Shown: positions 1 to 64,000 of the stretch, one piece after another
Position numbering within the stretch: position 1 is the stretch's first letter
Layout of the letters: each line of letters starts with the position of its first letter
NCBI GenBank assembly: GCA_039588915.1
Contig: JBDGYV010000006.1
Location: forward strand, 13,116 to 77,115
Length of the DNA stretch: 64,000 nucleotides
From: Gemmatimonadota bacterium
GTDB taxonomy: Bacteria > Gemmatimonadota > Gemmatimonadetes > JACCXV01 > JAHWKZ01
Reading direction: 5' to 3'
Made by a program: the position numbers and the translations under genes
The notes under the pieces: generated by a model
Told to the model about the DNA's origin: nothing
Database searches by the model: none
What the model saw: the letters and a program-made list of their open reading frames with translations, nothing else

Positions 1-397
1 ACCGTGCAACGACCCTCACTTCGTCGGGGAACTCAACCCCGTCGAGCATCGCGTCCGCCCGGCCAATCGTGAAAGCAAACGGGAACCGAACCCCCTGATG
101 GCGTTGGACGGCCAACGGTGGCCCACCTTCACCCTCAGTTCGGCGAATGAACAGGAAGAGCACCCCGTCGTCGGCGACCGTTCCAGCGTTCGCCGGAAAA
201 ACGATATCGCCTCGCAACTCGTCGCCCGCCGCACTCGCCGACCGCGTCTGCTCACGCGTGACGCTCAGCGCCGGCGGCAGCCCGGTTTCGGAAACGAGCG
301 GTCGGTCGCGAGCCTCGCGGGCAAACTCGTCCTCGGGTGTGACTCGTTGACTGCAAGCGACAATTGCGAGTCCAAAGACCATGAACGTTTTCAACAT
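1..397 (-). CDS. Partial lipoprotein of unknown function; 5' end in window, continues off the window start
   Basis: Minus-strand translation from the ATG at 395-397 gives MLKTFMVFGLAIVAC-SQ..., a signal peptide with a lipobox. The frame stays open to position 1 and the third-position GC is high. Not in the ORF track because there is no stop in the window. An alternative start at 404-406 is possible. Confidence 0.45.
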   Translation of the reverse strand, partial: MLKTFMVFGLAIVACSQRVTPEDEFAREARDRPLVSETGLPPALSVTREQTRSASAAGDELRGDIVFPANAGTVADDGVLFLFIRRTEGEGGPPLAVQRHQGVRFPFAFTIGRADAMLDGVEFPDEVRVVAR

Positions 398-1880
398 CAA
401 TCGCATGGCCGATAACTTACGATCTCGCTATATAAACTGCATGCTCACCGATCGCGTGCTCGCGGGCCTCGCGGAGACGACGTCGCCGGCTCGCGTGTTG
501 ACCGCGCGCGAAGACCTCCTCACGTACGCCTCGGATGCCACCGCCCTCCATCGGTGCGTGCCCGAGGCGGTCGTTATTCCCCGCGACACAGGACAGGTGA
601 CCCGCATCGTCAAGCTGGCCAACGAGGAGGGGTTCGCGCTCGTGCCTCGCGGAGCCGGAACTGGATTGTCGGCCGGTGCGGTACCAACCATTGATAGCGT
701 AGTGATGCTCTTTCCATCGTGGAATCGGATCGTCGAAGTCGACCCGGTGAACCACACGGCATGGGTCGAGCCCGGGGTGATCACTGCCGATCTCCATGCT
801 GCTGTTGAACCGTACGGCCTGTTCTATCCACCCGATCCGGGTTCGATGCGGATCTGTACGCTGGGCGGAAACGTGGCCGAGAACGCCGGCGGGCTTCGCG
901 GCCTCAAGTACGGAGTCACAAAGGACTACGTCATGGGCCTCGAAGCGGTCTTGCCGACTGGAGAATTCCTAGCGCTGGGTGGGAAATCGTTCAAGGACGT
1001 GGCCGGATACAACCTGATGGATCTCCTTGTCGGCAGCGAGGGCACGCTGGCGGTCTTCACGCGGATCCTCGTCAGGTTGGTTGCCAAACCTCAGTCGACG
1101 CGCACAATCCTAGCGTCGTTCGACTCGGTCGGTGCGGCGGGTCACACGGTCACCGCGATCTTGGCTACCGGGATCGTGCCGGCGACCCTCGAGTTCCTCG
1201 ACCAGGTCACGATCCGCGCCGTCGAATCGTTCGCCGGGCTCGGACTGCCCGCCGATCTGGCGGCCCTGCTGTTGATCGAGGTCGATGGGCGAGCGCATGC
1301 GGTCGCAGAGGACGCTGACGCGGTCAACCGAATCTGTCGACAGCACGGCGCGCGTGAAGTGCGGAGCGCCACCGATGCGGACGAGGCGGAAGACTTGCGC
1401 GCAGCGCGACGAGTGTCGTTCACCGCTTTGGCCAGGATCGGTCCGACCACGATTCTCGAGGACGTCGCCGTGCCGCGCAGCGCGGTGGCATCGATGCTCG
1501 TTCGCATCCAAGAGATCGCTGCGGAGCACCAAGTTCAGATCGGCGTGTTCGGACACGCCGGCGACGGCAACTTGCACCCCACCTGCATCACAGATGCCCG
1601 CGACGCCGAGGCGATCGTGCGTACCGAGGCCGCGCTAGAGGAGATCTTCGACGCCGCCGTCACGTTAGGGGGAACAATCACAGGTGAACACGGCGTCGGG
1701 CTCGCAAAGCGCAAGTTCCTGGAACGCCACACCGGCGACCCGGCGCTTCGTTTCATGCGTCAGATCAAGGCCGTGCTCGACCCGAACCAAGTGCTAAACC
1801 CCGGCAAAGTGCTGGGGCACTCAGCGCGTTGCGAGCACCCACCTCTTGGTCACCCGGCCTACGAGGAGGCGCTCTCCTGA
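381..1880 (+). CDS. glcD: FAD-linked oxidase, GlcD-type (glycolate oxidase or D-lactate dehydrogenase family)
   Basis: 499-aa ORF with an FAD_binding_4-like N-terminus (RIVKLANEEGFALVPRGAGTGLSAGAVP) and the typical C-terminal GEHGVG segment. The start may be the second ATG at 405. Confidence 0.85.
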   Translation: MNVFNINRMADNLRSRYINCMLTDRVLAGLAETTSPARVLTAREDLLTYASDATALHRCVPEAVVIPRDTGQVTRIVKLANEEGFALVPRGAGTGLSAGAVPTIDSVVMLFPSWNRIVEVDPVNHTAWVEPGVITADLHAAVEPYGLFYPPDPGSMRICTLGGNVAENAGGLRGLKYGVTKDYVMGLEAVLPTGEFLALGGKSFKDVAGYNLMDLLVGSEGTLAVFTRILVRLVAKPQSTRTILASFDSVGAAGHTVTAILATGIVPATLEFLDQVTIRAVESFAGLGLPADLAALLLIEVDGRAHAVAEDADAVNRICRQHGAREVRSATDADEAEDLRAARRVSFTALARIGPTTILEDVAVPRSAVASMLVRIQEIAAEHQVQIGVFGHAGDGNLHPTCITDARDAEAIVRTEAALEEIFDAAVTLGGTITGEHGVGLAKRKFLERHTGDPALRFMRQIKAVLDPNQVLNPGKVLGHSARCEHPPLGHPAYEEALS

Positions 1881-3256
1881 AGGCGGACCTCGCTCCGCTT
1901 GACCCCGTCTTTCATCCGGACAGCGATCTGCTGACCGCGTGTATTCAGTGTGGGCTCTGCTTGCCATCTTGTCCCACGTTCGCGATGACGCCGCGCGAGC
2001 GAGCCGGTCCCCGCGGCCGAATCACGCTCATGCGGGCGGCCGCGAGCGGTGAGATCGAGGTCGGTTACCCCCCGTTCGCCGAGGCCATGTACTACTGCCT
2101 CGGATGCCGAGCATGCGAGACCGCGTGCCCGGCCGGGGTCGAGTTCGGACGATTGCTCGAGGCGGCCCGAGCCGCAATCGACAGCAGCAACGGGCGCGAA
2201 GCGTGGCGCCCGGAGCCCGCCCAGAATTGGCTCCTAAACCGGATCATCACCCACCCCACACGGCTCCGGTGGATAGCACGCTCGGTGAGGTTGTATCAGC
2301 GTGTGCTCAAGAAACGCGCTCGATTCAAGCGGTGGATCGCCAACCGATTCCCAGACCTCGAGCCACTCGAGCCGCTGGCACCCGAGATCCCGCGTCAACG
2401 CCGCCGGTGGCGGACACCAGCTGCGCTTGGGCCATCGGATGTCGTGATCAACGGCGATACGCCGTCTGTCCGCGGGACGGTGGCGCTACACCCCGGTTGT
2501 GTGCAATCGGTGTTCTTGCCCGACGTCAACGCCGACACCGCGCAGGTCTTGGCCTACAACGCTTGGCAGGTCGTGGTGCCGAAACAGTTTCGGTGCTGCG
2601 GCGCACTCCACGCTCACTATGGCCAACTGGATGTCGCTCGTTCGTTGGCGCGCAAAAACATCGCCGTGTTTGAAACGTCGAATGCAGACCGACTGATCTC
2701 CAACGCCGCTGGGTGCGGCGCCCACATGAAGGCATATGGTCAGCTTTTGAATGGAGATCCTGATTGGGCGGAACGAGCAGCAAAGGTCGGCGCTGCGGTC
2801 GTCGATGTCACCGAGCATCTTGTCGATCGCGGGGTGCGCCGGCCGCGTCGCCCGATCGGCTTGAGAGCGACGTATCACGATGCGTGTCATCTGCTCCACG
2901 GCCAACGGGTGGCCGAAGCCCCGCGGATGCTCTTGCGTTCGATCCCTGGACTCGACCTGGCACCGCTTCCAGAGTCAACGTGGTGCTGCGGGTCAGCCGG
3001 GCTATACAACGTGACCCACCCCGAGGCCGCGGCCAAGCTTCAGCAGAGAAAGGTCACCCAGATTTTGGCCACGGGTGCCGAGCTCGTCGTCACTGGTAAT
3101 CCTGGCTGCACGTTTCAGATCGCGGCCGGGCTGCGCGCTGCCGGGTCACCGGTCAGGGTGGTCCACCCAGCGACCGTGCTGCGCATCGCCTATGAGCTGC
3201 CGCCGCTGTTACCGAGGCGGCGTTGGCGTCCTACTCCGTTCCGTCGCCCGGTGTAA
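1829..3256 (+). CDS. glcF: (Fe-S)-binding subunit, GlcF-type, with two 4Fe-4S ferredoxin motifs and CCG domains
   Basis: CIQCGLCLPSCP and CLGCRACETACP motifs plus cysteine-rich C-terminal CCG-like repeats. Overlaps the glcD stop. The true start is probably a non-ATG codon near 1877, downstream of a GAGGAGG Shine-Dalgarno at 1863-1869; the 1829 start uses TTG. Confidence 0.8.
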   Translation: MRAPTSWSPGLRGGALLKADLAPLDPVFHPDSDLLTACIQCGLCLPSCPTFAMTPRERAGPRGRITLMRAAASGEIEVGYPPFAEAMYYCLGCRACETACPAGVEFGRLLEAARAAIDSSNGREAWRPEPAQNWLLNRIITHPTRLRWIARSVRLYQRVLKKRARFKRWIANRFPDLEPLEPLAPEIPRQRRRWRTPAALGPSDVVINGDTPSVRGTVALHPGCVQSVFLPDVNADTAQVLAYNAWQVVVPKQFRCCGALHAHYGQLDVARSLARKNIAVFETSNADRLISNAAGCGAHMKAYGQLLNGDPDWAERAAKVGAAVVDVTEHLVDRGVRRPRRPIGLRATYHDACHLLHGQRVAEAPRMLLRSIPGLDLAPLPESTWCCGSAGLYNVTHPEAAAKLQQRKVTQILATGAELVVTGNPGCTFQIAAGLRAAGSPVRVVHPATVLRIAYELPPLLPRRRWRPTPFRRPV

Positions 3257-3390
3257 CCCTCCGCCCCGTCAGTTCCATCACTTGGTACTCAGTGCCGTCT
3301 TCGGACATCGTGTACATCTCGAAAACGAACGTGTCGGGACCCGTCCAGTGCGTAACGGACCGCACCGGGACGTCATCCCGGCCGGTCATG

Positions 3391-3689
3391 AAGTCATCGG
3401 GGTACCCATCAACGTCACCGCATTGGTCGCCGGATCGTCGGTGCCCCGCGAGACCATCGACGCGGTGGACAAGGGCAACAAGAGCTACCACCAGCTGGAC
3501 TACATCCTGATCGGCAAATCGCTCGCGGCGAAGAACAAGACCGTGAAGCCGTACATCGAATGGCGTGTACAACCCACGCGCGTGAATCAGAGGGGCAAGC
3601 CGCCCCGAGTCACGAAGTTCTTCAAGGGTGTGACGAGTAGAGCAAAGGCATCGGATCACTGTCCCGTGGCGATCAAGGTGAAAGGGTAG
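3391..3689 (+). pseudogene. C-terminal fragment of an endonuclease/exonuclease/phosphatase (EEP) family gene
   Basis: The translation ends ...LDYILIGKSLAAK...ASDHCPVAIKVKG, matching the C-terminal RIDYI..S and SDHxPV signature of EEP enzymes. Only about 100 aa fit between the glcF stop and 3689, whereas a full EEP domain is about 250 aa. The upstream part of this frame overlaps glcF. Confidence 0.3.
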
Positions 3690-3690
3690 A

Positions 3691-4668
3691 GTGCAGGGCA
3701 CTCGGCGAGTAATCGAGCGTGTCCGAAAACGAGGACACACCGACCTCCGTACCGGCTCTCCACTTTCCACGACCTGCCATCACTGGGTCTCAGGCCCCAA
3801 GCGGAAGAATGGCGCGGAATCTGCGGCGATTCTTTGGGCTCATCTCAACCAGAGGGCGTTCCCATTGAAGATCCTGCGATTTCGAAAGTCGGAGCGGCTC
3901 ATCCACTGGGCCCTGGCCATACCCTTCCTGGTCTGCTATTGCAGCGCCCTCGTATTGGTCGTGTTTTACAATCCGGCGCCAGATCGTCCCTATAGAGATA
4001 TTTTTTCGTGGATCCACCGCGTCTCCGGTATCTGCCTGACCGTCTTACCGCCGCTGGCGGTGCTCCGTTGCAGCGGGGACTGGAAGATTCATTTTTCCAA
4101 CATCAAGCAGGCCTGGATGTGGACGATCGATGACATCAAGTGGCTCTCGCTCATGGGATTGGCTTTCATCAACCCTCGCGTCCGACTTCCGAAGCAGGGT
4201 AAATTCAATGCAGGCGAGAAAATCAACTTTATGATGCTGATGGGTACGTATCCGCTGTACCTGCTCACGGGCGCTTTGATCTGGCTCACCGGTGGTGCCC
4301 TTCTGGCGTGGCTGGTGCACATTGCCATGGCCATCGTGGCGACGCCGCTGATCTTCGGTCACATCTTCATGGCAACCGTCAATCCCGAGACGCGCGCGGG
4401 CCTTTCTGGGATGATCACGGGCTTTGTGGATCGGCAATGGGCGAAGCACCACCACGCAAAATGGTACGAGGAAGAGATCGAGTCGGGCTCGCCGAATCCG
4501 ACGGAAGCGCCCGAGGAGGAGTCTGCCCCGTTGGGCGTACCGGGCGCGGCAGACATTCCTACACTCTTTGCCATGTACGTGGCGGCGCAGTCAGACTCTG
4601 AAGATGCTGATTCCGAGGAGGCCTCCGAGGACTCCAGCGATCGGCTGATCATCCCCCGGAATCCATAG
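3691..4668 (+). CDS. b-type cytochrome, Ni/Fe-hydrogenase / formate dehydrogenase gamma (FdnI) family, with an acidic C-terminal tail
   Basis: Multi-TM protein with FRKSERLIHWALAIPFLV and conserved His residues in the helices. The true start is probably downstream of 3691 (around 3830-3900). Local GC (~52%) is clearly lower than the window average. The C-terminus is Glu/Asp/Ser-rich. Confidence 0.6.
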   Translation: MQGTRRVIERVRKRGHTDLRTGSPLSTTCHHWVSGPKRKNGAESAAILWAHLNQRAFPLKILRFRKSERLIHWALAIPFLVCYCSALVLVVFYNPAPDRPYRDIFSWIHRVSGICLTVLPPLAVLRCSGDWKIHFSNIKQAWMWTIDDIKWLSLMGLAFINPRVRLPKQGKFNAGEKINFMMLMGTYPLYLLTGALIWLTGGALLAWLVHIAMAIVATPLIFGHIFMATVNPETRAGLSGMITGFVDRQWAKHHHAKWYEEEIESGSPNPTEAPEEESAPLGVPGAADIPTLFAMYVAAQSDSEDADSEEASEDSSDRLIIPRNP

Positions 4669-4840
4669 TTCCGTGCTTAGAATCGATAGCTCGTGCTGAC
4701 GTAGACCTGGTGGCTGTCCCCATCATCGAGGCCTCCATTGTGACCGGTGGCTCTTCGGGCGCAAACCACATCACGATCGTCTCCTCATATTCTGCGTTTC
4801 AACGTTGGTCTCCTTTCTCCTCGCTGTTCATCAGTTGTCG

Positions 4841-5857
4841 TCACCGCTCTCCTACGTCGTACTCGACCGCGTCGCGCCGTTGGAACACGAGATCAACCGT
4901 GCGGACGTGTTCGTCACCGCCGGGCGCCGACCCGGTCATGACGTACACCTTCTCTGAATCAGGGTATTCGCAAACTTCGGGCTCCTCCATCGTCGAGAGC
5001 GTGAAGATCTCGAGCGGTCCGTCACCGGTGTTCTTGATGGCATGCGCCCCGTCGGACCCGGTCGGGCAGAGGATCACGTCGCCGGGTTGGATGTCCCGGG
5101 CACCGGCCACGGTCCGCAACTCCCCATAACCCGAGCGAACCCAAAAGAACTCTTCGTTTACGTGATGAAAATGAAACGGCCACATCCGGTCCCCGGGCGA
5201 CAGGCGATACAAGCTGTAGCCTAGCAGTCGCGCGCCGGAGGCTCGGCCAAGCCGCTTTCGGTCACCACGGAACGGTCCGGCCTCAAACGCTTCCCACGGC
5301 GTGGCGTCGATCGATACGATGTGAGCGTGCGGTGCCTGCGCGAGAACCGGGTCCGGGAGTGGTTCGTCAACCGGCTCGCCCTCGAAGTAGCTCTCAACCA
5401 CCCGACCGTCGCGAACCAAGAGCTTGGTTTTCGACGGCTCCGCGGCCAACCCCTCGAGCCAATACATGCGTTTCCCCGAATCCGGGTAGACAGCCACATC
5501 TCGGCTCAAGAGCGTCGAAGCCATCAGGAGATTGGCAGGCCGATCGGTGCGGTTCAGGAACTGATGTGCATCTTTGGCTCCGGGTGGCAACGCAATGATG
5601 TCGCCGGCTTCCAGCTGATACTCTTCGTCGTCGAGCCGGATCGATGGTTCACCTCCAAGCACGACTACCACCTCCTCGTTGACCAGGTGGTAGTGGTAGG
5701 GCACGTTCGCCTTGCCCGGAGGCAAGACCCACATTCCACAGCCGAGCTTCTTCCCGCCGAGCGGCCGGGAAACATCACCCCACTCGGCTCCAAACCGAAC
5801 ACCGGTTTCCCATTCTTGGAGCGAAAGCTCTGCCAGGTTGGCTACACCTACAGCCAT
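4841..5857 (-). CDS. Bicupin (two cupin domains) protein
   Basis: 338-aa ORF with two cupin-like blocks (PPGKANVPYHYHLVNEEVVVVLGGE and SPGDRMWPFHFHHVNEEFFWVRSG). Confidence 0.7.
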   Translation of the reverse strand: MAVGVANLAELSLQEWETGVRFGAEWGDVSRPLGGKKLGCGMWVLPPGKANVPYHYHLVNEEVVVVLGGEPSIRLDDEEYQLEAGDIIALPPGAKDAHQFLNRTDRPANLLMASTLLSRDVAVYPDSGKRMYWLEGLAAEPSKTKLLVRDGRVVESYFEGEPVDEPLPDPVLAQAPHAHIVSIDATPWEAFEAGPFRGDRKRLGRASGARLLGYSLYRLSPGDRMWPFHFHHVNEEFFWVRSGYGELRTVAGARDIQPGDVILCPTGSDGAHAIKNTGDGPLEIFTLSTMEEPEVCEYPDSEKVYVMTGSAPGGDEHVRTVDLVFQRRDAVEYDVGER

Positions 5858-5865
5858 CGGATACC

Positions 5866-6105
5866 TTGCTCCACATGCCCGACCAAACCGAGATCGAACG
5901 CGCGATCGATGCTGTCTTCGCAGCCGACGAGTTGCAAGAGGCCGGCTTGCGTCAGCGCCGTGCGCTCAAGCTCCTCGACCAGGGTGTTTGGGAAGGCATA
6001 GTAACGCCATTCTATCAAGCGCGCGCGGAGCAACGAATCAATAGTCACATTCGACAGTTGTGGGATGATGCCACATTGGAGCGGTTGGCCAACCCGGAGC
6101 AGTAG
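5866..6105 (+). CDS. Possible small ORF (79 aa) of unknown function
   Basis: It exactly fills the 248-bp gap between two minus-strand genes. Third-position GC is lower than in neighbouring genes and no homology was recognised. Confidence 0.2.
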   Translation: MLHMPDQTEIERAIDAVFAADELQEAGLRQRRALKLLDQGVWEGIVTPFYQARAEQRINSHIRQLWDDATLERLANPEQ

Positions 6106-7857
6106 TCACTCGCCCTCGCTCCACGGCGCTTCGTACACGACTTTACCGCCAATCACAGTACGCAACACATCCACCCGCCAGATGTCGTCTTGCGGAACGA
6201 GCATGAAGTCGCGGTCGAGCATCAAGTAATCAGCCCACTTGCCCGGCGAGAGAGTTCCGACCTCGGCCTCCATACCCGCCGCGTAGGCGGCGTCGCGTGT
6301 AAAACAGGCCAGCGCCTCCTCGCGGGTCATGCGCTCTTCCGGATACCAGCCGCCCTCGGGCCAGCCCTCTCGATCCTGTCGGGTGACTGCGGCGTAGAGT
6401 CCGTAGAACGGGTTGGCGCTCTCGACCGGAAAATCGCTCCCACAGGCGATGTGAACCTCGGCACGACGCAGCTTTCGCCACGCGTAGGCGCCCCCGATTC
6501 GATCCGGCCCCACCCGATCCTCGGCCCAGTACATGTCGCTGGTCGCGTGGGTCGGTTGCATCGAAGCGATCACGCCGAGATCGACGAACCGGTCGATGTC
6601 ATCGAGCGCCACGACCTGGGCGTGTTCGATGCGAGGGCGTTTCCACGTTAGATCGACGTCTCCGTGATCCGGCGGATGGACATCGTACGCTGCCTTGATC
6701 GCGGCCAGAGTCACGCGATTCCCACGATCGCCGATGGCGTGAATGACCGGCTGAAGGCCGAGACCGACCACTCGCGTCATCTCGGCCGCTAACGTCTCGG
6801 GCGGCGTCACCAATAGACCCGAGTTACCGGGATCATCGCGGTAGGGTTCGAGAAGCGCTGCGCCGCGGCTGCCAAGGGCGCCATCCGCGTAAAGCTTCAC
6901 ACCCGCAACCCGGAAATGAGGACCGGCAAAAGCGGCCGCCCCGCCGTGCTCGTCCAGCCAGTCGAGGATCCCCTCGTCGTCACTGTCGAGGTACACCACG
7001 ATGCGCGGTTTGAGCTTCCCGGCTCGAGCCCACGCGTGGTACGTCTCGACGCTCTTGCGACCGTCACCCATCGTATGCACGCCGGTGACGCCAAACGAGA
7101 GTAAGTGGGTCTGGGCCGCCTCGAGGCGTGCCGCGTACTCGGCGTCATCGGGCGTGGGAATCGCGTTCCCAACCAAAGCCATCGCGTTGTCGACGAGTAC
7201 GCCCGTCAGTTCGCCGGTGTCGTCGCGTAGGATCTTGCCGCCCTCTGGATCGGGTGTCTCGGCCGTGACACCTGCCAGTTCGAGCGCCCGTGTGTTGACC
7301 CATGCCGCATGGCCATCGACCCGCGTTAGATAGACGGGTTGGTTCAGGTGATCCCGAGCCACCTGGTCGAGCAGCTCGCGCGTCGGGAACTCCTGCACCG
7401 GCCAATCATTCTGATCCCATCCTCTTCCGATGACCCACTCGTCTGCGGAACGCGTCCCCGAGGCGGCGTGGACCATCTCTGCGATTTCTTCTGCGCTCGA
7501 CGTCCCCCGGAGGTCCAGCGTTCGCAGCGCCAACCCCAATCCAATCATGTGCGCGTGCGCGTCGATGAGTCCCGGTACGACCACGCGACCGCCGAGATCT
7601 TCGACCACCGTCTCCGGCCCTCTAAAATCGGCTGCGATCTCGTCGGCCGTCCCAACCGCCACGATCCGTCCGCCAGCAATCGCCATCGCCTCGGTCCGTG
7701 CGACTTCGGGGTCCATGGTGTAGATGACGCCGTTGGTCATGATCTGATCGGCCGGCTCTTGAGCCTTCGCGGTGAACCCCATCGGCGTAGCGACACAAAT
7801 CGCCAGCGCCCAAGCCAGCAGCCAGATACGATGAGAGCCACAGATTGGAACGTGCAT
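6106..7857 (-). CDS. Secreted amidohydrolase family (Amidohydro_3-like) metal-dependent hydrolase
   Basis: 583 aa with an N-terminal signal peptide, the LIDAHAHMIGLG metal-binding motif, and a C-terminal ACGSDFPV...HATSD region typical of amidohydrolases. Confidence 0.85.
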   Translation of the reverse strand: MHVPICGSHRIWLLAWALAICVATPMGFTAKAQEPADQIMTNGVIYTMDPEVARTEAMAIAGGRIVAVGTADEIAADFRGPETVVEDLGGRVVVPGLIDAHAHMIGLGLALRTLDLRGTSSAEEIAEMVHAASGTRSADEWVIGRGWDQNDWPVQEFPTRELLDQVARDHLNQPVYLTRVDGHAAWVNTRALELAGVTAETPDPEGGKILRDDTGELTGVLVDNAMALVGNAIPTPDDAEYAARLEAAQTHLLSFGVTGVHTMGDGRKSVETYHAWARAGKLKPRIVVYLDSDDEGILDWLDEHGGAAAFAGPHFRVAGVKLYADGALGSRGAALLEPYRDDPGNSGLLVTPPETLAAEMTRVVGLGLQPVIHAIGDRGNRVTLAAIKAAYDVHPPDHGDVDLTWKRPRIEHAQVVALDDIDRFVDLGVIASMQPTHATSDMYWAEDRVGPDRIGGAYAWRKLRRAEVHIACGSDFPVESANPFYGLYAAVTRQDREGWPEGGWYPEERMTREEALACFTRDAAYAAGMEAEVGTLSPGKWADYLMLDRDFMLVPQDDIWRVDVLRTVIGGKVVYEAPWSEGE

Positions 7858-7981
7858 CTAGGATCCGGGGTCTTCGAGAATCGTAGCGCGCCCCGCTGAG
7901 TACCAAACGCAGGGCACAGCAGATACCTTGGCGCGGCCATCCATGGCGCGACCAAGACCAGCGCCGAACTTATGAGGGGTC

Positions 7982-8608
7982 ATGCAGGAGCGCATCCTAG
8001 AGTTCATCGTCCCGTTTCTCGACCAGTACGGCTACCTGACGCTGTTTCTCGTGACGTTTCTCGAGACCAGCGCCTTTCTCGGGCTCATCGCCCCGGGCGA
8101 GACGGTAATCGTGCTGTCCGGCTTTTATGCGTTTCGGGGCGTGCTCGATCCGTGGGCGGTTGGGTTGATCGCCATCGTCGGCGCGTTCGCCGGCGATCAG
8201 GTCGGCTACTTGCTCGGCCGTACCTATGGTCACCAAGTGATCAGCCGCTTTGGTCGGTACTTCTTCTTCGACGAGAAACGGTTGTGCGCCACCGAGCACT
8301 ATTACGATCACCACGGTGGCAAGACGGTCCTTATCGGGCGCTTTATGTCGATCCTCCGATCGTTCGGTCCGGTGGTCGCCGGCATTAGCCGCATGTCGTA
8401 CTGGAAGTTTCTGCCGTGGAGCGTGTTGTCGTGTATCGTTTGGGGCACGACGTTCACGTTGGTCGGTTACTTCTTCGGCGCTTCGTGGGATGCGATCGAG
8501 CGCTATCTCGGTTGGGGGGGCGCGGTCGCATTCGTCGTCGGCATCGTGCTCATCATCTGGCTCCTTCACCGTAAACGCGAGCATCAGCTCGAGCAGGAGT
8601 ATGGGTAG
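7982..8608 (+). CDS. DedA/SNARE-associated family membrane protein
   Basis: 208 aa with TM helices and the conserved DedA core (GETVIVLSGF...G.FAGDQVGYLLGR). Confidence 0.85.
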   Translation: MQERILEFIVPFLDQYGYLTLFLVTFLETSAFLGLIAPGETVIVLSGFYAFRGVLDPWAVGLIAIVGAFAGDQVGYLLGRTYGHQVISRFGRYFFFDEKRLCATEHYYDHHGGKTVLIGRFMSILRSFGPVVAGISRMSYWKFLPWSVLSCIVWGTTFTLVGYFFGASWDAIERYLGWGGAVAFVVGIVLIIWLLHRKREHQLEQEYG

Positions 8609-10187
8609 GACCCGCAACATCGTGCTCACAGTAGGCGCCTTGGCGATGATAGCCTGCGGCGCGGGTGGGCCGCAATCCAGGGTCGTCGACCGTAATGTCC
8701 TGCGGCTCTACCTGGAATCCGACCCGGCGAGCCTGGACCCCATTCAAGCCGTCGACGTCTACCGTGGCCGTATGGTCGTCTACCTGTACGACGGCTTGGT
8801 TCAGTATGCGAACGACGAGGTTCAAGCCAACCTGGCGTCGGAGTGGGAGGTCTCGGACGACGGGACCCGCTACCGGTTCACGCTCCGCGACGACGTCGTC
8901 TTCCACAACGGTCGTCGGCTAACCGCCGCGGATGTCAAGTACTCGTTCGAGCGAGCGCTGAGACCGGAGAACACCAGCCCGCTGACGTGGGTGTTCGAGT
9001 TTATCGTCGGCGCCAAGGAGATGATCGACGGCGAAGCCACAGCGCTGACCGGTGTACGCGCAGTCGGGAGCGACCAGATCGAGATCCGGCTGACGCAGCC
9101 GTTCGCGCCGTTTCTCTCGTTGCTCGCGATGCCAGCGGCGCACGTCGTACCTCGCGAAGAAGTCGAGAGCAAAGGCGATGGCTTCTCGGAAGCGCCGGTA
9201 GGCACTGGGCCCTGGGTGTTCGAGTCGTGGGCGCACGACGACGTCATTCGATTGACGGCGAACACACGCTACCACGGTGGCCGACCCAAAACCGATGGCA
9301 TGGAGATCCGAATCATCCCCGAGACCACCACGGTGATCGCTGAATTCGAGCGCGGCAACCTGGACTGGGCGGATTTGAACGAGTTTCCCAGGCCGGAGTA
9401 CGATCGGTTTGCCACCAACCCGAGCTGGGAATCGTACGTTCACACCCGACCCGCGCTGATCACGTACTACCTCGCCCTGAACAACGGCAAGGAGAAGTTC
9501 AACGATCCGAGAGTTCGCCGTGCGCTCAACCACGCCATCGACGTCACCGCGATCGCTGACGCGATCTATCCATCGGAGATGGTTCGGTCGCACGGCCCGA
9601 TCCCACCCGGCTTGCCCGGCTACAGGGAGGCTGGCGTGCCTTACGGCTACGACCCTGACCGGGCCAGAGACATGCTGGACGAGGCCGGCGTAGCCGATCT
9701 CTCGTTCGATGTATTCTTTCGCACGCTAGCTCTGAACCAGCGATTCCTAGAGGCGGTGCAGGCGAATCTGGCCGAGGTCGGGATCACGATGAACCTCCGC
9801 CAGCGCGATTGGACCGCTGTTCGTCAAGCGATGGAGAAGGGCGAGCTAGACGCCTACCTCGCGAACTGGTACGCCGACTACCCTGACGCCGAGAACTTTC
9901 TCTACCCGCTCTTCTACAGCCAGATGGCCGGCGCCGGCGGAAACGCCGCGTTCTTCTCGAACATGATCGTCGATTCGCTGATCCTGACCGCTCGATCGAC
10001 TCTCGATGAAGCGCAGCGAGAGTCGATGTACGCCCAGGCCGACTCGGTTATCCAAGCCGAAGCGCCGTGGATCTTCACCGTGCACCCGGTGGACGCCGAC
10101 ATCGTCCAACCATGGGTCAACGGATACCAGATTCCGCAGGTATTCTATGGGATCAAGTGGATCGACGTGGGGTTGAGAAACGAATGA
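8601..10187 (+). CDS. ABC transporter substrate-binding lipoprotein, family 5 (peptide/nickel type)
   Basis: The start ATG at 8601 overlaps the dedA stop. Lipoprotein signal MGRTRNIVLTVGALAMIAC. SBP_bac_5 architecture. The ORF track's upstream extension (8250) overlaps dedA and is rejected. Confidence 0.85.
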   Translation: MGRTRNIVLTVGALAMIACGAGGPQSRVVDRNVLRLYLESDPASLDPIQAVDVYRGRMVVYLYDGLVQYANDEVQANLASEWEVSDDGTRYRFTLRDDVVFHNGRRLTAADVKYSFERALRPENTSPLTWVFEFIVGAKEMIDGEATALTGVRAVGSDQIEIRLTQPFAPFLSLLAMPAAHVVPREEVESKGDGFSEAPVGTGPWVFESWAHDDVIRLTANTRYHGGRPKTDGMEIRIIPETTTVIAEFERGNLDWADLNEFPRPEYDRFATNPSWESYVHTRPALITYYLALNNGKEKFNDPRVRRALNHAIDVTAIADAIYPSEMVRSHGPIPPGLPGYREAGVPYGYDPDRARDMLDEAGVADLSFDVFFRTLALNQRFLEAVQANLAEVGITMNLRQRDWTAVRQAMEKGELDAYLANWYADYPDAENFLYPLFYSQMAGAGGNAAFFSNMIVDSLILTARSTLDEAQRESMYAQADSVIQAEAPWIFTVHPVDADIVQPWVNGYQIPQVFYGIKWIDVGLRNE

Positions 10188-10188
10188 C

Positions 10189-10752
10189 ATGAGTGGTCCA
10201 TGCCCATCCCGGTTTTGGTGGGTCCTCGACAACCCGCTGCGCCGCCTCGTGGCCGATCCGGCCAAGGTGGTCGGGCTACTCGGCCTGTCGCCCGATTCAC
10301 GGGTGCTCGAAATCGGTCCCGGCCCAGGATTCTTTAGCGCCGAGATCGCCAAGCGAACCGGTCACAGCCGGCTTCAAGCGGTCGACATCCAGCGCGAGAT
10401 GCTGATCAGAGCGCGCCACAAGCTGCGCAACCAGTTTCTCTGGAATGTCGATTACGTGCAGGCCGATGCCATGGCGCTGCCGTATGCCGACCGATTGTTT
10501 GACGGAGCCTTGCTCATCACGGTGCTGGGCGAAGTCCAGAATCGAGCGTTTTGTCTACGCGAAGTCTGGCGCGTCCTGAAGGCGGGTGGTCTGCTCGTGG
10601 TCGGCGAGCTGCGCGTCGACCCCCACTATATCTCGCCACCGGTACTCCACGAGCTGGCTCGCCGCGAACGCTTCGACTTTGACTACGGCAGCGACCGCCC
10701 CTGGGGCTACACCCACCGATTCCGGAAGCCCGAGGTCACCGACCTGGCGTGA
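10189..10752 (+). CDS. Class I SAM-dependent methyltransferase
   Basis: Motif I VLEIGPGPGFFS and a post-I acidic residue; Methyltransf_11-like. Confidence 0.75.
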   Translation: MSGPCPSRFWWVLDNPLRRLVADPAKVVGLLGLSPDSRVLEIGPGPGFFSAEIAKRTGHSRLQAVDIQREMLIRARHKLRNQFLWNVDYVQADAMALPYADRLFDGALLITVLGEVQNRAFCLREVWRVLKAGGLLVVGELRVDPHYISPPVLHELARRERFDFDYGSDRPWGYTHRFRKPEVTDLA

Positions 10753-10801
10753 TCACGTCCGCTTCCAAACAAGATGGCGCGGGGCTGAAGCCTCCTAAGC
10801 C

Positions 10802-12688
10802 CTACCGCTCCCACGTGTTGTTCTGCGGATTGATGTCGCCCCAATTGGGGCCGGCGTTGACGGTGATTCGCTCGGCGCGGCCGGGAAGGTTGAGCGCGGC
10901 GGCCGCGCGATCGGTGCCGTAGAACGCCTCGACGGGGATGATGACGGTGTCACTGGCGCCATCCGCCGTGATCCCTACGACCACCGCGGGCATCAAGAGA
11001 TCACCGCGCTGGTCGACCGACACGACCACCGTCCACGTTTCGCTATTACGATTCTGATCGACCCCCAGGATCGCCAAATCACTGGTGCCGGTCGTGTAGA
11101 TCCAGTTGTACCAGAACCACCCGAGTTCCATCCCGACCTCGTCCTCGATCAGTCGGAAGAAGTCGGCCGGCTGTGGGTGTTTGTACGACCACACCTCGAA
11201 GTAACGCTCCAAGGCCGCGTCAAACGCTTCGGCGCCGACCAGACCCCGCAGCGCATTCAGCATGACCGCCGGTTTAGTGTAGCCAGCGATCCCAAGCGCC
11301 GGGGTTCCCGGATCGAATGCGTCGGGCGCGATCCCAATCGGCTGCTCCTCATAGGTGCGGATCGCGGCCGCGTACTGCGCAACGTTCAACAGCTCGGGCT
11401 CGCTCTCCGGGAAATACTCCTTCTTGCTCAACTGGTTGATGAACGTATCAAACCCCTCGTCCATCCACGCGTACCGTCGCTCGTCGGAACCGACAATCAT
11501 CGGAAACCACATATGACCCCACTCGTGATCGATGACGTCAAACAGCGCTTCGCGGTTGGTTTCCGGCGCCACAAAAATCACCATCGGGTACTCCATACCG
11601 AACACCGGTCCCTCGATCGCGGTCGCCGTCGGGTAGGGGTACTCGCCCAGGTAATCTGAGTAGAAGGCGATCGAGTGCCGACTCATGTCGGCGGCTTCGC
11701 GCCAGGATCGAGCGCTCGGTCGATACAGAGAGTGAATCAGCGTGTTACCGTGGCTGGTGGCATCCCAGGCGAACCGCGGGCTCGCCCCCCAGGCGAAATC
11801 GCGCACGTGCTCGGCCCGAAAACGCCACGTCAGTGAACCATCGGTGCGCGGGCGGATCGCCGCTACGTCGGTGAATTCCGACTCCACGACGACGTTCACG
11901 ACCTGCCCACCTTCACGAGCCAGGGCCAACCTCTCACGCTGGGTGGCGGTCAACACCTCCTCGGAGTTCAAGAGCGATCCGGTGGCGCCCACAAAGTACG
12001 TCGCCGGAACCGTCAACTCGACGTCGAAGTCACCGTACTCGAGATAAAACTCGCCTTGCCCCAGGTACGGCAGTGTGTTCCAGCCATTCACGTCGTCGTA
12101 GACCGCCAACCGCGGATACCACTGCGCCAGTAGATACAAGTTGCCATCGCGCCCCATCCGATCGGCGCCGCTCGCGGGAACGCGAAAGGTCCAGTCGATC
12201 GACAGCGTCGTCATGCCACCGGAAGGAACCGGGCTCGCCAGATCGACCCGCATGAGCGTGTCGTTGATCCGGTGGTCGAGCGCGTCACCGCCCGAAGTCA
12301 CCGCTGAGATCGTGTAGCCACCGCCGAACCCTCCTCCACCGAACCGCCCCTCCTGCGGAAACGCTTGCGCGCCACGACTACCAGGCGCGAACAAGTTTTG
12401 ATCGAGTTGCACCCAGAGATACGCGAGCGAGTCGGGGGAGTTGTTGGTGTACGTAATCGTCTCCGATCCCGACACCTGGTTGGCAGCCGGATCCAACGTA
12501 GCCCAAATCTGATAATCGACACGCTGCTGCCAGTATTCGACACCCGGCAAACCGGCCGCCGTTCGGTAGCTGTTCGGTGTTGGAAGCGCCGGGGTTCGAA
12601 ACCGTTGATCGTCGCCGTTTTGCGCTAGGCCCTGAGACGTGAGCGTGATGGTAAGCACCAGCACGCCGAGAGTTGTTCTTGGTATCAC
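10802..12688 (-). CDS. Secreted M1-family zinc metallopeptidase (gluzincin)
   Basis: Signal peptide, the zinc-binding HEWGHMWF motif (HExxH), and a downstream WMDEGFDTF glutamate ligand. Confidence 0.8.
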   Translation of the reverse strand: MIPRTTLGVLVLTITLTSQGLAQNGDDQRFRTPALPTPNSYRTAAGLPGVEYWQQRVDYQIWATLDPAANQVSGSETITYTNNSPDSLAYLWVQLDQNLFAPGSRGAQAFPQEGRFGGGGFGGGYTISAVTSGGDALDHRINDTLMRVDLASPVPSGGMTTLSIDWTFRVPASGADRMGRDGNLYLLAQWYPRLAVYDDVNGWNTLPYLGQGEFYLEYGDFDVELTVPATYFVGATGSLLNSEEVLTATQRERLALAREGGQVVNVVVESEFTDVAAIRPRTDGSLTWRFRAEHVRDFAWGASPRFAWDATSHGNTLIHSLYRPSARSWREAADMSRHSIAFYSDYLGEYPYPTATAIEGPVFGMEYPMVIFVAPETNREALFDVIDHEWGHMWFPMIVGSDERRYAWMDEGFDTFINQLSKKEYFPESEPELLNVAQYAAAIRTYEEQPIGIAPDAFDPGTPALGIAGYTKPAVMLNALRGLVGAEAFDAALERYFEVWSYKHPQPADFFRLIEDEVGMELGWFWYNWIYTTGTSDLAILGVDQNRNSETWTVVVSVDQRGDLLMPAVVVGITADGASDTVIIPVEAFYGTDRAAAALNLPGRAERITVNAGPNWGDINPQNNTWER

Positions 12689-12799
12689 ATTTCCTCCTTA
12701 TCGTTCAAATCGAGACCTACAATCTCATGTTTCGAGCGATCAACGTCACGGGGCGGATTGCGACCGTCGGGGCACCATCCATACGTTTGAGCCTCCACT

Positions 12800-13738
12800 A
12801 TGCTTCAATACACCCTGCGCCGCATCGTCCACACGATCCCAGTCCTGCTCGGGGTCCTCGTCGTGACCTTCGTGCTGCTCTACATCGCGCCCGGAGATCC
12901 CGTACTGGCGATGGTCGGCGAGCGGTTCGACCAGGCGACGATCGATCGACTCCGGGCCGAGCTCCATCTCGATGAACCGGTCTGGAGTCAGTTCTACCAT
13001 TATGTCGCCGGTCTGATCCACGGCGACTGGGGCACGTCGTACATCACCGGACAACCGGTGCTCGACGGAATCATGGACCACTTCCCCAAGACGCTCTACC
13101 TGGCGTCGGTGGCTATGGTATTCGCCATCCTCTCCGGGGTGCTGATCGGCGTCGTGTCGGCAGTCAAACAGTCGACCTGGCTCGACGGTTTGGGGATGAC
13201 CGTCGCGCTGGTCGGAATCTCGTTCCCTGTTTACTGGGTGGGGCTAATCCTAATCTTGGTGGTCAGCGTCTCGTGGCGCTTGCTGCCGCCGTCCGGGTTT
13301 GGAGGCGGCGCGCTGCCATATCTCATTCTCCCGGCGCTCACGCTAGGGATGCGATCGACCGCCTATATCGCCCGGTTGACGCGCTCGTCGATGCTTGAGG
13401 TGATTCGCCTCGACTACATACGCACCGCTCGCGCCAAGGGTCTAGGCGAAACGCGGGTGATCGGGAAGCACGCGCTCAAGGCGGCATTGATCCCTGTCGT
13501 CACGGCGATCGGGCTCGATTTTGGCGCGTACCTGTCGGGTTCGGTTCTCACCGAATCAATCTTCGCCTGGCCCGGCATCGGCCGTTTCGCGCTCAACGCC
13601 ATCCTCAAGCGCGATCTGCCGGTCATTCAGGGCACGGTGCTCTTCCTGGCGATCGTGTTTGTGCTCGTCAACCTCGCCGTCGACTTGTTGTACGGATACC
13701 TGGACCCGAGAGTGCGATATGGGCGTGACGCGAGATAA
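12800..13738 (+). CDS. ABC transporter permease, DppB/OppB-like
   Basis: Typical N-terminus (LRRIVHTIPVLLGVLVVTFVLLYIAPGDP) and the BPD_transp_1 EAA-like region. Confidence 0.85.
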   Translation: MLQYTLRRIVHTIPVLLGVLVVTFVLLYIAPGDPVLAMVGERFDQATIDRLRAELHLDEPVWSQFYHYVAGLIHGDWGTSYITGQPVLDGIMDHFPKTLYLASVAMVFAILSGVLIGVVSAVKQSTWLDGLGMTVALVGISFPVYWVGLILILVVSVSWRLLPPSGFGGGALPYLILPALTLGMRSTAYIARLTRSSMLEVIRLDYIRTARAKGLGETRVIGKHALKAALIPVVTAIGLDFGAYLSGSVLTESIFAWPGIGRFALNAILKRDLPVIQGTVLFLAIVFVLVNLAVDLLYGYLDPRVRYGRDAR

Positions 13739-14594
13739 TCGACTGGCAAGCGCGCTGGGCCAGAATCGGCTGGCGATGACCGGGGCAACGATAATGCTGA
13801 TGCTGTTGGTGGTCGGGCTCTTGGGCCCCTGGCTGGCGCCGTACGATCCGCTCGCGCAAAACCTCGCCAGGGGCCTGGAGGGCCCGTCGCGTGATCACTG
13901 GTTCGGCACCGATTCATTCGGGCGCGACATCCTGTCGAGGGTCCTCTACGGAGCCCGAATCTCACTCCTGGTCGGCGTCGCATCGCAAACGATCGCCTTC
14001 ACGCTGGGCGTGTTTCTCGGTGTTGTATCCGGCTACTACGGGGGCCGGATCGAAGGGTTGATCATGCGGTTGGCCGATGTCACGCTGGCCTTCCCGACGC
14101 TGCTGCTATTGATCGCCATCACCGCCGCATTCCAGCCCGGGCTCGGCGTGGTGTTCGTTGCGATCGGCATCGTCGGCTGGGCGGGGCTGGCGCGGCTCGT
14201 CCGCTCGCAGGCGCTGGTCGTGCGTGAGCTGGACTTCGTGCAGGCAGCGCGTGCGCTCGGAATGAGCGACGCCCGGTTGATCACGCGCCACGTGCTTCCC
14301 AACTGTCTCGCCCCGGCGATCATTGCGGTGACGCTAGGGATGGCTAGCGCGATCATGCTCGAGGCGGCGCTATCGTTTATCGGCCTGGGCGCCCAGCCCC
14401 CGACGCCCTCCTGGGGGTCGATGATAGCCGACGGCCGTGATTTTCTGCGCACTGCGCCGTGGATCTCGGTTTTCCCGGGCCTAGCGATCGGTGCCGTCGT
14501 ACTCGGCTTCAATCTGTTCGGGGACGGCCTGCGCGACGCGATGGACCCACGTCTCCAGGGCGGCGCCCGGACCCCCCTACCACGCACCGAGTAG
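13719..14594 (+). CDS. ABC transporter permease, DppC/OppC-like
   Basis: The ATG at 13719 overlaps the end of the upstream permease. N-terminal OppC_N-like segment and TM core. The ORF track's upstream extension is rejected. Confidence 0.85.
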   Translation: MGVTRDNRLASALGQNRLAMTGATIMLMLLVVGLLGPWLAPYDPLAQNLARGLEGPSRDHWFGTDSFGRDILSRVLYGARISLLVGVASQTIAFTLGVFLGVVSGYYGGRIEGLIMRLADVTLAFPTLLLLIAITAAFQPGLGVVFVAIGIVGWAGLARLVRSQALVVRELDFVQAARALGMSDARLITRHVLPNCLAPAIIAVTLGMASAIMLEAALSFIGLGAQPPTPSWGSMIADGRDFLRTAPWISVFPGLAIGAVVLGFNLFGDGLRDAMDPRLQGGARTPLPRTE

Positions 14595-14677
14595 CGCGGG
14601 AAGTGGTTGCCAGGCTTAATATTCAGGGTCCCACGGCGTCCAATTTGTGGCAGGGAAACCCGGAACGGGACGACCCC

Positions 14678-15217
14678 ATGGGCGACGACCAGCTGGTCAA
14701 GCAGGCGCAGGCCGGCGACGCGCAGGCGTTTGGCCAGCTCGTCGACCGTCACCAGCCCGGGATCTTCGGAACGCTGGTCAAGATGACCAGTGACCGGGAT
14801 CTGGCGATGGACCTGACCCAGGACGCGTTCATTCGAGCCTGGGAGCAGCTCGGGACTTTCGAACGCCGATCGGCGTTCTCGACCTGGCTGTATCGAATCG
14901 CGGTCCGGCTGGCGTACGATGCGATGCGGAGTTGCCATCGGCGCGACCATCGCGAGCTCGACGAGCGAATCGCCGACCCCGACCTGGGACCCGACCGACA
15001 GGCCGAGGTCGCCGCGCTGAGCGAGGATTTGAGGCAGCGGATCGAATCGCTGCCTGAGATGCAGCGTGCGATCGTGATCTTGAGGGTATATGACGATCTA
15101 CCGTACAAGGAGATCGCCAACATTCTCAAGACCACGGAGAACAGCGCTCGGGTTTCGTTCCACCACGCGGTGACCCGATTGCGCGACGGATACATGAAGG
15201 AGGCACCACCGCCATGA
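14678..15217 (+). CDS. ECF (sigma-70 family) RNA polymerase sigma factor
   Basis: Region 2 (FGQLVDRHQPGIFGTLVKMTSDRDLAMDLTQDAFIRAWE) and region 4 helix-turn-helix (DLPYKEIANILKTTENSARVSFHHAVTRLR). The true ATG at 14678 lies inside the longer tracked ORF. Confidence 0.85.
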   Translation: MGDDQLVKQAQAGDAQAFGQLVDRHQPGIFGTLVKMTSDRDLAMDLTQDAFIRAWEQLGTFERRSAFSTWLYRIAVRLAYDAMRSCHRRDHRELDERIADPDLGPDRQAEVAALSEDLRQRIESLPEMQRAIVILRVYDDLPYKEIANILKTTENSARVSFHHAVTRLRDGYMKEAPPP

Positions 15218-15777
15218 AACACGTGACCGACCAACAACTGATCGGTTGGCTCGACGAGCCGGAAACCGCCAACACGCCGGCCGCGATTACCACACATCTC
15301 GAGGCGTGCGATCTGTGCGCTCGGCGGCTGGCCGAATTCCAGCGGGTGTTTGAGGCGCTGCGTGTCCAACGGGAGGCACCCTCGGCCGATGAGTTTGCGG
15401 CTCAGCGTGACCGTATCGTAGACGCCATCGCTCCAGAGATGCGGCGCCCAACGGTGCGCTCGCTTCAACGCGGTGGTTGGTGGATTCCGGTTGCAGCCGC
15501 GGCCGCTGTCATCGGTGTGTTCGTGCTGAAGCCCGACGAGCCGGCGGACGCTCCAACCCGGCTCGCCGTTATCGATCAAGCCGATCGAGCGGCTGAAGAC
15601 GCGATCGACGCACTGGAGGGCGAGACCGCATTGGAGGCGATGCTGGCCGTGCTCGACAGCGGGCCCGAGACCCGGGCGTACGAAGCGGCATCGCTGGAAG
15701 AAGAGTTCGCGTTGCTGACCGAGGAAGATCAGGCAGCGATCTTGAACGAACTGTCAACGACGAGTTTCGACCTATGA
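15214..15777 (+). CDS. Zinc-finger (ZAS-type) anti-sigma factor with a single TM helix
   Basis: ATGA overlap with the sigma-factor stop. HLEACDLCARRL (HxxxCxxC) motif and a TM segment WWIPVAAAAAVIGVFVL. Confidence 0.7.
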   Translation: MKHVTDQQLIGWLDEPETANTPAAITTHLEACDLCARRLAEFQRVFEALRVQREAPSADEFAAQRDRIVDAIAPEMRRPTVRSLQRGGWWIPVAAAAAVIGVFVLKPDEPADAPTRLAVIDQADRAAEDAIDALEGETALEAMLAVLDSGPETRAYEAASLEEEFALLTEEDQAAILNELSTTSFDL

Positions 15778-16352
15778 ACCGGACGTTTTACACACTGCTG
15801 ATCGTCATCGCGCTCGGGTTTTCGGGCGGCCCGTCGATCGCTCAGGAAGTCGACACGCTCTCGCGGGCGCGGGTCGAGCAGCTCGAGCAGTTGCGTATCA
15901 GACGGCTGCAGAACGCGCTCGAGCTGAACGACCGCGAAGCCCGCGAGCTGGAAGCGGTTATGCGCGACTTTCGACGCCAAGACCGGGACACCGCGTTCAA
16001 ACGCAGAGACGCTACGCAGCGACTACGCCAAGTGCTTGGGCAGGAGCCCGTCAATGACAACGAAGTGAGCCGGGCACTCGACGAAGTCGAGGCTCAGAGA
16101 CGTGCGACCGAACGTCTACGAGAGCAACAGCGACAGCGGTTGGGACAGCTGCTGACACCTCAGCAGCGCGCCAAGTTCATGCTCTTCAACCGACAGTTCG
16201 ACGCCCGGCTGCGACAGCTGATGGCCGAGCGACGAAGTGATCGTCAGCAGGATCAACGTCGAGACCAGCGCGGCGTGCGTCAGCCACGCGGCTCGAATGC
16301 GCTACAAAACCAGCCCGACCGACCACCCAATCCGCAGCGTCCCAGGGACTAG
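15774..16352 (+). CDS. Periplasmic LTXXQ-motif protein (CpxP/Spy-like)
   Basis: ATGA overlap with the anti-sigma stop. Signal peptide, coiled-coil Arg/Gln-rich sequence, and LLTPQQRAKF (LTXXQ) motif. Confidence 0.55.
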   Translation: MNRTFYTLLIVIALGFSGGPSIAQEVDTLSRARVEQLEQLRIRRLQNALELNDREARELEAVMRDFRRQDRDTAFKRRDATQRLRQVLGQEPVNDNEVSRALDEVEAQRRATERLREQQRQRLGQLLTPQQRAKFMLFNRQFDARLRQLMAERRSDRQQDQRRDQRGVRQPRGSNALQNQPDRPPNPQRPRD

Positions 16353-16354
16353 TC

Positions 16355-16798
16355 TTACTGCTCCGGAATCGTTCCCCAGTGCTCAGAAAACGACCGCATC
16401 CTCGCCCGTAACTCGGGCTCGATCTGGCGTGGCCTGCCAGTCTCGCGATCGATCATCACTTGCACCGTCGTACCACGCGCGACCAGCCGTTCGCTCTGCT
16501 CGTCGAACAGCTCATAGTCAAGCACAAACGAGCTGGCCCCGATTCTCGACAGACGCGCTTCGACACGCACGGTTTCGCGAAGCACCGCCGCCGACACAAA
16601 ATCGCACTCCGCCCGCGCGACCACAAAGTCGAGCACGTCGTACGAGTAATCGTGATGTAGCTCTTGCCAGTACGCGGTTCTGGCTACTTCGAGATAGGTG
16701 AAGTAAACCGAGTTGTTGACGTGACCCATCGGGTCGAGATCCCGGAAGCGTACCGGGATCTTGACATTGAAGTGGCGCGTGGAGGAGTGGCGGCTCAT
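16355..16798 (-). CDS. Acyl-CoA thioesterase, 4HBT/YbgC family
   Basis: Hotdog-fold signature FRDLDPMGHVNNSVYFTYLEVAR. Confidence 0.75.
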   Translation of the reverse strand: MSRHSSTRHFNVKIPVRFRDLDPMGHVNNSVYFTYLEVARTAYWQELHHDYSYDVLDFVVARAECDFVSAAVLRETVRVEARLSRIGASSFVLDYELFDEQSERLVARGTTVQVMIDRETGRPRQIEPELRARMRSFSEHWGTIPEQ

Positions 16799-16858
16799 GG
16801 GAGCGGCAAGCTAATCCTTCGTTCGAAACGACGCCGACCGATTTGGTTGCAACGATCC

Positions 16859-18190
16859 GTGCCGCTGGCTACTGTTCGCGCAGACGTGCTTAGCTCAAAA
16901 ACCGTCGCCGGAATTCTGCTCGGCATCGTCCTCGTCATCACACCGGGGATGGTCCACGCACAGGCCTTTCTTCAATGGGATCTCGCCGCTCGGCCGGCGG
17001 CGCTGGGCGGAGCCGCTACCGCCATGCCCGACGATCCAAGCACCGTCTTCTACAACCCAGCCGGCATGGCCCATCTGAGCGGCACGTTCGTCCAGGCCGG
17101 CGCAACGCTCGGGGCTGACGCGAGCCGGTTTCGAGGCTTTGGTACCAAAGAGTTTGATCGCGAGTCGAGCCCCACGATCGGCGGCTCGCTTTACATCTCT
17201 CACACCGTCGCCGAAAAGCTGACCGGTGGGATCGCGATCAACACGCCGTGGACGTTAGCGGTCGAGTGGGAGGACCCGAGCGATTTCGTCGGGCGGTTCC
17301 AATCCTTCGACGCCGACCTGCGCTCGATCAACTTCAATCCGGTGGTCGCTGCCGGCCCGTACAACGGCTGGAGTTTCGCGGTCGGAGTCGATGTGTTGAA
17401 CGTGAGGTTTGACATTCATCGCTTCGAGCAAGACCCTGAGCTCAGTGCCTTGGCTGGGCTGGGCCCCGTGGACTTGGCACGCTCCAGAATCGACACCGAC
17501 GGGACCGGCATCGGTTGGAATGGCGCAGCCATGTTCGTACCGTCGGAGCGGCTTGTTTTCGGTGCCCAAGTGCGCAGTGAAATCGAGATCGATCTCAACG
17601 GCGTCGCAGACTTTGTTGGCATTGCGCCCGCCGAACTGCGGGCTGTGCCATTCGGAGAAGGCACCGTCGGCGACTTGCTCGATGAGCGGTTCGTCTCCCA
17701 GAACACGCGCATCCCGTTCACGTTCCCGTCCACGGCGGTCGGCGGCGTCGCCCTTCAACCGATCCCCGAGCTGTGGCTCCGGGCTGACTTGCAATGGGTC
17801 AACTGGAGCGCTGTCGATGCGATCCAGCTCGAGTTCGAAGATCCGACTCTCGATGGCCAGATCGGATTGGACTACGACGACGCATGGTCGGTGCGCGTCG
17901 GCGCCGAAGTCGAGTACCTACCTGAGACTACCCTACGTCTCGGCTATTCGTGGGAGGATACACCAGCAAACGCTATTTCCGTCAATCCCATCGTCCCCGA
18001 TGCGACGCGCAACAGTTATTCAGTCGGACTCGGCTTGCGTGGGTCCGTATTCGATCTCGATTTTGCCTATCGATTCTCGCTGCTCGAGGATCGCGAAGGG
18101 GTCGCCTTTCCCGAAAACGACTCCACGATCGATGGTGTTTACGAAACGGTAGAGCACTGGTTTGGAGCCGCGATTACACGTCGCTTGTAA
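16859..18190 (+). CDS. Outer-membrane transport protein, FadL/OMPP1/TodX family
   Basis: Signal peptide (…GILLGIVLVITPGMVHA-QA) and an N-terminal block with NPAGMAHL typical of FadL-family beta-barrels. The start is GTG around 16859-16890; the tracker's longer N-terminus overlaps the thioesterase gene. Confidence 0.7.
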   Translation: MPLATVRADVLSSKTVAGILLGIVLVITPGMVHAQAFLQWDLAARPAALGGAATAMPDDPSTVFYNPAGMAHLSGTFVQAGATLGADASRFRGFGTKEFDRESSPTIGGSLYISHTVAEKLTGGIAINTPWTLAVEWEDPSDFVGRFQSFDADLRSINFNPVVAAGPYNGWSFAVGVDVLNVRFDIHRFEQDPELSALAGLGPVDLARSRIDTDGTGIGWNGAAMFVPSERLVFGAQVRSEIEIDLNGVADFVGIAPAELRAVPFGEGTVGDLLDERFVSQNTRIPFTFPSTAVGGVALQPIPELWLRADLQWVNWSAVDAIQLEFEDPTLDGQIGLDYDDAWSVRVGAEVEYLPETTLRLGYSWEDTPANAISVNPIVPDATRNSYSVGLGLRGSVFDLDFAYRFSLLEDREGVAFPENDSTIDGVYETVEHWFGAAITRRL

Positions 18191-18243
18191 CGCCTCCGTT
18201 GGTTGCTGCAAACACCCCACCAGGCTATAATCAGTTGTTACCA

Positions 18244-18693
18244 ATGAGACTATCCAACGAACAGCGCGATAGCTTCATCGCCCAATGCCGGGCGGCTGGG
18301 CTATCGGTAACCCACCAGCGGTTGGCGATCTTTGAGGCGGTATTGGCGAACTGCAATCGCCACCCTTCGGCCGAGATCATTTACCAGACCGTCCGTGAGC
18401 GTTACCCCACGATCTCGTTCAATACGATCTACAAGAACCTCGAGATTTTCGAAGAGCTAGGAATCGTAGTAAAGGTCAACCCGCTTTACAACGAAGCGCG
18501 TTACGATGTCGACGTCCGACCCCACCATCATCTGATCTGCCGTCAGTGCAAGAAGATCGTTGACGTGCACGATGAGAAGCTGGGCCGCGTTCCACCACCG
18601 ATCGACGCCGAGAACGGCTTCAAGGTGGAGAATTGGACGGTCCAGTTCACTGGCCTGTGCGCCGACTGCCAGCCAGCGTCAGCAGTCGTTTGA
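18244..18693 (+). CDS. Fur-family transcriptional regulator (Fur/Zur/PerR-like)
   Basis: Winged-helix N-terminus, HHHLIC motif, and two CxxC pairs (CRQC, CADC) for structural zinc. Confidence 0.85.
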   Translation: MRLSNEQRDSFIAQCRAAGLSVTHQRLAIFEAVLANCNRHPSAEIIYQTVRERYPTISFNTIYKNLEIFEELGIVVKVNPLYNEARYDVDVRPHHHLICRQCKKIVDVHDEKLGRVPPPIDAENGFKVENWTVQFTGLCADCQPASAVV

Positions 18694-18711
18694 TCGGCGC
18701 TGACAACCAAC

Positions 18712-18752
18712 GTGGTTGCTAGCTGAGAAACCACGTCGGAACAAAACCCGGC
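18712..18752 (+). terminator. Imperfect hairpin (11-bp stem, 1 mismatch) just downstream of the fur-family gene; candidate terminator or operator
   Basis: ccaacgtggtt-N11-aaccacgtcgg. No U-tract follows, so it may be a regulatory site rather than an intrinsic terminator. Confidence 0.3.
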
Positions 18753-18817
18753 TGCACCCCGTCTAATCGGGGTAGGATTGTGTTTGCCAGCCTCGACCAT
18801 ACCGCTTGGAGGTTGAG

Positions 18818-19399
18818 ATGTCGTTGAAGCTCGCTCGGTTTGGAGTCCCACCCTTGGTCATTGCCGTTGGGACGGTCGCAGCGTTTGTCGGCAATCGCGA
18901 CGAGTCCGTGCGTGAAGCCACAGTGGCGCCGATGACTGCGCCAACCGCGGCTAACGACGAGCCGGTCGATGGTTTTGCCCTCGGTCCGGCTGACGCGGCA
19001 CCCGAGCTAGTCGTCCTCGATGACCTAGCAGCCGAGGAGGCGAAAACAACCCCACGCCGAGTCGCGGCACCCCAAGGTCAGACCGTTCCGGTCGAAACCG
19101 TCGCGTCCCCGACCGCAACGGTAGTTACTAGCGAGGCCTTGTCGATCGATGCCCCATCGCTGGCTTTGGAACAGCCCAACCCGCGGCGCTCCATTCGTGT
19201 CGATCCGCGGCGCGATACTGCGCGCGGTGGCATCTCGACCGTCGCCGACACCGGTGGACGGCGAGGCGGTTTTCGTGTCGGCATCTCGGTTGGCGGGGAC
19301 TGTCGCCCCAGCGGCGTAGCCGGGACGACGCTCGTCTTCGATCGCGGCGCCGGACTGAGCGGTGTCGGCCTCGGTGGACGGCGCGGCGTCCGGTTCTAG
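18818..19399 (+). CDS. Secreted/membrane-anchored hypothetical protein, paralog A (Ala/Pro/Thr-rich linker, Gly-rich C-terminus)
   Basis: GGAGG Shine-Dalgarno 5 nt upstream of the ATG at 18818. Hydrophobic N-terminus. Shares the motif AAPE[LV]VVL.D.A.E…R.V..P…TV with the downstream gene. Confidence 0.45.
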   Translation: MSLKLARFGVPPLVIAVGTVAAFVGNRDESVREATVAPMTAPTAANDEPVDGFALGPADAAPELVVLDDLAAEEAKTTPRRVAAPQGQTVPVETVASPTATVVTSEALSIDAPSLALEQPNPRRSIRVDPRRDTARGGISTVADTGGRRGGFRVGISVGGDCRPSGVAGTTLVFDRGAGLSGVGLGGRRGVRF

Positions 19400-19513
19400 C
19401 CAAACCCGTCGTCGCCAAACCGACTCGTTTTACAGTCGGGAACCCCACATGGCATCAGGCGTACAAGACCCGATGTCCGTAGCCAGCCGTAGTCCCCATC
19501 GGAGGTTGTACAG

Positions 19514-20212
19514 ATGACCCGTCCGCGTACGCTGATTCCGGCCGCGGTATTGATCGCCGGCGTCCTCGCGTGTCAAGGCGAGCCCGCGTCACGCGACACC
19601 ACCCCACGCGTGGTGTTCAAGTCCTCGCAGTCCACAGCCCTGGCGAACACGGATCAGGGCATGCCGATGGGCCCCAACGGTGCGGCGCCCGAAGTCGTAC
19701 TGCTCGGTGACCCAGCGCCGGAAACGCGCGCCGAGAAGCGTACCGTCAAGCAGCCCAAGCCAGGCCCGACGGTGATCTACCACACGGTGTACATCGAAGC
19801 ACCAGCTGAGGCTACAACCGAGCCTGAGGAATCGGGCCAGTCGATCCCCAAGATTGTCGACGAGCCGATCGCAGAGCCGGCAGCCACGCAGGTCGTCCCC
19901 GATCCGGAACCAGCCGACACGCCTGACGTCGCTGACAGCCCGAATACACCGGATCCGGTCGCGACCGCACCTCCGACGGTGACCCCGACCACGTTCCCAA
20001 GCGGCGGCGCGAACCGCGCCGAGGACGCCATCGTGGGCGCCGCTGTTGGCGCTTCGATCGGTGCAATTCTCGGTGGACGGGGTGGCGCAATGGCGGGTGG
20101 TATTGGTGGCGCGATCGGTGGAGCCACCAGTGGACGTGGCGGTGGGATTTTGGGGGGCATTCTCGCTGCCAGCTCGCGCGGGCGGTTGCCTCGCCGCGGC
20201 GGCGGTTGCTGA
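19514..20212 (+). CDS. Lipoprotein, paralog B, with a C-terminal glycine-zipper (SlyB/17-kDa antigen-like) segment
   Basis: Lipobox LIAGVLAC and the same GGAGGTTG…ATG ribosome-binding context as paralog A. C-terminal GAAVGASIGAILGG…GGIGGAIGG glycine zipper. Confidence 0.55.
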   Translation: MTRPRTLIPAAVLIAGVLACQGEPASRDTTPRVVFKSSQSTALANTDQGMPMGPNGAAPEVVLLGDPAPETRAEKRTVKQPKPGPTVIYHTVYIEAPAEATTEPEESGQSIPKIVDEPIAEPAATQVVPDPEPADTPDVADSPNTPDPVATAPPTVTPTTFPSGGANRAEDAIVGAAVGASIGAILGGRGGAMAGGIGGAIGGATSGRGGGILGGILAASSRGRLPRRGGGC

Positions 20213-20245
20213 TCAACCGATCCGAATCGCTTTTCCGTTAGCAGG

Positions 20246-21526
20246 CTAGACCGGGAACCCGCCCTCGCGCAGGAACGCCACCGTGCGTTCGGTGGCACCC
20301 GCCATTTGCTCCAGTGCAGCCTTGGCCGCTTTGCCAGCGGTATCGTCCGGCAGCCACGCCCGCCAACAGGCGGCTAGCTCCGCCGGTGAATCGACGACCG
20401 CCAATCCCCCCGACCGCTCCAGAACATCGACCTCATAGGGCTGGCCGTGGTTGGCCCCGATCGTCACCGGGACCCCGTGCGCAGCAGGCTCCATCACATT
20501 GTGGACCGCGCCTCCAAAGCTCCCGCCGACGTAGGCCAGATCGGCAATCGCATACAACCGATACAGCACCCCTACCCGATCGACGATCACCACCGCGCAC
20601 TCCGCGAGCCCCTCCCAGGTACCAAACCGGCAGGTCTCGAGTCCGAACCCCCGGGCCCGAGACTCAAGCCGCGCAATCGCCTTATCGGTCGGTTCGTGCG
20701 GCGCTACGATCGCGATCGTGCTGGGATGCGTCGTTCTGAGCCGAGCAAGCGCCGCCAACAAGACTCGCTCGTCGGCCGGCCACGTGCTACCACCCACGAT
20801 AACTGGGCCGGCACCCTCCGGCGGCTGCCACTCTGCCCTGTCAGATACCGCTTCGCGCGCTCTCTCCAGCGTCACGTCGGCGCGAGTGTCCCCGGCGACA
20901 CGCACCTTCCTCGCGTCAACGCCGAGATCCACTAATCGCTCAGCGTCCGCGGCCGCGATCGTCGCGACCGCGTCAAAACGGTGATACAGATCCCGGGTCA
21001 GTCCCCGCACTGGCCATTTGACTCGCGCTGAACCCACCAGACGACAACACGCTTGTCCCAACATGACACCCGCATCCGACGCCGCCCAGACCAGGTTCGG
21101 CCACGTCTCACCACCCACCAGCACGAGCGCGTCCGGCGTCAGGAGCTCAACTAGCTGACGTGTCTGTGCCGGGTAGTCGAGCGGCAGATAGTCGATGGCG
21201 TCGGGCACGTCCCAGGAGTGGACGAGCCGCTCAGCGGAGGGTGAGAAGTGCGTAAAAAAGATCACCGCGTCCGGCTGGGCGCGGCGGATCGCCGTTGCTA
21301 GCGGTCGCGCTTGGAGCGTTTCTCCGGCGCTGGCCGCGTGCAGCCAGATGACCGGGGACCGCCCGGCGGTCGCTTCAGCCGCCCGCTGCCAACGCTCCAG
21401 CACGCCCTGGCGCGCGGCGATCCCGCGGTCGACCTTTGGGACGGCTCGCGTCACAAGCGGCGTTGCTACGCGGGTCACCGGAACGATGAGCCGGTTGTAG
21501 ATCTGTCGCTGCCACAGTGGTTTCAC
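20246..21526 (-). CDS. waaA: 3-deoxy-D-manno-octulosonic acid (Kdo) transferase
   Basis: N-terminal WLHAASAGE motif and overall Glycos_transf_N plus GT-B architecture of KdtA/WaaA. Confidence 0.85.
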   Translation of the reverse strand: MKPLWQRQIYNRLIVPVTRVATPLVTRAVPKVDRGIAARQGVLERWQRAAEATAGRSPVIWLHAASAGETLQARPLATAIRRAQPDAVIFFTHFSPSAERLVHSWDVPDAIDYLPLDYPAQTRQLVELLTPDALVLVGGETWPNLVWAASDAGVMLGQACCRLVGSARVKWPVRGLTRDLYHRFDAVATIAAADAERLVDLGVDARKVRVAGDTRADVTLERAREAVSDRAEWQPPEGAGPVIVGGSTWPADERVLLAALARLRTTHPSTIAIVAPHEPTDKAIARLESRARGFGLETCRFGTWEGLAECAVVIVDRVGVLYRLYAIADLAYVGGSFGGAVHNVMEPAAHGVPVTIGANHGQPYEVDVLERSGGLAVVDSPAELAACWRAWLPDDTAGKAAKAALEQMAGATERTVAFLREGGFPV

Positions 21527-21656
21527 GGGAGATTGCGAGAATATAGACGTTGACGATCCGGATCCGGCGCCGAGTCACACGTAAACGCTATTGGCTCGCA
21601 CTCGAAAGCGCTTTATCGGGCGAACTTCGGGGGTTCGGGGCGCGAGGTCGGAGCGG

Positions 21657-21935
21657 TTAGATGGCGTCGACGCGAGTGATGCCGCGCACAGTCTCTCTGA
21701 GCCGCTGTTCTATGCCTTGCTTGAGCGTCATCGTGCTCATGGGGCACCCGCCGCAGGCTCCCATCATCCGCAGGGTCACCACTCCATCCTCGATGTCGAG
21801 CAGTTCTACGTTGCCGCCGTCCATGGCTATCGCCGGCCGGATCGTGTCCAGTGCCGCTTCGACCTTGGCCCACAGCGCCTGGCTCTCATCCACATCGGCT
21901 TGCTCGGTCGGGCTGTCGATCTTCGTATCGGTCAT
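21657..21935 (-). CDS. NifU-like Fe-S cluster assembly protein (Nfu C-terminal domain)
   Basis: 92 aa with the GACGGCPMSTMTLK CxxC motif of the NifU C-terminal domain. Confidence 0.8.
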   Translation of the reverse strand: MTDTKIDSPTEQADVDESQALWAKVEAALDTIRPAIAMDGGNVELLDIEDGVVTLRMMGACGGCPMSTMTLKQGIEQRLRETVRGITRVDAI

Positions 21936-22079
21936 CGTCGCGTCATCCTATGTTGAGCGTTTAGAGACATCAAATTTACGGGTTCCTACACCCGATCGGC
22001 AACCACGTGCCCCGCGGCGATCACGGGTCTCGACGGGACCGTACCCGCCAGCCCGGGGTATGCGTGGGCTCGAGCCTCG

Positions 22080-23648
22080 ATGACTGAGACCAAACGCATA
22101 CTCTGGGTCGACGACGAAGTCGCCGGCCTCAAGTCACACATTCTGTTTCTCGAGAATCGTGGGTTCGAGGTGACCACCGCACCCAACGGCGAAGACGCCC
22201 TCGCTCTCATCTCCGAAAACGGCTATGACTGCGTGCTGCTCGATGAACAGATGCCAGGCATGCGCGGGATGACCGTGTTTCGGCGCATCCGAGACAGCCA
22301 CCCACGCTTACCGGTGGTGATGGTGACCAAGAGCGAAGAAGAGGGTCTCATGGATCAGGCGATCGGCAGTCGAGTCGACGACTACCTCGTCAAGCCGATC
22401 AACCCGAATCAAGTCCTGTCGGTCCTCAAGCGCCTCCTCGAAGGGTCGCGAATCCGTCATCAAACAATCGCCCAAGCGTTTAGCCAGCGTTACATCGAAC
22501 TCGACGAGCTTCGGAAGACACGATCAACGTGGGACGACTGGGTTCAGCTGTATCGTGAGCTCCTCGGATGGGAGCTTCGATTGATCGATGCCGGCGAGCA
22601 GGGATTGTTGGAGAGCCAGGGCGAGCTGAGCAAAGCCGCCAATAGCGACTTCAGCAGCTTCGTCCAGACCCATTACCGAGAGTGGATCGCGTCAAAGCCG
22701 GGCTCGCGGCCGTTGCTCTCGCCGGACCTGGTGACGGCTCACGTTGTCCCGCTTCTCAGAGCCGATCCAGGGCCGGTCTTCCTCGTGTTGATCGACTGTC
22801 TGCGACTCGATCAATGGTTGGCGATTCGAGACACGCTGGAGGCTCACTTCACGATCGACGAGGCGCACGCGGGGTCGATACTGCCGTCGGCCACACCCTA
22901 CTCCCGCAACGCCATCTTCAGCGGTTGGCTACCCCGGCAGATAGCCGAGAAACGACCTGATCTGTGGCTCGGCGACGCGGACGTGGAAGGCTCGCTCAAC
23001 CCACACGAGCGCGAACTGTTAGAGCTCCAATTAGCGCGCAAGGATGCGGGCGATATCGGATCGGTCCAGTACACCAAGGTGTTCACGGCGACCGAGGGCG
23101 CGACAGCGCTCAAGAAACTGCCGCAATGCTTCCAGAGCCGCTTGTCGGCGTTCGTCTTTAACTTTATCGACGTGCTCACGCACGGCCGGTCGGAATCCGA
23201 GATCCTGCTCGAGATCGCGCCTGACCAACAGGCGTTTCGATCATTGACCCGCTCGTGGTTTCTGCACTCGGCGCTCTACGACTTGCTCATGCAGTCCGCC
23301 CGTCACGGTGTGCGCGTCGTGCTCACCACCGACCACGGTTCGGTTCACTGCATGCGTCCGGCTACCGTCTACGCACAACGCGACGCTTCGCAGAACCTGC
23401 GGTACAAGTTCGGCAACAACATTCGCTCGGAGGAGCCGGAGGCTGCGTTTCGGATCGCCGATCCGGGTCGCATCGGCCTACCTAACATGGGCTTCAACGT
23501 CGCCGCCCTGATGGCGGTCGAGGATTACTACTTCGTCTACCCGACCAAGCTCCGCGAGTACCAAAACCGCTACTATGGCGCCTTTCTTCACGGCGGAATC
23601 TCGCTCGAGGAGCTGATCCTGCCGGTGGCCACGCTGACGCCGCGCTAG
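22080..23648 (+). CDS. Response regulator with CheY-like receiver fused to a PglZ (alkaline-phosphatase-like) domain; PorX-like
   Basis: Receiver N-terminus (ILWVDDE…DCVLLDEQMPGMRG…VVMVTKS…YLVKP) followed by about 390 aa of PglZ-type domain. The length (522 aa) and architecture match the T9SS regulator PorX. Confidence 0.8.
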   Translation: MTETKRILWVDDEVAGLKSHILFLENRGFEVTTAPNGEDALALISENGYDCVLLDEQMPGMRGMTVFRRIRDSHPRLPVVMVTKSEEEGLMDQAIGSRVDDYLVKPINPNQVLSVLKRLLEGSRIRHQTIAQAFSQRYIELDELRKTRSTWDDWVQLYRELLGWELRLIDAGEQGLLESQGELSKAANSDFSSFVQTHYREWIASKPGSRPLLSPDLVTAHVVPLLRADPGPVFLVLIDCLRLDQWLAIRDTLEAHFTIDEAHAGSILPSATPYSRNAIFSGWLPRQIAEKRPDLWLGDADVEGSLNPHERELLELQLARKDAGDIGSVQYTKVFTATEGATALKKLPQCFQSRLSAFVFNFIDVLTHGRSESEILLEIAPDQQAFRSLTRSWFLHSALYDLLMQSARHGVRVVLTTDHGSVHCMRPATVYAQRDASQNLRYKFGNNIRSEEPEAAFRIADPGRIGLPNMGFNVAALMAVEDYYFVYPTKLREYQNRYYGAFLHGGISLEELILPVATLTPR

Positions 23649-23666
23649 ACCGCTATTTTCCAGCCT

Positions 23667-25496
23667 ATGAAGACGTACCTCCGCATGCTGGGCTATCTGA
23701 GACCTCACGTTGGGCTGTTGGGACTGTCGTTTCTGCTGATGGTGCTGTTCGCACTGGTCGACGGCTTCTCGATCGTGGTGCTGATCCCGTTCCTGCAGGT
23801 GCTTTTCGGCGGCCCGTCAGCGACCACGGTTCCAGTCGCACCGGATCACTTCATGGGGCAGATCGAACACTTCTTCAAGTATGAGCTGTTCACGTTTCTG
23901 CAGGAGCCCACAGCCCTGGGTACGCTGACCAACGTTTGCCTGGTTATCCTTGCGGTCTACTTCGTCAAAGCGGTTCTCGGTTACTTCCAGCACTTTCTGC
24001 CGCAGGTAGTCCTCGAGCGTGCGCTGCGCGATCTGCGAAACCAGTTCTTCGCGCACATCCAGCGACTGTCGTTCCTCTACTTCCAGCGAACTCGATCAGG
24101 CCAGCTGATGTCGATCCTAACCCATGACATACAGCTCCTGAAGAACGCTATATCGACTGGTGTGTTTCGCGTCATCCGACACACTCTCGAGATAGCAATA
24201 ACCCTTCTCATCCTGGTGGCGATCTCTTGGCGGTTGACGCTTCTCGCAGTTTTGATCCTGCCTCCGATCGCGTGGATCGCAGTGCTCCTCGCGCGCAAGC
24301 TGCGTCGCGTCAACCGGCAAATGCTGCGCAAGCTGGGCGACATCACCAGCGCGCTCCAAGAGAACGTGGCTGGTATTCGAATCGTGCGCGCGTTCAGCGC
24401 CGAACACTTCGAACAACAGCGATTCAGCCGTGACAACGAAGCATACCAACGAAACATGGTAAGATCGAGAAAGTACGCGCTTTTGGGATCCCCGGTTTCC
24501 GAGTTTCTGCTCGCTGGTGCTGTCGTCCTGATCCTGTACTTCGGCGGGCGTATGATTTTGCTCGATGGCACGCTCGCGCCAGAGACGTTCTTCGTGTTCC
24601 TGGTTGCGTCGCTCAAGCTCTCGAGTCCGCTCAAGTACCTGTCCAAGCTCAATGAAGACGTACAGCCCGCATTAGCCGGCTGCGAGCGGATCTTCGCGGT
24701 GCTCGACACTGAGCCTGAGGTCGTAGAAGCCAAGCGCCCGATACCGATTTCGGGGTTCGAACAGCAGATCTGGTATGACAACGTCTGCTTCTCGTACGAA
24801 GAGGGCGACGGCCCCGTCCTTCACGATGTTTCGTTCACGATCCAAAGGGGTGAGGTCGTTGCCCTGGTGGGCCCCTCGGGTAGCGGTAAGTCAACGCTGG
24901 TGGATCTGCTACCGCGATTCTACGATCCGACATCGGGACGGATTGAATTCGACGGTCACGACTTGCGAGAGGTCAGCCTCAAGGACCTGCGGGGTCAGAT
25001 GGGGATCGTGACCCAAGACGTCATACTGTTTCACGATACCGTGGCCAACAACATCGCATACGGCGAAAAACCAGACCGAAAGCGATTGAGAGAATCTGCT
25101 AGGGCGGCGAATGCGATCGACTTCATCGAAGCGCTCCCTCGGGGCTTTGAAACCGTAATCGGCGAGCGAGGCGTTCGATTCTCTGGCGGCCAGCGGCAGC
25201 GGATCGCGATCGCGAGAGCGATCTACAAGAATCCGCCGATTCTCATCTTTGACGAGGCCACGTCGGCGCTCGATTCGGAGAGCGAGATGCTCGTCCAGCA
25301 GGCAGTGGCAAGGCTGATGGAGAACCGCACCGCGATCGTGATCGCGCACCGGCTGTCGACGGTGCTGCACGCCGACCAGATCATTGTCGTCGAGAGCGGT
25401 CGAGTGGTGGAGACGGGCTCGCACGCCGACCTCCTCGCCCGCGCCGGCCGCTACAGCCGGCTGTACGAGCTTCAGTTCGCCGAGCTACCGGCTTGA
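23667..25496 (+). CDS. ABC exporter with fused TMD-NBD, MsbA/lipid A exporter-like
   Basis: Six-TM N-terminal domain; Walker A GPSGSGKST, signature LSGGQRQR, Walker B ILIFDEATSALD. Confidence 0.85.
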   Translation: MKTYLRMLGYLRPHVGLLGLSFLLMVLFALVDGFSIVVLIPFLQVLFGGPSATTVPVAPDHFMGQIEHFFKYELFTFLQEPTALGTLTNVCLVILAVYFVKAVLGYFQHFLPQVVLERALRDLRNQFFAHIQRLSFLYFQRTRSGQLMSILTHDIQLLKNAISTGVFRVIRHTLEIAITLLILVAISWRLTLLAVLILPPIAWIAVLLARKLRRVNRQMLRKLGDITSALQENVAGIRIVRAFSAEHFEQQRFSRDNEAYQRNMVRSRKYALLGSPVSEFLLAGAVVLILYFGGRMILLDGTLAPETFFVFLVASLKLSSPLKYLSKLNEDVQPALAGCERIFAVLDTEPEVVEAKRPIPISGFEQQIWYDNVCFSYEEGDGPVLHDVSFTIQRGEVVALVGPSGSGKSTLVDLLPRFYDPTSGRIEFDGHDLREVSLKDLRGQMGIVTQDVILFHDTVANNIAYGEKPDRKRLRESARAANAIDFIEALPRGFETVIGERGVRFSGGQRQRIAIARAIYKNPPILIFDEATSALDSESEMLVQQAVARLMENRTAIVIAHRLSTVLHADQIIVVESGRVVETGSHADLLARAGRYSRLYELQFAELPA

Positions 25497-26200
25497 CGCC
25501 GGGAATGGTCGATCCCCCCAACACGCGCGCCAGCAAACCAAAGAGCGATAGCTACGCCTACAAGAAGCAGTTCTATCGCGACCCCGATGTCGCCGCCCAT
25601 TACGAGGCCGAACGATTTGCGGGGCGCAATAAGGAACGGCGCAACCGACGCAAGTGGGTCACGATCCAACGCGCGTTGGCTGAAACCGACGGTGTACAAT
25701 CGATCCTCGACATGCCGTGCGGGACGGGTCGATTCACCAGTCATCTGACCGGCGAAGGATACAGCGTCGTGGGGAGCGACATCGCGTTCGAGATGATGCA
25801 TATGGCACAAGACAGTCTGGGCGCAGTGCCAGGGTTGCAAGGATACGTGCAGGCGGAAGCTGAGAACCTGCCATTTCGCGACCGTGCGTTCGACTGCGTC
25901 GTCTCGATCCGGTTCCTGTTCCACGTCGATCCGTCCACTCGCATCGCCATGCTGCGTGAGATGGTGCGGGTCGCCCGCTGGTTAGTGGTCGACTATCGGC
26001 ACAAGTACAGCTACCACTACGCGCGCTGGAGGGTCCGGCGTGCCCTGGGGTTGACCGACCGACAGTTTGCCCGGGTCTCACGGCGCCAGCTCGAGGAAGA
26101 GTTGCGTCAGGCGGGCGTTGTTCTAAGGCGGATTCACCCCGTCGCGCGGATCTTCTCCGACAAGTGGATCATCCTCGCCGAGGCTCGCCATTCCGACTAA
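25493..26200 (+). CDS. Class I SAM-dependent methyltransferase
   Basis: Motif I LDMPCGTGRF and a Methyltransf_11-like core (ENLPFRDRAFDCVV). The start overlaps the msbA-like stop. Confidence 0.75.
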   Translation: MTPGMVDPPNTRASKPKSDSYAYKKQFYRDPDVAAHYEAERFAGRNKERRNRRKWVTIQRALAETDGVQSILDMPCGTGRFTSHLTGEGYSVVGSDIAFEMMHMAQDSLGAVPGLQGYVQAEAENLPFRDRAFDCVVSIRFLFHVDPSTRIAMLREMVRVARWLVVDYRHKYSYHYARWRVRRALGLTDRQFARVSRRQLEEELRQAGVVLRRIHPVARIFSDKWIILAEARHSD

Positions 26201-26252
26201 TCCCGACCGCGACGCTGCGTTCAATCTCACGGCGCTGGGTGAGTTCCAAATC

Positions 26253-26855
26253 GTGGGCACTTTCGGTGAGGGTGGTCGAAGCATCGTCTACGAGGGCGAT
26301 TGGCACGGCGAGCGAGTCGCGATCAAGGTGTATAAACCGTACGGGATGGAGAAACACCGCCGGAAGCACCCAGAGCCGCTGGCCGAGTTCGAGTATCGGC
26401 GCAACCGGGCATTCTTCGAAGCCCCCGGGTTATCGCGCTACGTCGCGCGGCCGATCGGATTCTTTCACACCCCGGGAGTTTCGGCACTGATCCAAGAGCC
26501 ACTGGACGGTGAGTTGTACTACTTCTACTACCAGGAACGGAAGGGGGCGCTACCGCTCGGGTTGTTCGGCCACATCGAGCAGATTGTGGAGTACGCCCAC
26601 GCGGCGGGGCTGTTCGACATCGACCTTCACGCGATGAACGTCATGATCGTCGAGGAGAACGGTCAACCGATCCCTAAGCTGTTTGACTTCAACCTCGTTC
26701 CATGGCACGAACGGATCCGCACGCCATTGGTAACGCTCTTGCTCAAGTCGGGGATCAGGAACTCGAAACGTCGCGATCTGCGAATGCTGCGCGACTTCCA
26801 CGACTTCTCACGCAAGGTCCCGCGGTTGTTGCGCTACTTCCCCTCGACCAGCTGA
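26253..26855 (+). CDS. Small protein-kinase-like enzyme, LPS kinase (Kdo/WaaP) family
   Basis: Gly-rich loop (GTFGEGGRSIVYEG), a VAIK lysine, and a catalytic-loop DLHAMNVMI plus DFN. Only a GTG start is available; the N-terminus is unusually short. Confidence 0.55.
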   Translation: MGTFGEGGRSIVYEGDWHGERVAIKVYKPYGMEKHRRKHPEPLAEFEYRRNRAFFEAPGLSRYVARPIGFFHTPGVSALIQEPLDGELYYFYYQERKGALPLGLFGHIEQIVEYAHAAGLFDIDLHAMNVMIVEENGQPIPKLFDFNLVPWHERIRTPLVTLLLKSGIRNSKRRDLRMLRDFHDFSRKVPRLLRYFPSTS

Positions 26856-26874
26856 ATAGATGGGCGACAGCGAT

Positions 26875-27081
26875 TCATCCGCTGTCGCGCATATCCAAAT
26901 CGTCGCTGACGAACCCCGCGGCGTTGTGCGAACCATCACAAAAAGGCTTCGTGTTAGACTGCCCACAGCGACACAGCCAAACCTCGTCTTCCGTGACCTT
27001 CTTGGAGCCGTCGCTCAGCGTGATCTTGAAGTCCCCGCGAACCCAATAGGGTCCATTCTCCGTTGGAGTGATCTCGGCCAT
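26875..27081 (-). CDS. CDGSH-type iron-sulfur domain protein
   Basis: The CRCGQSNTKPFCDGSH motif is diagnostic. Confidence 0.85.
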   Translation of the reverse strand: MAEITPTENGPYWVRGDFKITLSDGSKKVTEDEVWLCRCGQSNTKPFCDGSHNAAGFVSDDLDMRDSG

Positions 27082-27107
27082 CGTTTACCTCCCGTGCGAG
27101 TTGCGTC

Positions 27108-27671
27108 CTAAAAGCGTGGCACCCATTCCGCCAGCGCTTCGAGCAGCTTGGCGACGTACTGGCGGGTCTTGTCGTCGGTTAGTACGCCATCCTCGTTGAC
27201 GAGCTCGTGCGCCTGAGCAACCAACACTTCCGGCCCGGGCATCGTCGGGGATCGCGTCGATTGCAGCGTTTGACGGAGCTGGAGCTGGCTCCTGGCCGTT
27301 CCGGTGCGTCCGGGGCTAGCACCCATAATCGCCACCGGTTTGTTGTTCAGTGGCGATTCGGGCGGCCGTGAGGCCCAGTCGAGCGCGTTCTTCAGAACCC
27401 CCGGCATGCCGTAGTTGTACTCCGGTGTCGCGATCAGGAGCGCATCCGCATCGCGGATCGCCTGTTTGAACTCCGCCACCGATAGCGGGTCGCCCAGCTC
27501 CTCGACATCGGCGTTGAAGAGCGGCAGCGGGCTCAAGTCGAACGTCTCGATCGTCATGCCGTCCGGCGCCAAATCGAGCGCAGCGCGGATGAGCGCACGG
27601 TTGAAGGAACCCCGACGGAGACTGCCAGCGATCCCCAGCACATGCAAGTTGGCGTTTGTCGAGGACATCAT
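27108..27671 (-). CDS. NAD(P)H-dependent FMN reductase (flavodoxin-like fold)
   Basis: LHVLGIAGSLRRGSFNRAL N-terminus typical of FMN_red/SsuE-like reductases. Confidence 0.8.
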   Translation of the reverse strand: MMSSTNANLHVLGIAGSLRRGSFNRALIRAALDLAPDGMTIETFDLSPLPLFNADVEELGDPLSVAEFKQAIRDADALLIATPEYNYGMPGVLKNALDWASRPPESPLNNKPVAIMGASPGRTGTARSQLQLRQTLQSTRSPTMPGPEVLVAQAHELVNEDGVLTDDKTRQYVAKLLEALAEWVPRF

Positions 27672-28838
27672 TCGCCGGGGACGATCTTGTAGACGTTGCC
27701 AGCGCTGGTCATGATGTACAGCTCCTCGTCAGCGTCCTCACCAAACGCGGTCACGCTTCGCTCGGACGGCTCAAGCTCGGGCCACTCCCGCTGCTCGGTG
27801 GCCACACCGCCGACAAGCCGAAAGCTGCGCACAAAGCCGCTGCAGAAATCCGAGTACAGATACACGCCCGTCAACTCCGGTAACACTATGCCGCGATAAA
27901 CGAAACCGCCCGTCACCGAACAGCCGTCATCGTGATCATAGTCGAGCACGGGGAGCGTCAATCCCGACGGGTCACAACCCTGGGGCGGGTCAAAGCACTC
28001 CGATCCCTCCATCACGTTCCAACCGTAGTTGAGGCCGACCGCGTCACCTGGAGCGGCGTTTATCTCCTCGCGATCGTTCTGGCCGACGTCGGCGATGAAC
28101 AGCTCGCCGGTCTGACGATCGAAACTGTAGCGCCACGGGTTCCGGAGCCCGTAGGCCCAGATCTCGCCCCGTGCACCGGGCTGACCCACGAACGGGTTGT
28201 CGGGCGGAATCGCAAATGGGTCCCCACCGTCGATGTCGATTCGCAGCAGTGCGCCGAGCAGCGTCGTAAGGGATTGGCCGGCCTCCAGCGGATCACCGCC
28301 ACCACCACCGTCACCCAATGCGATGTACAGCATCCCGTCCGGACCGAAGGCGATCAGCCCACCGTTGTGGTTCCCGAATGGTTGATCCACAGAGAGAATC
28401 GTCACAACCGGGTTTGGATCAGCGCGGTCCGGTTCGGCCGAGACGCGGTACTCAACCACCTGCGTGTTGTTGTCGCGGTCGGTGTAGCAGATAAAGAGTC
28501 TGCCGTTGGCGCTGTAGCCGGGATGGAAGGCGACCGACAGCTGCGAGCAACACCCCTTCTTCGAATATCCGGATCGTGCCACGCTTGTCGACGATGAACA
28601 AACGTTGATCACCTGTCGGGGCGGTGATTTGGACGGGAAATCCAACCCCGCTCACGATCCGCTCGAGCGTGGGGCCAGCACCGTTGGGGTTGGCACCGTT
28701 CGGCCCGTTCGCGGTGGGTTGGCTGGCCTCACTGTCGCAGGCGACGAAGCACCAGCTCCCCAGCAACACGAGGCAAATTCCCAGGTTTCGCACCACAAAC
28801 ATACGGGTCAAGCTAGCGTCGCCATTTGCCGTGAGCAT
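27668..28838 (-). pseudogene. PQQ-dependent soluble sugar (glucose/sorbosone) dehydrogenase, YliI-like, split by a frameshift near 28535-28555
   Basis: The N-terminal part (lipoprotein signal, …RLFIVDKRGTIRIFEEGVLL) and the C-terminal part (…SQLSVAFHPGYSANG…HNGGLIAFGPDGMLYIALGDGG…) lie in two different frames of the same strand. The join is at a G4 run (gaaggggtg). A short deletion may also be present. Confidence 0.55.
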
Positions 28839-28895
28839 ACGCCGTTTCTAGTGTGAGGACGTCATCCTTCGCGCCAACACTCGCAGAGGAGCGCT

Positions 28896-29825
28896 ATGAT
28901 CGAAGTCGCCCAACTCCGGAAAGAATACGGTGAACTCGTGGCCGTAGATGCCGTCTCATTCATCGCCGAGACGGAAGCGATCTTCGGGCTCCTGGGTCCT
29001 AACGGCGCTGGCAAGACGACCACCATCGGGTGCATCTCGGGTCTGCTCGAGCCAACCGCCGGCACCGTCCGCGTGCGTGGTCACGACGTCGTTCGGGAAG
29101 GGACGCGAGCCAAGGCTTCGCTTGGCGTCGTACCTCAGGAGATCGCGCTGTACGAGGATCTGTCGGCCGGAGAGAACGTACGTTTCTGGGGCCAAGCGTA
29201 CGGTCTCGGAGGCTCCAAGCTTCGAGCTCGCGTGACCGATGTGCTCGAAATCACCGGATTGCTGGACCGCGCAGACGACCGAGTGGACCAGTTCAGCGGC
29301 GGGATGAAGCGGCGGCTCAACTTCGCCTGCGGGATCGTTCACGAGCCCCAAGTTCTGTTGCTGGACGAGCCAACCGTGGGCGTCGATCCTCAAAGCCGCG
29401 TGCGGTTGCTCGACCTGGTCCGCGAGCAGGCCAATCAGGGCGTGTGCGTGCTCTACACCACTCACTACATGGAAGAGGCCCAGTCGATGTGCGATCGGTT
29501 GGCGATCATCGACCACGGCCACATCATCGCCCAGGGTTCCCTCGAAGAGCTCCAGGCACAGATGGGCGAACGTGATCTCGTCAGGGTGTCCGGGTCGTTT
29601 GACGAGAACGAGCTTCGTCGCGTGTTCAGTCGCGATGGAGAAGTCGAGGTCGTCACGGTCGATGACGCGCAGGCCACGCTCTCGGTCCGACAAGCATCTA
29701 GCAAGTTGCCAACCCTGTTAGCAGCGCTCACCCAGGCCGACTCCGAAGTCCGCGACATTACGGTCAGTCAACCGAGCTTGGAGAGCTTGTTCATCAAGCT
29801 CACCGGAAAAGAGCTCCGGGAGTAG
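28896..29825 (+). CDS. ABC transporter ATP-binding protein (ABC-2 type)
   Basis: Walker A GPNGAGKTT, signature FSGGMKRR, Walker B LLLDEPT, followed by a C-terminal regulatory domain. Confidence 0.9.
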   Translation: MIEVAQLRKEYGELVAVDAVSFIAETEAIFGLLGPNGAGKTTTIGCISGLLEPTAGTVRVRGHDVVREGTRAKASLGVVPQEIALYEDLSAGENVRFWGQAYGLGGSKLRARVTDVLEITGLLDRADDRVDQFSGGMKRRLNFACGIVHEPQVLLLDEPTVGVDPQSRVRLLDLVREQANQGVCVLYTTHYMEEAQSMCDRLAIIDHGHIIAQGSLEELQAQMGERDLVRVSGSFDENELRRVFSRDGEVEVVTVDDAQATLSVRQASSKLPTLLAALTQADSEVRDITVSQPSLESLFIKLTGKELRE

Positions 29826-29828
29826 CCG

Positions 29829-31064
29829 GTGCGGTTCCTTATCGCGACCGTCATAAAGGACTTGATACGCCGGCGACGGGATCCGATCGCGCTGTTACTG
29901 TGGGCTGGCATCCCGCTCGCGATCGGCGGGCTGATCTTCCTGGCGTTTGGCGGCGACGATGCGGGACCGAGCGGACGATTGCTGGTCGCCGACCAGGACA
30001 ACACAGTGCTCAGCGCGCTTCTTACCAGCGCCTACCAACAAGGTCCGCTAGCCGAGATCATCGAGGTCGAGGCGGTCGAACTCGAGGAGGGACACGAACG
30101 GATCGACGCAGGCGAGGCCTCCGGATTGCTCATCACCCCCGAGGGATTTGGCGCCGCTGTCCTGGAATCCGAACCGTTCGAGATCTCTCTCGTCCGCAAC
30201 CCCGCCCAGCGTATCGTTCCAGGGATCATCGAGGAGAGCTTATCGCTCGTCGTCGAAAGCACGTTCTATTTGCAACGGTTGTTCGGTGAGCCACTTGACG
30301 TCATCGTCGGAACCCGACCGGATGACGCGAATGTGGTGCCCGATTCGACGGTGGCATCAGTCAGCGTGGCTCTTAATCGAATCGTCGATCGCACTCGACC
30401 CTACTTGTTCCCACCCGTGATCGAACTCGGGACGACATCACCAAGTGGAGACGAAGAAGGCTTTGACTTCGCGCGCTTGTTCTTCCCGAGCATGCTCTTC
30501 ATGGCGCTTCTGTTCATGGCACAGGGCTTGAGCGAGGACATCTGGCGCGAGCGGTCGCAGGGCACGCTGCGCCGCGTTATCGCCACGCCGCAACGAGTGG
30601 CGACGTTTCTGGTCGGCAAGCTGCTCGCTGGTGCGATGCTGATGCTGGTCGTAATGGGACTTGGACTGATCGCTGGCAGATGGGTCTTTGGGATCGAACT
30701 CCACGGCCTGCCGATGGCTCTCGTCTGGACCACGTTTGCCGGCATAATGCTGCTGGCGATGATGGTCCTGGTACAACTGTTCGCCTCCAGCGAACGCACC
30801 GGGAACATCTTGACAGGGGTGGCCATTTTCCCGCTGGCGATGCTGGGCGGGAGCTTCTTCCCCTTCGAGGCGATGCCTGACTGGCTGGCCAGCGTGGGCC
30901 GATACACCCCAAACGGGTGGGCGCTGGCGAAGCTCAACCGGGTTTTTGCGGGCGAGTTGCCGGCGCTGGACCTCCTCCAATCAATCGCCGCCGTCGCTCT
31001 CGTCATTGTCGTTCTCGTCTGGCTCGCCATGCGGCGCATCCGTGGCCGCTTCGCTCACAGCTGA
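29829..31064 (+). CDS. ABC-2 family transporter permease
   Basis: N-terminal TM helix, a large periplasmic loop, then 5 TM helices. GTG start 4 nt after the ATPase stop. Confidence 0.75.
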   Translation: MRFLIATVIKDLIRRRRDPIALLLWAGIPLAIGGLIFLAFGGDDAGPSGRLLVADQDNTVLSALLTSAYQQGPLAEIIEVEAVELEEGHERIDAGEASGLLITPEGFGAAVLESEPFEISLVRNPAQRIVPGIIEESLSLVVESTFYLQRLFGEPLDVIVGTRPDDANVVPDSTVASVSVALNRIVDRTRPYLFPPVIELGTTSPSGDEEGFDFARLFFPSMLFMALLFMAQGLSEDIWRERSQGTLRRVIATPQRVATFLVGKLLAGAMLMLVVMGLGLIAGRWVFGIELHGLPMALVWTTFAGIMLLAMMVLVQLFASSERTGNILTGVAIFPLAMLGGSFFPFEAMPDWLASVGRYTPNGWALAKLNRVFAGELPALDLLQSIAAVALVIVVLVWLAMRRIRGRFAHS

Positions 31065-32197
31065 TGATGCTGCGCGCCGCCTGGTTTATCGCCCGTAGCG
31101 ATGTCTCATACTTGCTTCGTCAGCGCGAGACGCTTCTCTGGACGTTCCTGATGCCACCGGTGTTCTTTTTCTTCATCGGATCGGTCACGGGTGGCGGCGG
31201 GTCAGCCCCAAACATCACCGTGCAGAGTCCCGAAAACGCCGGATTCCTCGCCGACCACGTGGTGCGTCGGATCGAGGAGCAGGGCTTCGAAGTCACCCGG
31301 AGCAGCGATCCCGACACGTTGGCGGCGGCGCGCCGTCGACTGATTCTGCCGGCCGGCTTCACCGACTCGGTAGCAGCTCAGAAACCGGTGAAAATCGAGT
31401 TCGCCACTCAGAGCGACGCCGGGGTCGACACGCAGTACGACCAGATTCGGGTCGCGCGAGCCGTCTACGGCGTGTTGGCCGACGTAATCGTCTCGGCGGA
31501 CGCAGAGGGCACCTTCGATCCGGTCGCTATCGAGCGGCTGGCCGACGAACCACGGCCGCTGCAACTGACCGTCTCTCAGGCTGGGAGCCGAGTGGAGATC
31601 CCGACTGGGTTCGAGCAGTCGGTCCCGGGGACGATGGTCATGTTCACGTTGCTGGTCATGTTGACCAGCGGTGCGGTGCTGCTGGTTATCGAGAGGAATC
31701 AGGGTCTGCTGCGCCGGCTCGCATCGTCGCCGCTGCCACGTCGAGGGGTCGTGCTCGGAAAGTGGGGTGGCAGGCTGCTCCTGGGCCTGGTCCAGATCAG
31801 CTTCGCGATGCTGGTGGGCACGCTTTTCTTCAAGATACGATGGGGGCCAGATCTCCCAATGCTACTGGTGATTCTCCTAGCGTGGGGGGCGCTGGCGGCG
31901 GTTCTCGGGATCCTGCTCGGTAATCTGGCGCGAACCGAAGGTCAGTCGATCGGGCTTGGAGTATTAGCGTCTAACATCCTGGCCGCCCTCGGCGGTTGTT
32001 GGTGGCCGATCGAGGTCACACCGCAGTGGATGCAGAGCTTCGCGTTGACGTTGCCGACCGGGTGGACGATGGACGCGCTCCACAAGTTCGTGAGCTTCGG
32101 GGCCGGCGCGACGAGCGTTGTCCCGCACCTGTTCGCCTTGATCGTCGGGACACTCGTTTTGGGATGGGCTGCGGTCCACACGTTCCGCTTTCAGTAG
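31064..32197 (+). CDS. ABC-2 family transporter permease (second, paralogous)
   Basis: The ATG at 31064 overlaps the upstream stop (ATGA). Same topology as the preceding permease. The tracker's upstream extension is rejected. Confidence 0.75.
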   Translation: MMLRAAWFIARSDVSYLLRQRETLLWTFLMPPVFFFFIGSVTGGGGSAPNITVQSPENAGFLADHVVRRIEEQGFEVTRSSDPDTLAAARRRLILPAGFTDSVAAQKPVKIEFATQSDAGVDTQYDQIRVARAVYGVLADVIVSADAEGTFDPVAIERLADEPRPLQLTVSQAGSRVEIPTGFEQSVPGTMVMFTLLVMLTSGAVLLVIERNQGLLRRLASSPLPRRGVVLGKWGGRLLLGLVQISFAMLVGTLFFKIRWGPDLPMLLVILLAWGALAAVLGILLGNLARTEGQSIGLGVLASNILAALGGCWWPIEVTPQWMQSFALTLPTGWTMDALHKFVSFGAGATSVVPHLFALIVGTLVLGWAAVHTFRFQ

Positions 32198-32200
32198 TGG

Positions 32201-32965
32201 TTACCAGCGTCTAGCGACGCCAAAGCCAACGAGTATGTCCGGTGCGTCGTCGGTGAGCCCGGCGCCAATGCGTGCATCGAGCTGGAAGTTATTGCTAACG
32301 AGATACGTGATCCCACCGTTCAACGTCGTGTCATCGCCGGTCCCGTCACCGGCCGGGAAGATGGTGAACGCCTCGACGTAGGCTCCGGTCCGCTCGGTTA
32401 GACCGACGCCGAGCGCCACGCTCGCCGATCCCTGATCGAACCGCTCGCCGGCCTCGCTCGCGTAGGTGTACCCGACGTTTGCACCGAGCCCAAGCTGCTC
32501 CGATAAATCCCACGCGAACGCACCCGTAACTCCGGGCTGCCAGGTGTCCTCGGTCACTTCGTCGCTACCGGCCGGCAACGTTGTAACAGCCAGGACGGCG
32601 ACGGCTGGTCGCCAACCCGCCTGACCGGCGCCCTCCGTCAAAACGATCTTGATGCCGAGCGACGGATCCTCCACGCCTGAGTCATCATCCCCTGGCTGCT
32701 CGACCCACGCTATCGATGCGCCAATCCGTCCCTCGACGCGTTTCATAATGCCGATCCGTAGCAGTGCCTCGCCGAGCGAATGCTCGTTGACATCGCCGCT
32801 CTGGGTGAAGGTGTAACCGGCTTCGAGCTGGAACTGACCGGGTGTGACCGCCGACGCGCTCTCAGTGAAGTCGGGTCGGTCGGTGATCAGTGCCTCTAGT
32901 CTCTGGGCGGACAGCGGCCCTGCGCTGAGCACGATCAGCGCTAGCAGTCGAGACAAAACCCTCAT
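32201..32965 (-). CDS. Outer-membrane beta-barrel of the MetA-pathway-of-phenol-degradation-like family
   Basis: Signal peptide and DRPDFTES…GQFQLEAGYTF N-terminal signature. Alternating beta-strand pattern ending in aromatic residues. Confidence 0.6.
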   Translation of the reverse strand: MRVLSRLLALIVLSAGPLSAQRLEALITDRPDFTESASAVTPGQFQLEAGYTFTQSGDVNEHSLGEALLRIGIMKRVEGRIGASIAWVEQPGDDDSGVEDPSLGIKIVLTEGAGQAGWRPAVAVLAVTTLPAGSDEVTEDTWQPGVTGAFAWDLSEQLGLGANVGYTYASEAGERFDQGSASVALGVGLTERTGAYVEAFTIFPAGDGTGDDTTLNGGITYLVSNNFQLDARIGAGLTDDAPDILVGFGVARRW

Positions 32966-33043
32966 GGGGTTATTTTAGTGCAAGCTAATTATCGTTGCAA
33001 GCCTCTAGCTCGCAACAACCTACGAATCAACTCGGGAGCTGCG

Positions 33044-33589
33044 TCACTCCATGCAGAGGGCGTAACGCGAGAAGTGGCTCAGCTCGGCGCGGACGACGTT
33101 CTGCCCCCGAACGTAGACCGCCTCATCAACGATCGCCCAATCATCGACATCGTCCTGAGCTACCGCGATTCTCAGCTTAGAGAGACTGACGCCCGTAAGC
33201 TCGGCGCTTGCAGCGTTGATCTCCAGGATCGCTGGTTGGCTGAACTGTAGCCCGTTGGGACCATACAGGAATGACACCGTCCCGTCGGACGACTGGGCCA
33301 TGCTGATCCATAGATCCGTGGGTATCGAATTGGGGAGAATCGTCAGGGAAGCGTCATCCGTTGAGAGCGTCCCGCCGACCTCCTTCTCGATCCACTTCGC
33401 TTCAAGGTCGTTGGCGACCCGCAGCTCCAAGCCGTCCTTGAAGGTGAGCAGCTTGACGCCGTTGACGGTGACAAACTTGGGAAAAGTCCCCGTTGGGGAG
33501 GTCGGGCCCGTTTCGTCGCCACAAGCCGTCAGCGAAATCACGGCGAGGGTCATGACGATTCCGCAAAAGAATTGCCAGTACTTCCTCAC
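33044..33589 (-). CDS. Lipoprotein of unknown function
   Basis: Lipobox LAVISLTAC. No recognised domain. Confidence 0.5.
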   Translation of the reverse strand: MRKYWQFFCGIVMTLAVISLTACGDETGPTSPTGTFPKFVTVNGVKLLTFKDGLELRVANDLEAKWIEKEVGGTLSTDDASLTILPNSIPTDLWISMAQSSDGTVSFLYGPNGLQFSQPAILEINAASAELTGVSLSKLRIAVAQDDVDDWAIVDEAVYVRGQNVVRAELSHFSRYALCME

Positions 33590-33814
33590 TTCGAATCAGC
33601 TCCTCTGGGGGATCGGTTCGCCGAGGGGGGGTCATCCAATGCGTTGGCAACACTCGCGCCAACCCTCGGCTCCGCCTACATAATCGGGCCCAAGCCATTG
33701 TTGAGCAATAGGTTAGAGGACTGGGTGGAAATCTTTTTCACTCCCCAAAGGAACCTCTTTTCCTATCGTTTTGAGATGGTTCGTTGCAGCTAGGGCGTAA
33801 CGAGACATTACGCC

Positions 33815-34933
33815 TCAGCGATCCACCCAATCGGCGACGAAGACGTTTGTGTCCCCCGGCTTGGCGTTGTGGCGGTTGGAAGCCCAGACGAGTTTCGAAC
33901 CGTCAGAGTTGAACATCGGAAAACCGTCGAAATCGGGGTGCGTGGTGATCCGGGCGAGACCGGTGCCATCCACGTTGACGGCATAGAGGTCGAAGTTCCG
34001 ACCTTCGGGATCGTGCATGTTGCTGGCGAAGATGATGCGCTCGCCGTCGGGGAAGAAATAGGGTCCAAAGTTGGCCCCACCGTTGTCCGTCACCTGTCGC
34101 TTGTCGGAGCCGTCAGCGTTCATGACCCAAAGCTCCATCACACCCGGTCGCACCAGGTTGTCGGCCAGCAAAGCGCGGTAATCGGCCAGTGCGCGCTCCT
34201 CCTGGGGGTGGTGTGCGCGGTAGACGATTCGTTGGCCGTCGTACGAGAAGAACGCTCCACCGTCGTACCCCTCCTCGTTGGTCAGCCGCTGCACATCGCT
34301 CCCATCGGCGTTCATGGTGTAGATGTCCAAATCGCCGTCACGTACCGAGGTGAAGACGATCTTCGATCCATCGCGGCTAAACGTCGCTTCGGCGTCGTAT
34401 CCCGATACGTCGCTGAGTCGTGTGAGTTCACTCCCGTCGGGCTGTGCGGTGAAGACATCGAACCCCGAGTGAATTGGCCAGACGTAACCCTGGCTGTAGT
34501 CGGGGCGGGGCGGGCAAGCCTCGTCGGCCAGGTGCGTCGAAGAGAAGAGAATCCAGTCGCCCTGGGGATAGGCAAAGTAGCTACACGTCGTTACGCCACG
34601 GCCCGTGGATACCATGCGCTTCTCCGATCCATCGGTCCGCATGGTGAAGATCTGGTCGCAGCCGAGCGAGTCAGGCGTGGCCTGGAAAATGAGCCATGCG
34701 TCATCGGGGCTGAAATACGCCTCCGCGTTCTGGCCCTCAAACGTGAGTTGCTGGAGATTAGCCAGGTATTTCTCCTCTTCGGGCTGGGGCGCTACAATTG
34801 TGGTTTCAGTCTCGGGGGTTGGCGCTGGATTCTCGCCGGCTTCGCTGCACGCAAACGCGGCCGCGGCTGTGCACAGGATTCCAATCTTGATGCGTGTCAT
34901 TTTCCCTTTCTCGCTTCCTTGTTCGTTATTCAC
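33815..34933 (-). CDS. TolB-like periplasmic beta-propeller protein (PD40/WD40-like repeats)
   Basis: Repeated FSPDD…, FSRDGSKIVFTS…DIY…DGS, FSYDGQRIVY and similar PD40 repeats. Signal or lipoprotein N-terminus. The start is probably the internal M at about 34900. Confidence 0.75.
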   Translation of the reverse strand: MNNEQGSEKGKMTRIKIGILCTAAAAFACSEAGENPAPTPETETTIVAPQPEEEKYLANLQQLTFEGQNAEAYFSPDDAWLIFQATPDSLGCDQIFTMRTDGSEKRMVSTGRGVTTCSYFAYPQGDWILFSSTHLADEACPPRPDYSQGYVWPIHSGFDVFTAQPDGSELTRLSDVSGYDAEATFSRDGSKIVFTSVRDGDLDIYTMNADGSDVQRLTNEEGYDGGAFFSYDGQRIVYRAHHPQEERALADYRALLADNLVRPGVMELWVMNADGSDKRQVTDNGGANFGPYFFPDGERIIFASNMHDPEGRNFDLYAVNVDGTGLARITTHPDFDGFPMFNSDGSKLVWASNRHNAKPGDTNVFVADWVDR

Positions 34934-34955
34934 GAATTTCCATGGACGGAAAACT

Positions 34956-36263
34956 ATGAAGCCATCTCTGATCGTTCTCGTTCTCGCCGCGCTGGCGTCA
35001 CCGCTCTGGGCCCAGGACCGCCAAGGAGATCACTGTGCCAACGGGGATTTTCCCGCATCGTCGGAACCTGAGATTACCACCGCCGGGATCTGTGCCACCA
35101 TCGCGGTGCTTGCCGCCGACTCGCTCGAAGGCCGGGAAGCGGGTAGCGCAGGAAGCGATCGCGCCTCCCAATACCTTGCCGAGCGCTTTCGCTCGATCGG
35201 GCTGGAGCCGCTCAATGGCGATTTTCTCCAGTCGTTTACGTTTTCGGCCGCAGTGCGCCGAGACCCCCACGCGAGTCCGCACCCGTCCTCCGACAGCGAT
35301 GCCATCTTGTCGACGGCCAATATCATCGGGATCGTACCCGGCATCGACCCGCGGTTGGCTGACCAGGCGGTCGTCATCGGAGCCCACTACGACCATCTCG
35401 GATTCGGCGGCCGGGGGTCGTTGGCGCCTGGTGAGCGAGCGATCCACAACGGAGCCGACGACAACGCATCCGGAGTGGCAACGTTACTCGAGCTGGCGCA
35501 GCAATTCGCGGCACGTCCAATGGCCAGAACGCTCATCTTCATCGCCTTTGGTGGAGAAGAATTGGGCACCCTCGGGTCGCAGTACTACATCGCCCACCCC
35601 CTGTGGCCGGTCGAGCAAACGGTCGCCATGCTGAACCTCGACATGGTTGGCCGGCTGCGGGAACAGGTGACGGTCCACGGCACGGGGACCTCGCCCGCCT
35701 GGGCGGCGATACTCGACGACCTGGACGCCGAGGGCTCGCACCCGACCATGGCGCGTGTGCCGGATGGATTTGGGCCCAGCGATCAATCGTCGTTTTACGG
35801 TGCTCAGATCCCGGTGCTTTGGTTTTTCACCGGTGCCCATGAGCAGTACCACCGACCCACCGATGATCTGGAGACGATAAACGGGGCTGGAGCGGTCCGA
35901 GTCGGAAGCCTTGTGTCTGCGATCACCGAAACGATCGCCAGCACCGGGCTCGAGATTCCCTATGCAGTAGCCCCCACGACTCAGCGCCGGGCGGCGGCCT
36001 TCTCGGTCGGCCTGGGAGTCATCCCTGAGTACAGCTTCCCTGGACCAGGTCTCAGGGTGGCTTCGGTGCGGCCGGGTGGGCCGGCGGACAAGGCGGGAGT
36101 TTCGGCTGGTGATGTGCTGCTCAAGCTTGCCGATCGCGACATCGAAGACGTCTACGGTTACACCGCGGTGCTGTCGGATCTCGAGGCGGGTATTTCGTAC
36201 ACGCTCGTCTATGAACACGAAGGCGAGCTCCACACGGTGTCTGTGGAGCCCGCCTCGCGCTGA
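34956..36263 (+). CDS. M28-family zinc aminopeptidase with a C-terminal PDZ domain
   Basis: Signal peptide. M28 core (VVIGAHYDHLGFG…NGADDNASGVATLLELA…FGGEELGTLGS). The C-terminal PDZ reads LRVASVRPGGPADKAGVSAGDVLLKL. The true ATG at 34956 lies inside the tracker ORF. Confidence 0.8.
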   Translation: MKPSLIVLVLAALASPLWAQDRQGDHCANGDFPASSEPEITTAGICATIAVLAADSLEGREAGSAGSDRASQYLAERFRSIGLEPLNGDFLQSFTFSAAVRRDPHASPHPSSDSDAILSTANIIGIVPGIDPRLADQAVVIGAHYDHLGFGGRGSLAPGERAIHNGADDNASGVATLLELAQQFAARPMARTLIFIAFGGEELGTLGSQYYIAHPLWPVEQTVAMLNLDMVGRLREQVTVHGTGTSPAWAAILDDLDAEGSHPTMARVPDGFGPSDQSSFYGAQIPVLWFFTGAHEQYHRPTDDLETINGAGAVRVGSLVSAITETIASTGLEIPYAVAPTTQRRAAAFSVGLGVIPEYSFPGPGLRVASVRPGGPADKAGVSAGDVLLKLADRDIEDVYGYTAVLSDLEAGISYTLVYEHEGELHTVSVEPASR

Positions 36264-36282
36264 CTCTAACGCCGCTGACAGG
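36204..36282. repeat. 79-bp direct repeat, copy A (the native 3' end of the M28-PDZ gene plus 19 bp downstream)
   Basis: About 91% identical (7 mismatches) to 37376-37454. Confidence 0.85.
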
Positions 36283-36327
36283 CCGGCCCCCGCGAGACCG
36301 ACCAGGAACCCGTTCAAGGACTGGACA

Positions 36328-37371
36328 ATGAGGGATAAGCTGCGCAGCAATGTCTCGCCGATCGCCTTAGCCGGGTTAGCCATTGCGCTGTTTGCTGTGC
36401 CCACGAGCGCCCAGAAGACGGACGTTCTTCTGCTCTCCAACGGCGATAGCGTGACCGGCGAGATCAAGAGTTTCGAGCGAGGCAAGTTGAAGTACAGCAC
36501 CGACGCGATGGGTACGGTCTCAGTCGAGTGGCCAAAGATCATAAACCTTACGACCGCCAAGACCTTCCGCGTCACGCTCGAGGATGGCACGATACTGTTC
36601 GGGTCGATGCAACCAGCGGACGCGCCGGGCAGGGTTTCGATCATCGTCGATCGCGAGACGATCGAGGTTCCCACTCAATCAGTCGTCAAGATGAAACGGA
36701 TCAAGTCGAATTTTGGCGGGACCTGGACGGGAGCATCGACCTGGGGCTCGATTTCAACCAGGAGGACGGGCAGACGGACCTTAGCCTCAACACCGAGATT
36801 GTTCACAGAGTCAGCCTGCGCACCGTCAAGCTCCGTGGGAGTGCTTCCGTCGACCGTCGGGACGACACCGACAACATCACTGAGTTCACGACACGACTCT
36901 CGTACATAAAGGACTTCGGGCGCCGCTGGTTCTATCTCGGTTCGGTTTCAGCCGAAGAGAACTCGCAGCTGAAGCTTGACCTCCGCTCGTCCGTCGGTGG
37001 TGGGTTTGGGCGCTACATAATTCGGTCAAACAGAGTGATTCTCTCTGTATCAGGGGGGGGCGGGCTACGCCAGCGAGCAGTTCGAAGACGTCGGCCGCAT
37101 TAACTCGTGGCCTGCCGTGTTCATCACTGAGTTTGAGTTCTTCAGTTGGGGAGGCCTCGAGTCCGATCTCTCAAGCCGCCTGGCTGTTCTCCCGATGCTG
37201 GATCAATGGGGACGCTGGCAGGTCGACTTCGTAACGAATCTCCGGCATGAGATCGCGAACGACTTTTACATCAACGTCGGACTGAAGGAGTTTTTCGACA
37301 ACGAGCCGCCGATCGAGATAGACAACAGGAATGCTTTCAGCGTGTCGACTTCGCTTGGCTGGTCCTTCTAG
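36328..37371 (+). pseudogene. DUF481 (YdiY-like) outer-membrane beta-barrel protein gene, disrupted by two frameshifts
   Basis: Three consecutive frame segments read as one DUF481 protein: a signal-peptide N-terminal domain (36328-~36710); the GSIDLGLDFNQEDGQTDLSLNTE core (to ~37055); and …AGYASEQFEDVGRINSW…FSVSTSLGWSF ending in an aromatic residue (to 37371). The shifts are at a T3 run (~36708) and a G8 run (37053-37060). Local GC (~52%) is below the window average. Confidence 0.55.
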
Positions 37372-37375
37372 CGAA

Positions 37376-37454
37376 CTCGTCTATGAGCACGAAGGCGAGT
37401 TCCACACAGTGTCTGTGGAACCCGCCTCGTGCTGACTCTAACGCCTCTGGCAGG
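37376..37454. repeat. 79-bp direct repeat, copy B (a relic duplicate of the M28-PDZ gene 3' end)
   Basis: Still translates as LVYEHEGEFHTVSVEPAS-stop, which matches the peptidase C-terminus. It lies between the DUF481 stop (37371) and the DUF4097 gene end (37458). Confidence 0.85.
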
Positions 37455-37457
37455 GTT

Positions 37458-38252
37458 TTAGTTCCGCGCTAGCTCGATGCTGCCGTTCACGGTTTGCATC
37501 TCGAGTCGGCCGCCTCCGGTCCCGATCGAACCCTCGATCCGGCGAGGTCCCCAACGCTTCCCGGCGGCAACCGCCAACGGAAAGTCGCTATTCAACCCAC
37601 CGTTGACGGTCTGGGCCACGACGCTGGCGTTGACATCGGCCGGGAGCCCCACGTTTATCGACCCGTTGACCGTGTGCAATGAGAGCGTCCCGTTCCATGT
37701 CCCCTGACCCATCGAAACGTCGATCGCGCCATTAACGGTGTGGGCTTCTACCGTGCCCGTGCCGGAGGCACTCACGGCTCCGTTTACGGTATGGACGCGA
37801 ACGTCACCGCGAAGTGAGTTGGCTTCGATCGCTCCGTTGACCGTATTGCCTACAAACTCGACACCGGCCGGCACTCGAACGGTGAAATCCACGGCGATGT
37901 CGTTCTTCTTTAACTTCTTATCGTAATCGCCGCGGTCCTCGTCGCAGGCGCCGCTGACACCACCCTCTCTGAGCGGATACGCCGCGCAAATCCGGACGCC
38001 ACCAGCGTGCTCGACAACCACAATCTCGACCTCGTTTGGATCGCTCTTCTCTGCGTGTCGAACCGCCACTAGCTCAACTGTCGATCCAGTCGCGGGCATG
38101 GCGTCGATCTCACCGTTTAGCCCCCGAATCTCGAGCGTCTTGCCGGCCTCGATCGCGCCCTCCCACCGAAACTCTGCTGTCCGTTGCGCCACCAGCGTCG
38201 CCGGCAGAGTGGCCAGTAGGGCCAGTGTGAGGAGTGTTCTTGTGAAGTTCAT
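37458..38252 (-). CDS. DUF4097 (putative adhesin / YvlB-like) beta-helical repeat protein, secreted
   Basis: Signal peptide and repeated HTVNGAI…/…VNGSI… units. Confidence 0.7.
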   Translation of the reverse strand: MNFTRTLLTLALLATLPATLVAQRTAEFRWEGAIEAGKTLEIRGLNGEIDAMPATGSTVELVAVRHAEKSDPNEVEIVVVEHAGGVRICAAYPLREGGVSGACDEDRGDYDKKLKKNDIAVDFTVRVPAGVEFVGNTVNGAIEANSLRGDVRVHTVNGAVSASGTGTVEAHTVNGAIDVSMGQGTWNGTLSLHTVNGSINVGLPADVNASVVAQTVNGGLNSDFPLAVAAGKRWGPRRIEGSIGTGGGRLEMQTVNGSIELARN

Positions 38253-38267
38253 TCGTCTCTCCCTCTC

Positions 38268-39149
38268 TTATCGATCCGAACGCTTTAGCAGGATCGCGCC
38301 ATTGAAGGTCTCGAGCTCGATTTGAGCGTCTCCTGAGCCCAGCGTGAACGTCGTCGACTTCCCGGGCTCAGCCTCGGTCACCGTCACCGGGAAGTCAGCC
38401 TCGAACTCACCGTTGTAGGTGAAGGCACTGATGGTGGCGTTGGCACCCCGCGGTATCGTGATATCGATCGTCCCGTTGTGGGTCTCCATGCTGTACCACC
38501 CATCGGAATGAATTGGGCCCCGAAAAACGATCGCACCGTTGACCGAGGATGCCTCCAGATTATGAGCATCGCAGCGCTCGAGCGTGACCGGACCATTCAC
38601 GGTCGTCGCCTCGATGTCGCCAACCACATCGGTCAGCGACACGAACTCGTTGACCGAGTGGGCCTCAACGCGACCACGGGCACCGGTCAGTTCGATGCCA
38701 CCCTCCACTGATCCGACCTCGATCGTGTTCCGCCCGCCGTTGACGCGAACCAGCCCCTTCATCGAGTGCGCTTCGATCCGTCCAGTCGTGCCCTCGATCG
38801 AGATGCGGCCTTCAATCGTGTGCGCCTCGATGTCCGCATCCACCGGGATCGTGAGGGTAAAGTCAGTCGCACGACCCTGGCCGTGAACCATCTCGGCCTC
38901 GACGCTCACCTCGGAGTCGTTGCTGTCGAAGTGCACATCCGCCGCACCCGTGGCCTGAACGCGGACCGCGTTTCGATCCCATGTACTGATGGTGATGTCG
39001 CCGACCATGTTGTCAACTTCGATCGTAGCGTTGGCACCCACCGAGAGCAGCGTGTCTACTGCGGCCTGCGGTCTCGCGGTCGCTGGGCTCAGGGTGATCA
39101 ACGCAAATCCAATTACAACTGTGATGTATCGCATCGGAATCCTCCTCAT
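38268..39149 (-). CDS. DUF4097 (putative adhesin / YvlB-like) repeat protein, secreted
   Basis: Signal peptide and repeated …EAHS(V/M)…G.I.. units, paralogous to the downstream gene. Confidence 0.7.
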   Translation of the reverse strand: MRRIPMRYITVVIGFALITLSPATARPQAAVDTLLSVGANATIEVDNMVGDITISTWDRNAVRVQATGAADVHFDSNDSEVSVEAEMVHGQGRATDFTLTIPVDADIEAHTIEGRISIEGTTGRIEAHSMKGLVRVNGGRNTIEVGSVEGGIELTGARGRVEAHSVNEFVSLTDVVGDIEATTVNGPVTLERCDAHNLEASSVNGAIVFRGPIHSDGWYSMETHNGTIDITIPRGANATISAFTYNGEFEADFPVTVTEAEPGKSTTFTLGSGDAQIELETFNGAILLKRSDR

Positions 39150-39865
39150 ATCGATGTTCGAATGATGCTCGTAGCTTGGCGCACGACATCGAGCTTCCGC
39201 TGTCGAGCACCGGCCAGATAGTTGTAGAGCTGTGTGCTTTCCGGATCGGCATCAATCGCCTCGACGATCTCCTCGATCGCCTGATCGATCGCCGTCAGGT
39301 TGGCTTCCACGGTGGCCACCGTCTCGGGGTCCAATCGATCGCGGTACATCGCCAGGAGCTCCTCGAAATCAGCCACCGCGGCATCCTCAGCGACGTCTGG
39401 GGCTGGACATTTTCGAGGGATGCCGAGGAACGTGCAGTCGAGGCTCGCTAGCTGCGTGGGGGTCGCACTGTCGGGTTGCACGGCGGTTACCGGCGGGCCA
39501 CCATCGGTGCCGCGCTCGGCTCCCGATCGCGCCCACCACGTCGCGCTGACCGACAGAACGATCAAAGCCACCGCTGCCGCTGCCATCTGCGGCAACGTAA
39601 ACGAGAGTAGGCGTCGGGCGCGGTGTGTTTCAACCGATACCACCATCGATCGATCCTCGAGCCGCTCTTCGATTCCACTCCAAAGTTCGTTCTCCGGCGG
39701 CCGGTCCTCGAGCGACCGTGCCTGAACGACGATCCCTCGCAAATCGGCGAGCACCCTCTGACAATCGGCGCACGTTTCCAAATGGTGCTCAACCGATGTC
39801 CGCTCGGCGGCATCCAGGTCGCCATCTATATAGGCCGACAAGCGTTCTGTAGAATGCTCACTCAT
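39146..39865 (-). CDS. Zinc-finger (ZAS-type) anti-sigma factor with a TM helix
   Basis: HLETCADCQRVL motif, a TM segment MAAAAVALIVLSVSATWWA, and a 4-nt overlap with the downstream gene. Confidence 0.7.
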   Translation of the reverse strand: MSEHSTERLSAYIDGDLDAAERTSVEHHLETCADCQRVLADLRGIVVQARSLEDRPPENELWSGIEERLEDRSMVVSVETHRARRLLSFTLPQMAAAAVALIVLSVSATWWARSGAERGTDGGPPVTAVQPDSATPTQLASLDCTFLGIPRKCPAPDVAEDAAVADFEELLAMYRDRLDPETVATVEANLTAIDQAIEEIVEAIDADPESTQLYNYLAGARQRKLDVVRQATSIIRTSI

Positions 39866-39875
39866 TATCCGACTC

Positions 39876-40394
39876 CTAGGCGGTTAACTGCTCGCGCAAC
39901 AGCATGCGCGCGCGATGGAGCTGGGACTTTGATGTTCCAGCCGCGATGTCGAGCAGGTCAGCGATCTCATCGTGCTTGTATCCCTCGATGTCGTGGAGCA
40001 CGAACACTTCTCTGGCTTTTCCGGGCAGCGTTTCGATCGCGGCTTCCATGTCGACGCTGATCTCGGTCGACGCCGGGCGGACTTGCACCCGCTCCACCGG
40101 TTCATCCGTAGCCGCGTACCTCTCGCGCTCACGGGACTTCGTTTTTCGGTGTCCAAGCATCACGTTTATCGCCACCCTATGTAACCAGGTTGAGAACGCT
40201 GCATCGCCACGAAACGTGTCGAGCTTTTTCCAAGCCAGCACGAACACGTCCTGTGTCAGCTCGTCGGCTTCCTCCGGTCCCACCATGCGCCGCGCCAAAC
40301 TGTGAACGCGCGGTACGTGGTCGTGGTACAAGCGTTCGAACGCCCTTGCGTCGCCCTCGGCAGCCAGCCGAACATCTGTCGTCGAGCCCGTCAC
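39876..40394 (-). CDS. ECF (sigma-70 family) RNA polymerase sigma factor
   Basis: Region 2 (FERLYHDHVPRVHSLARRMVGPEEADELTQDVFVLAWKKL) and region 4 (HDIEGYKHDEIADLLDIAAGTSKSQLHRARMLLR). Confidence 0.85.
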   Translation of the reverse strand: MTGSTTDVRLAAEGDARAFERLYHDHVPRVHSLARRMVGPEEADELTQDVFVLAWKKLDTFRGDAAFSTWLHRVAINVMLGHRKTKSRERERYAATDEPVERVQVRPASTEISVDMEAAIETLPGKAREVFVLHDIEGYKHDEIADLLDIAAGTSKSQLHRARMLLREQLTA

Positions 40395-40499
40395 CTCGGG
40401 CGATGTCTCTCTCGCAAGTATGGTCTCTCCGCGGCCAATGATTCGTCATACACCCTATTGGAGGGGCCAGGGGAGGAAAAGGTTGGAATCGGGGGGTTC

Positions 40500-41039
40500 T
40501 CAGACCCCGTCAAGGAGGGATCGGTAGACGGCGAGGTCGGAATCGGTGAACAGGACGAAGCGGACCAGCCGCACCGAGCCGGGATCCGCCAGCCACTCCC
40601 GGACCGCCCCCACGGCCACCGGGGCGGCGTGGTCGATCGGGTACCCGTAGGCACCGGTGGAGATCGAAGGGAAAGCGACCGAAGCCAGTTCGTGTGCGTT
40701 GGCCAGATCGAGGGCATGGACGTAGCAGCTCCTTAGGAGCTCGGGCTCACCGCAATCGCCACCTCGCCACCAAGGCCCGACCGCGTGGATGACGTAACCG
40801 GCGAGCAGGTCATGGCCGCCGGAGATCCTCGCCTCGCCGGTGGGACACCCACCCAACTTTCGACACTCTTCCAGCAGTTGTGGGCCCGCCGCCCGATGGA
40901 TCGTACCATCGACACCACCGCCACCGAGCAGGGACTGGTTGGCGGCATTCACGATGGCATCGACTTGCTGGTGGGTGATGTCACCAACCAGCGCCTCAAT
41001 GGCGGACGTGCTCAATTCGTCGCCGGCGCCTCGATCCAA
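40500..41039 (-). CDS. Macro-domain protein (O-acetyl-ADP-ribose deacetylase / YmdB-like)
   Basis: [34 protein letters not shown] and [12 protein letters not shown] motifs. Confidence 0.8.
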
Positions 41040-41548
41040 TCCGGCATCGGGTTCTCGTCGCGTACTTCATCCCAAGCGATCGACACCACGTACCACCGAT
41101 CGCCATCGGTGACCAGTGTGATGGTGTTGATGCCGTACGTGAACGGCTCTTCATCGACAGCATTGCGTGACTCGTAGGCGCTCATCGCGTTGGCGACGTT
41201 GCCGAATCTGAGCCGAACGTAATCCTCGTAAGTAAAGACTCGCGCCGGGTGGCTCCCATCGGGCCTAGGCACCATCGCCGACAGCACCGCACCAGGTGCG
41301 AACAGCGAGCGGAACCGATCCCAATCCCGCTCTCCCGCCGGACCCGAGATCACGTCGTAGAGGGCTGCGATGATGGCGTCGATCGACTCGACATCGGCCG
41401 GATTGGCCTCGGGGTGAGCGGGGGTTTCCGGTTGAACCGTGGCATCGGCCTCGGCGTTCGCTTTGGCCTCGTCGTCCTGCGCATGCGCCGGGCTAGCGAC
41501 TCCGAATGCGCCGAGCACGATGCCCGCTATGAGAAGCTGCTTCCACAT
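41012..41548 (-). CDS. Secreted protein of unknown function, possibly with an NTF2/SnoaL-like fold
   Basis: Signal peptide [23 protein letters not shown]. Overlaps the macro-domain gene start by 28 nt. No confident family assignment. Confidence 0.5.
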
Positions 41549-41644
41549 AGTTCTTTCCTCGTTGAGATCGTTACCGCTTACAGGCTATTGGAGTTGAGCC
41601 CGTGCAAGATAGAACGGTCCCCGGGCAGACCCAAACGTGGGGAA

Positions 41645-44296
41645 CTAGAACGGAACCCAGTAGGTGAACTTGACGGCGAAGACGTTATCGCCGTCGGCGG
41701 TGAATGCGTCGAGCAGGTCGCCAGGCGCGACTAGCGCCCCTCGAGTGTCATCTTCGGAGCGATTCTGTTGCCACACGACGAACAGCGTGCTTCCCGGGCT
41801 CCACTCCCACCGCAGGACCAGGTTGCTCCGGAACGACAACACATCGAAGTCGGGGTTATCGAACGAGAACGACTCGCCTCCGACGCTGACGTCGTAGTTG
41901 CCGTCTTCGTCTCGCGTGATCGTCCCGTCATCCTCACCGTAGACCAAGAGATCGTTGGTCCTCGGGGCGGCCAGCTCCCCGACCCCAAAGTACCGCCCAC
42001 TCGATGCGAACGGTTCGGCGTATAGCTCGAGGTTCAGATCGGGTGTAAACGAGTAGTTGGCGCGCAGCGCGGCCGCGATCTCGCTACGATCGATGAAGCC
42101 AAACACATAGCGGCTGCCAAACGTCGCTTCGCGACCGTCATCGAAAGAGTCGATGAACTGTCGCGAGTCCCGACGCCTCACGTACCGAGGCTCGGCGGAG
42201 ATCACCAACCGATCCGAGGGCTGGTATCGGAATTCGGGGTCGACTCGGTACTCCCAGCCGCCGATCTCGTTGCGGCTGAGAAGGAAGCGCGTCCCCCAGC
42301 GATTGGGGCTGTTGTGGTTGCTGAACAGGCCTCCCACAACCCAGAAGCTGCTCGGGTTCTCCATGAGCGGGCCACCGCGCGTCTGGGTGTCGCTCTGGTA
42401 TCGGAAGTTGTGTCCCACCTCGAAGAAACTACGCATGAAGTTGAGGAACGTGGCGTTCGCGAAGACGCCCACGTTCTGGTTTCTGTTGACGCCATCGAAG
42501 TTCCACCCCTGGTTCGTAAAGACGCCCATTTCCCAGTTTCGGAAGTGGTCGCCGGGGTCGGTCTCGGTGTACCGGATGTTGCCCCACGCGTTGGCCTCGT
42601 CGGCGTGGCCAAGGCGGCCCACGTCGTTGACGTCGAACCCGGGGGATTCCATCCACACGCCGTGGCCCCAGCGCCAGTTTCCGGTCCTCTTGCCGCCCCG
42701 TAGAGAAGCCGTCCAGCCGGAGAGCGATTCGCGTGTCGGATCGACTTCCACGTGATCTTGGTCGGGTCGCTGATAGTAATGAACGCTGCTCTCCTGTAAC
42801 TCGAGGATCGCCTCTGGAGAACCACTCACGTGACTGAATCCTGCGTGACCCAGGATCTCGTACCAGCCGTCGGTAAACCGCTTGTTCCAGTCGACCCCGC
42901 CGGTGATAGCCTGCTGGGGGAGGGAATCGGCCAACTCGCTTCCTGACTCGAGACTGCGGTTCACGCCGGTGAGCGTAACGCCAACCGTGGAAGCATTCTC
43001 GCCTATCTGCTGCTGCAGGCGAAGCACTCCGTACGTCGTCGTAGGCTCGACATCAACTTCCCCGATCTCGTCGATCCCAGTGTCAAAGAACTGGGCTTTC
43101 TCGTCATCGGTCACCGCCGCCAGGGCGCCGATCGTTAGCCCTGACTCCAACTGACCGGTCATCTTGGCTGCGCCTATGATCGTGGTCGTGCTGGGCGCAT
43201 TGACAAAATCGTGGTCCGGCTCATTATGCGGCGGCGCTCCGATCCGGCGCGAGTAGTAATAGTCGGGCCCCACGCCATCGAAGTTTTGCTGCCCAGCGGT
43301 GAAGAACGGTCGGCGCTCGTCGAAGAACGTCTGAAACGCCGAGAGGTTGACCTCGGCTGGATCGGCCTCGACTTGTCCGAAATCAGGGTTGATCGCGGCG
43401 TCGAGGGTGAGGTTCGGTCCCAACCCCATCCGGAAGTCGAGACCGGTTCGAGCGTCTCCGTCAGTGGTCTCACCGAACGGGTCGTCCGCGTCGATTAGAT
43501 CCTCCGATGTCATCGTGGTGGAGCCGGCCACGTAGGGAATCAGCTCGATACGCTTGTTTGACGGCAAGTTGTTGAGGCCGACTAGATCGCCAAACCGCGA
43601 CGCCCAACCGGTCTCGTCGCGGGGCACGATGATCCAGAACGAATCCTCGTTGATCGCCGGCACATACCGATTGATGTTCACCCCCCACACCAGCTCCTTG
43701 CTGCGGTTAAAACGAAGCTGCGAGAACGGGATTCGCATCTCGGCTGTCCAGCCACTGTCGGTCACATTTGCGCGGGCAGTCCAAACCGGATCGAACGTGA
43801 AATCGCGCTGGAACTCGTGATCCACGGGATGGAAGTAGTCGACCCGCACACCGGCCGCCGTGACCGCAAAGTTGTACGCGGTGCGTCGATCGAGAAACGT
43901 GTCGAGCGAAACGATCAGCCGCTCGGCTTGTCCGGGATCGTCCCGGCGCGTCATCAAGTTACCGATCGTGGCCGGGTCATCGCTGTGCATGCGAGCGCCG
44001 ACATAGAGTGCTTGATCGTCGTACAGAAAAGCGACCTCTGTGTCGAGACTCGCCGGCTCTCCCTGATCAGGCTCCTTTTGGATGAACTTGGTGACCCACC
44101 GGGCTGTCTCCCACACGGACTCGTCTAGATGGCCATCGATCGACGGCGACCCGCCCGATACGCGGGCGACCTCGATACGCTTGCGCTGGTTACTATCCCG
44201 TGGGAGGTCTTCGGCACCACCGGGGCTGCTCTGAGCGAGCGCGGCCGACGGCCACAACATCAGAATGGCGATCGCTACACGGAAGATCATCAACAC
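41645..44296 (-). CDS. Large outer-membrane protein: N-terminal CBM9-like carbohydrate-binding domain plus DUF5916-type beta-barrel
   Basis: 883 aa with a signal peptide. N-terminal region IDGHLDESVWETA…FLYDDQALYVGARM typical of CBM9-like/DUF5916 proteins. C-terminus …KFTYWVPF ends in Phe, an outer-membrane barrel signature. Confidence 0.65.
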   Translation of the reverse strand: MLMIFRVAIAILMLWPSAALAQSSPGGAEDLPRDSNQRKRIEVARVSGGSPSIDGHLDESVWETARWVTKFIQKEPDQGEPASLDTEVAFLYDDQALYVGARMHSDDPATIGNLMTRRDDPGQAERLIVSLDTFLDRRTAYNFAVTAAGVRVDYFHPVDHEFQRDFTFDPVWTARANVTDSGWTAEMRIPFSQLRFNRSKELVWGVNINRYVPAINEDSFWIIVPRDETGWASRFGDLVGLNNLPSNKRIELIPYVAGSTTMTSEDLIDADDPFGETTDGDARTGLDFRMGLGPNLTLDAAINPDFGQVEADPAEVNLSAFQTFFDERRPFFTAGQQNFDGVGPDYYYSRRIGAPPHNEPDHDFVNAPSTTTIIGAAKMTGQLESGLTIGALAAVTDDEKAQFFDTGIDEIGEVDVEPTTTYGVLRLQQQIGENASTVGVTLTGVNRSLESGSELADSLPQQAITGGVDWNKRFTDGWYEILGHAGFSHVSGSPEAILELQESSVHYYQRPDQDHVEVDPTRESLSGWTASLRGGKRTGNWRWGHGVWMESPGFDVNDVGRLGHADEANAWGNIRYTETDPGDHFRNWEMGVFTNQGWNFDGVNRNQNVGVFANATFLNFMRSFFEVGHNFRYQSDTQTRGGPLMENPSSFWVVGGLFSNHNSPNRWGTRFLLSRNEIGGWEYRVDPEFRYQPSDRLVISAEPRYVRRRDSRQFIDSFDDGREATFGSRYVFGFIDRSEIAAALRANYSFTPDLNLELYAEPFASSGRYFGVGELAAPRTNDLLVYGEDDGTITRDEDGNYDVSVGGESFSFDNPDFDVLSFRSNLVLRWEWSPGSTLFVVWQQNRSEDDTRGALVAPGDLLDAFTADGDNVFAVKFTYWVPF

Positions 44297-44309
44297 ACCA
44301 CGCCCATCG

Positions 44310-44699
44310 CTAACTACTCTCCTGCTTAGCCTGCTCGATCATATTCGCCAGCCGATCCAGCTCCTCTTTTGAGAGCTTAGATGGCCTGTGATCGAGAAGG
44401 GTTGCAACGGCATCCTCGAGCGAGTTGTCGAAGAACGTCCTCAGGAGCCTGTTGATCGCCGACCGACGGGCGGCTTCCACCGGCACCGTTGCCTGGTACA
44501 CATAACGTGGCCCGTCCTTACGGTGTTCAACGTGGTCTTTGTCCTCCAATACGCGCAGCATCGCTCGGACCGCGCTATAGCTGGGCGCCTCGGGCAATCT
44601 CGCCCGGACGTCAGCCGCCGTCGCAGAGCCGAGCTGGTAGACGATATCCATGATCTGGCGCTCACGACGGCTGAGCTCGCCGTGGAGGGTCTCGATCAT
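44310..44699 (-). CDS. BlaI/MecI/CopY-family transcriptional repressor
   Basis: 129 aa. Winged-helix N-terminus (LSRRERQIMDIVYQLGSATAADV) and a C-terminal dimerisation helix. 13 nt upstream of the large OMP gene. Confidence 0.85.
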   Translation of the reverse strand: MIETLHGELSRRERQIMDIVYQLGSATAADVRARLPEAPSYSAVRAMLRVLEDKDHVEHRKDGPRYVYQATVPVEAARRSAINRLLRTFFDNSLEDAVATLLDHRPSKLSKEELDRLANMIEQAKQESS

Positions 44700-44777
44700 C
44701 GCTGGAGCTCCCGAAATCAGGTCGGTGGGTAAACGATCAGACGACAGATGCTAGTTTTTTAGCACGCCCCCTCTCGC

Positions 44778-45557
44778 TTGTCAAGCATTACCTTTCGCGC
44801 ACTCATGGTCTATTTCTTGATCCCGGCGTACGAGGAGGAGCAGACGATCGGCCTTCTCCTCTACAAAATCCGTTCCGTAATGCAGACCGTTCGTCGCGAC
44901 TATCTGGCGATCGTTCTCGACGACGGCTCGCGAGACGCCACCGCCAAGGTCGCGGAGCGATATCGCAAGTTCCTGCCGGTAAGAGTTCTGAAGCACGCCA
45001 ACAATAACGGGGTTGGACCCGCGCTCGACCGATTGGTTCGAGAAGCATGCCGGCTGTCCCGCTACCCGCAACGCGATATCGCGATCACCATCGAAGGCGA
45101 TTTCTCGTGGTCGCCGGATCCGGTGCCAGACATGGTTCGGCAGATTGAAGCCGGTGCGGATATCGTGATCGGCGCACGTGAGAGACCCGATCGACCGTCT
45201 GAGGCGATGCCGTTCTCTCGTCGTGCTGGAGCGCGAGTCGTGTCTACGGTTCTCAAGGCGGTCATGCCGCTCCAAGGAGTCACCGACTACACGTCGACGT
45301 TCCGCGCCTATCGGATTAGCACACTCAAGCAAGCGATCACCGTGAACCAGGAGAATCTCATCACGTACCGGGACAACGCAGCCAACGTAGAGCTTCTCCT
45401 GCGCCTGGGGCGCTTGCACCCGTCGATCGCCGAGGTGTCGGCACCAACACGTTGCGACATCCGCACTCGCGAATCACGGCACGAGTGGCACGGCGCGGTC
45501 AAGAGCCAACTGAGCCTCACCGGCCGCGTGGGCCGCGCTCCCGCCGCCCGAGGCTGA
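44778..45557 (+). CDS. Family 2 glycosyltransferase (Dpm1/polyprenol-phosphate sugar transferase-like)
   Basis: VLDDGSRDAT (DxD region) and a GT2 core. The start is probably an internal M near 44805. Confidence 0.75.
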   Translation: MSSITFRALMVYFLIPAYEEEQTIGLLLYKIRSVMQTVRRDYLAIVLDDGSRDATAKVAERYRKFLPVRVLKHANNNGVGPALDRLVREACRLSRYPQRDIAITIEGDFSWSPDPVPDMVRQIEAGADIVIGARERPDRPSEAMPFSRRAGARVVSTVLKAVMPLQGVTDYTSTFRAYRISTLKQAITVNQENLITYRDNAANVELLLRLGRLHPSIAEVSAPTRCDIRTRESRHEWHGAVKSQLSLTGRVGRAPAARG

Positions 45558-45604
45558 TTCCGCCGGGGAACAAACCGGTTCTCTGCCCCGTATAACCGGT
45601 ACCT

Positions 45605-46384
45605 ATGAAACGATTCTGCAGCAACCTCGTCGTGCTTGCGCTGACGCTCGGTTCAACCGCCGCTCATGCGCAGACCAACGAAGCCGACACCGCCACCGCA
45701 CTCGCTTTTGGCCCGGGTGAGGAGCTTACCTACTCGGTCGCGTACGGGGTCGTACCCGCCGGCTCGTGGTGGCTCCGCGTCGAGGAGTTGGGCGAATTCG
45801 AAGGGCGCCCCGCGTACCACTTCGTGTCCGAGGTCGAGAGCAATCAGGGCGTGTCCGTCATCTACGAGATCGAGCAATCCGAGGAAGCTTGGTTCGACGC
45901 CGCCGAGCTCTACTCTTTGAAGTACACCCGTCAATCGATCGAAAATGACAAAGCCCGTGATCGCGTTTACCGATTCGACCAGGAGCAGCACCTTCGCATC
46001 AACGGCAAGGGAGAAACAAAACCGGCAAGTCCGCGGGCAGTAGATCAACTGTCGATTCTGTACTTCATCCGACTGCTGCCGTTTGAACCCGGCGCCAAGT
46101 TCACGCTTCGGAATCTGGCGGACCCAGAAGACAACCCACTGACCATTCAGGTCCTAAAGAAGGAACGAGTCAAGGTGCCAGTTGGCACATTCGAGACTTA
46201 CGTCCTGAAACTCGATTTCAAGACCAACCATGGAGTCTTCAAGAAAGGCGGCGAGAACCTGCTTTGGGTCACCGCTGACGATCGACACGTGCCGGTCAAA
46301 CTGTCGAGCAAGATCGGCCTCGGAAAGTTTCGCGCCGAATTGGTCGGGTTTTCCGCCGGAAAGACGATCGTCTCGGTCAATTGA
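45605..46384 (+). CDS. DUF3108 domain protein, secreted
   Basis: Signal peptide and DUF3108-like N-terminal motif (GEELTYSVAYGVVPAG). Confidence 0.55.
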   Translation: MKRFCSNLVVLALTLGSTAAHAQTNEADTATALAFGPGEELTYSVAYGVVPAGSWWLRVEELGEFEGRPAYHFVSEVESNQGVSVIYEIEQSEEAWFDAAELYSLKYTRQSIENDKARDRVYRFDQEQHLRINGKGETKPASPRAVDQLSILYFIRLLPFEPGAKFTLRNLADPEDNPLTIQVLKKERVKVPVGTFETYVLKLDFKTNHGVFKKGGENLLWVTADDRHVPVKLSSKIGLGKFRAELVGFSAGKTIVSVN

Positions 46385-46442
46385 ACCCACGCTGGGACGT
46401 CAACGTTGACGTCTCCGGAAAAGCCTTCCTAGCTTCGCCTCA

Positions 46443-47957
46443 GTGATGTCCGTAAGGTCGATACGAATCCGATCGGTCGCGACGGTGCTCGGGCTGTCGC
46501 TTTTCACCATGGTCGCGATCGCCAGTCGGCCCCAAGCGGCGGCCGAGTCCTCGATCCGGATCGCCGCAGGGGACACGCTTCCGTCATGGCTGGCCACGGT
46601 GGCCAATGGCCCGCTATCCCGAGCACACTGGGGTGTGGCTGTATACGACATCGAGGCCGGGCAGTGGGTCGCGCTTCACAACGCAGATCGCTTTTTTGTT
46701 CCGGCATCCAACCTCAAGCTGGTGGTAAGCGCTGTCGCCCTCGAACGTCTGGGCCCCGATTTCACCTACCGGACGACCATCTACGCGACGCAACCAATCG
46801 GTTCCGATGGGACGCTGATTGGAGACCTCGTGCTGTACGGTCGAGGCGACCCGAACTTGTCCGGGCGCCACGCGCCATCGATGACCTCGATTTTCGAATG
46901 GCTCGCTGATTCCCTGGTGAAGCGGGGCCTGAAACGGGTCACCGGAGACCTGATCGCCGATGAGTCGCATTGGGATAACGAGTACCACCACCGGGACTGG
47001 TCCGGCTTCGATCAGATGTGGTGGTACGCGGCACCCGTCGGCGCGCTCGGTTTCAACGACAACAGCATCGATGTTTCGATCCGACCGGGGCCTCGCGCCG
47101 GCGTGCCACCGTCGATTGAGACTAGACCGCAGTCACCCTTCTATACCTTGTACAACCACGCGGTGACCGGGACAAGGGGCATCGAATCGACGTTCGATAT
47201 GAAACGCGAACCGGGTTCCAATCGGATCACCGCGTTTGGCGTGCTGCCGCTCGATGAGCCACCAAAAACGGCGTATGTCGCGGTGGTGGGTGCGGCGGAC
47301 TATTCGGCGACAATTCTTCGAAGCGTGCTCGTCGACCGCGGCATTGAGATCGAGGGTCGCGTCCGAACGGTGTCGGATCCGCTCGCCTCGCCGGTGCGAT
47401 TGGGTGACTCGATCGCGCTCGCCAATCATCGATCGATACCAATGGCGAGAGTGCTCGAGTCGATCAACGGCCGGAGCCAAAACTGGCACGCCGAGCAGGT
47501 GCTAAAGACGTTGGGCCGGGAGATCACCGGTGCCGGAACATGGAAGGCTGGTCTCGAAGTTGAGCGCGAAACGTTGGCTCAGTTAGGAATGGATACAACG
47601 GCGTTTCTGTTGCGCGACGGCTCGGGGCTCTCGCCGGCGAATCTGACGACCCCCCGAGCGTTGGCGGAGCTCTTGATGACCATGCGCTCACGCCCTGACG
47701 GCGACGTTTTTGCGCGAACGCTGTCGGTCGCTGGCCAGAGCGGTTCCCTCAAGGGGCGCTTTCGAGGCGGCGCCGCTCAAGGACGGGTGCGAGCCAAGAC
47801 CGGTTTCATCGCCAACGTCTACGCGCTGTCTGGGTATATGACCACGGTTTCCGGCCGCGAGTACGCTTTCAGTGTATTCGTCAACGGTGCCGGTTCGCGG
47901 GCCAACCCAGCCATCGATCGACTCGTGGAAGGGTTTATCCTCGGCTGGGCGCCGTAA
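46443..47957 (+). CDS. dacB: D-alanyl-D-alanine carboxypeptidase/endopeptidase, PBP4 (peptidase S13)
   Basis: Signal peptide; SxxK region PASNLKLV; LYGRGDPNLSG; and KTG (RAKTGF) motifs of class C PBPs. Confidence 0.85.
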   Translation: MMSVRSIRIRSVATVLGLSLFTMVAIASRPQAAAESSIRIAAGDTLPSWLATVANGPLSRAHWGVAVYDIEAGQWVALHNADRFFVPASNLKLVVSAVALERLGPDFTYRTTIYATQPIGSDGTLIGDLVLYGRGDPNLSGRHAPSMTSIFEWLADSLVKRGLKRVTGDLIADESHWDNEYHHRDWSGFDQMWWYAAPVGALGFNDNSIDVSIRPGPRAGVPPSIETRPQSPFYTLYNHAVTGTRGIESTFDMKREPGSNRITAFGVLPLDEPPKTAYVAVVGAADYSATILRSVLVDRGIEIEGRVRTVSDPLASPVRLGDSIALANHRSIPMARVLESINGRSQNWHAEQVLKTLGREITGAGTWKAGLEVERETLAQLGMDTTAFLLRDGSGLSPANLTTPRALAELLMTMRSRPDGDVFARTLSVAGQSGSLKGRFRGGAAQGRVRAKTGFIANVYALSGYMTTVSGREYAFSVFVNGAGSRANPAIDRLVEGFILGWAP

Positions 47958-47960
47958 CCA

Positions 47961-48734
47961 TTGACAGACGATCCGACGCATCCTCCACCCGGATACGACC
48001 GCTGGCAACAAGGATCACACACGGTTGTCGCCTGGCGGGTCGCCGCAGATGACGTTCGCACTGCGATCGATCAAGCCGGGTCGCTAAGCGTATGGGCTGC
48101 CAATCGATCCCGACAAAGGATCGACACTGGCCGCGGTTCAGTGTATCGGGTGAGGTTGGGAGAATACGACGCTGCGGTGCGTCACTTTCGACGTGGTGGT
48201 TGGATGGCGCCGTTGCTTGGCGATCGGTACCTCGACTCGCCACCACGACCGTTTCTGGAGCTCGTCGTCAGCGAGCAACTTCGTCGCGCCGGTGTCTCTA
48301 CGCCTCGCGTAGTGTGCGCCGTCGTTACGTCGGCGCGTCCTGGCTACCGAGCCGACTTGGCAACCGAGTGGCTCGAACCGGGGCACGACCTGGAAGCGCT
48401 GTTGGCACCGAATCGGTACCCGGTGGACGTCCGCATCTCAGCCATGCGCGCAGCCGGCGCCTTGGTGGGTGATGCCCATCGATGCGGTCTCGATCATGCC
48501 GACTTGAACATCGGCAATGTTTTTGTACAGCCGTTGGCCGACGGTCAGTGGGGAGCGTCTCTGTTGGACCTCGATCGGGCGCGCGTTACCGAACCAGATG
48601 GGGCGCGCGCAACCGCTAACCTAGAACGCTTTCAGCGATCGCTCGAAAAGGTTCGCCGGGCTGGACGCGTGACTTGGAGCAGCGTCGAGCTCGACGCATT
48701 CAGACAGGCTTACGACGACGTGTCCGGCAGATAG
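47961..48734 (+). CDS. Kdo / lipopolysaccharide kinase family protein (KdkA/InaA-like)
   Basis: Catalytic loop GLDHADLNIGNVFV and DLD motif. TTG start 4 nt after the dacB stop. Confidence 0.65.
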   Translation: MTDDPTHPPPGYDRWQQGSHTVVAWRVAADDVRTAIDQAGSLSVWAANRSRQRIDTGRGSVYRVRLGEYDAAVRHFRRGGWMAPLLGDRYLDSPPRPFLELVVSEQLRRAGVSTPRVVCAVVTSARPGYRADLATEWLEPGHDLEALLAPNRYPVDVRISAMRAAGALVGDAHRCGLDHADLNIGNVFVQPLADGQWGASLLDLDRARVTEPDGARATANLERFQRSLEKVRRAGRVTWSSVELDAFRQAYDDVSGR

Positions 48735-49648
48735 CTCGTCCCTCGCGGCGGGGAGCCACTCACATCCGTCTCGGACTCAGCGAACGGCCCGCCCCCGGTT
48801 TGCCGCTCGATCCACGCCATGCCGACCAGCAACGCCAGGCTCCCGGCGAGCAACGCTAATACGATCGCCGAGACGACCCAGGGAACGGCCCATTGGGATG
48901 GCGAGATATCCTCGGCCGGGAGCCGAATCAGGAGCAGCGAAACCGCATTGAAAAGACCGTGCACGGCGACCGACGCCCATAGCGAACCGGTGGTGAGCAC
49001 GAGCCACGCGAGCACCAGGCCGAGGAAGAACGTCGGCAACAACTGCCACGGGTTGTAGATATGAAACACGGTGAAGAAGATCGCTGTCCACGTGCTCGCC
49101 GAGCGTGGCCCGCGAGTCCGATTCAGACCCTGTAGGATTGCACCGCGAAAAAGCGCCTCTTCGAGCAACGGCGCCAAGATTACCGCCAAAACGATCGCCT
49201 CAAGGCTCCCGGTGTCAAGAAGACCGCGGAGAAACTCAGCGTACGCCTCCGGCACCGGAGCTAAGCGCTGAATGACAACATACAACTCGCTGAAAACTGT
49301 CACCGATCCAACCAAAACCAAAAGGAGCGGGGGGATCGAGCGACGGTCCAACCCTTTTATGGCCAGTGATTCTCTCCAACCGGAATTGCCTCTCCAAACC
49401 ACGAAAGCGATCGCGGCAGCAAAGGAGATCTCGGTCGGAAGTGCGAGGCGTACGATCTCCGGCCAGCCGGGAAACAACCACTCGGTGAGCTTCAAGAGCC
49501 AGTAACCCAATACCAGCGTGGCGGCGAGCACCACAACCGTATGGCTCAGGGTGAGGCCGTGACCGCGCTTCAGGACGCCTCGATGGTGAAGAAGATCTCC
49601 CGGCCCTGGCGCGACACACTGAGGTTGATCTCGCCGTTGTTGTCCCAC
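48710..49648 (-). CDS. CPBP family intramembrane metalloprotease (CAAX protease/Abi)
   Basis: EEALFRG…FTVFHIYN…SVAVHGLFNAV motifs (EExxxR, FxxxH, HxxxN) in a multi-TM protein. The true start is probably downstream of the tracker start because of overlap with the upstream gene. Confidence 0.7.
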   Translation of the reverse strand: MGQQRRDQPQCVAPGPGDLLHHRGVLKRGHGLTLSHTVVVLAATLVLGYWLLKLTEWLFPGWPEIVRLALPTEISFAAAIAFVVWRGNSGWRESLAIKGLDRRSIPPLLLVLVGSVTVFSELYVVIQRLAPVPEAYAEFLRGLLDTGSLEAIVLAVILAPLLEEALFRGAILQGLNRTRGPRSASTWTAIFFTVFHIYNPWQLLPTFFLGLVLAWLVLTTGSLWASVAVHGLFNAVSLLLIRLPAEDISPSQWAVPWVVSAIVLALLAGSLALLVGMAWIERQTGGGPFAESETDVSGSPPRGTSYLPDTSS

Positions 49649-50700
49649 GACTCGCCCATCTGTTGCTGAGCCCGTGCGACATCTGTCCCTACCTCGCGAC
49701 CTTCGATCGTGCGTACGACGTCTCCTTGCTGGACACCGACCCGACCGGCTGGCGACTCAGCATCGACGTAGGCAACGAAGATCCGGCCATCGTGAGAAGC
49801 GCCGAGATCAAGGCCGTAGTCGGTCCCGGTTACGCGCTCACGATCGGCCACCGGTCGGGCTGATGGATCTGTACTTTGACGCGCGTAGGCGTCACGTACG
49901 CGGAAGATCTCGCTCCCGGGAGGATTGTCCTCGAGCCATTCGGCCAGCGGCTGCCGCTGTGACAACCGATGGCGGGGCTCCAACTCGTCGATCACGTAAC
50001 TATGGTTGGGATTGTACGCCTGCCAGATCTCGTCCGAGGTGGCCGCCGCCAACCGCTCTTGACCCCAGAGGTCCTCGATCGCCCGATAGGTGAGCCAGTT
50101 CACCATCGCTTCGGCCTCGAAGTTGCCTGGTGCCATGAACGGATGTTCGTATGCGAGGTCTCGTGGACCGGATGGTTCAAATTCGGGCGGATCGACGATG
50201 TAGTGCGTGATTTGGTGAGCAACCAACAGTACGCGGACATCGTCGTCTTCAGGTACTGGCACCGCGCGCCCGTCAGCTCGAATCGCCTCGAGTGCGATCA
50301 CCAGCGGTCGCTCGATCGAGACCACTGGCCAGTGACGCACCAGGTAAACATCGATGTCCTGATATGGCCAGTGAAGCCCGGCGAAATCGGTCACGCGTTG
50401 AAGAAATAGCAACCCCTCGCGCTCCCACCATTCAACGAGCTCGTCGGCGTGGTCACGAACCCACTCCACATCCTCGGTCAGCGCTTCCGGGTTGCCACGA
50501 TACCGCTCGGGATATGCCATCGGCAGGAGCTCGGCGCCGCCCAAATGGAACCGGACCGCTGGAACTCGATCGGTTGATTGACCGCGGATGGGCGTGACGT
50601 TGAGAACTGTCAACAGCACCATCAGTAACGACAACAAGCCGATTCTGCAGGCGGCATGATGGCGATTAGGGGGGCTGCTATATTCGTTGTGGTCTTTTCT
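49570..50700 (-). CDS. Secreted protein of unknown function with a C-terminal PDZ domain
   Basis: Hydrophobic signal-like segment (RIGLLSLLMVLLTVL), no HExxH motif, and a C-terminal PDZ-like segment (GRVGVQQGDVVRTIEGREV). The start coordinate is approximate; the tracker's 51162 start would overlap the divergent mrp gene. Confidence 0.45.
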   Translation of the reverse strand, partial: RKDHNEYSSPPNRHHAACRIGLLSLLMVLLTVLNVTPIRGQSTDRVPAVRFHLGGAELLPMAYPERYRGNPEALTEDVEWVRDHADELVEWWEREGLLFLQRVTDFAGLHWPYQDIDVYLVRHWPVVSIERPLVIALEAIRADGRAVPVPEDDDVRVLLVAHQITHYIVDPPEFEPSGPRDLAYEHPFMAPGNFEAEAMVNWLTYRAIEDLWGQERLAAATSDEIWQAYNPNHSYVIDELEPRHRLSQRQPLAEWLEDNPPGSEIFRVRDAYARQSTDPSARPVADRERVTGTDYGLDLGASHDGRIFVAYVDAESPAGRVGVQQGDVVRTIEGREVGTDVARAQQQMGESWDNNGEINLSVSRQGREIFFTIEAS

Positions 50701-50743
50701 CACTCTCGCATCCTCACTGAACCCAGAAAACTCGTCGCAAACT

Positions 50744-51790
50744 ATGCCAGCGCAAGAAAAAGACGTCATCCGAGCGATCCGCCGTGTCCGTGATCCGGAC
50801 AGCAACAAGGATCTCATCTCGCTCGGCCGGATCAAGGAACTGAAGATCAACGATGGCGGTGTAGCGTTCAAGGTCCTTGTGGATCCCGCCCAACCGCTGT
50901 CGGAGACGGTTCTAAAGGAACTCAAGGGGCAGATCGGCGGTCTCGACGGTATCGAGGACGTGGCGATCAGCCTCCAGGAGCAGCCCGGAGCCGCCGCCGG
51001 GCCCGCCAAACGACCGTCGCCACAGCAGCCGATCGAGGGCGTGCGCCATGTTCTGGCTGTCGCCAGCGGGAAGGGCGGCGTTGGAAAATCGACCGTCGCC
51101 GTCAACCTAGCCCTGGCGATCGCCGCCGAGGGACATCGAGTGGGGTTGCTTGACGCCGACATCTACGGCCCCTCGATCCCCACCATGATGGGACTCAAGG
51201 GAGCTCAGCCAAGCACTGTCGGCAAACGCATTCAACCGTTGACCCGACTTGGGATCGCGCTCATGTCGCTCGGATTCTTGGTCGAGGGCGAGGATACACC
51301 GCTGGTATGGCGTGGCCCGATGGTCCATTCTGCCGTTACCCAGTTCCTGCGCGAAGTCGATTGGGGAGAGCTCGATTACCTGGTTGTCGATTTGCCACCT
51401 GGAACCGGCGATGCGCACTTGACGCTGACTCAATCCGTCCAGTTGGACGGTGCGGTGATCGTAACTACCCCGCAGGACATTGCGCTGATTGACGCCAAGA
51501 AGGGGCTTAAGATGTTTGACAAAGTCGGCGCTCGCGTGCTGGGCATCGTCGAGAACATGGGCAGCTTTGTTTGCCCGAGCTGTGATGCCGAGCACTCGAT
51601 CTTCGGACACGGTGGTGGCCGAGCGACCGCGGAGCGATTCAACGTTCCGTTTCTCGGAACAATCCCGTTACATGAGGATGTCACGCCGACCGGCGATAAC
51701 GGAGAGCCAATTATGCAGGCGCTGCCGGATTCGCCGATCGCCGAGCGGTTTCGCGAAATCGCCCGGCGCATCATCCAGGTGACCGACTAG
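50744..51790 (+). CDS. apbC: Mrp/NBP35/ApbC-family Fe-S cluster carrier ATPase with an N-terminal DUF59 (MIP18) domain
   Basis: Walker A SGKGGVGKST, CPSC motif (CPSCDAEHSIFG), and an N-terminal RDPDSNKDLISLG DUF59 signature. Confidence 0.9.
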   Translation: MPAQEKDVIRAIRRVRDPDSNKDLISLGRIKELKINDGGVAFKVLVDPAQPLSETVLKELKGQIGGLDGIEDVAISLQEQPGAAAGPAKRPSPQQPIEGVRHVLAVASGKGGVGKSTVAVNLALAIAAEGHRVGLLDADIYGPSIPTMMGLKGAQPSTVGKRIQPLTRLGIALMSLGFLVEGEDTPLVWRGPMVHSAVTQFLREVDWGELDYLVVDLPPGTGDAHLTLTQSVQLDGAVIVTTPQDIALIDAKKGLKMFDKVGARVLGIVENMGSFVCPSCDAEHSIFGHGGGRATAERFNVPFLGTIPLHEDVTPTGDNGEPIMQALPDSPIAERFREIARRIIQVTD

Positions 51791-51801
51791 GGAGCACGCG
51801 C

Positions 51802-52908
51802 GTGACGGACAGCAACCTAGGCCGAACGTCGGTCGGGCCATCAGCGACATCGGCCGACGCGACCAGCCAGGCCCAGCGCCTGCTCGACAAGCTGCTGGCA
51901 GCTGTAGACATCGAGAAGCCAGTGGCGATCTACACACACGATCATCCCGATCCAGACTCAATCGCCAGCGCCTACGCACTGAGTTTTCTGCTCGGTCACA
52001 AGCTCTCGATCGAGCCGATCATCGCGTTTGGCGGAACGATCGGCCGCGCTACTAATCGCGCCATGGTTGACCAGCTTGGTGTTCGATTGTACCCGCTCGC
52101 GCAAGTCCGCCTCGACGATTACGGAACTCACTCGTTGATCGACACGCAGCCCGAAACCGGGAACCACTCGCTGCCCAACGATCTCCCGATCTCGATCGCC
52201 ATTGACCACCACCCTATGCGACCCGAGACCGCGAACGTGAAGTTCGCCGACGTGCGCACCGATTACGGCGCTACCTCGACGATCATGTACTACTATTTGG
52301 AGGCCGCCGGAATTGATCTATCGACCAAGCTCGCGACGGCCCTGTTGATCGGCATAAAGTCGGATACCCGGGGACTGGAGCGCGAGTCGAGCGAGGCCGA
52401 TCTGCACGCCTACCTCCAGATCTTCCCTCACGCCGATCTGTCGTTACTGGCACGGATCGAGAACCCACTCATCCCCAGACGCCACTTCGAGGCGTTTCAT
52501 GCTGCGCTAGAACGGTCGGTGATCCACGACCAGGCGGTAATCGCCGATCTTGGCGACGCCGACAATCCCGACCTGCTTGCGGAACTGGCAGATTTCCTGG
52601 CCCCCCTCGAGCAAGCCGAATACGCGCTCGTCATGGGCCGCCACAAAGGACGTCTCTACCTCAGTTTGAGGACTCGCGACGAGTCCCGAGACGCCGGTGC
52701 GGTGATCTCAGCCATCGTCGGTGAGCTGGGAACGGCTGGTGGACACGGGCGAATGGCGGGCGCTCAGATCAACATCGACGAAGATCCGGTGCCGATTCAA
52801 GAGATGGTTCGCCGTCGTTTTCTGAGTGAACTCGGGCTCGACCCCTCGAGCGCTGGGAAACCGCTTATTCGGAACGGCGATGAATCACGCTCGGTGTCCA
52901 GCGGTTAG
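51802..52908 (+). CDS. DHH/DHHA1-family phosphoesterase (NrnA-like oligoribonuclease/pAp phosphatase)
   Basis: HDHPDPDSIAS (motif I/II), DHH (AIDHHP), and a C-terminal DHHA1 region with GGHGRMAG (GGGH motif). GTG start. Confidence 0.8.
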   Translation: MTDSNLGRTSVGPSATSADATSQAQRLLDKLLAAVDIEKPVAIYTHDHPDPDSIASAYALSFLLGHKLSIEPIIAFGGTIGRATNRAMVDQLGVRLYPLAQVRLDDYGTHSLIDTQPETGNHSLPNDLPISIAIDHHPMRPETANVKFADVRTDYGATSTIMYYYLEAAGIDLSTKLATALLIGIKSDTRGLERESSEADLHAYLQIFPHADLSLLARIENPLIPRRHFEAFHAALERSVIHDQAVIADLGDADNPDLLAELADFLAPLEQAEYALVMGRHKGRLYLSLRTRDESRDAGAVISAIVGELGTAGGHGRMAGAQINIDEDPVPIQEMVRRRFLSELGLDPSSAGKPLIRNGDESRSVSSG

Positions 52909-53363
52909 CGGAAGTTCTCCGTACCTAGCACGCGGTAGCGACCATCCCGCCACACGTACATGGCGCTCGAACGGCCCGGAAAGACCAACTCCACAGCCGG
53001 CGCCTTGATCACCACCGAGCGTTGCGGCCCAATGACCCTATGTCGACCAGGTTGCAATACCCGAAGCTCGACCGGTCCCGGAGGTAGGTTGGTGAACAAC
53101 GGGTGCGGCGCGAACCGATCCGGCTGGGCGTGAAAGATCACGAATGCTGACCGTTCGGGTCCCTCGACGATGGCGGCCACGTCTTCACGACCGTCACCGT
53201 TAAAATCGCCGCGTGCGGTGCGAGCCCGATCGGAGGACAATCGAAAGTCGGTATGGAACGACCGAATCGCGCGGTCGAGCTGAGCATTTTGTGCGGGGAG
53301 GTGCGACCCGGTCGCCACAACAAAACCAGCGACAATCGGCACCAAGCGGATACGGCGCCTCAC
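52905..53363 (-). CDS. Small secreted hypothetical protein with one FG-GAP/VCBS-like motif
   Basis: Signal peptide and DFNGDGREDVA motif. Confidence 0.45.
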   Translation of the reverse strand: MRRRIRLVPIVAGFVVATGSHLPAQNAQLDRAIRSFHTDFRLSSDRARTARGDFNGDGREDVAAIVEGPERSAFVIFHAQPDRFAPHPLFTNLPPGPVELRVLQPGRHRVIGPQRSVVIKAPAVELVFPGRSSAMYVWRDGRYRVLGTENFR

Positions 53364-53465
53364 TTGAGCCTCCTTTCCGGGGGCAGCTTTATTCTACCCC
53401 ATAGCCGCAGCGGGGGTTCGACGGGGCTGCTTGGCGAACACGTCAAAACCCGCTATCTTGTCTAT

Positions 53466-53819
53466 ATGCTTGGGTTTATCCGAGATCGGTTTGGGGCCAT
53501 AGAGGGCTTCCAGGTGTTCCTCGAGGAAGCCGACGAGGGCGCCTTTGCAGCCACTTCTCCGGCCTTGCCCGGCTACATCGCGTACGGTCAGTCCGAGTCG
53601 AGCGCGATACGCCGGCTAAAGCGCGCCATCCGTCGCAACCTCGATGGCGTCGCCCAAGACCACGTCCGAGTATCGGATCACGGCAATGGCCGAGCCAGCC
53701 GCCATAAGTCTCACCTGTACCTGCAGCCACCGCTCACTGCGACCACGAAGATCGTTTTCGCGTCTGTGGCCCTGGCCACCTTGGCGCTGATCGCATACGA
53801 GCTGAGGCGGCGAGACTAA
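53466..53819 (+). CDS. HicB-like (UPF0150) domain protein with a C-terminal TM helix
   Basis: The N-terminus FQVFLEEADEGAFAATSPALPGYIAYGQSESSAIRRLKRAIRRNL matches the HicB/UPF0150 fold. C-terminal IVFASVALATLALIAYEL hydrophobic helix. No HicA partner seen. The ATG at 53466 lies inside the tracker ORF. Confidence 0.4.
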   Translation: MLGFIRDRFGAIEGFQVFLEEADEGAFAATSPALPGYIAYGQSESSAIRRLKRAIRRNLDGVAQDHVRVSDHGNGRASRHKSHLYLQPPLTATTKIVFASVALATLALIAYELRRRD

Positions 53820-55411
53820 CCCTCGGGCAGGCAGCCCTCCCTGCCGTTCGGTGTGCTCGACCCGGTCGCGCACGACAGAGGCGAGTGCCATCGCGAAAAC
53901 TCGGCCAACCGCTCGACGATCACATCTTCGATCGACATGGCGGCCCACTTCCCACGCGGCAAGTTGTTGATCAGAATCGAAAAGACCAGTAGCTCCCCGT
54001 CGCTGGTCGTGACGTAGCCCGAAAGCGCGGAAACACCGCGTAGCGTGCCGGTCTTGCTGTGGACGTTGCCGCGCACCGCAGGAGCGTCGAGCCGACGTGG
54101 ATTTCCGTCTTCACCGGCGATCGCGAGCGATGCGTAGAACTCATCGAACAGCGGGTGTGCGCGCATCGCCACCAAGAGCTCGGCGGTGCGTCGGGCAGTA
54201 AGAAGGTTGAGACGGCTTAGACCCGAACCGTCTTCGATCGTCAGCCCATCGGTTTCCAGTCCCAGTCCCTCAAGCACGTCGTAGACCACCTCGGCCCCAC
54301 TGGCGAACGACCCGTCGGCTTTGAAGACAGCGCCAAGTGTTTTCAGAAGCTGCTCGGCGAAGAAATTCTGGCTACGCTTGTTGATGATCTTGACGATGTC
54401 AGACATGCGGGGGCTGGTGTGGCTCACGAGCAAGGTCGCCGACTTGGCTCCCTCCCGTTGCCAGCGGTGCACGACCCGCTCGCCACCCTCGATCTCGATC
54501 CCCACTCGTCTCAACCGGTCGGCAAATACCGAGGTCGTATAGAGCGCCGGGTCTTCGACCGAAACCATGTACTGGAGCGGACGACTTCTGAGCGGGATTC
54601 GACCACGGATCAAGTAGTCACCGGTTTCCGGCTGGCGCCGTATCCCGATTGAACGGCCACCCCGGCGTCCCACGGTGACCGCTTGGTTCGAGATCTCCAG
54701 ACGATCGGTATGCGGATAGAAAGTGAGCGCAGGGAGTGCACCGACCCACCCGCCAGGCTGGATCTCGATCGTGACCACGTTGTCGTTGAACGAGAGGGCG
54801 CTCGAACGAGCACCGTACCAGCGCAGCAAGTTCGTGCTGTCCCACCCCGGTGCGATCCGTGTATCGTCGAGGTACGTCGCGTCGCCTACGACTGCGCCGG
54901 TGACACGACGGATGCCCATCCTCTTGAGGCGGGCGGCAAATCGATCGAAAACAAACGTCACGCTATCGCCATGGAAGCGACCTGAGAGCGTCGGGTCTCC
55001 GCGTCCGACAAGGATCAAGTCGCCATCAAGTGTCCCGTCGGGATGGATTTCGCCATCGGCGTAAACCGACGTCGTGTACTGAAAATCTGGCCCGAGTCGG
55101 TCGAGCGCGGCGGCGGTGGTGTAGAGCTTCATGTTCGAAGCTGGGGTCAGTGGCAGGTCGGCGTTGTGAAGGTAGAGCGGGTTGCCGAGGTCGGCGGCGT
55201 ACACCGCGACCCCAATTCGACCACCCCGCCGGCGAACGATCGGGTCGAGGAGCTCGGCGATCGCCGCTGAACCGCCATCCTCCACCACACCGTCGCCAAC
55301 CAGGTCGCCTTGCGCCGTCACGGCGATCGGGAACAAAGCCAGCAAGATCGGCGCAATGACGAGCGCGACAACAAGGCGAGGCGACTTCAGCATGCTACAG
55401 CTCCCGCGCAC
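53816..55411 (-). CDS. dacB: D-alanyl-D-alanine carboxypeptidase/endopeptidase, PBP4 (peptidase S13), second paralog
   Basis: Signal peptide; SxxK PASNMKLY; LVGRGDPTLSG; KTG (HSKTGT). About one-third identical to the 46443 paralog by eye. Confidence 0.85.
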   Translation of the reverse strand: MRGSCSMLKSPRLVVALVIAPILLALFPIAVTAQGDLVGDGVVEDGGSAAIAELLDPIVRRRGGRIGVAVYAADLGNPLYLHNADLPLTPASNMKLYTTAAALDRLGPDFQYTTSVYADGEIHPDGTLDGDLILVGRGDPTLSGRFHGDSVTFVFDRFAARLKRMGIRRVTGAVVGDATYLDDTRIAPGWDSTNLLRWYGARSSALSFNDNVVTIEIQPGGWVGALPALTFYPHTDRLEISNQAVTVGRRGGRSIGIRRQPETGDYLIRGRIPLRSRPLQYMVSVEDPALYTTSVFADRLRRVGIEIEGGERVVHRWQREGAKSATLLVSHTSPRMSDIVKIINKRSQNFFAEQLLKTLGAVFKADGSFASGAEVVYDVLEGLGLETDGLTIEDGSGLSRLNLLTARRTAELLVAMRAHPLFDEFYASLAIAGEDGNPRRLDAPAVRGNVHSKTGTLRGVSALSGYVTTSDGELLVFSILINNLPRGKWAAMSIEDVIVERLAEFSRWHSPLSCATGSSTPNGREGCLPEG

Positions 55412-57089
55412 TCAACCGGCTGGTGCCGGCTTGCATCGTCGTAAACAACGCGATCGCAGACACTCCGCCGACCGCGACCAGACCACCGGCTATCCCCCCC
55501 CACTCGCCAGCGCCGACACCCCAACCCAGCCAAGAGGCCCGGAAGGAGTTGTAGACGGGCCAGGCGAGGACAGTAACCGACGCCAGCACTAGCAATGCGC
55601 TCATGACCATAAACAGGAACCCCGCGTAGCCGGCCGTCACCTGAGAGCTGTCGGGGGCATCGAACCGTGGATGGGAGGCTCCAAGCCCAACGGCCATTCC
55701 TACGATGGCCGCCGACAAGAACAAGACCGTTGCGACCGAGATCACGCTCAGAAGCAACGTCGTCTGGAGCAACGCGTTTGATAATACAACCAACAGCTCT
55801 GCCAATGCGACCAGCGGCAGAAATCCGCTCCAGAACTTGGCCCACAGTATCTCCCCGATCGTCACCGGACTGGTCTTGAGTAACCAGAGCGTGGGCCCCT
55901 CGAGGCTCACCCCGGGGAGAACGAATCGGGCCGCCAATGCGGTGACGACGAAACCAACCAGGGCGATGTTCAAGAACGCCAGTAGGTCGCGCAACAAGTA
56001 GCCCGTCCCGCCGGCGGCATCCAGCGGAAGCACCCTGAAGTTGTACAGATAGATGGCGATCACCGCGAGCAGCAGAAAAAGCTGTGACCACTGGCCCGGG
56101 TCGCGGAAAAATGTCGAGACGTCCTTGACGATCATCGCCCGCACACGTCGCGGGAATGGCCGGGCTAAGAACTGCACTGTGCGACGCCACCACAGCTGGC
56201 GCGTCCACTGGACCTGTCGCGCCTCCTGAGACTTCGAGTAGCCGGTCCGAAACATTTCGCGAAACACGCCCCCAGCGGCGATCGTCGATACGATCGCACC
56301 GACCACCAGCAACGAGCCATACATCGTCACGGCGTCCCAGTGCACCGCATTGTATACGCCCAACACTTCACCCAGAACACGCGCCGCCCAGTACGAAGGC
56401 AGCCACGGGAGTGTGGGGTTTGATAGGGAGACCAGATACTCGGCCCACGTCCCGAAGTCCTCGGGTCGCACGAACTCCTCGGGCCGGACCGCGCGTAAGA
56501 GGATGACGATGCCAGCTATGAACATCAATGCGACGAGCGACAGGAGATCTCTCGCGCGCCGGGCGGGAAACAGGTTCACCAACGCGACGGCGACCAAGAC
56601 ACCGATCGATGTCGTAATCGCAACGCAGCACCCGACTGCTACCACCAACGCCGCGTAGTAGCCCAAACCGGCGCCAAAAACGACCCCATAGGCCACCCAC
56701 ACCGGAATAGCGAGAAAGATGGCTGTCCAGGAAGCCAGCGTGGCGACTTCGACCAGCTTCACGCGGAACAGTCGGCGCAGCGGGATCGGCGCCGCGATCC
56801 ACATCGGCAAATCGCGCGCCAGGAAAATCTGACTGACGGCCGTGATTAGCGCTGAGAAAGCGAGGAACGACAGCCATAGCAGAAACAGCAGTGCCAGCAG
56901 CTTGGCGGCCAAGATCCGACCCAGGTCGGGATCGACGGTGGTGAAGTGATTCAGCACCCGGACCATGATCAGGTAGAGACCAGCCCAAAAAACGAGCCCA
57001 AGGACGACCGGCACGCTGATCCTGTGGATCCCGCCTGGTCGCTGCTCGCGCTTCAATCCGGCGAGCCGGGGATAGAACAGGGTCGTCAC
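55395..57089 (-). CDS. Large polytopic permease of a putative ABC exporter
   Basis: About 12 predicted TM helices. The GTG start at 57087-57089 overlaps the ATPase stop (GTGA). The tracker's longer N-terminus overlaps the ATPase gene and is rejected. Confidence 0.6.
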   Translation of the reverse strand: MTTLFYPRLAGLKREQRPGGIHRISVPVVLGLVFWAGLYLIMVRVLNHFTTVDPDLGRILAAKLLALLFLLWLSFLAFSALITAVSQIFLARDLPMWIAAPIPLRRLFRVKLVEVATLASWTAIFLAIPVWVAYGVVFGAGLGYYAALVVAVGCCVAITTSIGVLVAVALVNLFPARRARDLLSLVALMFIAGIVILLRAVRPEEFVRPEDFGTWAEYLVSLSNPTLPWLPSYWAARVLGEVLGVYNAVHWDAVTMYGSLLVVGAIVSTIAAGGVFREMFRTGYSKSQEARQVQWTRQLWWRRTVQFLARPFPRRVRAMIVKDVSTFFRDPGQWSQLFLLLAVIAIYLYNFRVLPLDAAGGTGYLLRDLLAFLNIALVGFVVTALAARFVLPGVSLEGPTLWLLKTSPVTIGEILWAKFWSGFLPLVALAELLVVLSNALLQTTLLLSVISVATVLFLSAAIVGMAVGLGASHPRFDAPDSSQVTAGYAGFLFMVMSALLVLASVTVLAWPVYNSFRASWLGWGVGAGEWGGIAGGLVAVGGVSAIALFTTMQAGTSRLSAREL

Positions 57090-57889
57090 ACCAGGGAGGA
57101 TTCGTCGATCGACCCACCGCGCTCGGTCAACCCCAGGAAGATCTCCTCGAGCGAGCTGTCTTCCCGACGCGCCTCCCGGCGCAACTCGTCGACCGTTCCC
57201 AAGGCGATGATCTCCCCACGATGGATGATCGCAACCCGCGTGCACAACGCCTCGGCGATTTCCAGCGTATGGGTCGAGAGAAACACCGTGTGACCCTTGG
57301 CAGTGAGGTTGGATAGCAAGGTCTTCATCCGGCTCTGACTGCGTGGATCGAGGCCCACGGTGGGCTCATCGATGATGATGATCTCGGGCTCGTGCAGCAG
57401 CGCCGATGTCATGGCCAGCTTCTGTCGCATTCCATGGCTATAGGCTTCGATGAGCTCGTCGATCCATTCACCCAGGTCGAATCGCTCGATCAGATCGCGT
57501 GAACGTTCGCGGACCGTCGCCGGACTCAAATCGTACAGGTGCCCCACGAACTCCAGAAACTCCGACCCGGTCAGCTTGTCGTACAGAAAGGGCCTGTCGG
57601 GGACAAATCCGATTCGACGTTTGACCTCGTACGGATCCTTCACGACGTCGTATCCAGCAACCTCGACCCGACCACCCGACGGCAGCAGTAGACCGGTCAT
57701 GATCTTGATGGTGGTCGTTTTTCCGGCCCCGTTGGGTCCCAGGAAACCGAATAGCTCGCCGGGTTCGACGGTGAGCGAGATCCCGCGCAGAACCGGAAAC
57801 GCGCCGTACGATTTGGTTAGATCCGTGAGAACGATGCCACTCAATGCGTTGGGTCCTGCCTTGAGGGGGTTTATCGCGACTCTCGGCAA
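57086..57889 (-). CDS. ABC transporter ATP-binding protein
   Basis: Walker A GPNGAGKTT, signature YSHGMRQK, Walker B IIIIDEPTVGLD, H-loop STH. Confidence 0.9.
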   Translation of the reverse strand: MPRVAINPLKAGPNALSGIVLTDLTKSYGAFPVLRGISLTVEPGELFGFLGPNGAGKTTTIKIMTGLLLPSGGRVEVAGYDVVKDPYEVKRRIGFVPDRPFLYDKLTGSEFLEFVGHLYDLSPATVRERSRDLIERFDLGEWIDELIEAYSHGMRQKLAMTSALLHEPEIIIIDEPTVGLDPRSQSRMKTLLSNLTAKGHTVFLSTHTLEIAEALCTRVAIIHRGEIIALGTVDELRREARREDSSLEEIFLGLTERGGSIDESSLV

Positions 57890-58473
57890 TCGATGACGTC
57901 GTTTTCGGTGACGATCCGATCGACCGCCTGGTCGCGCTCGGTATGTGGAACCCTCTCAACAACTTGCAAGGAAAATGCCAACCCCACGGTCGGGGCCTGG
58001 ACCGAAGCCAGCCAGCGGTCGTAAAAACCGCCCCCGAGCCCCAGCCGTTGCCCGGTGCGGTCAAATGCAACACCCGGCATGACCACCAGGTCGATCTCGG
58101 CCTCCAGGACGCGTTTGGCACGGGTGGGATCGGGCTCCCAGAGCCCGGCCGGGCTGCGCGTCAGCTCATCCAGCGAGCCGATCTCGAGCCCGACCATTTC
58201 CGGTGGCTCGTAGGCCACGATTCTGGGGACTGCTACCCGTTTGCCCTCGGTCAGCGCTCGGCTCGCAAGGTCGTGGGTCGGCACCTCGCCCGGGAGGGCG
58301 TCGATGTAGAGGTGGACTGTGCCGGCTCGGCGAAAGTCCTCGAGCTCGACAAGCCGCGCGGTGATCGCTCGGCCCAGCCTGGCCCGGAGGCGCGGGTCGA
58401 GGGCCGAGCGAGCCCGTAGCATGCGTTTTCTGAGCGCACCCTTGGCCGCCGCCACACTGTCGCGATCGGCCAT
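57871..58473 (-). CDS. 5-formyltetrahydrofolate cyclo-ligase (MTHFS family)
   Basis: GLGGGFYDR motif and overall 5-FTHF_cyc-lig architecture. Confidence 0.8.
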   Translation of the reverse strand: MADRDSVAAAKGALRKRMLRARSALDPRLRARLGRAITARLVELEDFRRAGTVHLYIDALPGEVPTHDLASRALTEGKRVAVPRIVAYEPPEMVGLEIGSLDELTRSPAGLWEPDPTRAKRVLEAEIDLVVMPGVAFDRTGQRLGLGGGFYDRWLASVQAPTVGLAFSLQVVERVPHTERDQAVDRIVTENDVIDCRESR

Positions 58474-58486
58474 ACTTTGGCGCGGG

Positions 58487-59875
58487 CTACGCCCGCTTAA
58501 CGTGAATGGTCAGCCCGTCTACGGCAGTGACTTCGACCTCAGTGCCGGACTCGAGCGGCTCATCAGCCCGTGCCTTCCACAGCTCGCCATGCACCAGGAC
58601 TTGACCTGAGGGATCGATTTCCCGTCGCACCACGCCCCGCTCGCCAATCAGTCCCTCGCGACCGGTCGTCGGCTTTGTTCGCCACGTACGGTACGCAAGC
58701 CCGAGAGCGATCACAAAGAACCCAGCAGTCACCACGACGGCCGGAACTATCACGCTCCAGCTCACTCGGAAAAACGACCCTGGTGCGTCGAACAACATCG
58801 TGGCGCCAAGCACGAACGCGATGATGCCACTGACGGTCAGCAGTCCGTAGCTCACGATCTTCACCTCGGCGATGAACAAGAACAGCGAGAACAAGAGCAG
58901 CAGCACGCCGACATAGTTGACCGGCAGTGCTTGGAGGGCGAAAAACGCCAACAGCAGCGAGATCACCCCCGCCACGCCGGGCAAGATCGAGCCCGGGTTC
59001 ATGAGCTCGAAGAAAATACCGTAGATCCCAATCAACATCAGGATAAACGCGATGTTCGGGTTGGCGATCGCGTCCAGGATCCGGAACCTGAGGCCTTTAG
59101 GGATTTCCCGAATCTCGGCCTGGGCGGTGACCAGCGTGACGGTACGATCCAGCACCTCGACTTCGAGGCCGTCGATCTCATCGAGCAGCTTGGCGAGGTT
59201 CGGTACGACGAGATCGATGACGTTTAATTCGAGTGCTTCTGTCTCGGTGATCGCATCGGCCTCGCGCACTGCGCGTTCGGCCCATTCAGCGTTGCGTCCC
59301 CGCTTCTCGGCAATCGTTCGAATGAACGCCACTGTGTCGTTCAAGATCTTGCGTTCGAGATCGGTCTGGCCCTCCGTCTGTTCTTCAACCACCGAGTCAG
59401 CGGGGGCCGGTCCGCCAGGCGCGATGTCCCCTCCGCCAATGTTGATCGGTGTCGCCGCGCCGATGTTCGTCCCCGGCGCCATCGCGGCCACATGCGCGGC
59501 AAGCGTGATGAAAACCCCGGCCGACCCGGCTCGAGCCCCGCCGGGCGAGACGTACACGACCACCGGCACACGGCTGGCGAGCATCGCCTGGATAATGTCG
59601 CGTGTCGAGTCGACCAGACCGCCAGGTGTGTCGAGCTCAATGATCAGCGCGTTTGCGCGTTCGTCCTCCGACTGGTTGATGGCGTCGATCAGAAACTCGG
59701 CCGACGCCGGCTGAATCGCGCCATCGATCTCGACATGGAACACGAAGTCGCGGCTGGGTTCAGTCGCGATCGTGTCGGGCTGTGCAACGGTAGAATCTTG
59801 GGCTGCCGCTGGTAGAGCGACTAGCAACAGGGTAAGCGCGGTGATGACCATGCGGGGCTTCGACGCTGGGGTCAT
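58487..59875 (-). CDS. NfeD-family membrane-bound ClpP-class serine protease (long form with C-terminal OB-fold)
   Basis: Signal peptide, ClpP-like N-terminal domain (IIELDTPGGLVDSTRDI…YVSPGGARAGSAGVFI), 4-5 TM helices, and a C-terminal OB domain. Confidence 0.8.
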   Translation of the reverse strand: MTPASKPRMVITALTLLLVALPAAAQDSTVAQPDTIATEPSRDFVFHVEIDGAIQPASAEFLIDAINQSEDERANALIIELDTPGGLVDSTRDIIQAMLASRVPVVVYVSPGGARAGSAGVFITLAAHVAAMAPGTNIGAATPINIGGGDIAPGGPAPADSVVEEQTEGQTDLERKILNDTVAFIRTIAEKRGRNAEWAERAVREADAITETEALELNVIDLVVPNLAKLLDEIDGLEVEVLDRTVTLVTAQAEIREIPKGLRFRILDAIANPNIAFILMLIGIYGIFFELMNPGSILPGVAGVISLLLAFFALQALPVNYVGVLLLLFSLFLFIAEVKIVSYGLLTVSGIIAFVLGATMLFDAPGSFFRVSWSVIVPAVVVTAGFFVIALGLAYRTWRTKPTTGREGLIGERGVVRREIDPSGQVLVHGELWKARADEPLESGTEVEVTAVDGLTIHVKRA

Positions 59876-59905
59876 GATTCCAGAAGCTAATGGTATATTC
59901 GTGCC

Positions 59906-61612
59906 ATGCGTAATTTAGTCGCCCTCGGTTTGTTGGTCGCGTCGCTAACCGGCTCAACTGCCTTGGCTCAACAGCCGCGGTGGTGGTCGCCGGTCGTCGC
60001 CGACAGCGCGATGGTCGTCACCGCCAAGAGCGAGGCGACGCGCGTTGGCGTGGAGATCTTGCGCCGCGGTGGGAACGCCGTCGACGCGGCGATCGCGGTC
60101 CATTTCGCGCTCGCGGTCGTCCTACCGTCAGCCGGCAACCTTGGCGGCGGTGGGTTTCTCGTTGTGCGCACGGCGGATGGCGCGGTCCACACCTACGACT
60201 ATCGGGAAACCGCGCCGCTGGCGGCCAGCGAGGACATGTATCTGGACGAGTCAGGGGAAGTCAGACCTGGGCACCCGTCTTGGTTCGGCGCGCTCGCGGT
60301 GGCGACACCAGGATCCGTGGCCGGCATGAAGCTCGTTCACGAACGGCACGCAACGCTGCCTTGGGCGGAGCTTATCGAACCGGCGATCGAATTAGCCGAG
60401 CGCGGGTTTCCAGTCGACCCGTATGCGCTCCGGTTGATCGCCGGCAAAGTCGACGACATCCGACGCTTTCCCGGCGCCGCGGCGATTCTGCTGTCGGATG
60501 GTCAACTGCCAGCGGTTGGAGACACCATCCGCCAGCCCGAGCTCGCCCGCACCCTGCAGCTGATCGCGACGGAAGGGCCAGGGGTCTTCTATCAGGGTGA
60601 GATCGCCGACTCGATCGTCGGCGCGATGGCGCGACGTGGGGGCTTGGTCACCCACGAAGACTTGCGGCGGTACCGGGCCGTTGAGCGACCTCCGATCACG
60701 TTTGATTACCGCGGGTACACGGTTCATAGCATGGGTCCGCCATCTTCGGGCGGCATCACGCTCAAGCTCATTCTCGAGCAGCTCGAAACGATCGACCTCG
60801 GCAACTACCCCTATCACGGCGCGCGTGCAGTCCATCGCATCATCGAGGCTATGCGACGCGCATTCGCGGAACGAAACGCGTTGCTGGGCGATCCTGACTT
60901 CGTCGACATCCCCAAGTCGATTGTAACCGAACCGTACGCGCACGAACTCGCGGCCTCGATTGACACGTTGCGCGCCACGTCGTCGATCGACATCCGGCCC
61001 GAACTCAGCGCGTCACGGGCCACGGTGGAGAGCACGGAGACGACCCACTTCTCGATCGTCGATCCGATGGGCAACGCAGTCGCATCCACAACCACCATCA
61101 ACGGTTCGTTCGGGTCGCTCGAAACAGTGGCCGGCTTCTTTCTCAACAACGAGATGGATGATCTGACCGTGAAGCCCGGAGTGCCCAACGCGTATGGACT
61201 CGTGCAGGGGCGATCGAACGCCATCCAGCCCGGCAAGCGCCCGCTGTCGGCGATGACGCCGACGATCGTGGTTCAGAACGGAAAGCCTCGTTTTGTCGTC
61301 GGTTCCCCGGGGGGCTCGACGATCATCACCACCGTCGCACAAATCTTGATCGGCGCAATCGATTACGGAATGACACTAGCCGAGGCACTCGACGGTGGCC
61401 GGATCCACCACCAACACCTTCCAGACACGATTCGAGTCGAACCGTGGACTCTCTCTGAAGACACGGTGGCCCAACTCGAGTCGATCGGTCATCGAGTGGA
61501 AACGCGGCACGGCTACTCCGGCCGGGCGCAAGGAATCGAGCTTGGCCCTGAGACCGGTCTCCTGTATGGGCGAAGCGATCTTAGGGGCGGTGGAGAAGCG
61601 GCCGGTTTCTAG
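59906..61612 (+). CDS. ggt: Gamma-glutamyltransferase
   Basis: Signal peptide; catalytic-Thr region TTHFSIVD; GGSTIITTV; conserved small-subunit motifs. Confidence 0.9.
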   Translation: MRNLVALGLLVASLTGSTALAQQPRWWSPVVADSAMVVTAKSEATRVGVEILRRGGNAVDAAIAVHFALAVVLPSAGNLGGGGFLVVRTADGAVHTYDYRETAPLAASEDMYLDESGEVRPGHPSWFGALAVATPGSVAGMKLVHERHATLPWAELIEPAIELAERGFPVDPYALRLIAGKVDDIRRFPGAAAILLSDGQLPAVGDTIRQPELARTLQLIATEGPGVFYQGEIADSIVGAMARRGGLVTHEDLRRYRAVERPPITFDYRGYTVHSMGPPSSGGITLKLILEQLETIDLGNYPYHGARAVHRIIEAMRRAFAERNALLGDPDFVDIPKSIVTEPYAHELAASIDTLRATSSIDIRPELSASRATVESTETTHFSIVDPMGNAVASTTTINGSFGSLETVAGFFLNNEMDDLTVKPGVPNAYGLVQGRSNAIQPGKRPLSAMTPTIVVQNGKPRFVVGSPGGSTIITTVAQILIGAIDYGMTLAEALDGGRIHHQHLPDTIRVEPWTLSEDTVAQLESIGHRVETRHGYSGRAQGIELGPETGLLYGRSDLRGGGEAAGF

Positions 61613-61663
61613 CAGCTGAAGACCCGCGGGCTGGACGTGAACCCATGGTCTTCCGCTGACGCA

Positions 61664-62587
61664 CTAAGGCTCGGCGGGACGCTCGCTGGTTTCGGGAAGG
61701 GTCAGCCGGATCGGCACACTGAGCACAACCGTCAACGGCGTGCCGCTGGGCACGATCACCTCACGATCAGGCGTTGGAGCAACGAGCGTGGCACCGGCCA
61801 CGCCGCCTACGATCGTACCGACGATGACCGATCGGGATCCGCCGCCCAGAACCTGCCCCAGCAGAGCTCCCGTGAGCGCGCCACTGGCGGCACCTGCCAC
61901 CCGATCGCCACCGGGTGCGTCGTCGAGATTCGCTTCGAGCCCGTCAGCGTCGGGATCCGCCAACTCGGCCTTGAACGGCCGCCGCTCGCCGGACGGCAGG
62001 ATCAACGACCGGAATTCGAGCTCGACCATCGCCGGTTGCTCGTCATCGCCATCTTCGGCCCTCACGACCCGGCTGACTCGGCCCTCGACGAGCGTATGGG
62101 CCGGTAGCACGACGCTCTCACCTAGCTGAACGTCGTCAATCAGGCGGGCCGCGAACCGATCACCAACAAGTGTCGTCGCGGTATGAAGTGGCGTTCTCAA
62201 CTCCAGCTCGAGGTACGTTCCCGCTGGCAGAGTGGGATCGACTGTCGCCGGCTCAGTCGTTTCTTCGATCGTGGTGGCTACTGTGTCGGGCTCTCCCGCT
62301 TGAGTGCCATGTGGCACCTCGGAGATATCGACGGGCTCCGGCTCTCGGTCCTCGGGTTCACCGGAGGGAGCGGACCGTTCGATGATCACGACCTCTTCGA
62401 CCCATGTAGGGGGCATCGGCGATACAGCTGGACCGGTGTCCGCCAGTACAGAGATCGCGGCGGTCGAGTCGGCCTCGACAACGATCGTGCGGCCGGGCTC
62501 GTGTTGACACCCGAGCACGACGGCAACTAGCGCTGCGACGACGCCGGGCTGGCCATGGACCACTCGCTTCAGGAGCTTACGGCGCAT
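61664..62587 (-). CDS. Lipoprotein of unknown function with a C-terminal glycine-zipper segment
   Basis: Internal start MRRKLLKRVV…ALVAVVLGC (lipobox). Acidic Pro/Thr/Glu-rich middle region. Gly-zipper AGAASGALTGALLGQVLGGG…GTIVGGVAGA. Confidence 0.5.
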   Translation of the reverse strand: MRRKLLKRVVHGQPGVVAALVAVVLGCQHEPGRTIVVEADSTAAISVLADTGPAVSPMPPTWVEEVVIIERSAPSGEPEDREPEPVDISEVPHGTQAGEPDTVATTIEETTEPATVDPTLPAGTYLELELRTPLHTATTLVGDRFAARLIDDVQLGESVVLPAHTLVEGRVSRVVRAEDGDDEQPAMVELEFRSLILPSGERRPFKAELADPDADGLEANLDDAPGGDRVAGAASGALTGALLGQVLGGGSRSVIVGTIVGGVAGATLVAPTPDREVIVPSGTPLTVVLSVPIRLTLPETSERPAEP

Positions 62588-64000
62588 GCATCCTCTTCGT
62601 TCGCTCATTCCCTACGTCCGACCATACCGGAGATCCCTGATCTGGGGGGCGATTTGTATAGCCCTCAGCGCTGGGTTTGGTTCCCTGAGCCCAATCGTGG
62701 TCAAGTTTGCGATCGATGCGCTTCGCGCCGAGGCCACGTGGACCGCGATTTCTGTGTACGCCGGAGCGATCGTCGTTATCGCGTCGGTTCAAGGCGTCTT
62801 TCGGTACGCTCAACGACACTTGGTCTACGGCGCTTCGCGAAAGATCGAAACTGATCTCCGTGATGACTTATACGCCAACTTGCTAAGACAATCGCCGGCG
62901 TTTTTCGACCGATTGCCAACCGGCGACGTTTTGAGTCGCCTGTCCAATGATCTCGGCTCGGTCCGAATGAGCGTAGGCCCAGGCATTCTATTTGGTGTCA
63001 ACACGGTCGCGACAATCGCGCTGGCGATCGCGTTTATGCTCTGGATCGACCCGTGGCTGACGCTGTTGGCGTTGCTGCCGCTGCCGTTCGTTTCGGTGAC
63101 GGTCAAGCTAATGGGCCAGCGGCTCCATCGGCTAAGCCTCGTCAGTCAGACAGCGCTCGCCGAGGTAACGACGACGGTTCAAGAGAATCTGGCCGGCCTC
63201 AGGGTGGTCCGCGCCTACGGCTTGGACGGCAGCGAGCAGAGCCGTTTCCACGCCCGAAGCGAGGACTACGTGTTGGCCAACCTGAGGCTGGCGCGAGTCC
63301 GAGCGGTGTTGGGTCCAGCGCTCGGTTTCCTGCTCGGCCTGAGCCTACTGATCCTGCTCTGGCTAGGGGGTCGTCGCGTTGTGGCCGGACACCTGACGCT
63401 CGGCGACCTGGTGGCGTTCCTGATGTACCTGGGGATGATCAGTTGGCCTTTGATCGCGTTCGGCTGGATCGCCAACCTCTTTCAGCGCGCGACCGCGGCT
63501 ATGCGCCGGCTCAACGCAGTTCTGCTCGCCATTCCGACCATTGACGACGCTTACTCTGACCCGGCAGCCAGAATCACCACTGGCAGCATCGCTCTCGATG
63601 ATGTGGTTTTCCGCTATCATCCAGACAGGCCCCCGGTCTTGAATGGCTTCACACTATCGATACCCGCAGGCACGACAGTGGGGATCACCGGCCCCACCGG
63701 GAGCGGCAAGACCACGCTTCTCAGGCTGATCACCCGGTTGTATGAGCCCCAGACCGGGACGATCGAGATCGACGGCCGCCAAATTCGCGACTACCCGCTC
63801 GATGTGCTGCGGCGAGCGGTGGCGATCGCACAACAGGAACCGCTCCTGTTCAGCGACACGTTGAAGGGAAACCTGGAGTTTGGTAGCGCCGCCGATGGTC
63901 AGCTATCGGTCGACCAGGCGGTGTCGATTAGTGGTCTGGCCGACGAGGTACGCACGTTTCCGGCTGGCTACGATACCGTTGTAGGAGAGCGCGGGATCAC
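62586..64000 (+). CDS. ABC exporter with fused TMD-NBD (MsbA-like), 3' end truncated by the window edge
   Basis: Open frame from the ATG at 62586 to the window end (verified codon by codon; not in the ORF track because it has no stop). N-terminus MHPLRSLIPYVRPYRRSLIWGAICIAL; Walker A GPTGSGKTT; Q-loop. Confidence 0.85.
   Translation, partial: MHPLRSLIPYVRPYRRSLIWGAICIALSAGFGSLSPIVVKFAIDALRAEATWTAISVYAGAIVVIASVQGVFRYAQRHLVYGASRKIETDLRDDLYANLLRQSPAFFDRLPTGDVLSRLSNDLGSVRMSVGPGILFGVNTVATIALAIAFMLWIDPWLTLLALLPLPFVSVTVKLMGQRLHRLSLVSQTALAEVTTTVQENLAGLRVVRAYGLDGSEQSRFHARSEDYVLANLRLARVRAVLGPALGFLLGLSLLILLWLGGRRVVAGHLTLGDLVAFLMYLGMISWPLIAFGWIANLFQRATAAMRRLNAVLLAIPTIDDAYSDPAARITTGSIALDDVVFRYHPDRPPVLNGFTLSIPAGTTVGITGPTGSGKTTLLRLITRLYEPQTGTIEIDGRQIRDYPLDVLRRAVAIAQQEPLLFSDTLKGNLEFGSAADGQLSVDQAVSISGLADEVRTFPAGYDTVVGERGI

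Follow-up and report, generated by a model that had tools for sequence, protein, structure and literature searches.

Glycine-zipper lipoproteins act as envelope-stress stabilizers (bioRxiv 10.64898/2025.12.22.696046), and they are now emerging as factors that stabilize the outer membrane under specific stresses. The comparison set used here consists of SlyB, YfgH, Pcp and the 17-kDa antigen, together with the Pfam families PF05433 (Rick_17kDa_Anti), PF13441 (Gly-zipper_YMGG) and PF13488 (Gly-zipper_Omp). SlyB of Yersinia pestis has been described as a member of the PhoPQ pathway. In ECF sigma factor systems, the hallmark is a promoter with AAC and CGT elements separated by a spacer of 16 ± 1 nt, along with autoregulation (PMC3426412). 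PerR regulators follow a ligand rule, which in the numbering of the B. subtilis protein calls for His37, Asp85, His91, His93 and Asp104, the last of these being Asp and not Glu (PMC4866751).

The locus described here is part of a 64-kb stretch of DNA from a Gemmatimonadota bacterium, and we refer to this whole stretch as the window. On the + strand it carries a Fur-family gene (18244-18693, 149 aa), gene A (18818-19399, 193 aa) and gene B (19514-20212, 232 aa), the last encoding a predicted lipoprotein. An earlier note made from the sequence had placed two same-strand genes downstream of the Fur-family gene, and this layout is confirmed. All three genes are real, and A and B are under purifying selection (dN/dS of 0.09 and 0.12, respectively, against the relative L001). 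In 10 of the 11 Gemmatimonadota lineages with upstream sequence, the genes come in the order FadL-like, Fur, [A], B, so that co-conservation with Fur, a check proposed in the earlier note, holds. On balance, we lean towards a model of three separate transcription units, in which A and B are members of an envelope-stress (ECF) regulon and not a Fur-controlled pair. The attractive yet unsupported inference that a regulator controls the genes adjacent to it is corrected here, and it is replaced by two putative ECF-type promoters at ~18738-18766 and 19439-19466. The locus is ordinary and lineage-restricted. General principles are unaffected by it, and its value lies in annotation and in the generation of hypotheses.

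The Fur-family regulator and its transcript

The regulator matches Pfam FUR (PF01475) over residues 18-135 with 104.6 bits against a gathering cutoff of 23.1 bits (E=4.7e-30), so the family assigned to it earlier holds. When it is aligned to B. subtilis PerR (PDB code: 2fe3), equivalents of H37, D85, H91, H93 and D104 are found, as are two CxxC motifs. The contexts of the ligands are rHPSAE for the first His, aRYD for the first Asp, pHHHLIC for the H-x-H pair and KIVD for the second Asp. Like PerR, the protein therefore has the Fur fold, a Cys4 structural zinc site formed by the two CxxC motifs, and all five ligands of the regulatory site, including Asp where Fur proteins carry Glu (PMC4866751). 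However, its best NCBIfam model, PerR NF052545, gives 117.4 bits, which is under the 180-bit cutoff, and the regulator is nearly as similar to a solved Fur structure (PDB code: 9ire). The NCBIfam Fur model scores 95 bits against a cutoff of 220. We call the regulator PerR-like by its ligands, below the PerR equivalog cutoff. The window has no PerR box, and peroxide sensing by this protein is putative. In most relatives the regulator is conserved at 82-90% identity (57% in L011), whereas the neighboring proteins are ~45-50% identical.

Upstream of the Fur gene, a sigma-70-like promoter can be read from the sequence at 18203-18231 (+ strand), made up of TTGCTG (18203-18208), a 17-nt spacer and TATAAT (18226-18231). 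An automated scan for consensus sigma-70 promoters called none, and the TTGCTN-N17/18-TATAAT-like layout ahead of Fur is conserved in L003, L004, L005, L009, L010 and L011. Since TATAAT ends 12 nt ahead of the ATG and there is no Shine-Dalgarno sequence between them, the Fur mRNA is probably leaderless or nearly so.

Beyond the Fur stop codon there is an imperfect hairpin. The earlier note had given it an 11-bp stem at 18712-18752; the hairpin exists, but it lies at 18707-18739 (+ strand), with 14-nt arms that are 86% complementary, a 5-nt loop and a folding energy of -14.2 kcal/mol (z=-2.56). Its 3' arm runs into the -35 element GGAAC of gene A. An intrinsic terminator consists of a GC-rich stem-loop followed by a U-tract; here the stem is followed by AACAAAACCC, with no T-run, and the terminator scan did not call the hairpin. 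The four terminator-like matches that the scan did return occur within genes, on the wrong strand. In L001 a hairpin with a different loop is found at the same place, and in more distant loci it is absent. It looks like the 3' end structure of the Fur transcript, abutting the -35 of A. In the model that we favor, transcription of the Fur gene would start at a sigma-70-type promoter of its own and yield a nearly leaderless mRNA that ends at or near this hairpin.

It had also been suggested that A and B are a metal- or oxidative-stress-controlled pair. In such a scheme the Fur/PerR-like protein would be a direct repressor of both genes that responds to metal or peroxide stress, with its operator in the hairpin or at a site close by. 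We consider this unlikely. In 10 of 11 lineages Fur is located upstream of B at a distance of no more than ~1.1 kb, but synteny within one phylum may be simple inheritance. In addition, L008 keeps B and its conserved upstream blocks next to a different upstream neighbor and with no adjacent Fur gene, and in L005 an unrelated opposite-strand gene sits between Fur and B. The complete set of PerR-type ligands and the SufE or NifU iron-sulfur genes near the locus are in keeping with Fur control. On the other hand, a search of the 64-kb window for the Fur box TGATAATNATTATCA and the PerR box TTATAATNATTATAA, both in the 7-1-7 arrangement with up to three mismatches, gave no match; these are the classical boxes, and the native operator of Gemmatimonadota Fur-family proteins may differ. 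The lineage of L005 and L006 does have an AT-rich 7-1-7 palindrome over the -10 element of B (GTATTATCTTAATAC in L005). However, the 7-N(0-3)-7 inverted repeats found upstream of A, B and Fur in 6-11 lineages are lineage-specific, and none of them is positionally conserved. No conserved palindrome was found upstream of A and B; the blocks conserved there are ECF-type and not palindromic. As for the hairpin as operator, the closest relative L001 alone has a counterpart, and the hairpin is not a palindrome of the operator kind common to other lineages.

Conserved elements upstream of A and B

The ECF-type promoter-like motif of A is located at 18738-18766 (+ strand) and consists of GGAAC, a 17-nt spacer and CGTCTAA. 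That of B, at 19439-19466 (+ strand), consists of GGAAC, a 16-nt spacer and CGTACAA. The motif of A is identical in L001, and variants of it are present in L011 (GGAAC-N17-CGTTTCA), L015 (GGAAG-N17-CGTCCAA) and L013 (TTAAC-N17-GGTCTAA). Ahead of B, 10 of 11 lineages have GGAAC-N16/17-[CG]GTA at a distance of 39-50 nt from the start codon. It forms conserved blocks in the alignment, and it is kept although the proteins of these lineages are only 40-50% identical. The combination of AAC, CGT, a spacer of 16 ± 1 nt and a conserved position is thus seen for B in these 10 lineages and for A in the window and L001; A of L009 and B of L013 have no good match. Across the window the strict motif GGAAC-N16/17-CGTM is not enriched (5 found against 4.07 expected), so it is positional conservation that carries the case for promoters. 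In L003, L005 and L007 a GGAAC-N-CGT arrangement also precedes the FadL-like gene, and it was set aside as a promoter since it lies inside the thioesterase coding sequence and is absent in the window. From the conserved bipartite AAC/CGT motifs ahead of both genes, with spacers of 16-17 nt, we infer ECF activation; both genes would be switched on by an ECF sigma factor in envelope stress, with the sigma factor and the trigger both part of the proposal.

A further element, GCCAGCC, is shared by the two leaders. Ahead of A it is found at 18786-18792 (+ strand), 15 nt before the Shine-Dalgarno sequence GGAGG at 18808-18812, and ahead of B at 19482-19488 (+ strand), 12 nt before GGAGG at 19501-19505. 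It precedes A in the window, L009, L011 and L015, with one base different in L001 (GCCAGCt...), and it precedes B in the window, L003, L004, L005, L008 and L010. As a window-wide signal it was rejected, since its enrichment (30 found against 11.3 expected) is compositional, with nearly all copies in coding sequence; the only positionally conserved copies are those in the leaders of A and B. The two genes had also been credited with an identical RBS context. Indeed, GGAGGTTG precedes the start codon of both, but this is no more than the Shine-Dalgarno sequence. All B orthologs have this GGAGGT without variation, and it stands 5 nt ahead of the ATG of A and 8 nt ahead of that of B.

Could the conserved blocks (GGAAC, CGTA and GCCAGCC) instead belong to a conserved mRNA leader or be bound by some other factor, while transcription begins at a different place, for instance by read-through from Fur? 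We find this rather improbable. A promoter does not account for GCCAGCC, which recurs before A, before B and, as GGCCGCAC, before B and the type C gene introduced below (L013/L014). The motifs ahead of the two ECF sigma factors described below depart from GGAAC, and termination at the Fur hairpin may be leaky since it has no U-tract. However, the RNA structure of the A-B spacer and of the B leaders is not better than that of shuffled sequences (z = -0.33 to +0.06). The strict spacing of 16-17 nt between the blocks and their fixed distance to the start codon are typical of a promoter, and L008 retains the blocks despite its different upstream neighbor. Moreover, AAC/CGT is the ECF signature (PMC3426412).

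For the ECF promoters that we favor, the nearest candidate sigma factor is encoded ~3.5 kb upstream, in a sigma/anti-sigma/LTXXQ operon at 14678-16352 (+ strand). This operon contains an ECF sigma factor, sigma1 (14678-15217, +; Pfam Sigma70_r2/r4_2/ECF), a putative anti-sigma factor that has a single TM helix (15214-15777, +) and a periplasmic protein of the LTXXQ/Metal_resist type (15774-16352, +). It is also found upstream in L005, L009, L010 and L013. We presume that it resembles CnrYXH, with CnrH and the periplasmic sensor CnrX, given a Metal_resist match that is sub-threshold (E=8.6e-6, 26.4 bits against a 29.2-bit cutoff). Sigma1 has a motif of its own upstream, TTAAT-N16-CGTCCAA at 14616-14643 (+ strand), which is conserved in L005 and L009, so that TTAAY-N16-CGTCCAA precedes sigma1 in three lineages. 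Compared with autoregulated ECF regulons such as those of sigma-W, sigma-E and CnrH/CnrX, the locus is alike in that genes for envelope proteins have AAC/CGT motifs with spacers of 16-17 nt, and in that a sigma, anti-sigma and periplasmic Metal_resist/LTXXQ operon with a related motif is nearby. It differs in that the -35 of sigma1 (TTAAC) is unlike the GGAAC of A and B, although its -10 shares CGTC[CT]AA with A; the link from sigma1 to A and B is putative and sequence-based. A second ECF sigma factor, sigma2 (~40388-39885, - strand), was rejected as a candidate for these promoters, since the motif ahead of it, TTCCAAC-N17-C[GA]TC, is unlike GGAAC.

The envelope proteins encoded by A and B

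Behind an N-terminal signal-anchor helix, the protein encoded by A carries a motif that it shares with B (residues 50-75, nt 18965-19042). An Ala/Pro/Thr linker then leads to a conserved C-terminal region rich in Gly and Arg. This region follows the pattern S-I-R-V-D-P ... D-C-R-P ... R-F and includes an invariant Cys162 and a C-terminal Phe. We found 13 homologs of A and no Pfam or NCBIfam match, and its AlphaFold2 model is uninformative (pLDDT 34). In the proposed model A would be a membrane-anchored protein exposed to the periplasm.

For B, the lipoprotein N-terminus described earlier is borne out by a signal peptide with the lipobox VLAC (MTRPRTLIPAAVLIAGVLAC), in which C20 is invariant in 33 sequences. 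The N-terminal module that follows consists of RVVF, GP..APEVVLL (residues 47-72, nt 19652-19729) and TVIYHTVYIE. From there a disordered tether of ~150 residues, rich in Pro and Glu, leads to a glycine zipper that spans residues 168-220 (nt 20015-20173). Within the zipper, each fourth residue from 175 to 215 is Gly, which gives 11 consecutive GxxxG motifs; most of these glycines are invariant in the 33 sequences, and conserved R/D residues split the zipper into three segments. AlphaFold2, run on the monomer, predicts helices at 168-206 and 208-220 (pLDDT ~80) and disorder in the remainder, and a Foldseek search of this model against the PDB returned 0 matches.

The short motif common to A and B, G-x-x-L-G-P-x-x-x-A-P-E-[LVI]-V-[VIL]-L, is conserved in both families, and the earlier note was right that two envelope proteins share it. 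With hhalign the profiles of the two families align at a probability of 94-96% (E 8e-8 to 8e-9). The note had gone further and called the genes clear paralogs that arose by tandem duplication. If they were recent tandem duplicates, their function would be redundant and their divergence confined to the low-complexity parts; we regard this as very unlikely. Both proteins do have N-terminal membrane targeting, an Ala/Pro linker and a Gly-rich end, and an A-type protein from L011 matches B over residues 1-102 with 32% identity (E=2.9e-4). True B-B tandem copies also occur, in L013/L014. However, the hhalign match extends over 26-32 columns and most of both proteins does not align; the BLASTP alignment of the pair spans 101 columns, of which 36% are gaps, at 30% identity (E=2e-4). 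The N-terminus of A is a signal anchor and that of B a lipobox signal peptide, and the C-termini are different conserved domains, the Cys-containing pattern of A and the 11 GxxxG repeats of B. By sequence, A and B are thus not full-length paralogs but share a short motif, beyond which tandem duplication has no support. Since the two families stay distinct even where A proteins are only ~37-50% identical to that of the window, any duplication of A and B would be ancient.

A third type of protein, type C, combines a lipobox, a B-like N-terminal module, a TrbI-like domain and a glycine zipper. Its gene follows B in L005, L006 and L010, and in L014 a second B-like copy occupies this place. What is defined here is a small, uncharacterized family of envelope proteins, found in Gemmatimonadota only where the organism is named. 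Its hallmark is the common N-terminal module, to which types B and C add an unusually long glycine zipper. Through their shared motif, A, B and C may bind one another, or a partner that they have in common, by strand addition. A bolder and improbable extension would make A, B and the TrbI-like C a Gemmatimonadota-specific envelope superfamily. Its defining feature would be an N-terminal module not described before (RVV[VF] ... G-x-x-L-G-P-x-x-x-A-P-E-[IVL]-V-[IV]-L ... R-V-I-Y-x-T-[VI]-Y), which would serve in tethering, sorting or sensing by strand addition. The whole set would then be the dedicated regulon of the co-located ECF sigma/anti-sigma/LTXXQ system and, with the PerR-like regulator that it is kept beside, make up a single island for envelope and redox stress. 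A homolog search with the alignment of the N-terminal module alone returned one match only and is uninformative.

B had further been taken for a textbook glycine zipper 2TM protein. The predicted helical GxxxG run is there, but no Pfam glycine-zipper threshold is reached. The window protein itself has no Pfam match at E<=1. Among 33 relatives, sub-threshold matches are found in 18 for PF05433 (best E 0.011) and in 14 for PF13441 (best E 8e-4), and all of them are weaker than a match of E ~3e-4, which already lies under the PF13441 cutoff. NCBIfam YiaD/PdsO matches of B have E values of 0.06-0.7. Like the SlyB/YfgH/Pcp/17-kDa-antigen lipoproteins, B has an N-terminal lipobox and a C-terminal, predicted helical GxxxG run, and it appears to be under the control of an envelope-stress regulator. 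This would be an ECF sigma factor, in contrast to the PhoPQ pathway described for Y. pestis SlyB. B also differs from these proteins in the unusual length of its zipper (11 repeats), in the long disordered Pro/Glu tether ahead of it, and in a conserved N-terminal three-strand module that has no Pfam or NCBIfam match. We suggest, by analogy with SlyB and YfgH, that B is a lipoprotein whose disordered tether carries three short beta-strand motifs and whose zipper helices would lie in or on the membrane and oligomerize to stabilize the envelope. A divergent zipper version from a poorly studied phylum could reveal which parts of the design are essential.

Compared with the SlyB-type proteins, the B family is tiny. 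It has 34 homologs, all from metagenomes or metagenome-assembled genomes, and all sources that name an organism are Gemmatimonadota; among 1.84 billion representatives it makes up 14 clusters at E<=1e-30. More distant full-length look-alikes of B are proteins with a lipobox, a linker and a YMGG zipper, and judged by their sequences these look Bacteroidota-like.

Genes A and B and their shared module

Genes A (18818-19399, plus strand, 193 aa from an ATG, with TTG at 18806 as an alternative start) and B (19514-20212, plus strand, 232 aa) encode envelope proteins and lie downstream of a Fur-family gene (18244-18693, plus strand, 149 aa). Both are real genes. B has 34 homologs, all metagenomic or from metagenome-assembled genomes and, wherever the organism is named, from Gemmatimonadota; A has 13. 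Comparison with L001, a relative at 86-88% identity, gives dN/dS of 0.09 (A) and 0.12 (B). In A, G+C at third codon positions is not unusual, and first positions are G+C-rich, as expected of a protein with much Ala, Gly, Pro and Val. G+C is 62% across the window, whose nearest relatives are Gemmatimonadota metagenome-assembled genomes.

The earlier note described A and B as clear tandem paralogs sharing a conserved block. The block itself is borne out. When the profiles of the two families are compared, 32 columns align (94% probability, E=8.5e-8), and a broader A alignment, including the divergent L011, L013 and L015 members, aligns with B over 26 columns (96% probability, E=8e-9). The aligned piece, [DG]-G-x-x-L-G-P-x-x-x-A-P-E-[LVI]-V-[VIL]-L-x-D, is near-invariant in both families and not low-complexity. 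Direct BLASTP of A against B reaches E=2e-4 at 30% identity over 101 columns with 36% gaps. Beyond the block the conserved features differ. The B family has RVVF ahead of it and P-G-P-x-V-I-Y-x-T-V-Y-[IV]-E behind it, followed by a Pro/Glu-rich spacer and R-x-E-D-A-I-V-G-A-A-I-G-A-G-I-G-A-I-L-G-G-R-D-G-A-I-A-G-G-I-G-G-A-I-G-G-A. The A family continues with S-I-R-V-D-P-x-x-D-T-A-x-G-G, a conserved C162, T-L-V-F-D-R-G and a C-terminal aromatic residue. Thus, A and B are paralogs in a narrow sense only.

A third architecture, type C, combines a lipobox, the N-terminal module common to A and B, a TrbI-like domain and a glycine zipper, and directly follows B in L005, L006 and L010. In L013/L014 a second B-like copy follows B. 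Since the conserved features differ outside the block and the module also heads type C, we regard the shared element as a short, mobile module of a small set of envelope proteins and not as a sign of simple tandem duplication. Overall, these proteins represent a variant of the glycine-zipper envelope proteins that is restricted to this lineage and has a hitherto undescribed N-terminal module. Elsewhere in the window, a minus-strand lipoprotein gene (61664-62608) encodes a TrbI-like middle and a YMGG-type zipper (Pfam E=3e-4, sub-threshold). This protein is related to type C of L005/L010, though no GP..APE motif is clearly present in it.

Protein A begins with a basic stretch and an 18-residue hydrophobic helix without a lipobox, which we read as a signal anchor. 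Next come the shared motif and an Ala/Pro/Thr linker, and the C-terminal region is conserved and Gly/Arg-rich. A matches no Pfam or NCBIfam family, and structure prediction gave no usable model (pLDDT 34).

Architecture of protein B

The signal peptide of B closes on the lipobox V-L-A-C, the Cys of which is invariant in 33 sequences, and residues 175-215 carry Gly at every fourth position. In the AlphaFold2 model built with the family alignment (mean pLDDT 59.6), helices span residues 168-206 and 208-220 at pLDDT of about 80, and the protein from the signal peptide to residue 167 is almost entirely without secondary structure. With these features B resembles glycine-zipper lipoproteins, but the earlier description of a textbook glycine-zipper 2TM segment is too strong: no Pfam family is hit by the window protein at E<=1. 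Among 33 relatives, Rick_17kDa_Anti ('glycine zipper 2TM') is found in 18 (best E 0.011) and Gly-zipper_YMGG in 14 (best E 8e-4), all sub-threshold; the best NCBIfam match of B has E 0.06, and Foldseek of the model against the PDB returned no match. When 1.84 billion representatives were searched exhaustively with the profile, 14 clusters passed E<=1e-30 and 17 passed E<=1e-10, with a tail of about 150 proteins matching at zipper positions only. A few weak matches run the full length; they combine a lipobox, a linker and a YMGG zipper and appear Bacteroidota-like in sequence. B therefore seems to work like a glycine-zipper lipoprotein, and its membership of the curated families is not demonstrable, because the window protein matches no Pfam family and its relatives do so only below threshold.

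We suggest that B is lipid-anchored and spans the periplasm by a disordered tether, and that its zipper helices may associate with a membrane and oligomerise. Such action would resemble that of SlyB and YfgH, which are stress-specific stabilisers (bioRxiv 10.64898/2025.12.22.696046). Through the APE[VIL]V[IV]L strand, A, B and C could pair with one another or with a partner that they share.

The Fur-family regulator and its neighbourhood

The Fur-family protein matches Pfam FUR at E=4.7e-30. Its top NCBIfam model, a PerR equivalog, scores 117 bits and thus misses the 180-bit cutoff; of the solved structures, a Fur (9ire) and B. subtilis PerR (2fe3) resemble it to about the same degree. Alignment to PerR places equivalents of His37, Asp85, His91, His93 and Asp104 and both CxxC pairs. 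Fur proteins carry Glu at the Asp104 position and Zur proteins lack His37 (PMC4866751). Since the ligand set, including Asp104 and His37, matches this rule, the protein is, by ligand pattern, a putative PerR-like regulator. Its identity is 82-90% in most relatives and 57% in L011, with dN/dS of about 0.05, and in the same relatives the FadL-like protein and B retain about 40-54%. This far stronger conservation suggests a strongly constrained, probably global regulator.

The Fur gene has its own promoter-like element, TTGCTG-N17-TATAAT (18203-18231), a layout kept in six further Gemmatimonadota loci. Its 3' edge is 12 nt from the ATG and there is no Shine-Dalgarno sequence, which points to a housekeeping transcript with no leader or almost none. 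A hairpin at 18707-18739 (-14.2 kcal/mol, z=-2.56), previously proposed as operator or terminator, recurs in the same place in L001 with an altered loop and is missing from more distant loci. Its 3' arm extends into the -35 GGAAC of A. There is no T-run behind it, and the terminator scan did not flag it. We interpret it as a structure at the 3' end of the Fur transcript and not as an operator. The stem after A is weaker and does no better than shuffled sequence.

Loci gathered by genome scan and exact look-ups of homologs were compared by tblastn. In ten lineages (window, L001, L003, L004/L007, L005, L009, L010, L011, L013 and L015) a Fur gene is found no more than about 1.1 kb upstream of B, L008 being the sole compared locus without it; B is therefore co-conserved with the Fur-family gene. 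An A-type gene intervenes in 6 of the 10 (window, L001, L009, L011, L013, L015), B directly follows Fur in L003, L004/L007 and L010, and L005 has an opposite-strand DUF5996 gene in between. The recurrent order is ECF sigma, a ~200-aa protein, LTXXQ, thioesterase (minus), FadL-like, Fur, [A], B, [C], small lipoprotein, SufE. In the window, the 4HBT thioesterase gene (16355-16798, strand opposite to Fur/A/B) and the FadL/TodX-like outer-membrane protein gene (ORF 16664-18190) lie upstream of Fur, an ECF sigma/anti-sigma/LTXXQ operon (14678-16352) lies farther upstream, and, downstream of B, the opposite strand carries genes for a Kdo transferase and a NifU-like protein. The FadL-like ORF as listed begins at TTG 16664 and overlaps the 5' end of the thioesterase gene; its real start is probably near 16850-16950, because similarity to relatives begins only around residue 72-98.

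Promoter-like motifs and the proposed control of A and B

No classical PerR or Fur box with <=3 mismatches occurs in the whole 64-kb window, the consensus used being the classical one, which may not be the host's, and no 7-N(0-3)-7 inverted repeat upstream of A, B or Fur is conserved in position. The sole Fur-box-like element in any locus is GTATTATCTTAATAC, an AT-rich 7-1-7 palindrome over the B -10 element at L005 5952-5966 (also in L006), confined to this lineage.

Upstream of B, four conserved blocks stand amid diverged spacers: GGAAC, GCGTA, GCCAGCCG and CGGAGGT. In 10 of 11 lineages the start codon is preceded at 39-50 nt by GGAAC-N16/17-[CG]GTA. Upstream of A, GGAAC-N17-CGTCTAA is found in the window and L001, with variants in L011 (GGAAC-N17-CGTTTCA), L015 (GGAAG-N17-CGTCCAA) and L013 (TTAAC-N17-GGTCTAA). 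ECF sigma promoters are marked by an 'AAC' -35, a 'CGT' -10, a 16+/-1 spacer and autoregulation (PMC3426412). Window-wide, the strict pattern shows no enrichment (5 found, 4.07 expected), and the argument for ECF promoters at A and B is one of positional conservation, not of count. What the earlier note saw is confirmed in part, but its proposal of metal- or oxidative-stress control through Fur is not supported, as no operator was found and the conserved blocks are of ECF type. For the Fur adjacency, the simplest reading is a gene order inherited within a single phylum. Some regulatory connection to A and B is still conceivable, as the operator of a Gemmatimonadota Fur-family protein may differ from the classical boxes searched. 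We favor induction of A and B by an ECF sigma factor, which would occur on envelope stress. Type C genes, upstream of which no ECF-type motif was found, are probably co-transcribed with B because they abut or overlap it.

The supposedly identical ribosome-binding context of A and B is simply a common Shine-Dalgarno sequence, GGAGGT, invariant across all B orthologs; its spacing to the ATG differs (5 nt for A, 8 nt for B). In many lineages a GCCAGCC block (GGCCGCAC in L013/L014) lies 10-18 nt ahead of it in both genes. GCCAGCC occurs 30 times in the window (11.3 expected; none of 100 shuffles reaches 30), mostly within coding sequence, and only the copies at 18786 and 19482 occupy the conserved leader positions. 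No significant RNA fold was found in the A and B leaders.

The sigma gene at 14678 is preceded by TTAAT-N16-CGTCCAA (14616-14643; TTAAC-N16-CGTCCAA in L005 and L009), the -10 of which resembles that of A while the -35 differs. This putatively autoregulated operon (14616-16352) encodes the ECF sigma factor, a single-pass anti-sigma factor and a periplasmic LTXXQ/Metal_resist protein, an arrangement that we take to resemble the CnrYXH metal-sensing system. A second ECF cluster (~37467-40388, minus strand), 20 kb from A/B, has an upstream motif of a different kind. It comprises an ECF sigma gene, an anti-sigma gene homologous to that of the L005 zf-HC2 anti-sigma factor and two DUF4097-like genes, and is orthologous to one downstream of SufE in L005 and L010. 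Finally, a third strict ECF-type match, GGAACAAACCGGTTCTCTGCCCCGTA (at 45567-45607), lies about 12 nt 5' of the ATG that begins a gene for a secreted DUF3108 protein (45605-46384); this gene may be a further regulon member with a very short leader.

Follow-up and report, generated by a model that had tools for sequence, protein, structure and literature searches.

PorX has been investigated as the master switch governing a secretion system, type IX (T9SS), in Bacteroidota pathogens, and also as a drug target. It binds PorL/GldL and SigP and acts as a phosphodiesterase on pGpG and cyclic oligonucleotides; in Porphyromonas gingivalis its outputs are the PorL/GldL motor and an ECF sigma factor. 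The cargo of the T9SS is anchored to LPS. Lipid A/core operons that contain msbA include msbA-lpxK in E. coli and the waa clusters with GT9 heptosyltransferases and WaaA, and we know of no classical LPS operon in which a response regulator is the first gene. The active site in the alkaline phosphatase superfamily (APS) domain of PorX consists of the catalytic Thr272 and the zinc ligands Asp239, Asp415 and His416 (PMC9757075). In P. gingivalis both PorX and PorY are orphans (PMC10951265, PMC11320123), and UbK1, a TsaE family protein encoded 3′ of porX, phosphorylates PorX (PMC13241743). In the same organism lipid A 1-phosphatase activity needs a working T9SS (PMC12704123).

Here we describe a porX gene in a 64,000-nucleotide stretch of DNA (the window) from an uncultured Gemmatimonadota bacterium, whereas the P. 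gingivalis and Flavobacterium johnsoniae proteins with which we compare its product (PgPorX and FjPorX) come from Bacteroidota. The closest relatives that bear a name are Gemmatimonadota MAGs.

Identity of the receiver-PglZ protein

An earlier note on this DNA had read the product of 22080–23648 as a fusion of a CheY-type receiver with a PglZ domain, and both domains were recovered in the Pfam survey (Table 1). With 522 residues the protein falls within the 500–530 amino acids of the PorX architecture (CheY receiver, helical bundle and PglZ/APS domain), and it has both architecture and length in common with PorX of P. gingivalis (PGN_1019; PDB 7PV7/7PVA/7PVK) and of F. johnsoniae (Fjoh_2906; PDB 8TED, 8P6F). 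The NCBIfam equivalog model for PorX (NF052313, T9SS_RR_PorX) scored 583.1 bits against a cutoff of 300, with model positions 2–513 of 513 covered. The comparison with P. gingivalis PorX suggested in the note was run with phmmer and gave a full-length match to the structure 7PV7 (E 3e-129), as it did to the F. johnsoniae structure 8TED (E 9e-121). Both alignments run end to end and score 435 and 407 bits respectively, residues 5–522 of the window protein being collinear with both structures, and a three-way alignment puts global identity to FjPorX at ~37%.

Residues needed for function are likewise kept. In the receiver domain the acidic pocket (D11/D12), D55, T83 and K105 are invariant across 14 homologues, and the phospho-acceptor D55 (codon 22242–22244) aligns with D58 of P. 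gingivalis and D54 of F. johnsoniae. In the PglZ domain D239, T272 (the catalytic threonine, codon 22893–22895), D418/H419 and H504 are invariant within the family, and H368 is conserved; by alignment, the catalytic Thr272 and the zinc ligands described for PorX (PMC9757075) are identical in the window protein, PgPorX and FjPorX. The family-model score, the end-to-end structure alignments and the retained active residues all bear out the orthology that the earlier note had raised as a possibility, and we conclude from these sequence comparisons that the gene product is a true PorX orthologue. Bona fide PorX now extends well beyond the Bacteroidota, which touches on the disputed phylogenetic range of the T9SS.

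The note had also drawn attention to the lack of a cognate kinase nearby. The absence itself was confirmed: Pfam found neither HisKA nor HATPase_c in the called ORFs of the window, neither domain was seen within 10 kb past either of its edges, a six-frame tblastn search of the window with a kinase core found no histidine kinase, and the same type of search gave PorX as the sole receiver domain in the window. A missing nearby kinase is, however, no peculiarity of this locus but the norm for PorX, since PorX and PorY of P. gingivalis are both orphans (PMC10951265, PMC11320123).

Table 1. Features of the porX locus, with positions counted from the first nucleotide of the window
Feature	Coordinates	Strand	Evidence or remark
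Putative Kdo transferase (WaaA/KdtA family)	20246–21526	−	Pfam Glycos_transf_N, 131 bits
NifU-like Fe-S domain protein, divergent from porX	21657–21935	−	Pfam NifU, E 5e-29
Divergent intergenic region nifU-like/porX, 144 bp	21936–22079		Presumed promoter region of the porX-msbA operon
porX orthologue	22080–23648	+	522 aa, ATG start; receiver, helical linker, PglZ/alkaline-phosphatase-superfamily phosphodiesterase domain
Receiver domain	22098–22427	+	aa 7–116; Pfam Response_reg, E 4e-26
PglZ/alkaline-phosphatase-superfamily domain	22776–23645	+	Pfam PglZ, aa 233–426, E 3e-17
MsbA-like lipid A/LPS-core ABC exporter	23667–25496	+	18 nt 3′ of porX; TIGR02203 top full-length match
Class I SAM-dependent methyltransferase	25493–26200	+	Pfam Methyltransf_11/25; start overlaps msbA stop by 4 nt
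Minimal protein-kinase-like protein, 200 aa	26253–26855	+	Sub-threshold Pkinase match

The porX gene cluster and its products

ORF coordinates and Pfam matches agree with the earlier reading that porX has a NifU-like gene on one side and an MsbA-like exporter on the other. The gene is the first of a co-directional unit, porX-msbA-methyltransferase-kinase-like, in which successive genes are separated by 18, −4 and 52 nt, and from this spacing we infer co-transcription of the four as an operon. A consensus scan found no terminator-like site between the genes of this unit; the two terminator-like matches on the plus strand lie within the coding sequences of porX and msbA, and with three matches in all, fewer than the 4.0 expected from shuffled sequences, the scan carries little information. 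The divergent intergenic region upstream of porX is presumed from its position to hold the promoter, and a promoter scan, likewise of little information, found no match to the sigma-70 consensus within it. No tRNA or Rfam element was found in the window. Among the called ORFs, that at 14749–15579 on the minus strand is probably spurious, since in public gene calls that region carries an ECF sigma factor on the plus strand. The window encodes two ECF sigma factors.

The note had further described the surrounding block as containing a Kdo transferase, an MsbA-like exporter, a SAM methyltransferase and a Kdo-kinase-like enzyme. Of these, a gene of the Kdo transferase family, one for an MsbA-like exporter and one for a SAM methyltransferase were seen with Pfam and NCBIfam. 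For the Kdo transferase the Glycos_transf_N score far exceeds its cutoff of 23.9, and NCBIfam Kdo-transferase models are the top matches, at 168 bits against an equivalog cutoff of 524. The exporter has the ABC_membrane plus ABC_tran architecture of a half-transporter (Pfam), and its top full-length match, TIGR02203 (MsbA_lipidA), scores 552 bits, just under the equivalog cutoff of 602. This model is likewise the top match yet below cutoff for six of seven exporters from distant lineages, the HepA_fam model tying with it in one. The second ABC exporter of the window is SmdA-like. The product of 23667–25496 is thus the best MsbA candidate, and the LPS gene context supports the assignment.

The fourth label is not supported. 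The protein encoded by 26253–26855 had no match to the Kdo/WaaP family (PF06293) in Pfam, and its match to the generic Pkinase model is sub-threshold (26.9 bits against 31.7). Its best PDB matches, in both sequence and profile searches, are generic protein kinases, and two of the 35 members of its family match Kdo/WaaP weakly (E 0.0056). A Kdo kinase was accordingly rejected as a candidate function, Pfam, NCBIfam, PDB and representative searches all giving a generic minimal kinase fold only. The family is rare (58 representatives at E ≤ 1e-10 in an exhaustive representative search). In two proteins (P0245 and P0247) the methyltransferase is fused to the kinase-like domain, and at one further locus (L170) a methyltransferase also lies 3′ of msbA. 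We therefore regard the product of 26253–26855 as a rare minimal kinase-fold protein, predicted from the existing fusions to be the functional partner of the methyltransferase encoded upstream.

Conservation of the association with LPS genes

Outside the Bacteroidota, msbA lies directly 3′ of porX, on the same strand and at 0–400 nt, in 67 of 73 related loci; all of these belong to a single phylum, and since they are related by descent the counts exaggerate how many independent events there were. The median gap between the two genes is 13 nt, and such short same-strand gaps indicate co-transcription. At the other six loci different LPS genes adjoin porX (GT9 heptosyltransferase-like or LptD-like). 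Of the loci with flanks of 2.5 kb or more on both sides, every one (59/59) has a gene for MsbA, GT9, an LpxL-like protein, KdtA or an LptD-like protein within ~3 kb of porX. Further clades show the arrangement GT9 <> porX-GT9(-msbA-MT), and the PorX tree has msbA-linked loci in each of its two major subclades. The PorX proteins of the related loci are ~47–56% identical to that of the window, they belong to different orders, and the wider flanks of their genes are wholly different.

Genes for kdtA, nifU (nifU-like, for example, in L002 and L005), the methyltransferase and the kinase-like protein are found near porX in close relatives only. Hence, of the kdtA-msbA-methyltransferase-kinase neighbourhood whose conservation the earlier note had asked about, the porX-msbA core and the adjacency to LPS genes extend to related genomes, and the rest does so only at short range. 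Chance adjacency, which the note had considered as grounds for dismissing the arrangement, does not agree with the 67 loci in which msbA follows porX. Throughout the non-Bacteroidota PorX clade, then, porX keeps its place beside LPS genes, and this is not due to chance. The pairing of porX with msbA, or its direct adjacency to other LPS genes where msbA is missing, holds across Gemmatimonadota.

The neighbourhoods of Bacteroidota porX genes are of another kind, and the earlier remark that an LPS setting is not the usual one was justified. None of 80 Bacteroidota-type loci has msbA or a GT9 gene adjoining porX, and in P. gingivalis and close relatives of F. johnsoniae no LPS gene adjoins it. 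Instead, tsaE/ubK lies directly 3′ of porX in 53 of 69 Bacteroidota loci, that of P. gingivalis being a further example, and lpxD-lpxC/fabZ adjoin porX in 43 of 56. In the window tsaE/ubK1 is absent from the position directly 3′ of porX, which msbA occupies; we take tsaE/ubK1 to be a contextual hallmark and not part of the definition of the family.

Interpretation and comparison with known systems

The reading we prefer, with a probability of roughly 0.6, is that the window encodes a genuine PorX whose conserved genomic partner is an LPS flippase rather than the UbK/TsaE kinase of Bacteroidota, and that this PorX is coupled to lipid A-core export. The coupling is suggested because porX appears to be co-transcribed with msbA and is embedded among lipid A-core genes. 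An unlinked PorY-type kinase would phosphorylate PorX on Asp55, and the phosphorylated protein would dimerise, as in P. gingivalis PorX; its zinc-dependent PglZ phosphodiesterase and its protein-protein outputs would then switch on, again as in the P. gingivalis protein. The regulator would be coupled, in its expression or its activity, to the export of lipid A-core, the molecule that ultimately anchors T9SS cargo and whose remodelling in P. gingivalis is T9SS-dependent. A literature search found no paper on a link between PorX and MsbA. Taken together, the phylum-wide porX-msbA pairing, the other LPS neighbours and the lipid A neighbourhood in Bacteroidota lead to a testable hypothesis, namely that signalling through PorX is linked with the synthesis of LPS and its export. 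This would fit both the anchoring of T9SS cargo to LPS and the T9SS-dependent remodelling of lipid A in P. gingivalis.

Gemmatimonadota PorX could instead serve LPS and outer-membrane biogenesis first and foremost, as a regulator or an enzyme, and act independently of the T9SS, the T9SS role being one lineage-specific output; the T9SS may then be absent from Gemmatimonadota genomes. We consider this unlikely. It accords with the presence of LPS genes near porX at all 59 adequately flanked non-Bacteroidota loci, with a literature that mostly restricts the T9SS to Bacteroidota, and with what was found of the system itself. The Pfam survey gave no T9SS core or cargo domain in the called ORFs of the window, and no T9SS genes were seen in ~84 kb of genome (the window plus 10 kb past each edge). 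An iterative profile of T9SS sorting domains had no match in the window or in Gemmatimonadota flanks, and GldL and GldM (PDB sequences, recovered with an approximate bait) had none in the collected porX loci. Across 87 flanking regions the one T9SS gene is at L077, the deepest branch of the non-Bacteroidota PorX clade, where a protein with a T9SS type-A sorting domain is encoded directly upstream of porX. This locus speaks against independence from the T9SS, as do the pass of the window protein under a curated PorX equivalog model and its complete set of functional residues; moreover, the absence of T9SS genes from small flanks says little. When the L077 sorting domain was compared with a large protein collection a single match was obtained, by a search method that is insensitive for such domains. 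The literature on the T9SS in Gemmatimonadota comes down to one sentence of a review, which names Gemmatimonadetes among the phyla that may have the system (PMC11285876).

A more far-reaching proposal is that throughout the FCB superphylum regulators of the PorX family have an ancestral coupling to the biogenesis and export of lipid A/LPS-core. Gemmatimonadota PorX would act directly on or with MsbA and gate LPS flipping, either through its receiver or through its PglZ phosphodiesterase, whose substrate would be a nucleotide signal or else a lipid precursor that is phosphorylated, and control of the T9SS would be only one downstream output of an LPS-centred envelope checkpoint. We think this unlikely.

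It is also conceivable that the adjacency of porX to LPS genes is synteny inherited from a chance ancestral placement and carries no functional meaning. The loci do all belong to one phylum and cannot be counted as independent, the kdtA, nifU, methyltransferase and kinase-like genes are not conserved, and model Bacteroidota lack the linkage. However, the linkage has persisted between orders at ~47–56% PorX identity while the wider flanks changed wholly, and the neighbour is always an LPS gene although its identity varies (msbA, GT9 or LptD-like, with kdtA or LpxL-like genes nearby). A constant kind of neighbour whose identity changes suggests selection for the association rather than a frozen gene order. 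In addition, the ~13-nt same-strand gaps indicate co-transcription, and a different lipid A gene set adjoins porX in many Bacteroidota. We therefore hold meaningless synteny to be quite improbable. That we are dealing with a PglZ phosphatase of the BREX type, or of another kind of phage defence, with a receiver domain and unrelated to PorX, has next to no probability and is ruled out by family scores and architecture: the protein's PglZ domain matches the BREX_PglZ_3 model weakly but does not group with BREX PglZ (84 bits against a cutoff of 250, compared with 583 against 300 for the PorX model), BREX PglZ proteins have at least 600 residues (PMC9757075) whereas this one has 522 and a receiver domain, and no BREX partner domains came up among the window's called ORFs when these were surveyed with Pfam.

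The genuine PorX coupled to lipid A-core export that we favour can be set against four known systems. With BREX PglZ phosphatases the window protein has in common the PglZ fold of the alkaline phosphatase superfamily; the BREX proteins differ in being larger, in lacking a receiver domain and in being accompanied by BREX partner genes, and the window locus is without such partners. The locus resembles the msbA-containing lipid A/core operons in that an MsbA-like half-transporter clusters with Kdo transferase and GT9 heptosyltransferase-like genes, and also with GT4 glycosyltransferases and LpxL-like acyltransferases. It departs from classical LPS operons, as far as we know, in being headed by a response regulator gene, and also in having an exporter that scores just below the MsbA equivalog threshold. 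Like porX of P. gingivalis and F. johnsoniae, the window gene has no cognate kinase gene alongside; unlike them, it is embedded among genes for Kdo transfer, LPS core and LPS export.

The closest parallel is the porX-ubK1 pair of P. gingivalis (PMC13241743), where a same-strand gene directly 3′ of porX is also conserved lineage-wide. There the adjacency correctly predicted a functional partner, and because this partner proved to be a real PorX kinase the gene-adjacency approach is vindicated. At the locus described here the conserved partner would be an ABC lipid exporter and not a kinase.

Identity and setting of the PorX protein

The PorX encoded in the window is complete, its active sites are intact, and its gene heads a compact porX-msbA(-methyltransferase-kinase-like) unit. 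Pfam assigns a receiver domain to aa 7–116 and a PglZ domain to aa 233–426, confirming the position and the receiver-PglZ fusion described in an earlier note. The protein matches the NCBIfam PorX equivalog NF052313 over the full model length (583 bits, cutoff 300), and a PDB search aligned it over its entire length with PorX of P. gingivalis (7PV7; 435 bits, E 3e-129) and of F. johnsoniae (8TED; 407 bits). Residue identity was judged by three-way alignment with these two proteins. The phospho-acceptor Asp55 corresponds to P. gingivalis D58 and F. johnsoniae D54, the catalytic Thr272 is the same residue in all three, the Zn ligands Asp239 and Asp418/His419 correspond to D239 and D415/H416 as defined for P. 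gingivalis PorX (PMC9757075), and the SH(A/G)R and HGG motifs are common to all three. The functional residues are unchanged in all 14 diverse homologues compared. The protein is a PorX orthologue and as such a new member of an established family, which current NCBI models would name PorX; its public annotation is only 'CheY-like chemotaxis protein'.

The nearest named homologue (81% identity) is from the Gemmatimonadota MAG GCA_035524965.1, and further ones, about 50–53% identical, are from Gemmatimonadales and Longimicrobiales. Close relatives of other window proteins are likewise labelled Gemmatimonadota by NCBI, and genes identical to those of the window lie on metagenome contigs from JGI, the longest being 84.7 kb. 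The window has a G+C content of ~62%; neither tRNAs nor Rfam-recognisable RNAs occur in it. The kdtA-porX block is preceded, a few kb upstream, by genes for an outer-membrane transporter of the FadL/TodX family (16664-18190, +) and a regulator of the Fur family (~18244-18693, +), and between the latter and kdtA are two Gly/Pro-rich ORFs without domain match (18806-19399 and 19514-20212).

Features of the window (nucleotide positions)
Feature	Position	Strand	Remarks
Metal_resist/Spy-like protein	15774-16352	+	one of two small ORFs after second ECF sigma factor
Kdo-transferase-family gene	20246-21526	-	upstream, divergent from porX
NifU-like gene	21657-21935	-	upstream, divergent from porX
porX ORF	22080-23648	+	ATG start, 522 aa
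MsbA-like ABC exporter	23667-25496	+	18 nt past porX stop
SAM methyltransferase	25493-26200	+	4-nt overlap with msbA stop
Kinase-like ORF	26253-26855	+	200 aa; 52-nt gap after methyltransferase
zf-HC2 anti-sigma factor	39146-39865	-	
ECF sigma factor	39876-40394	-	
Second ABC_membrane/ABC_tran exporter	62586-64000 (right window edge)	+	complete in L173 (locus of the same genome), 12792-14423

Conserved linkage of porX to LPS genes

We compared 80 species-representative loci, almost all from Gemmatimonadota, with further places added by exact-protein look-ups. Among the 73 non-redundant loci having at least 1.9 kb downstream of porX, 67 carry an msbA homologue 0–400 nt after porX on the same strand (median gap 13 nt). 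The exceptions are L002 (the 81%-identical relative), where msbA follows a 3.2-kb insertion; L006, L007, L086 and L087, where a gene of the GT9 (heptosyltransferase) family lies at +40 to +121 nt; and L077, with an LptA/LptD-like gene at +3 kb. The L002 insertion encodes, at 12215-14703, a DUF4325 protein and a small HATPase_c protein, besides two further ORFs. A gene for MsbA, GT9, an LpxL-like acyltransferase, KdtA or an LptD-like protein lies within ~3 kb of porX in every one of the 59 loci that extend 2.5 kb or more to either side, commonly as GT9 <> porX-msbA-(LpxL-like or GT4/GT2 genes) or as GT9 <> porX-GT9(-msbA-methyltransferase). The linkage of porX to LPS genes is thus conserved. 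Of the other genes that the earlier note placed around porX, however, kdtA, nifU and those for the methyltransferase and the kinase-like protein stay near it in close relatives only.

MsbA_lipidA is the top full-length NCBIfam match of the porX-adjacent exporter in six of seven distant lineages (500–557 bits, just below the equivalog cutoff of 602 bits), and in one of the seven a model of the HepA family scores equally well. The other exporter in the window is SmdA-like (437 bits, against 401 for the MsbA model) and was ruled out as an MsbA candidate. The label 'MsbA-like' for the porX-adjacent exporter is therefore well founded, although not proven. A PF16949 (ABC_tran_2) membrane protein at 55395-57245 (-) matched no NCBIfam family; since public gene calls on L173 divide this ORF between two genes, with one for an ABC ATPase alongside (~57.2-57.9 kb), the region suggests an uncharacterised ABC transporter.

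The label 'Kdo-kinase-like' for the last gene of the unit is not supported: its product has a sub-threshold Pfam Pkinase match and, in the PDB, weak matches to generic protein kinases, and only 2 of 35 family members touch the Kdo/WaaP family, weakly. The family is rare: a search of 1.84 billion proteins gave 58 representatives at E<=1e-10. Because methyltransferase and kinase-like protein are naturally fused in P0245 and P0247, two homologues (N-terminal half 52–54% identical to the window methyltransferase, C-terminal half 43–45% to the kinase-like protein), the two are predicted to act together as one functional unit. An LPS-related substrate is plausible from context.

Candidate partners and a possible role

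The window has no histidine kinase, as the earlier note had stated, either by a Pfam survey of the called ORFs or by six-frame tblastn with a kinase core as query, and the only receiver domain detected by tblastn is that of PorX. In P. gingivalis PorX is an orphan, as is PorY (PMC10951265, PMC11320123), so a missing kinase near porX is expected. In L057, a Gemmatimonadaceae MAG locus, a 1005-aa hybrid histidine kinase and an 868-aa ORF, whose C-terminal sequence by eye resembles a receiver domain, lie at 4822-10402, directly upstream of porX (10521-12068); the former is a possible cognate PorX kinase in that lineage.

SigP, an ECF sigma factor, relays PorX signalling in P. gingivalis, and for this reason the ECF sigma factor at 39876-40394 in the window is a candidate PorX partner. 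It belongs to a cluster at 37458-40394 (-) with the anti-sigma factor and two DUF4097 'toastrack' proteins; L002 has the same kind of set at 3547-5659, 4–6 kb upstream of porX. In the region ~14645-16352 (+), public gene calls on the identical contig show another ECF sigma factor and, after it, two small ORFs; an ORF called at 14749-15579 (-) is probably spurious.

As the likeliest mechanism we suggest that an unlinked kinase would phosphorylate Asp55, upon which PorX may dimerise and switch on its PglZ phosphodiesterase and protein-protein outputs. Co-transcription of porX and msbA could couple the module to the export of lipid A-core, and LPS supply might thereby be coordinated with type IX secretion or envelope remodelling. 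From the orthology of PorX we infer that the organism may be T9SS-bearing. [quoted passage not shown] An LPS-only role of PorX, without T9SS, is unlikely, albeit worth weighing: most papers confine T9SS to Bacteroidota, and no T9SS core or cargo domains were found in the window, 10 kb past either edge or the Gemmatimonadota flanks searched, a small sample of each genome. Inert synteny of porX and LPS genes is improbable. What appears to be new is a phylum-wide operonic fusion of porX with msbA and a wider association with lipid A and LPS genes, the support for both being comparative only; we found no paper tying PorX to msbA or lipid A gene neighbourhoods. A BREX-type PglZ enzyme is rejected, the best BREX model scoring 84 bits against a cutoff of 250 where the PorX equivalog is passed.

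Comparison with Bacteroidota

As a control, the same analysis was applied to 80 Bacteroidota-type metagenome loci (L088-L167; PorX 55–92% identical to that of F. johnsoniae). In none of the 80 does msbA or GT9 adjoin porX, which bears out the view that the LPS placement is unlike the usual porX context. Conserved neighbours here are tsaE, immediately downstream in 53/69 loci, and a divergent HD-domain gene; in 43 of the 56 loci with enough upstream sequence the latter is followed by lpxD, a bifunctional lpxC/fabZ and an EF-P-like gene beside porX, lpxD and lpxC/fabZ passing NCBIfam cutoffs. P. gingivalis and Parabacteroides have porX-tsaE without lipid A genes nearby, and the closest F. johnsoniae relatives have porX without lpx genes.

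Two clades emerge when 165 PorX sequences are placed in a neighbour-joining tree: one is of the Bacteroidota type, with tsaE and/or lpx beside porX, the other of the Gemmatimonadota type, with msbA, GT9, kdtA or LptD as neighbours. Linkage to msbA is found in both major subclades of the latter and is therefore probably ancestral there. Its deepest branch is L077 (DASYSL010000114.1, 2-11952, labelled Candidatus Eisenbacteria). Here the gene immediately upstream of porX encodes a protein with a T9SS type-A sorting domain (TIGR04183, 25 bits, cutoff 23), a tsaE-like gene lies downstream, and that for the 1492-aa LptA/LptD-like LPS-transport protein is ~3 kb downstream, an arrangement intermediate between those of the two groups.

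In P. gingivalis ubK1, encoding a TsaE/YjeE-family kinase, always follows porX, and UbK1 phosphorylates PorX (PMC13241743, 2026); conservation of gene order next to porX has thus already pointed to a genuine partner of the regulator. The conserved gene after porX is ubK1/tsaE in P. gingivalis, whereas in the window it is an msbA-like exporter.

Follow-up and report, generated by a model that had tools for sequence, protein, structure and literature searches.

A decaying DUF481 outer-membrane gene between two copies of a 79-bp gene junction in a Gemmatimonadota bacterium

Introduction

How does an outer-membrane gene come to lie between two copies of the end of its neighbour, and where did it come from? 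This question is raised by a 64,000-nucleotide stretch of a Gemmatimonadota genome (GCA_039588915.1, JBDGYV010000006.1:13116-77115; hereafter, the window), in which a broken DUF481 gene and the direct repeats around it separate a peptidase gene from a convergent sigma-factor operon. A first-pass annotation of the window took the locus for the footprint of an insertion or duplicative recombination that had brought in a foreign gene. Here, we follow this gene through its relatives, and we refer to the inserted DUF481 segment as X, to the 79-bp junction as S, and to the occupied arrangement as A-X-B.

Layout of the locus

The left-hand neighbour is an intact plus-strand gene (34956–36263) encoding a 435-aa M28 peptidase with a C-terminal PDZ domain (Pfam Peptidase_M28, 1.4e-41; PDZ_2, 3.3e-9), whose orthologues in the relatives compared show 80–93% identity and conserved synteny. 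Its last 60 nt, including the stop codon, together with a 19-nt tail form copy A of the repeat (36204–36282, plus strand), while copy B (37376–37454, plus strand) is a detached peptidase 3′ end with its tail, adjoining a DUF4097 stop codon. The positions and the identity of about 91% given by the first-pass annotation proved exact: the copies are direct repeats, identical at 72 of 79 positions (91%) with a spacing of 1172 bp, and copy A is indeed the native end of the peptidase gene. The repeat occurs twice only within the whole window (chance expectation 0). Copy B does still encode a peptide up to a stop codon, which reads LVYEHEGEFHTVSVEPASC, with a final Cys that had been overlooked, and the gap between copy B and the DUF4097 stop codon (37458–37460) is 3 bp, not the 4 bp reported earlier.

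Between the copies lie 1,093 bp holding a single DUF481 gene. This segment starts with a 45-nt leader (36283–36327, plus strand) homologous to the 5′ leader of DUF481 orthologues found at another, porin-associated locus, with deletions of 2 nt and 16 nt, the latter of which takes out the first ATG of the orthologues. On the far side is the convergent, minus-strand operon (37458–40394), annotated by Pfam and with the same gene order in all relatives; it comprises two DUF4097 genes (37458–38252 and 38268–39149), a zf-HC2 anti-sigma factor (39146–39865) and an ECF sigma factor (39876–40394). The neighbours of the insert (peptidase, two DUF4097 proteins, anti-sigma factor, sigma factor, Macro and PD40) are collinear with the related lineage L013, as is the gene order from the ABC transporter to DUF5916, X excepted. 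In Pfam searches of these neighbours, neither a recombinase nor a transposase gene turned up within the insert or close to it.

A DUF481 gene broken twice

The gene between the repeats (36328–37371, plus strand) is a pseudogene of the DUF481 (YdiY-like) outer-membrane β-barrel family, as had been proposed. Its repaired 347-aa product matches PF04338 with E=3e-14 and 54 bits (cut-off 21.1) over profile positions 14–209 of 210, carries a signal peptide and ends in the conserved GWSF motif. It aligns end to end with intact 352-aa homologues, is 82–89% identical to the three proteins P0001–P0003, and in an alignment to 13 homologues shows gaps confined to the variable N-terminal leader. Several DUF481 paralogues are carried by Gemmatimonadales metagenome-assembled genomes (MAGs).

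Alignment to the orthologues in L012, L001 and L010 locates the two breaks in the reading frame. One nucleotide is missing from a T4 run (36711–36714, plus strand), where the orthologues read AAC/TTTTTGG, and one is extra in a G8 run (37053–37060, plus strand), where they have G7. The two shifts (−1, then +1) cancel, leaving only 36715–37052 out of frame, and a stop codon at 36907–36909 lies in the entry frame; the frame is lost past residue ~129. Read in this way, the present copy cannot make the barrel. Both runs recur in L007, L008 and L009, independent JGI assemblies from three samples that are 99.97–100% identical to the window, showing that the gene has been inactivated by two homopolymer frameshifts fixed in the population. 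The first-pass view of a twice-broken, decaying gene is thereby borne out. Long overlapping ORFs elsewhere turned out to be separate intact genes (VTT and SBP_bac_5 at 7982–10187; FadL-type and FUR at 16237–18693), so the window is not generally full of homopolymer errors.

It might be argued that the gene still yields a product, either because ribosomes or RNA polymerase slip at the T and G runs or because it is a phase-variable outer-membrane gene, with changes in tract length as the switch. Both lesions sit in homopolymers and compensate each other, the combination of a G8 tract and an outer-membrane-protein gene is classic for contingency loci, and dN/dS for pairs involving the window (0.37–0.40) is no higher than among intact copies. 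We nevertheless regard expression as highly improbable: tract length at T4 and G8 does not vary across the three assemblies, two low-efficiency recodings would be needed at sites that are not canonical slippery heptamers, the entry frame runs into the stop codon, and the leader deletion has cost the gene the first start codon of its orthologues. The first-pass annotation had named an assembly artefact, such as a collapsed repeat, as a way to undo its reading; an artefact in the form of a chimeric join through the repeat can be discounted almost completely. Repeats can produce mis-joins, but here independent assemblies from three samples share both unique junctions (36282|36283 and 37375|37376), and the copies, with seven differences between them, fall short of a typical read or k-mer in length.

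Empty and occupied sites

In six related lineages (L005/6, L052, L013, L035–37, L038–44 and L045–47), the peptidase gene and the DUF4097 gene meet in an uninterrupted junction that has no DUF481 gene. At these empty sites, the peptidase stop is followed by the DUF4097 stop 19–22 bp further on, and each holds one copy of S. The occupied site is present in seven contigs of the window population, three of which were compared with the window and are 99.97–100% identical to it. Given six lineages with an empty junction, X is an insertion (presence/absence) polymorphism found only in the window lineage, and the 79-bp repeats correspond to the junction that is single at the empty sites plus one further copy. 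The proposed insertion between the peptidase gene and the sigma operon is therefore upheld.

Origin of the gene

The first-pass annotation called the gene foreign on account of its base composition, citing a GC content of ~52% against a background of ~65%. We measured 57.7% for the insert and 61.9% for the window (SD 2.0 over same-size windows), which places the insert among the lowest 2.8%. This does not mark the gene as foreign, as its GC3 (75.6%) is like that of the neighbouring genes (68–76%) and its intact orthologues have the same GC content (57.1–57.8%). Synonymous divergence is what points to lateral origin. Between the window and the sister-clade copies, dS of X is 0.144 (L012), 0.218 (L001) and 0.235 (L010), far below that of the flanking genes, which is 0.63–0.96 against the same sister clade and 0.20–0.32 against the sister lineage L005, which lacks X. 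Judged by this comparison, the DUF481 gene was acquired laterally, out of the gene pool of a sister clade within the same order. The claim of foreignness thus stands as far as lateral derivation goes, but the indicated donor is not distant, being a member of the same Gemmatimonadales clade. With 93% nucleotide and 89% amino-acid identity, the copy in L012 (GCA_023142455.1), on a contig that stops within the gene, is the closest.

In the sister clade, the DUF481 orthologues sit at a different locus, between a porin and an aminotransferase gene. Homology of this locus to the window starts at 36279, the end of copy A, and the right-hand X|S junction falls at the same position as in the porin-locus module, whose S fragment is sister-clade sequence. 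There, the segment is bordered by relics of the peptidase gene and by a ~115-bp duplication of its own target, which in the occupied allele comprises the aminotransferase upstream region and about 17 codons; the module thus reads target, peptidase piece, X, peptidase piece, target. The relic at L012 400–552 matches the peptidase gene at 35822–35974 (80% nucleotide identity, 78% over 51 aa, E=8e-24), and that at L001 7063–7107 corresponds to the peptidase 3′ end, with 95.6% identity to the peptidases that the sister clade itself carries. The porin locus, too, has undergone an insertion, as its empty allele is seen in L048 and also in L049–51, where most of the aminotransferase gene is deleted too. 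Since peptidase relics lie at the porin locus, they indicate an earlier peptidase-adjacent arrangement: as read from these sequences, A-X-B predates the copy in the window genome, and the gene has moved between two loci. The first-pass reading accordingly keeps its insertion, but the arrangement that it described is older than this genome's copy.

A right junction made by microhomology only was considered and set aside, as the 13 nt after the DUF481 stop in L010/L011 resemble the start of the peptidase-derived fragment; that fragment has apparently been cut off by the aminotransferase deletion of this lineage. Descent of copy B from the sister-clade relic was also rejected, because copy B carries the diagnostic bases of the window's group and the L001 relic those of the sister clade. 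A scan of metagenomes with the single repaired protein as the query returned one locus, a duplicate of L004. The alignment-query scan of GTDB species representatives returned only paralogues of at most 56% identity, none of them adjoining a porin, aminotransferase or peptidase gene. The two scans hence gave no wider view of which location is ancestral.

A hairpin in the repeat

S contains a hairpin with a 20-bp stem and a 7-nt loop that is far more stable as minus-strand RNA. In copy A (36214–36261, minus strand), the folding energy of the core is −35.6 kcal/mol for the minus strand and −25.2 kcal/mol for the plus strand, with z=−3.9 for the 93-nt minus-strand context. Copy B (37386–37433, minus strand) has the most stable version, with a core of −36.0 kcal/mol and a 96-nt context of −45.7 kcal/mol (z=−5.0) on the minus strand. 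In all eight sequences, the minus strand is more stable than the plus strand by ~4–15 kcal/mol, and hairpin z-scores range from −3.3 to −5.5. The structure is conserved in these eight, with 96% of cells paired against 36–54% in slid controls; covariation was not significant (score reached in 307 of 500 shuffles), with only eight sequences and most columns fixed by coding constraint. At the porin locus, the relic hairpin is less stable (−22.9 kcal/mol) and has lost part of its sequence.

The GC-rich stem of copy B starts 24 nt downstream of the DUF4097 stop on the minus strand, as an intrinsic terminator would, but there is no U-tract 3′ of the stem, where the sequence reads CAUAGACGAG. The promoter and terminator scan found nothing (0 terminator sites), and an Rfam search of 30000–44000 returned just a chance match to mir-128 (E=0.99). 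The minus-strand hairpin is probably a terminator or 3′ stabiliser of the sigma operon.

This bears on the seven mismatches between the copies, of which five lie in the formerly coding part (four of these in the hairpin stem) and two in the tail. Among the changes specific to copy B, a C-G pair has become U-A and two G·U pairs have become Watson–Crick pairs; pairing is kept or improved at differences #1, #2, #4 and #5. Because the stem differences all preserve pairing, copy B is probably the 3′ hairpin of the sigma operon and not dead DNA. The first-pass annotation had copy B attached to no gene; it adjoins the DUF4097/sigma operon with a conserved minus-strand hairpin and is probably not functionless. 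Nor do the mismatches date the event as not recent, as had been argued: with four of the five coding-part mismatches keeping or improving the stem, they are a poor clock. That both copies persist may reflect a dual use of S, the plus strand serving as the peptidase C-terminus and the minus strand as the hairpin after DUF4097, and the 79-base junction was probably duplicated because both neighbours need it.

How the segment may have arrived

The copies differ in their affinities. Copy A matches L005 at #1, #2, #4 and #5 and copy B matches L005 at #6 and #7 in the tail, where both mismatches are changes in copy A; two of the stem mismatches (#1 and #4) show the sister-clade allele in copy B. Six of the seven sites fit a single crossover between repeat positions 55 and 71, although selection on coding and hairpin function could give the same pattern. 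Next to X, the last ~650 bp of the peptidase gene (35610–36282, plus strand) show a switch in phylogenetic signal at informative sites, as the window no longer groups with L005. Upstream, ~40 informative sites unite the window with L005, five unite L005 with L052 and four unite the window with L052, while the counts at 35615–36263 are 0 and 5. Identity to L005 is mostly 90–97% upstream, 88–91% left of X and 91–99% right of copy B. It is mosaic elsewhere too (e.g. 87–93% at 31946–32945), so recombination unconnected with X could account for the switch beside it.

We lean, with some hesitation, towards recombination through the repeat as the best-supported mechanism, in which the window lineage gained X by way of sequence homologous to the 3′ end of its resident peptidase gene. 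The window lineage would then not have built A-X-B de novo but acquired it through S-homologous sequence by one of two routes. A ready-made A-X-B block may have been imported from an unsampled relative by homologous recombination, with crossovers near 35610 on the left and inside S on the right. Alternatively, a circular molecule of X and S, produced elsewhere by excision between A and B, may have integrated by a Campbell-type single crossover. Either route would leave direct repeats without a transposase or integrase. The site pattern of the copies is what a crossover inside S would give; the same pattern could come from selection alone, with copy A constrained by its coding role and copy B constrained in the stem only. 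The coding part of copy A differs from L005 at 2 of 60 sites, which favours a resident origin of copy A (single crossover) over whole-block import, while the switch near 35610 favours import. The donor carrying A-X-B would be an unsampled one, and the route is offered as a proposal drawn from sequence comparison. The lineage of P0086 was considered as donor and rejected, as its C-terminus reads ELHTVPVEPAAR and its site is empty. How the first A-X-B and the ~115-bp duplication arose is not accounted for by homologous recombination.

Other histories have to be set against this one. The window lineage might itself have made a duplicative insertion, with the repeats as a true target duplication created in situ. 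This could happen by an MMBIR/FoSTeS-type template switch, in which the growing strand jumps from the peptidase tail at CAGG(G) to donor DNA, copies X there and resumes 79 bp upstream, or at a break whose ends, staggered by 79 nt, captured a DNA fragment and were then filled in. The porin locus offers a similarly long duplication (~115 bp) where homology could not have guided it. Short motifs are shared at the junctions, with CAGGGT present in the tail of the empty site as well as at the left end of X in the donor-type locus, and CTCGTCTATGAAC against CTCTTCTGTAAC at the right edge; a stable hairpin in S could stall replication, and substitutions and indels cluster immediately to the right of the left junction (36283–36291). 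We still consider this origin rather unlikely, since two independent events would not be expected to share the X|S breakpoint, copy B has the sister-clade state at two of the four coding-part differences from copy A and L005 (rough p about 0.01 for a fresh copy of A), and the switch near 35610 would go unexplained. That A-X-B was ancestral to the group of the window, L005 and L052, or older, and was lost repeatedly by precise A/B recombination, with the empty sites as deletion scars and the window as the last holder, seems unlikely to us. Such a history draws on the porin-locus relics, which prove an older peptidase-adjacent arrangement, on the ability of 79-bp direct repeats to delete precisely, on the single copy in L005, which resembles A on the left and B on the right, and on the ancestral look of copy B at #1 and #4. 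It demands at least three independent precise losses in place of one gain, and because dS of X between the window and L012 is below that of the flanks between the window and L005, a recent exchange of X would be required in any case. We judge it very unlikely that X is a non-autonomous cassette whose recombinase or transposase is encoded elsewhere, with S as its attachment site or 15-nt imperfect inverted repeats as transposon ends. X does have identical boundaries at two loci, a 12/15 imperfect inverted repeat (36291–36305 and 37359–37373) lies 2–8 nt from its ends, and a hairpin-bearing repeat after an ORF loosely recalls an integron attC site in shape. But there is no recombinase gene in or near the insert, no R″/R′ attC core sites were found on reading the sequence, and the right arm of this pair is simply the conserved end of the coding sequence (GWSF-stop), in a stretch of 1.3 kb that holds 34 comparable inverted repeats. 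The sequences duplicated at the two loci are different, unlike in site-specific recombination, and at 79 bp and ~115 bp they are unlike the products of the 2–15-bp staggered cuts of known transposases. Moreover, the porin-locus module took peptidase DNA from beyond the ends of X, which thus were not recognised as ends.

Besides the favoured gain through S-homologous sequence, we entertain, as a speculation that we hold quite improbable, that the DUF481 gene and its long repeats form a recombinase-less 'shuttle cassette'. It would exit by recombination between flanking repeats of 80–120 bp, restoring a clean empty site, and re-enter by a replicative route that duplicates ~80–120 bp of the target, so that the gene end and the regulatory hairpin survive. 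The scraps of old neighbours that it carries could later guide its return beside the orthologous neighbour in other lineages.

Comparison with known systems

In E. coli, e14 and phage 21 integrate in the 3′ end of icd and bring a replacement 3′ end; such prophages and islands encode an integrase and span tens of kilobases. The window locus is similar in that its target gene remains whole, with a second, slightly diverged copy of the gene's 3′ end displaced to the opposite side of the insert. It differs in consisting of one outer-membrane gene (the only ORF family in the insert) with no tyrosine or serine recombinase, and in that the other locus duplicated a different target, the aminotransferase 5′ region, which is unrelated to S. 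IS elements, transposons and MITEs fit no better, given duplications of 79 and ~115 bp, no transposase and just the 12/15 imperfect inverted repeat. An integron cassette, a transposon and a programmed frameshift were accordingly rejected on the lack of a recombinase, the long unequal duplications and the invariant tracts. MMBIR and FoSTeS generate templated insertions with local duplications, and the present case shares with them a distant segment that was copied in, a duplicated return-point sequence, short shared junction motifs and the patchwork of the porin-locus module; the X|S breakpoint shared by both loci, however, argues for descent from a single event, not repeated switching. To our knowledge, this mechanism has not been shown in this phylum.

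The closest documented parallel to the favoured gain is integration after E. coli conjugation, where most integrants carried anchor duplications of 109–950 bp from a single crossover of a circle, while classical homology-facilitated illegitimate recombination (HFIR) gave a recipient deletion about the size of the insert and 3–10 bp of microhomology at the illegitimate joint (PMC3240628). As in Campbell-type integration, the insert in the window is flanked by a duplicated homologous segment, relatives have a single-copy empty site and no element enzyme is needed. The anchor here is just 79 bp long and ~90% identical, however, and both the circular form and the donor are hypothetical. HFIR produces a deletion, whereas the window locus shows a duplication, and neither process would explain the ~115-bp duplication at the other locus, which cannot be homology-guided.

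Significance

We regard this locus as a fairly ordinary, if instructive, example of how a gene is gained and then decays. It presents a clean chromosomal gain of a single gene without a mobile-element gene, with occupied and empty alleles at two loci. As the gene carries the 'luggage' of its previous location, the order of moves can be read from the sequence alone. It also shows that an argument from low GC would misassign the origin, while synonymous divergence measured against the flanks gives the right answer. The site is also an example of how insertions are constrained where convergent genes are tightly packed: if an ORF ends in sequence that also forms the 3′ hairpin of the operon facing it, an insertion spares both neighbours only by duplicating the junction. 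If the shuttle cassette were general, it would give ordinary chromosomal genes a new means of moving in bacteria without obvious mobile elements at the site. Current understanding is not overturned by these observations; their value lies in a worked example and in a pointer to long target duplications in Gemmatimonadota.

Duplicated junctions around a frameshifted DUF481 gene

The direct repeats reported in the first-pass annotation at 36204-36282 and 37376-37454 align without gaps (72/79 identical, spacing 1172 bp), and their 33-nt core occurs at only these two places in the window, where chance predicts none. Copy A is, as described there, the native end of the gene for a 435-aa M28+PDZ peptidase (34956-36263), extended by 19 nt. 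Copy B encodes LVYEHEGEFHTVSVEPASC-stop and ends 3 bp, not 4 bp, from the stop codon of an opposite-strand DUF4097 gene, which closes an operon of an ECF sigma factor, a zf-HC2 anti-sigma factor and two DUF4097 genes. We call this 79-bp junction S and the segment between its copies X, resulting in an A-X-B arrangement.

X contains the DUF481 gene (36328-37371). Alignment with three intact orthologues shows 1 nt missing at the T run 36711-36714 and one extra G in the run 37053-37060, which confirms the doubly broken frame, as well as 2-nt and 16-nt deletions in the leader. Mending both frameshifts results in a 347-aa product that matches PF04338 (E=3e-14) and aligns with 13 homologues with gaps confined to the N-terminal leader. 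Both lesions and both junctions recur in contigs L007-L009, each of which stems from a different JGI sample and is 99.97-100% identical to the window. The frameshifts and the A-X-B structure are therefore real and fixed in the window population, which also counters the concern that the repeat could be an assembly artefact. The T and G runs show no length variation between assemblies, so phase variation of the gene is unsupported. The only other homopolymer runs of at least 7 nt in the 64 kb are at 8514-8520 (G7), 33625-33631 (G7) and 55494-55501 (C8); around 8514, the VTT-domain and SBP_bac_5 ORFs are distinct genes, each of them intact. In orthologues, the gene start contains 16 nt repeated nearly in tandem (AAGGAAAAGGACGATG / AAGGAAAAGACGATG; L001 5985-6016), which results in two in-frame ATGs; the window retains one diverged copy at 36315/36316 and starts at the second ATG.

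Empty sites at the peptidase locus

A comparison of syntenic loci, proposed in the first-pass annotation, reveals six related lineages in which the DUF481 gene is absent and the peptidase gene and sigma operon are adjacent: the peptidase stop is followed by 19-22 bp and then the DUF4097 stop, in otherwise collinear surroundings. Amino acid identity of their peptidases to that of the window decreases from 93% (L005/L006) and 89% (L052) to 84% (L035-37), 83% (L045-47), 82% (L013) and 80% (L038-44). Judged by these alleles, the DUF481 segment at this locus is an insertion polymorphism. We designated the window, L005 (89.6% peptidase nucleotide identity) and L052 (placed by its identity profile) as group 1, and the other four empty-site lineages, whose peptidase genes share 83-88% nucleotide identity with one another and 78-80% with those of group 1, as group 2.

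The flanks of these loci also vary. A 181-aa hypothetical gene (33044-33589), present in the window, L013 and L035, is missing from the closest relative L005/L006; its absence corresponds to an indel of ~800 bp that falls between the genes for the MetA-like outer-membrane protein and PD40 (window 32946-33845 versus L005 4783-4860). Upstream of the PD40 gene, the P0091 lineage (L038, L039, L042) carries a Tad-domain gene (PF13400, 264-397 aa) in place of the 181-aa and MetA-like genes of other lineages. The second DUF4097 gene of L038 (5132-5858) is annotated as a pair of ORFs of 111 and 141 aa and is one 286-aa gene in same-lineage L039-L041, probably reflecting a frameshift or one-sample assembly error.

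A second insertion site carrying peptidase relics

Intact orthologues occupy another locus, with a Porin_O_P gene on one side and an aminotransferase/prephenate dehydratase (PDT) pair on the other (L001-4, L010/11 and L012). Empty alleles exist here too: in L048 the porin gene directly adjoins an intact aminotransferase gene, and in L049-51 it is followed by the first ~68 nt of the aminotransferase gene and then PDT, with homology breaking at the same points in both. The porin locus is likewise an insertion site. Where it is occupied, a duplication of ~115 bp, comprising the aminotransferase upstream region plus ~17 codons, borders the module on both sides; L012 has the left copy in full, and L001 has the right copy. 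With occupied and empty alleles and long duplications at both loci, the same gene has therefore been placed at two loci, each time with a duplication that keeps the neighboring gene whole.

Homology between this module and the window begins at 36279, in the last bases of copy A, and passes through the gene and its stop into copy B, reaching 37429 in L001. Upstream, L012 retains 153 bp matching peptidase positions 35822-35974 (80% nucleotide identity, 78% over 51 aa, E=8e-24), of which L001 keeps the last 49 bp and L010/L011 none; the deletion endpoints of this series are nested at a single spot. Downstream, a 45-bp stretch of L001 corresponds to the 3′ end of the peptidase gene (36214-36258) and shares 95.6% identity with group-2 peptidases, and L010/L011 keep ~13 nt of it, followed by an ~1.1-kb deletion of most of the aminotransferase gene. 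Peptidase pieces on both sides, in the right order and orientation, can only mean that the module was copied from an arrangement with the DUF481 gene beside or inside the peptidase gene.

Two lineages have lost most of the aminotransferase gene at this insertion site, and their breakpoints differ: L010/L011 retain the last 45 codons (L010 2910-3173) and L049-51 the first ~68 nt (L049 3759-3861). L012 (GCA_023142455.1) also has a predicted 84-aa ORF (353-607) in which the peptidase relic (FFTGAHE...PYAVAP) links the aminotransferase start that was duplicated (MGRFSEIPSFSIDQVE) to the DUF481 leader; this ORF is a chimera made by the insertion.

Origin of the gene

The first-pass annotation had taken low GC (~52% against ~65%) as a sign of foreignness. 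The actual values are 57.7% for the insert and 61.9% for the window, and the GC3 of the gene (75.6%) lies within the range of its neighbors (68-76%). Intact orthologues are alike (GC 57.1-57.8%, GC3 75-76%), and among the remaining patches of lowest GC in the window (56-57%; 17551-17951 and 23501-24101), one is located within or beside a FadL/Toluene_X outer-membrane (β-barrel) gene and the other spans a PglZ response-regulator/ABC transporter gene junction. With GC3 in the neighbors' range, matching orthologues and a FadL-type gene that is low in GC as well, the lower GC most likely reflects amino acid composition.

Lateral origin is instead shown by divergence. The dS of the DUF481 gene is 0.144 between the window and L012, 0.218 to L001 and 0.235 to L010, while the flanking peptidase and DUF4097 genes reach 0.63-0.96 against group 2 and 0.20-0.32 against L005, which lacks the gene. 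The window copy thus falls within the diversity of a group-2-type gene pool (dS between intact copies ~0.2) rather than at host-genome distance, and the first-pass label "foreign" needs correction. Its dN/dS (0.37-0.40 in window pairs) is not above that of intact-copy pairs, and inactivation is therefore recent relative to this divergence.

Arrival in the window lineage

The X|S junction has the same position in the window and in the porin-locus module, but the diagnostic bases of copy B are of group-1 type and those of the L001 relic of group-2 type, indicating a shared breakpoint and a locally derived repeat sequence. Among the seven A/B mismatches, copy A has the L005 state at #1, #2, #4 and #5 and copy B at #6 and #7, in the tail; at #1 and #4, copy B has the group-2 state, and #3 falls in a hairpin loop. 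This pattern suggests a reciprocal hybrid formed by one crossover event within the interval from position 55 to position 71 of the repeat. The phylogenetic signal also switches: from 33815 to ~35600, tree-informative sites favor window+L005 (~40, with 5 for L005+L052 and 4 for window+L052), and from 35615 to 36263 there are 0 for window+L005 and 5 for L005+L052. Identity to L005, mostly 90-97%, drops to 88-91% just left of the insert and is 91-99% right of copy B.

Together, the shared breakpoint, the difference pattern and the signal switch suggest that the window lineage received, via its own peptidase 3′ end, either a ready-made A-X-B block or a circle of X+S. The whole block could have been imported by recombination through the peptidase 3′ end, or the circle could have integrated there by a single crossover. 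Single crossovers of circles with a short homologous segment have been documented experimentally, with 109-950-bp flanking duplications, whereas the outcome of classical one-ended HFIR is usually a deletion of recipient DNA (PMC3240628). Alternatively, the A-X-B arrangement may be older in group 1 and precisely lost in L005 and L052. For the first peptidase-adjacent arrangement and the ~115-bp duplication, candidate origins are template switching during replication and the filling-in of a break with long staggered ends.

Neither the insert nor the collinear ~14 kb contains integrase, transposase or other mobility genes. A transposase target duplication is rejected because 79 bp and ~115 bp are far too long, and a single attachment site is ruled out by the different sequences duplicated at the two loci. 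An imperfect 15-nt inverted repeat (12/15; 36291-36305 and 37359-37373) begins 8 nt from one end of the insert and stops 2 nt short of the other, its left arm within an ~40-nt leader stretch identical in L012, L001 and L010. It is probably due to chance: 1.3 kb of sequence contains 34 pairs of this kind, and one of the two arms coincides with the conserved coding end, GWSF-stop.

A hairpin in the duplicated junction

The hairpin formed by S has a stem of 20 bp and a loop of 7 nt. As minus-strand RNA it is ~4-15 kcal/mol more stable than as plus-strand RNA in each of the eight sequences from the peptidase locus, because three positions that are G.U on the minus strand become A.C on the plus. 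For the six folds covering minus-strand or copy-B context, z-scores range from -3.3 to -5.5; the copy A plus-strand fold reaches only -1.19. Pairing holds in 96% of cells over the eight sequences, against 36-54% with the partner slid. On the minus strand, the hairpin starts 24 nt past the DUF4097 stop codon. A terminator scan gave no match, no U-tract follows the stem 3′, an Rfam search found no match, and covariation statistics over eight mostly invariant sequences are not significant.

Four of the five A/B differences in the formerly coding part fall in the stem: #2 and #4 jointly change a C-G pair to U-A (U.G in group 2), and #1 and #5 each turn G.U into a Watson-Crick pair. Copy B thereby has the most stable version (-36.0 kcal/mol); that of the porin-locus relic is weaker (-22.9 kcal/mol) and partly deleted. 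We infer that the part of the peptidase gene encoding the C-terminus has a second role as a 3′ hairpin, a putative terminator or stabilizer, of the convergent sigma operon, and that an insertion between the two would be tolerated only with the junction duplicated. Copy B, previously described as detached from any gene, is thus probably functional as a minus-strand hairpin near the sigma operon.

Implications

The first-pass annotation was right about the structure and about an inserted outer-membrane gene that is now decaying. The case exemplifies known processes: lateral gain among relatives by recombination, flanking duplication and pseudogenization. Less common are the long target duplications at both loci, and that the gene took relics of its former neighbor to a second locus.
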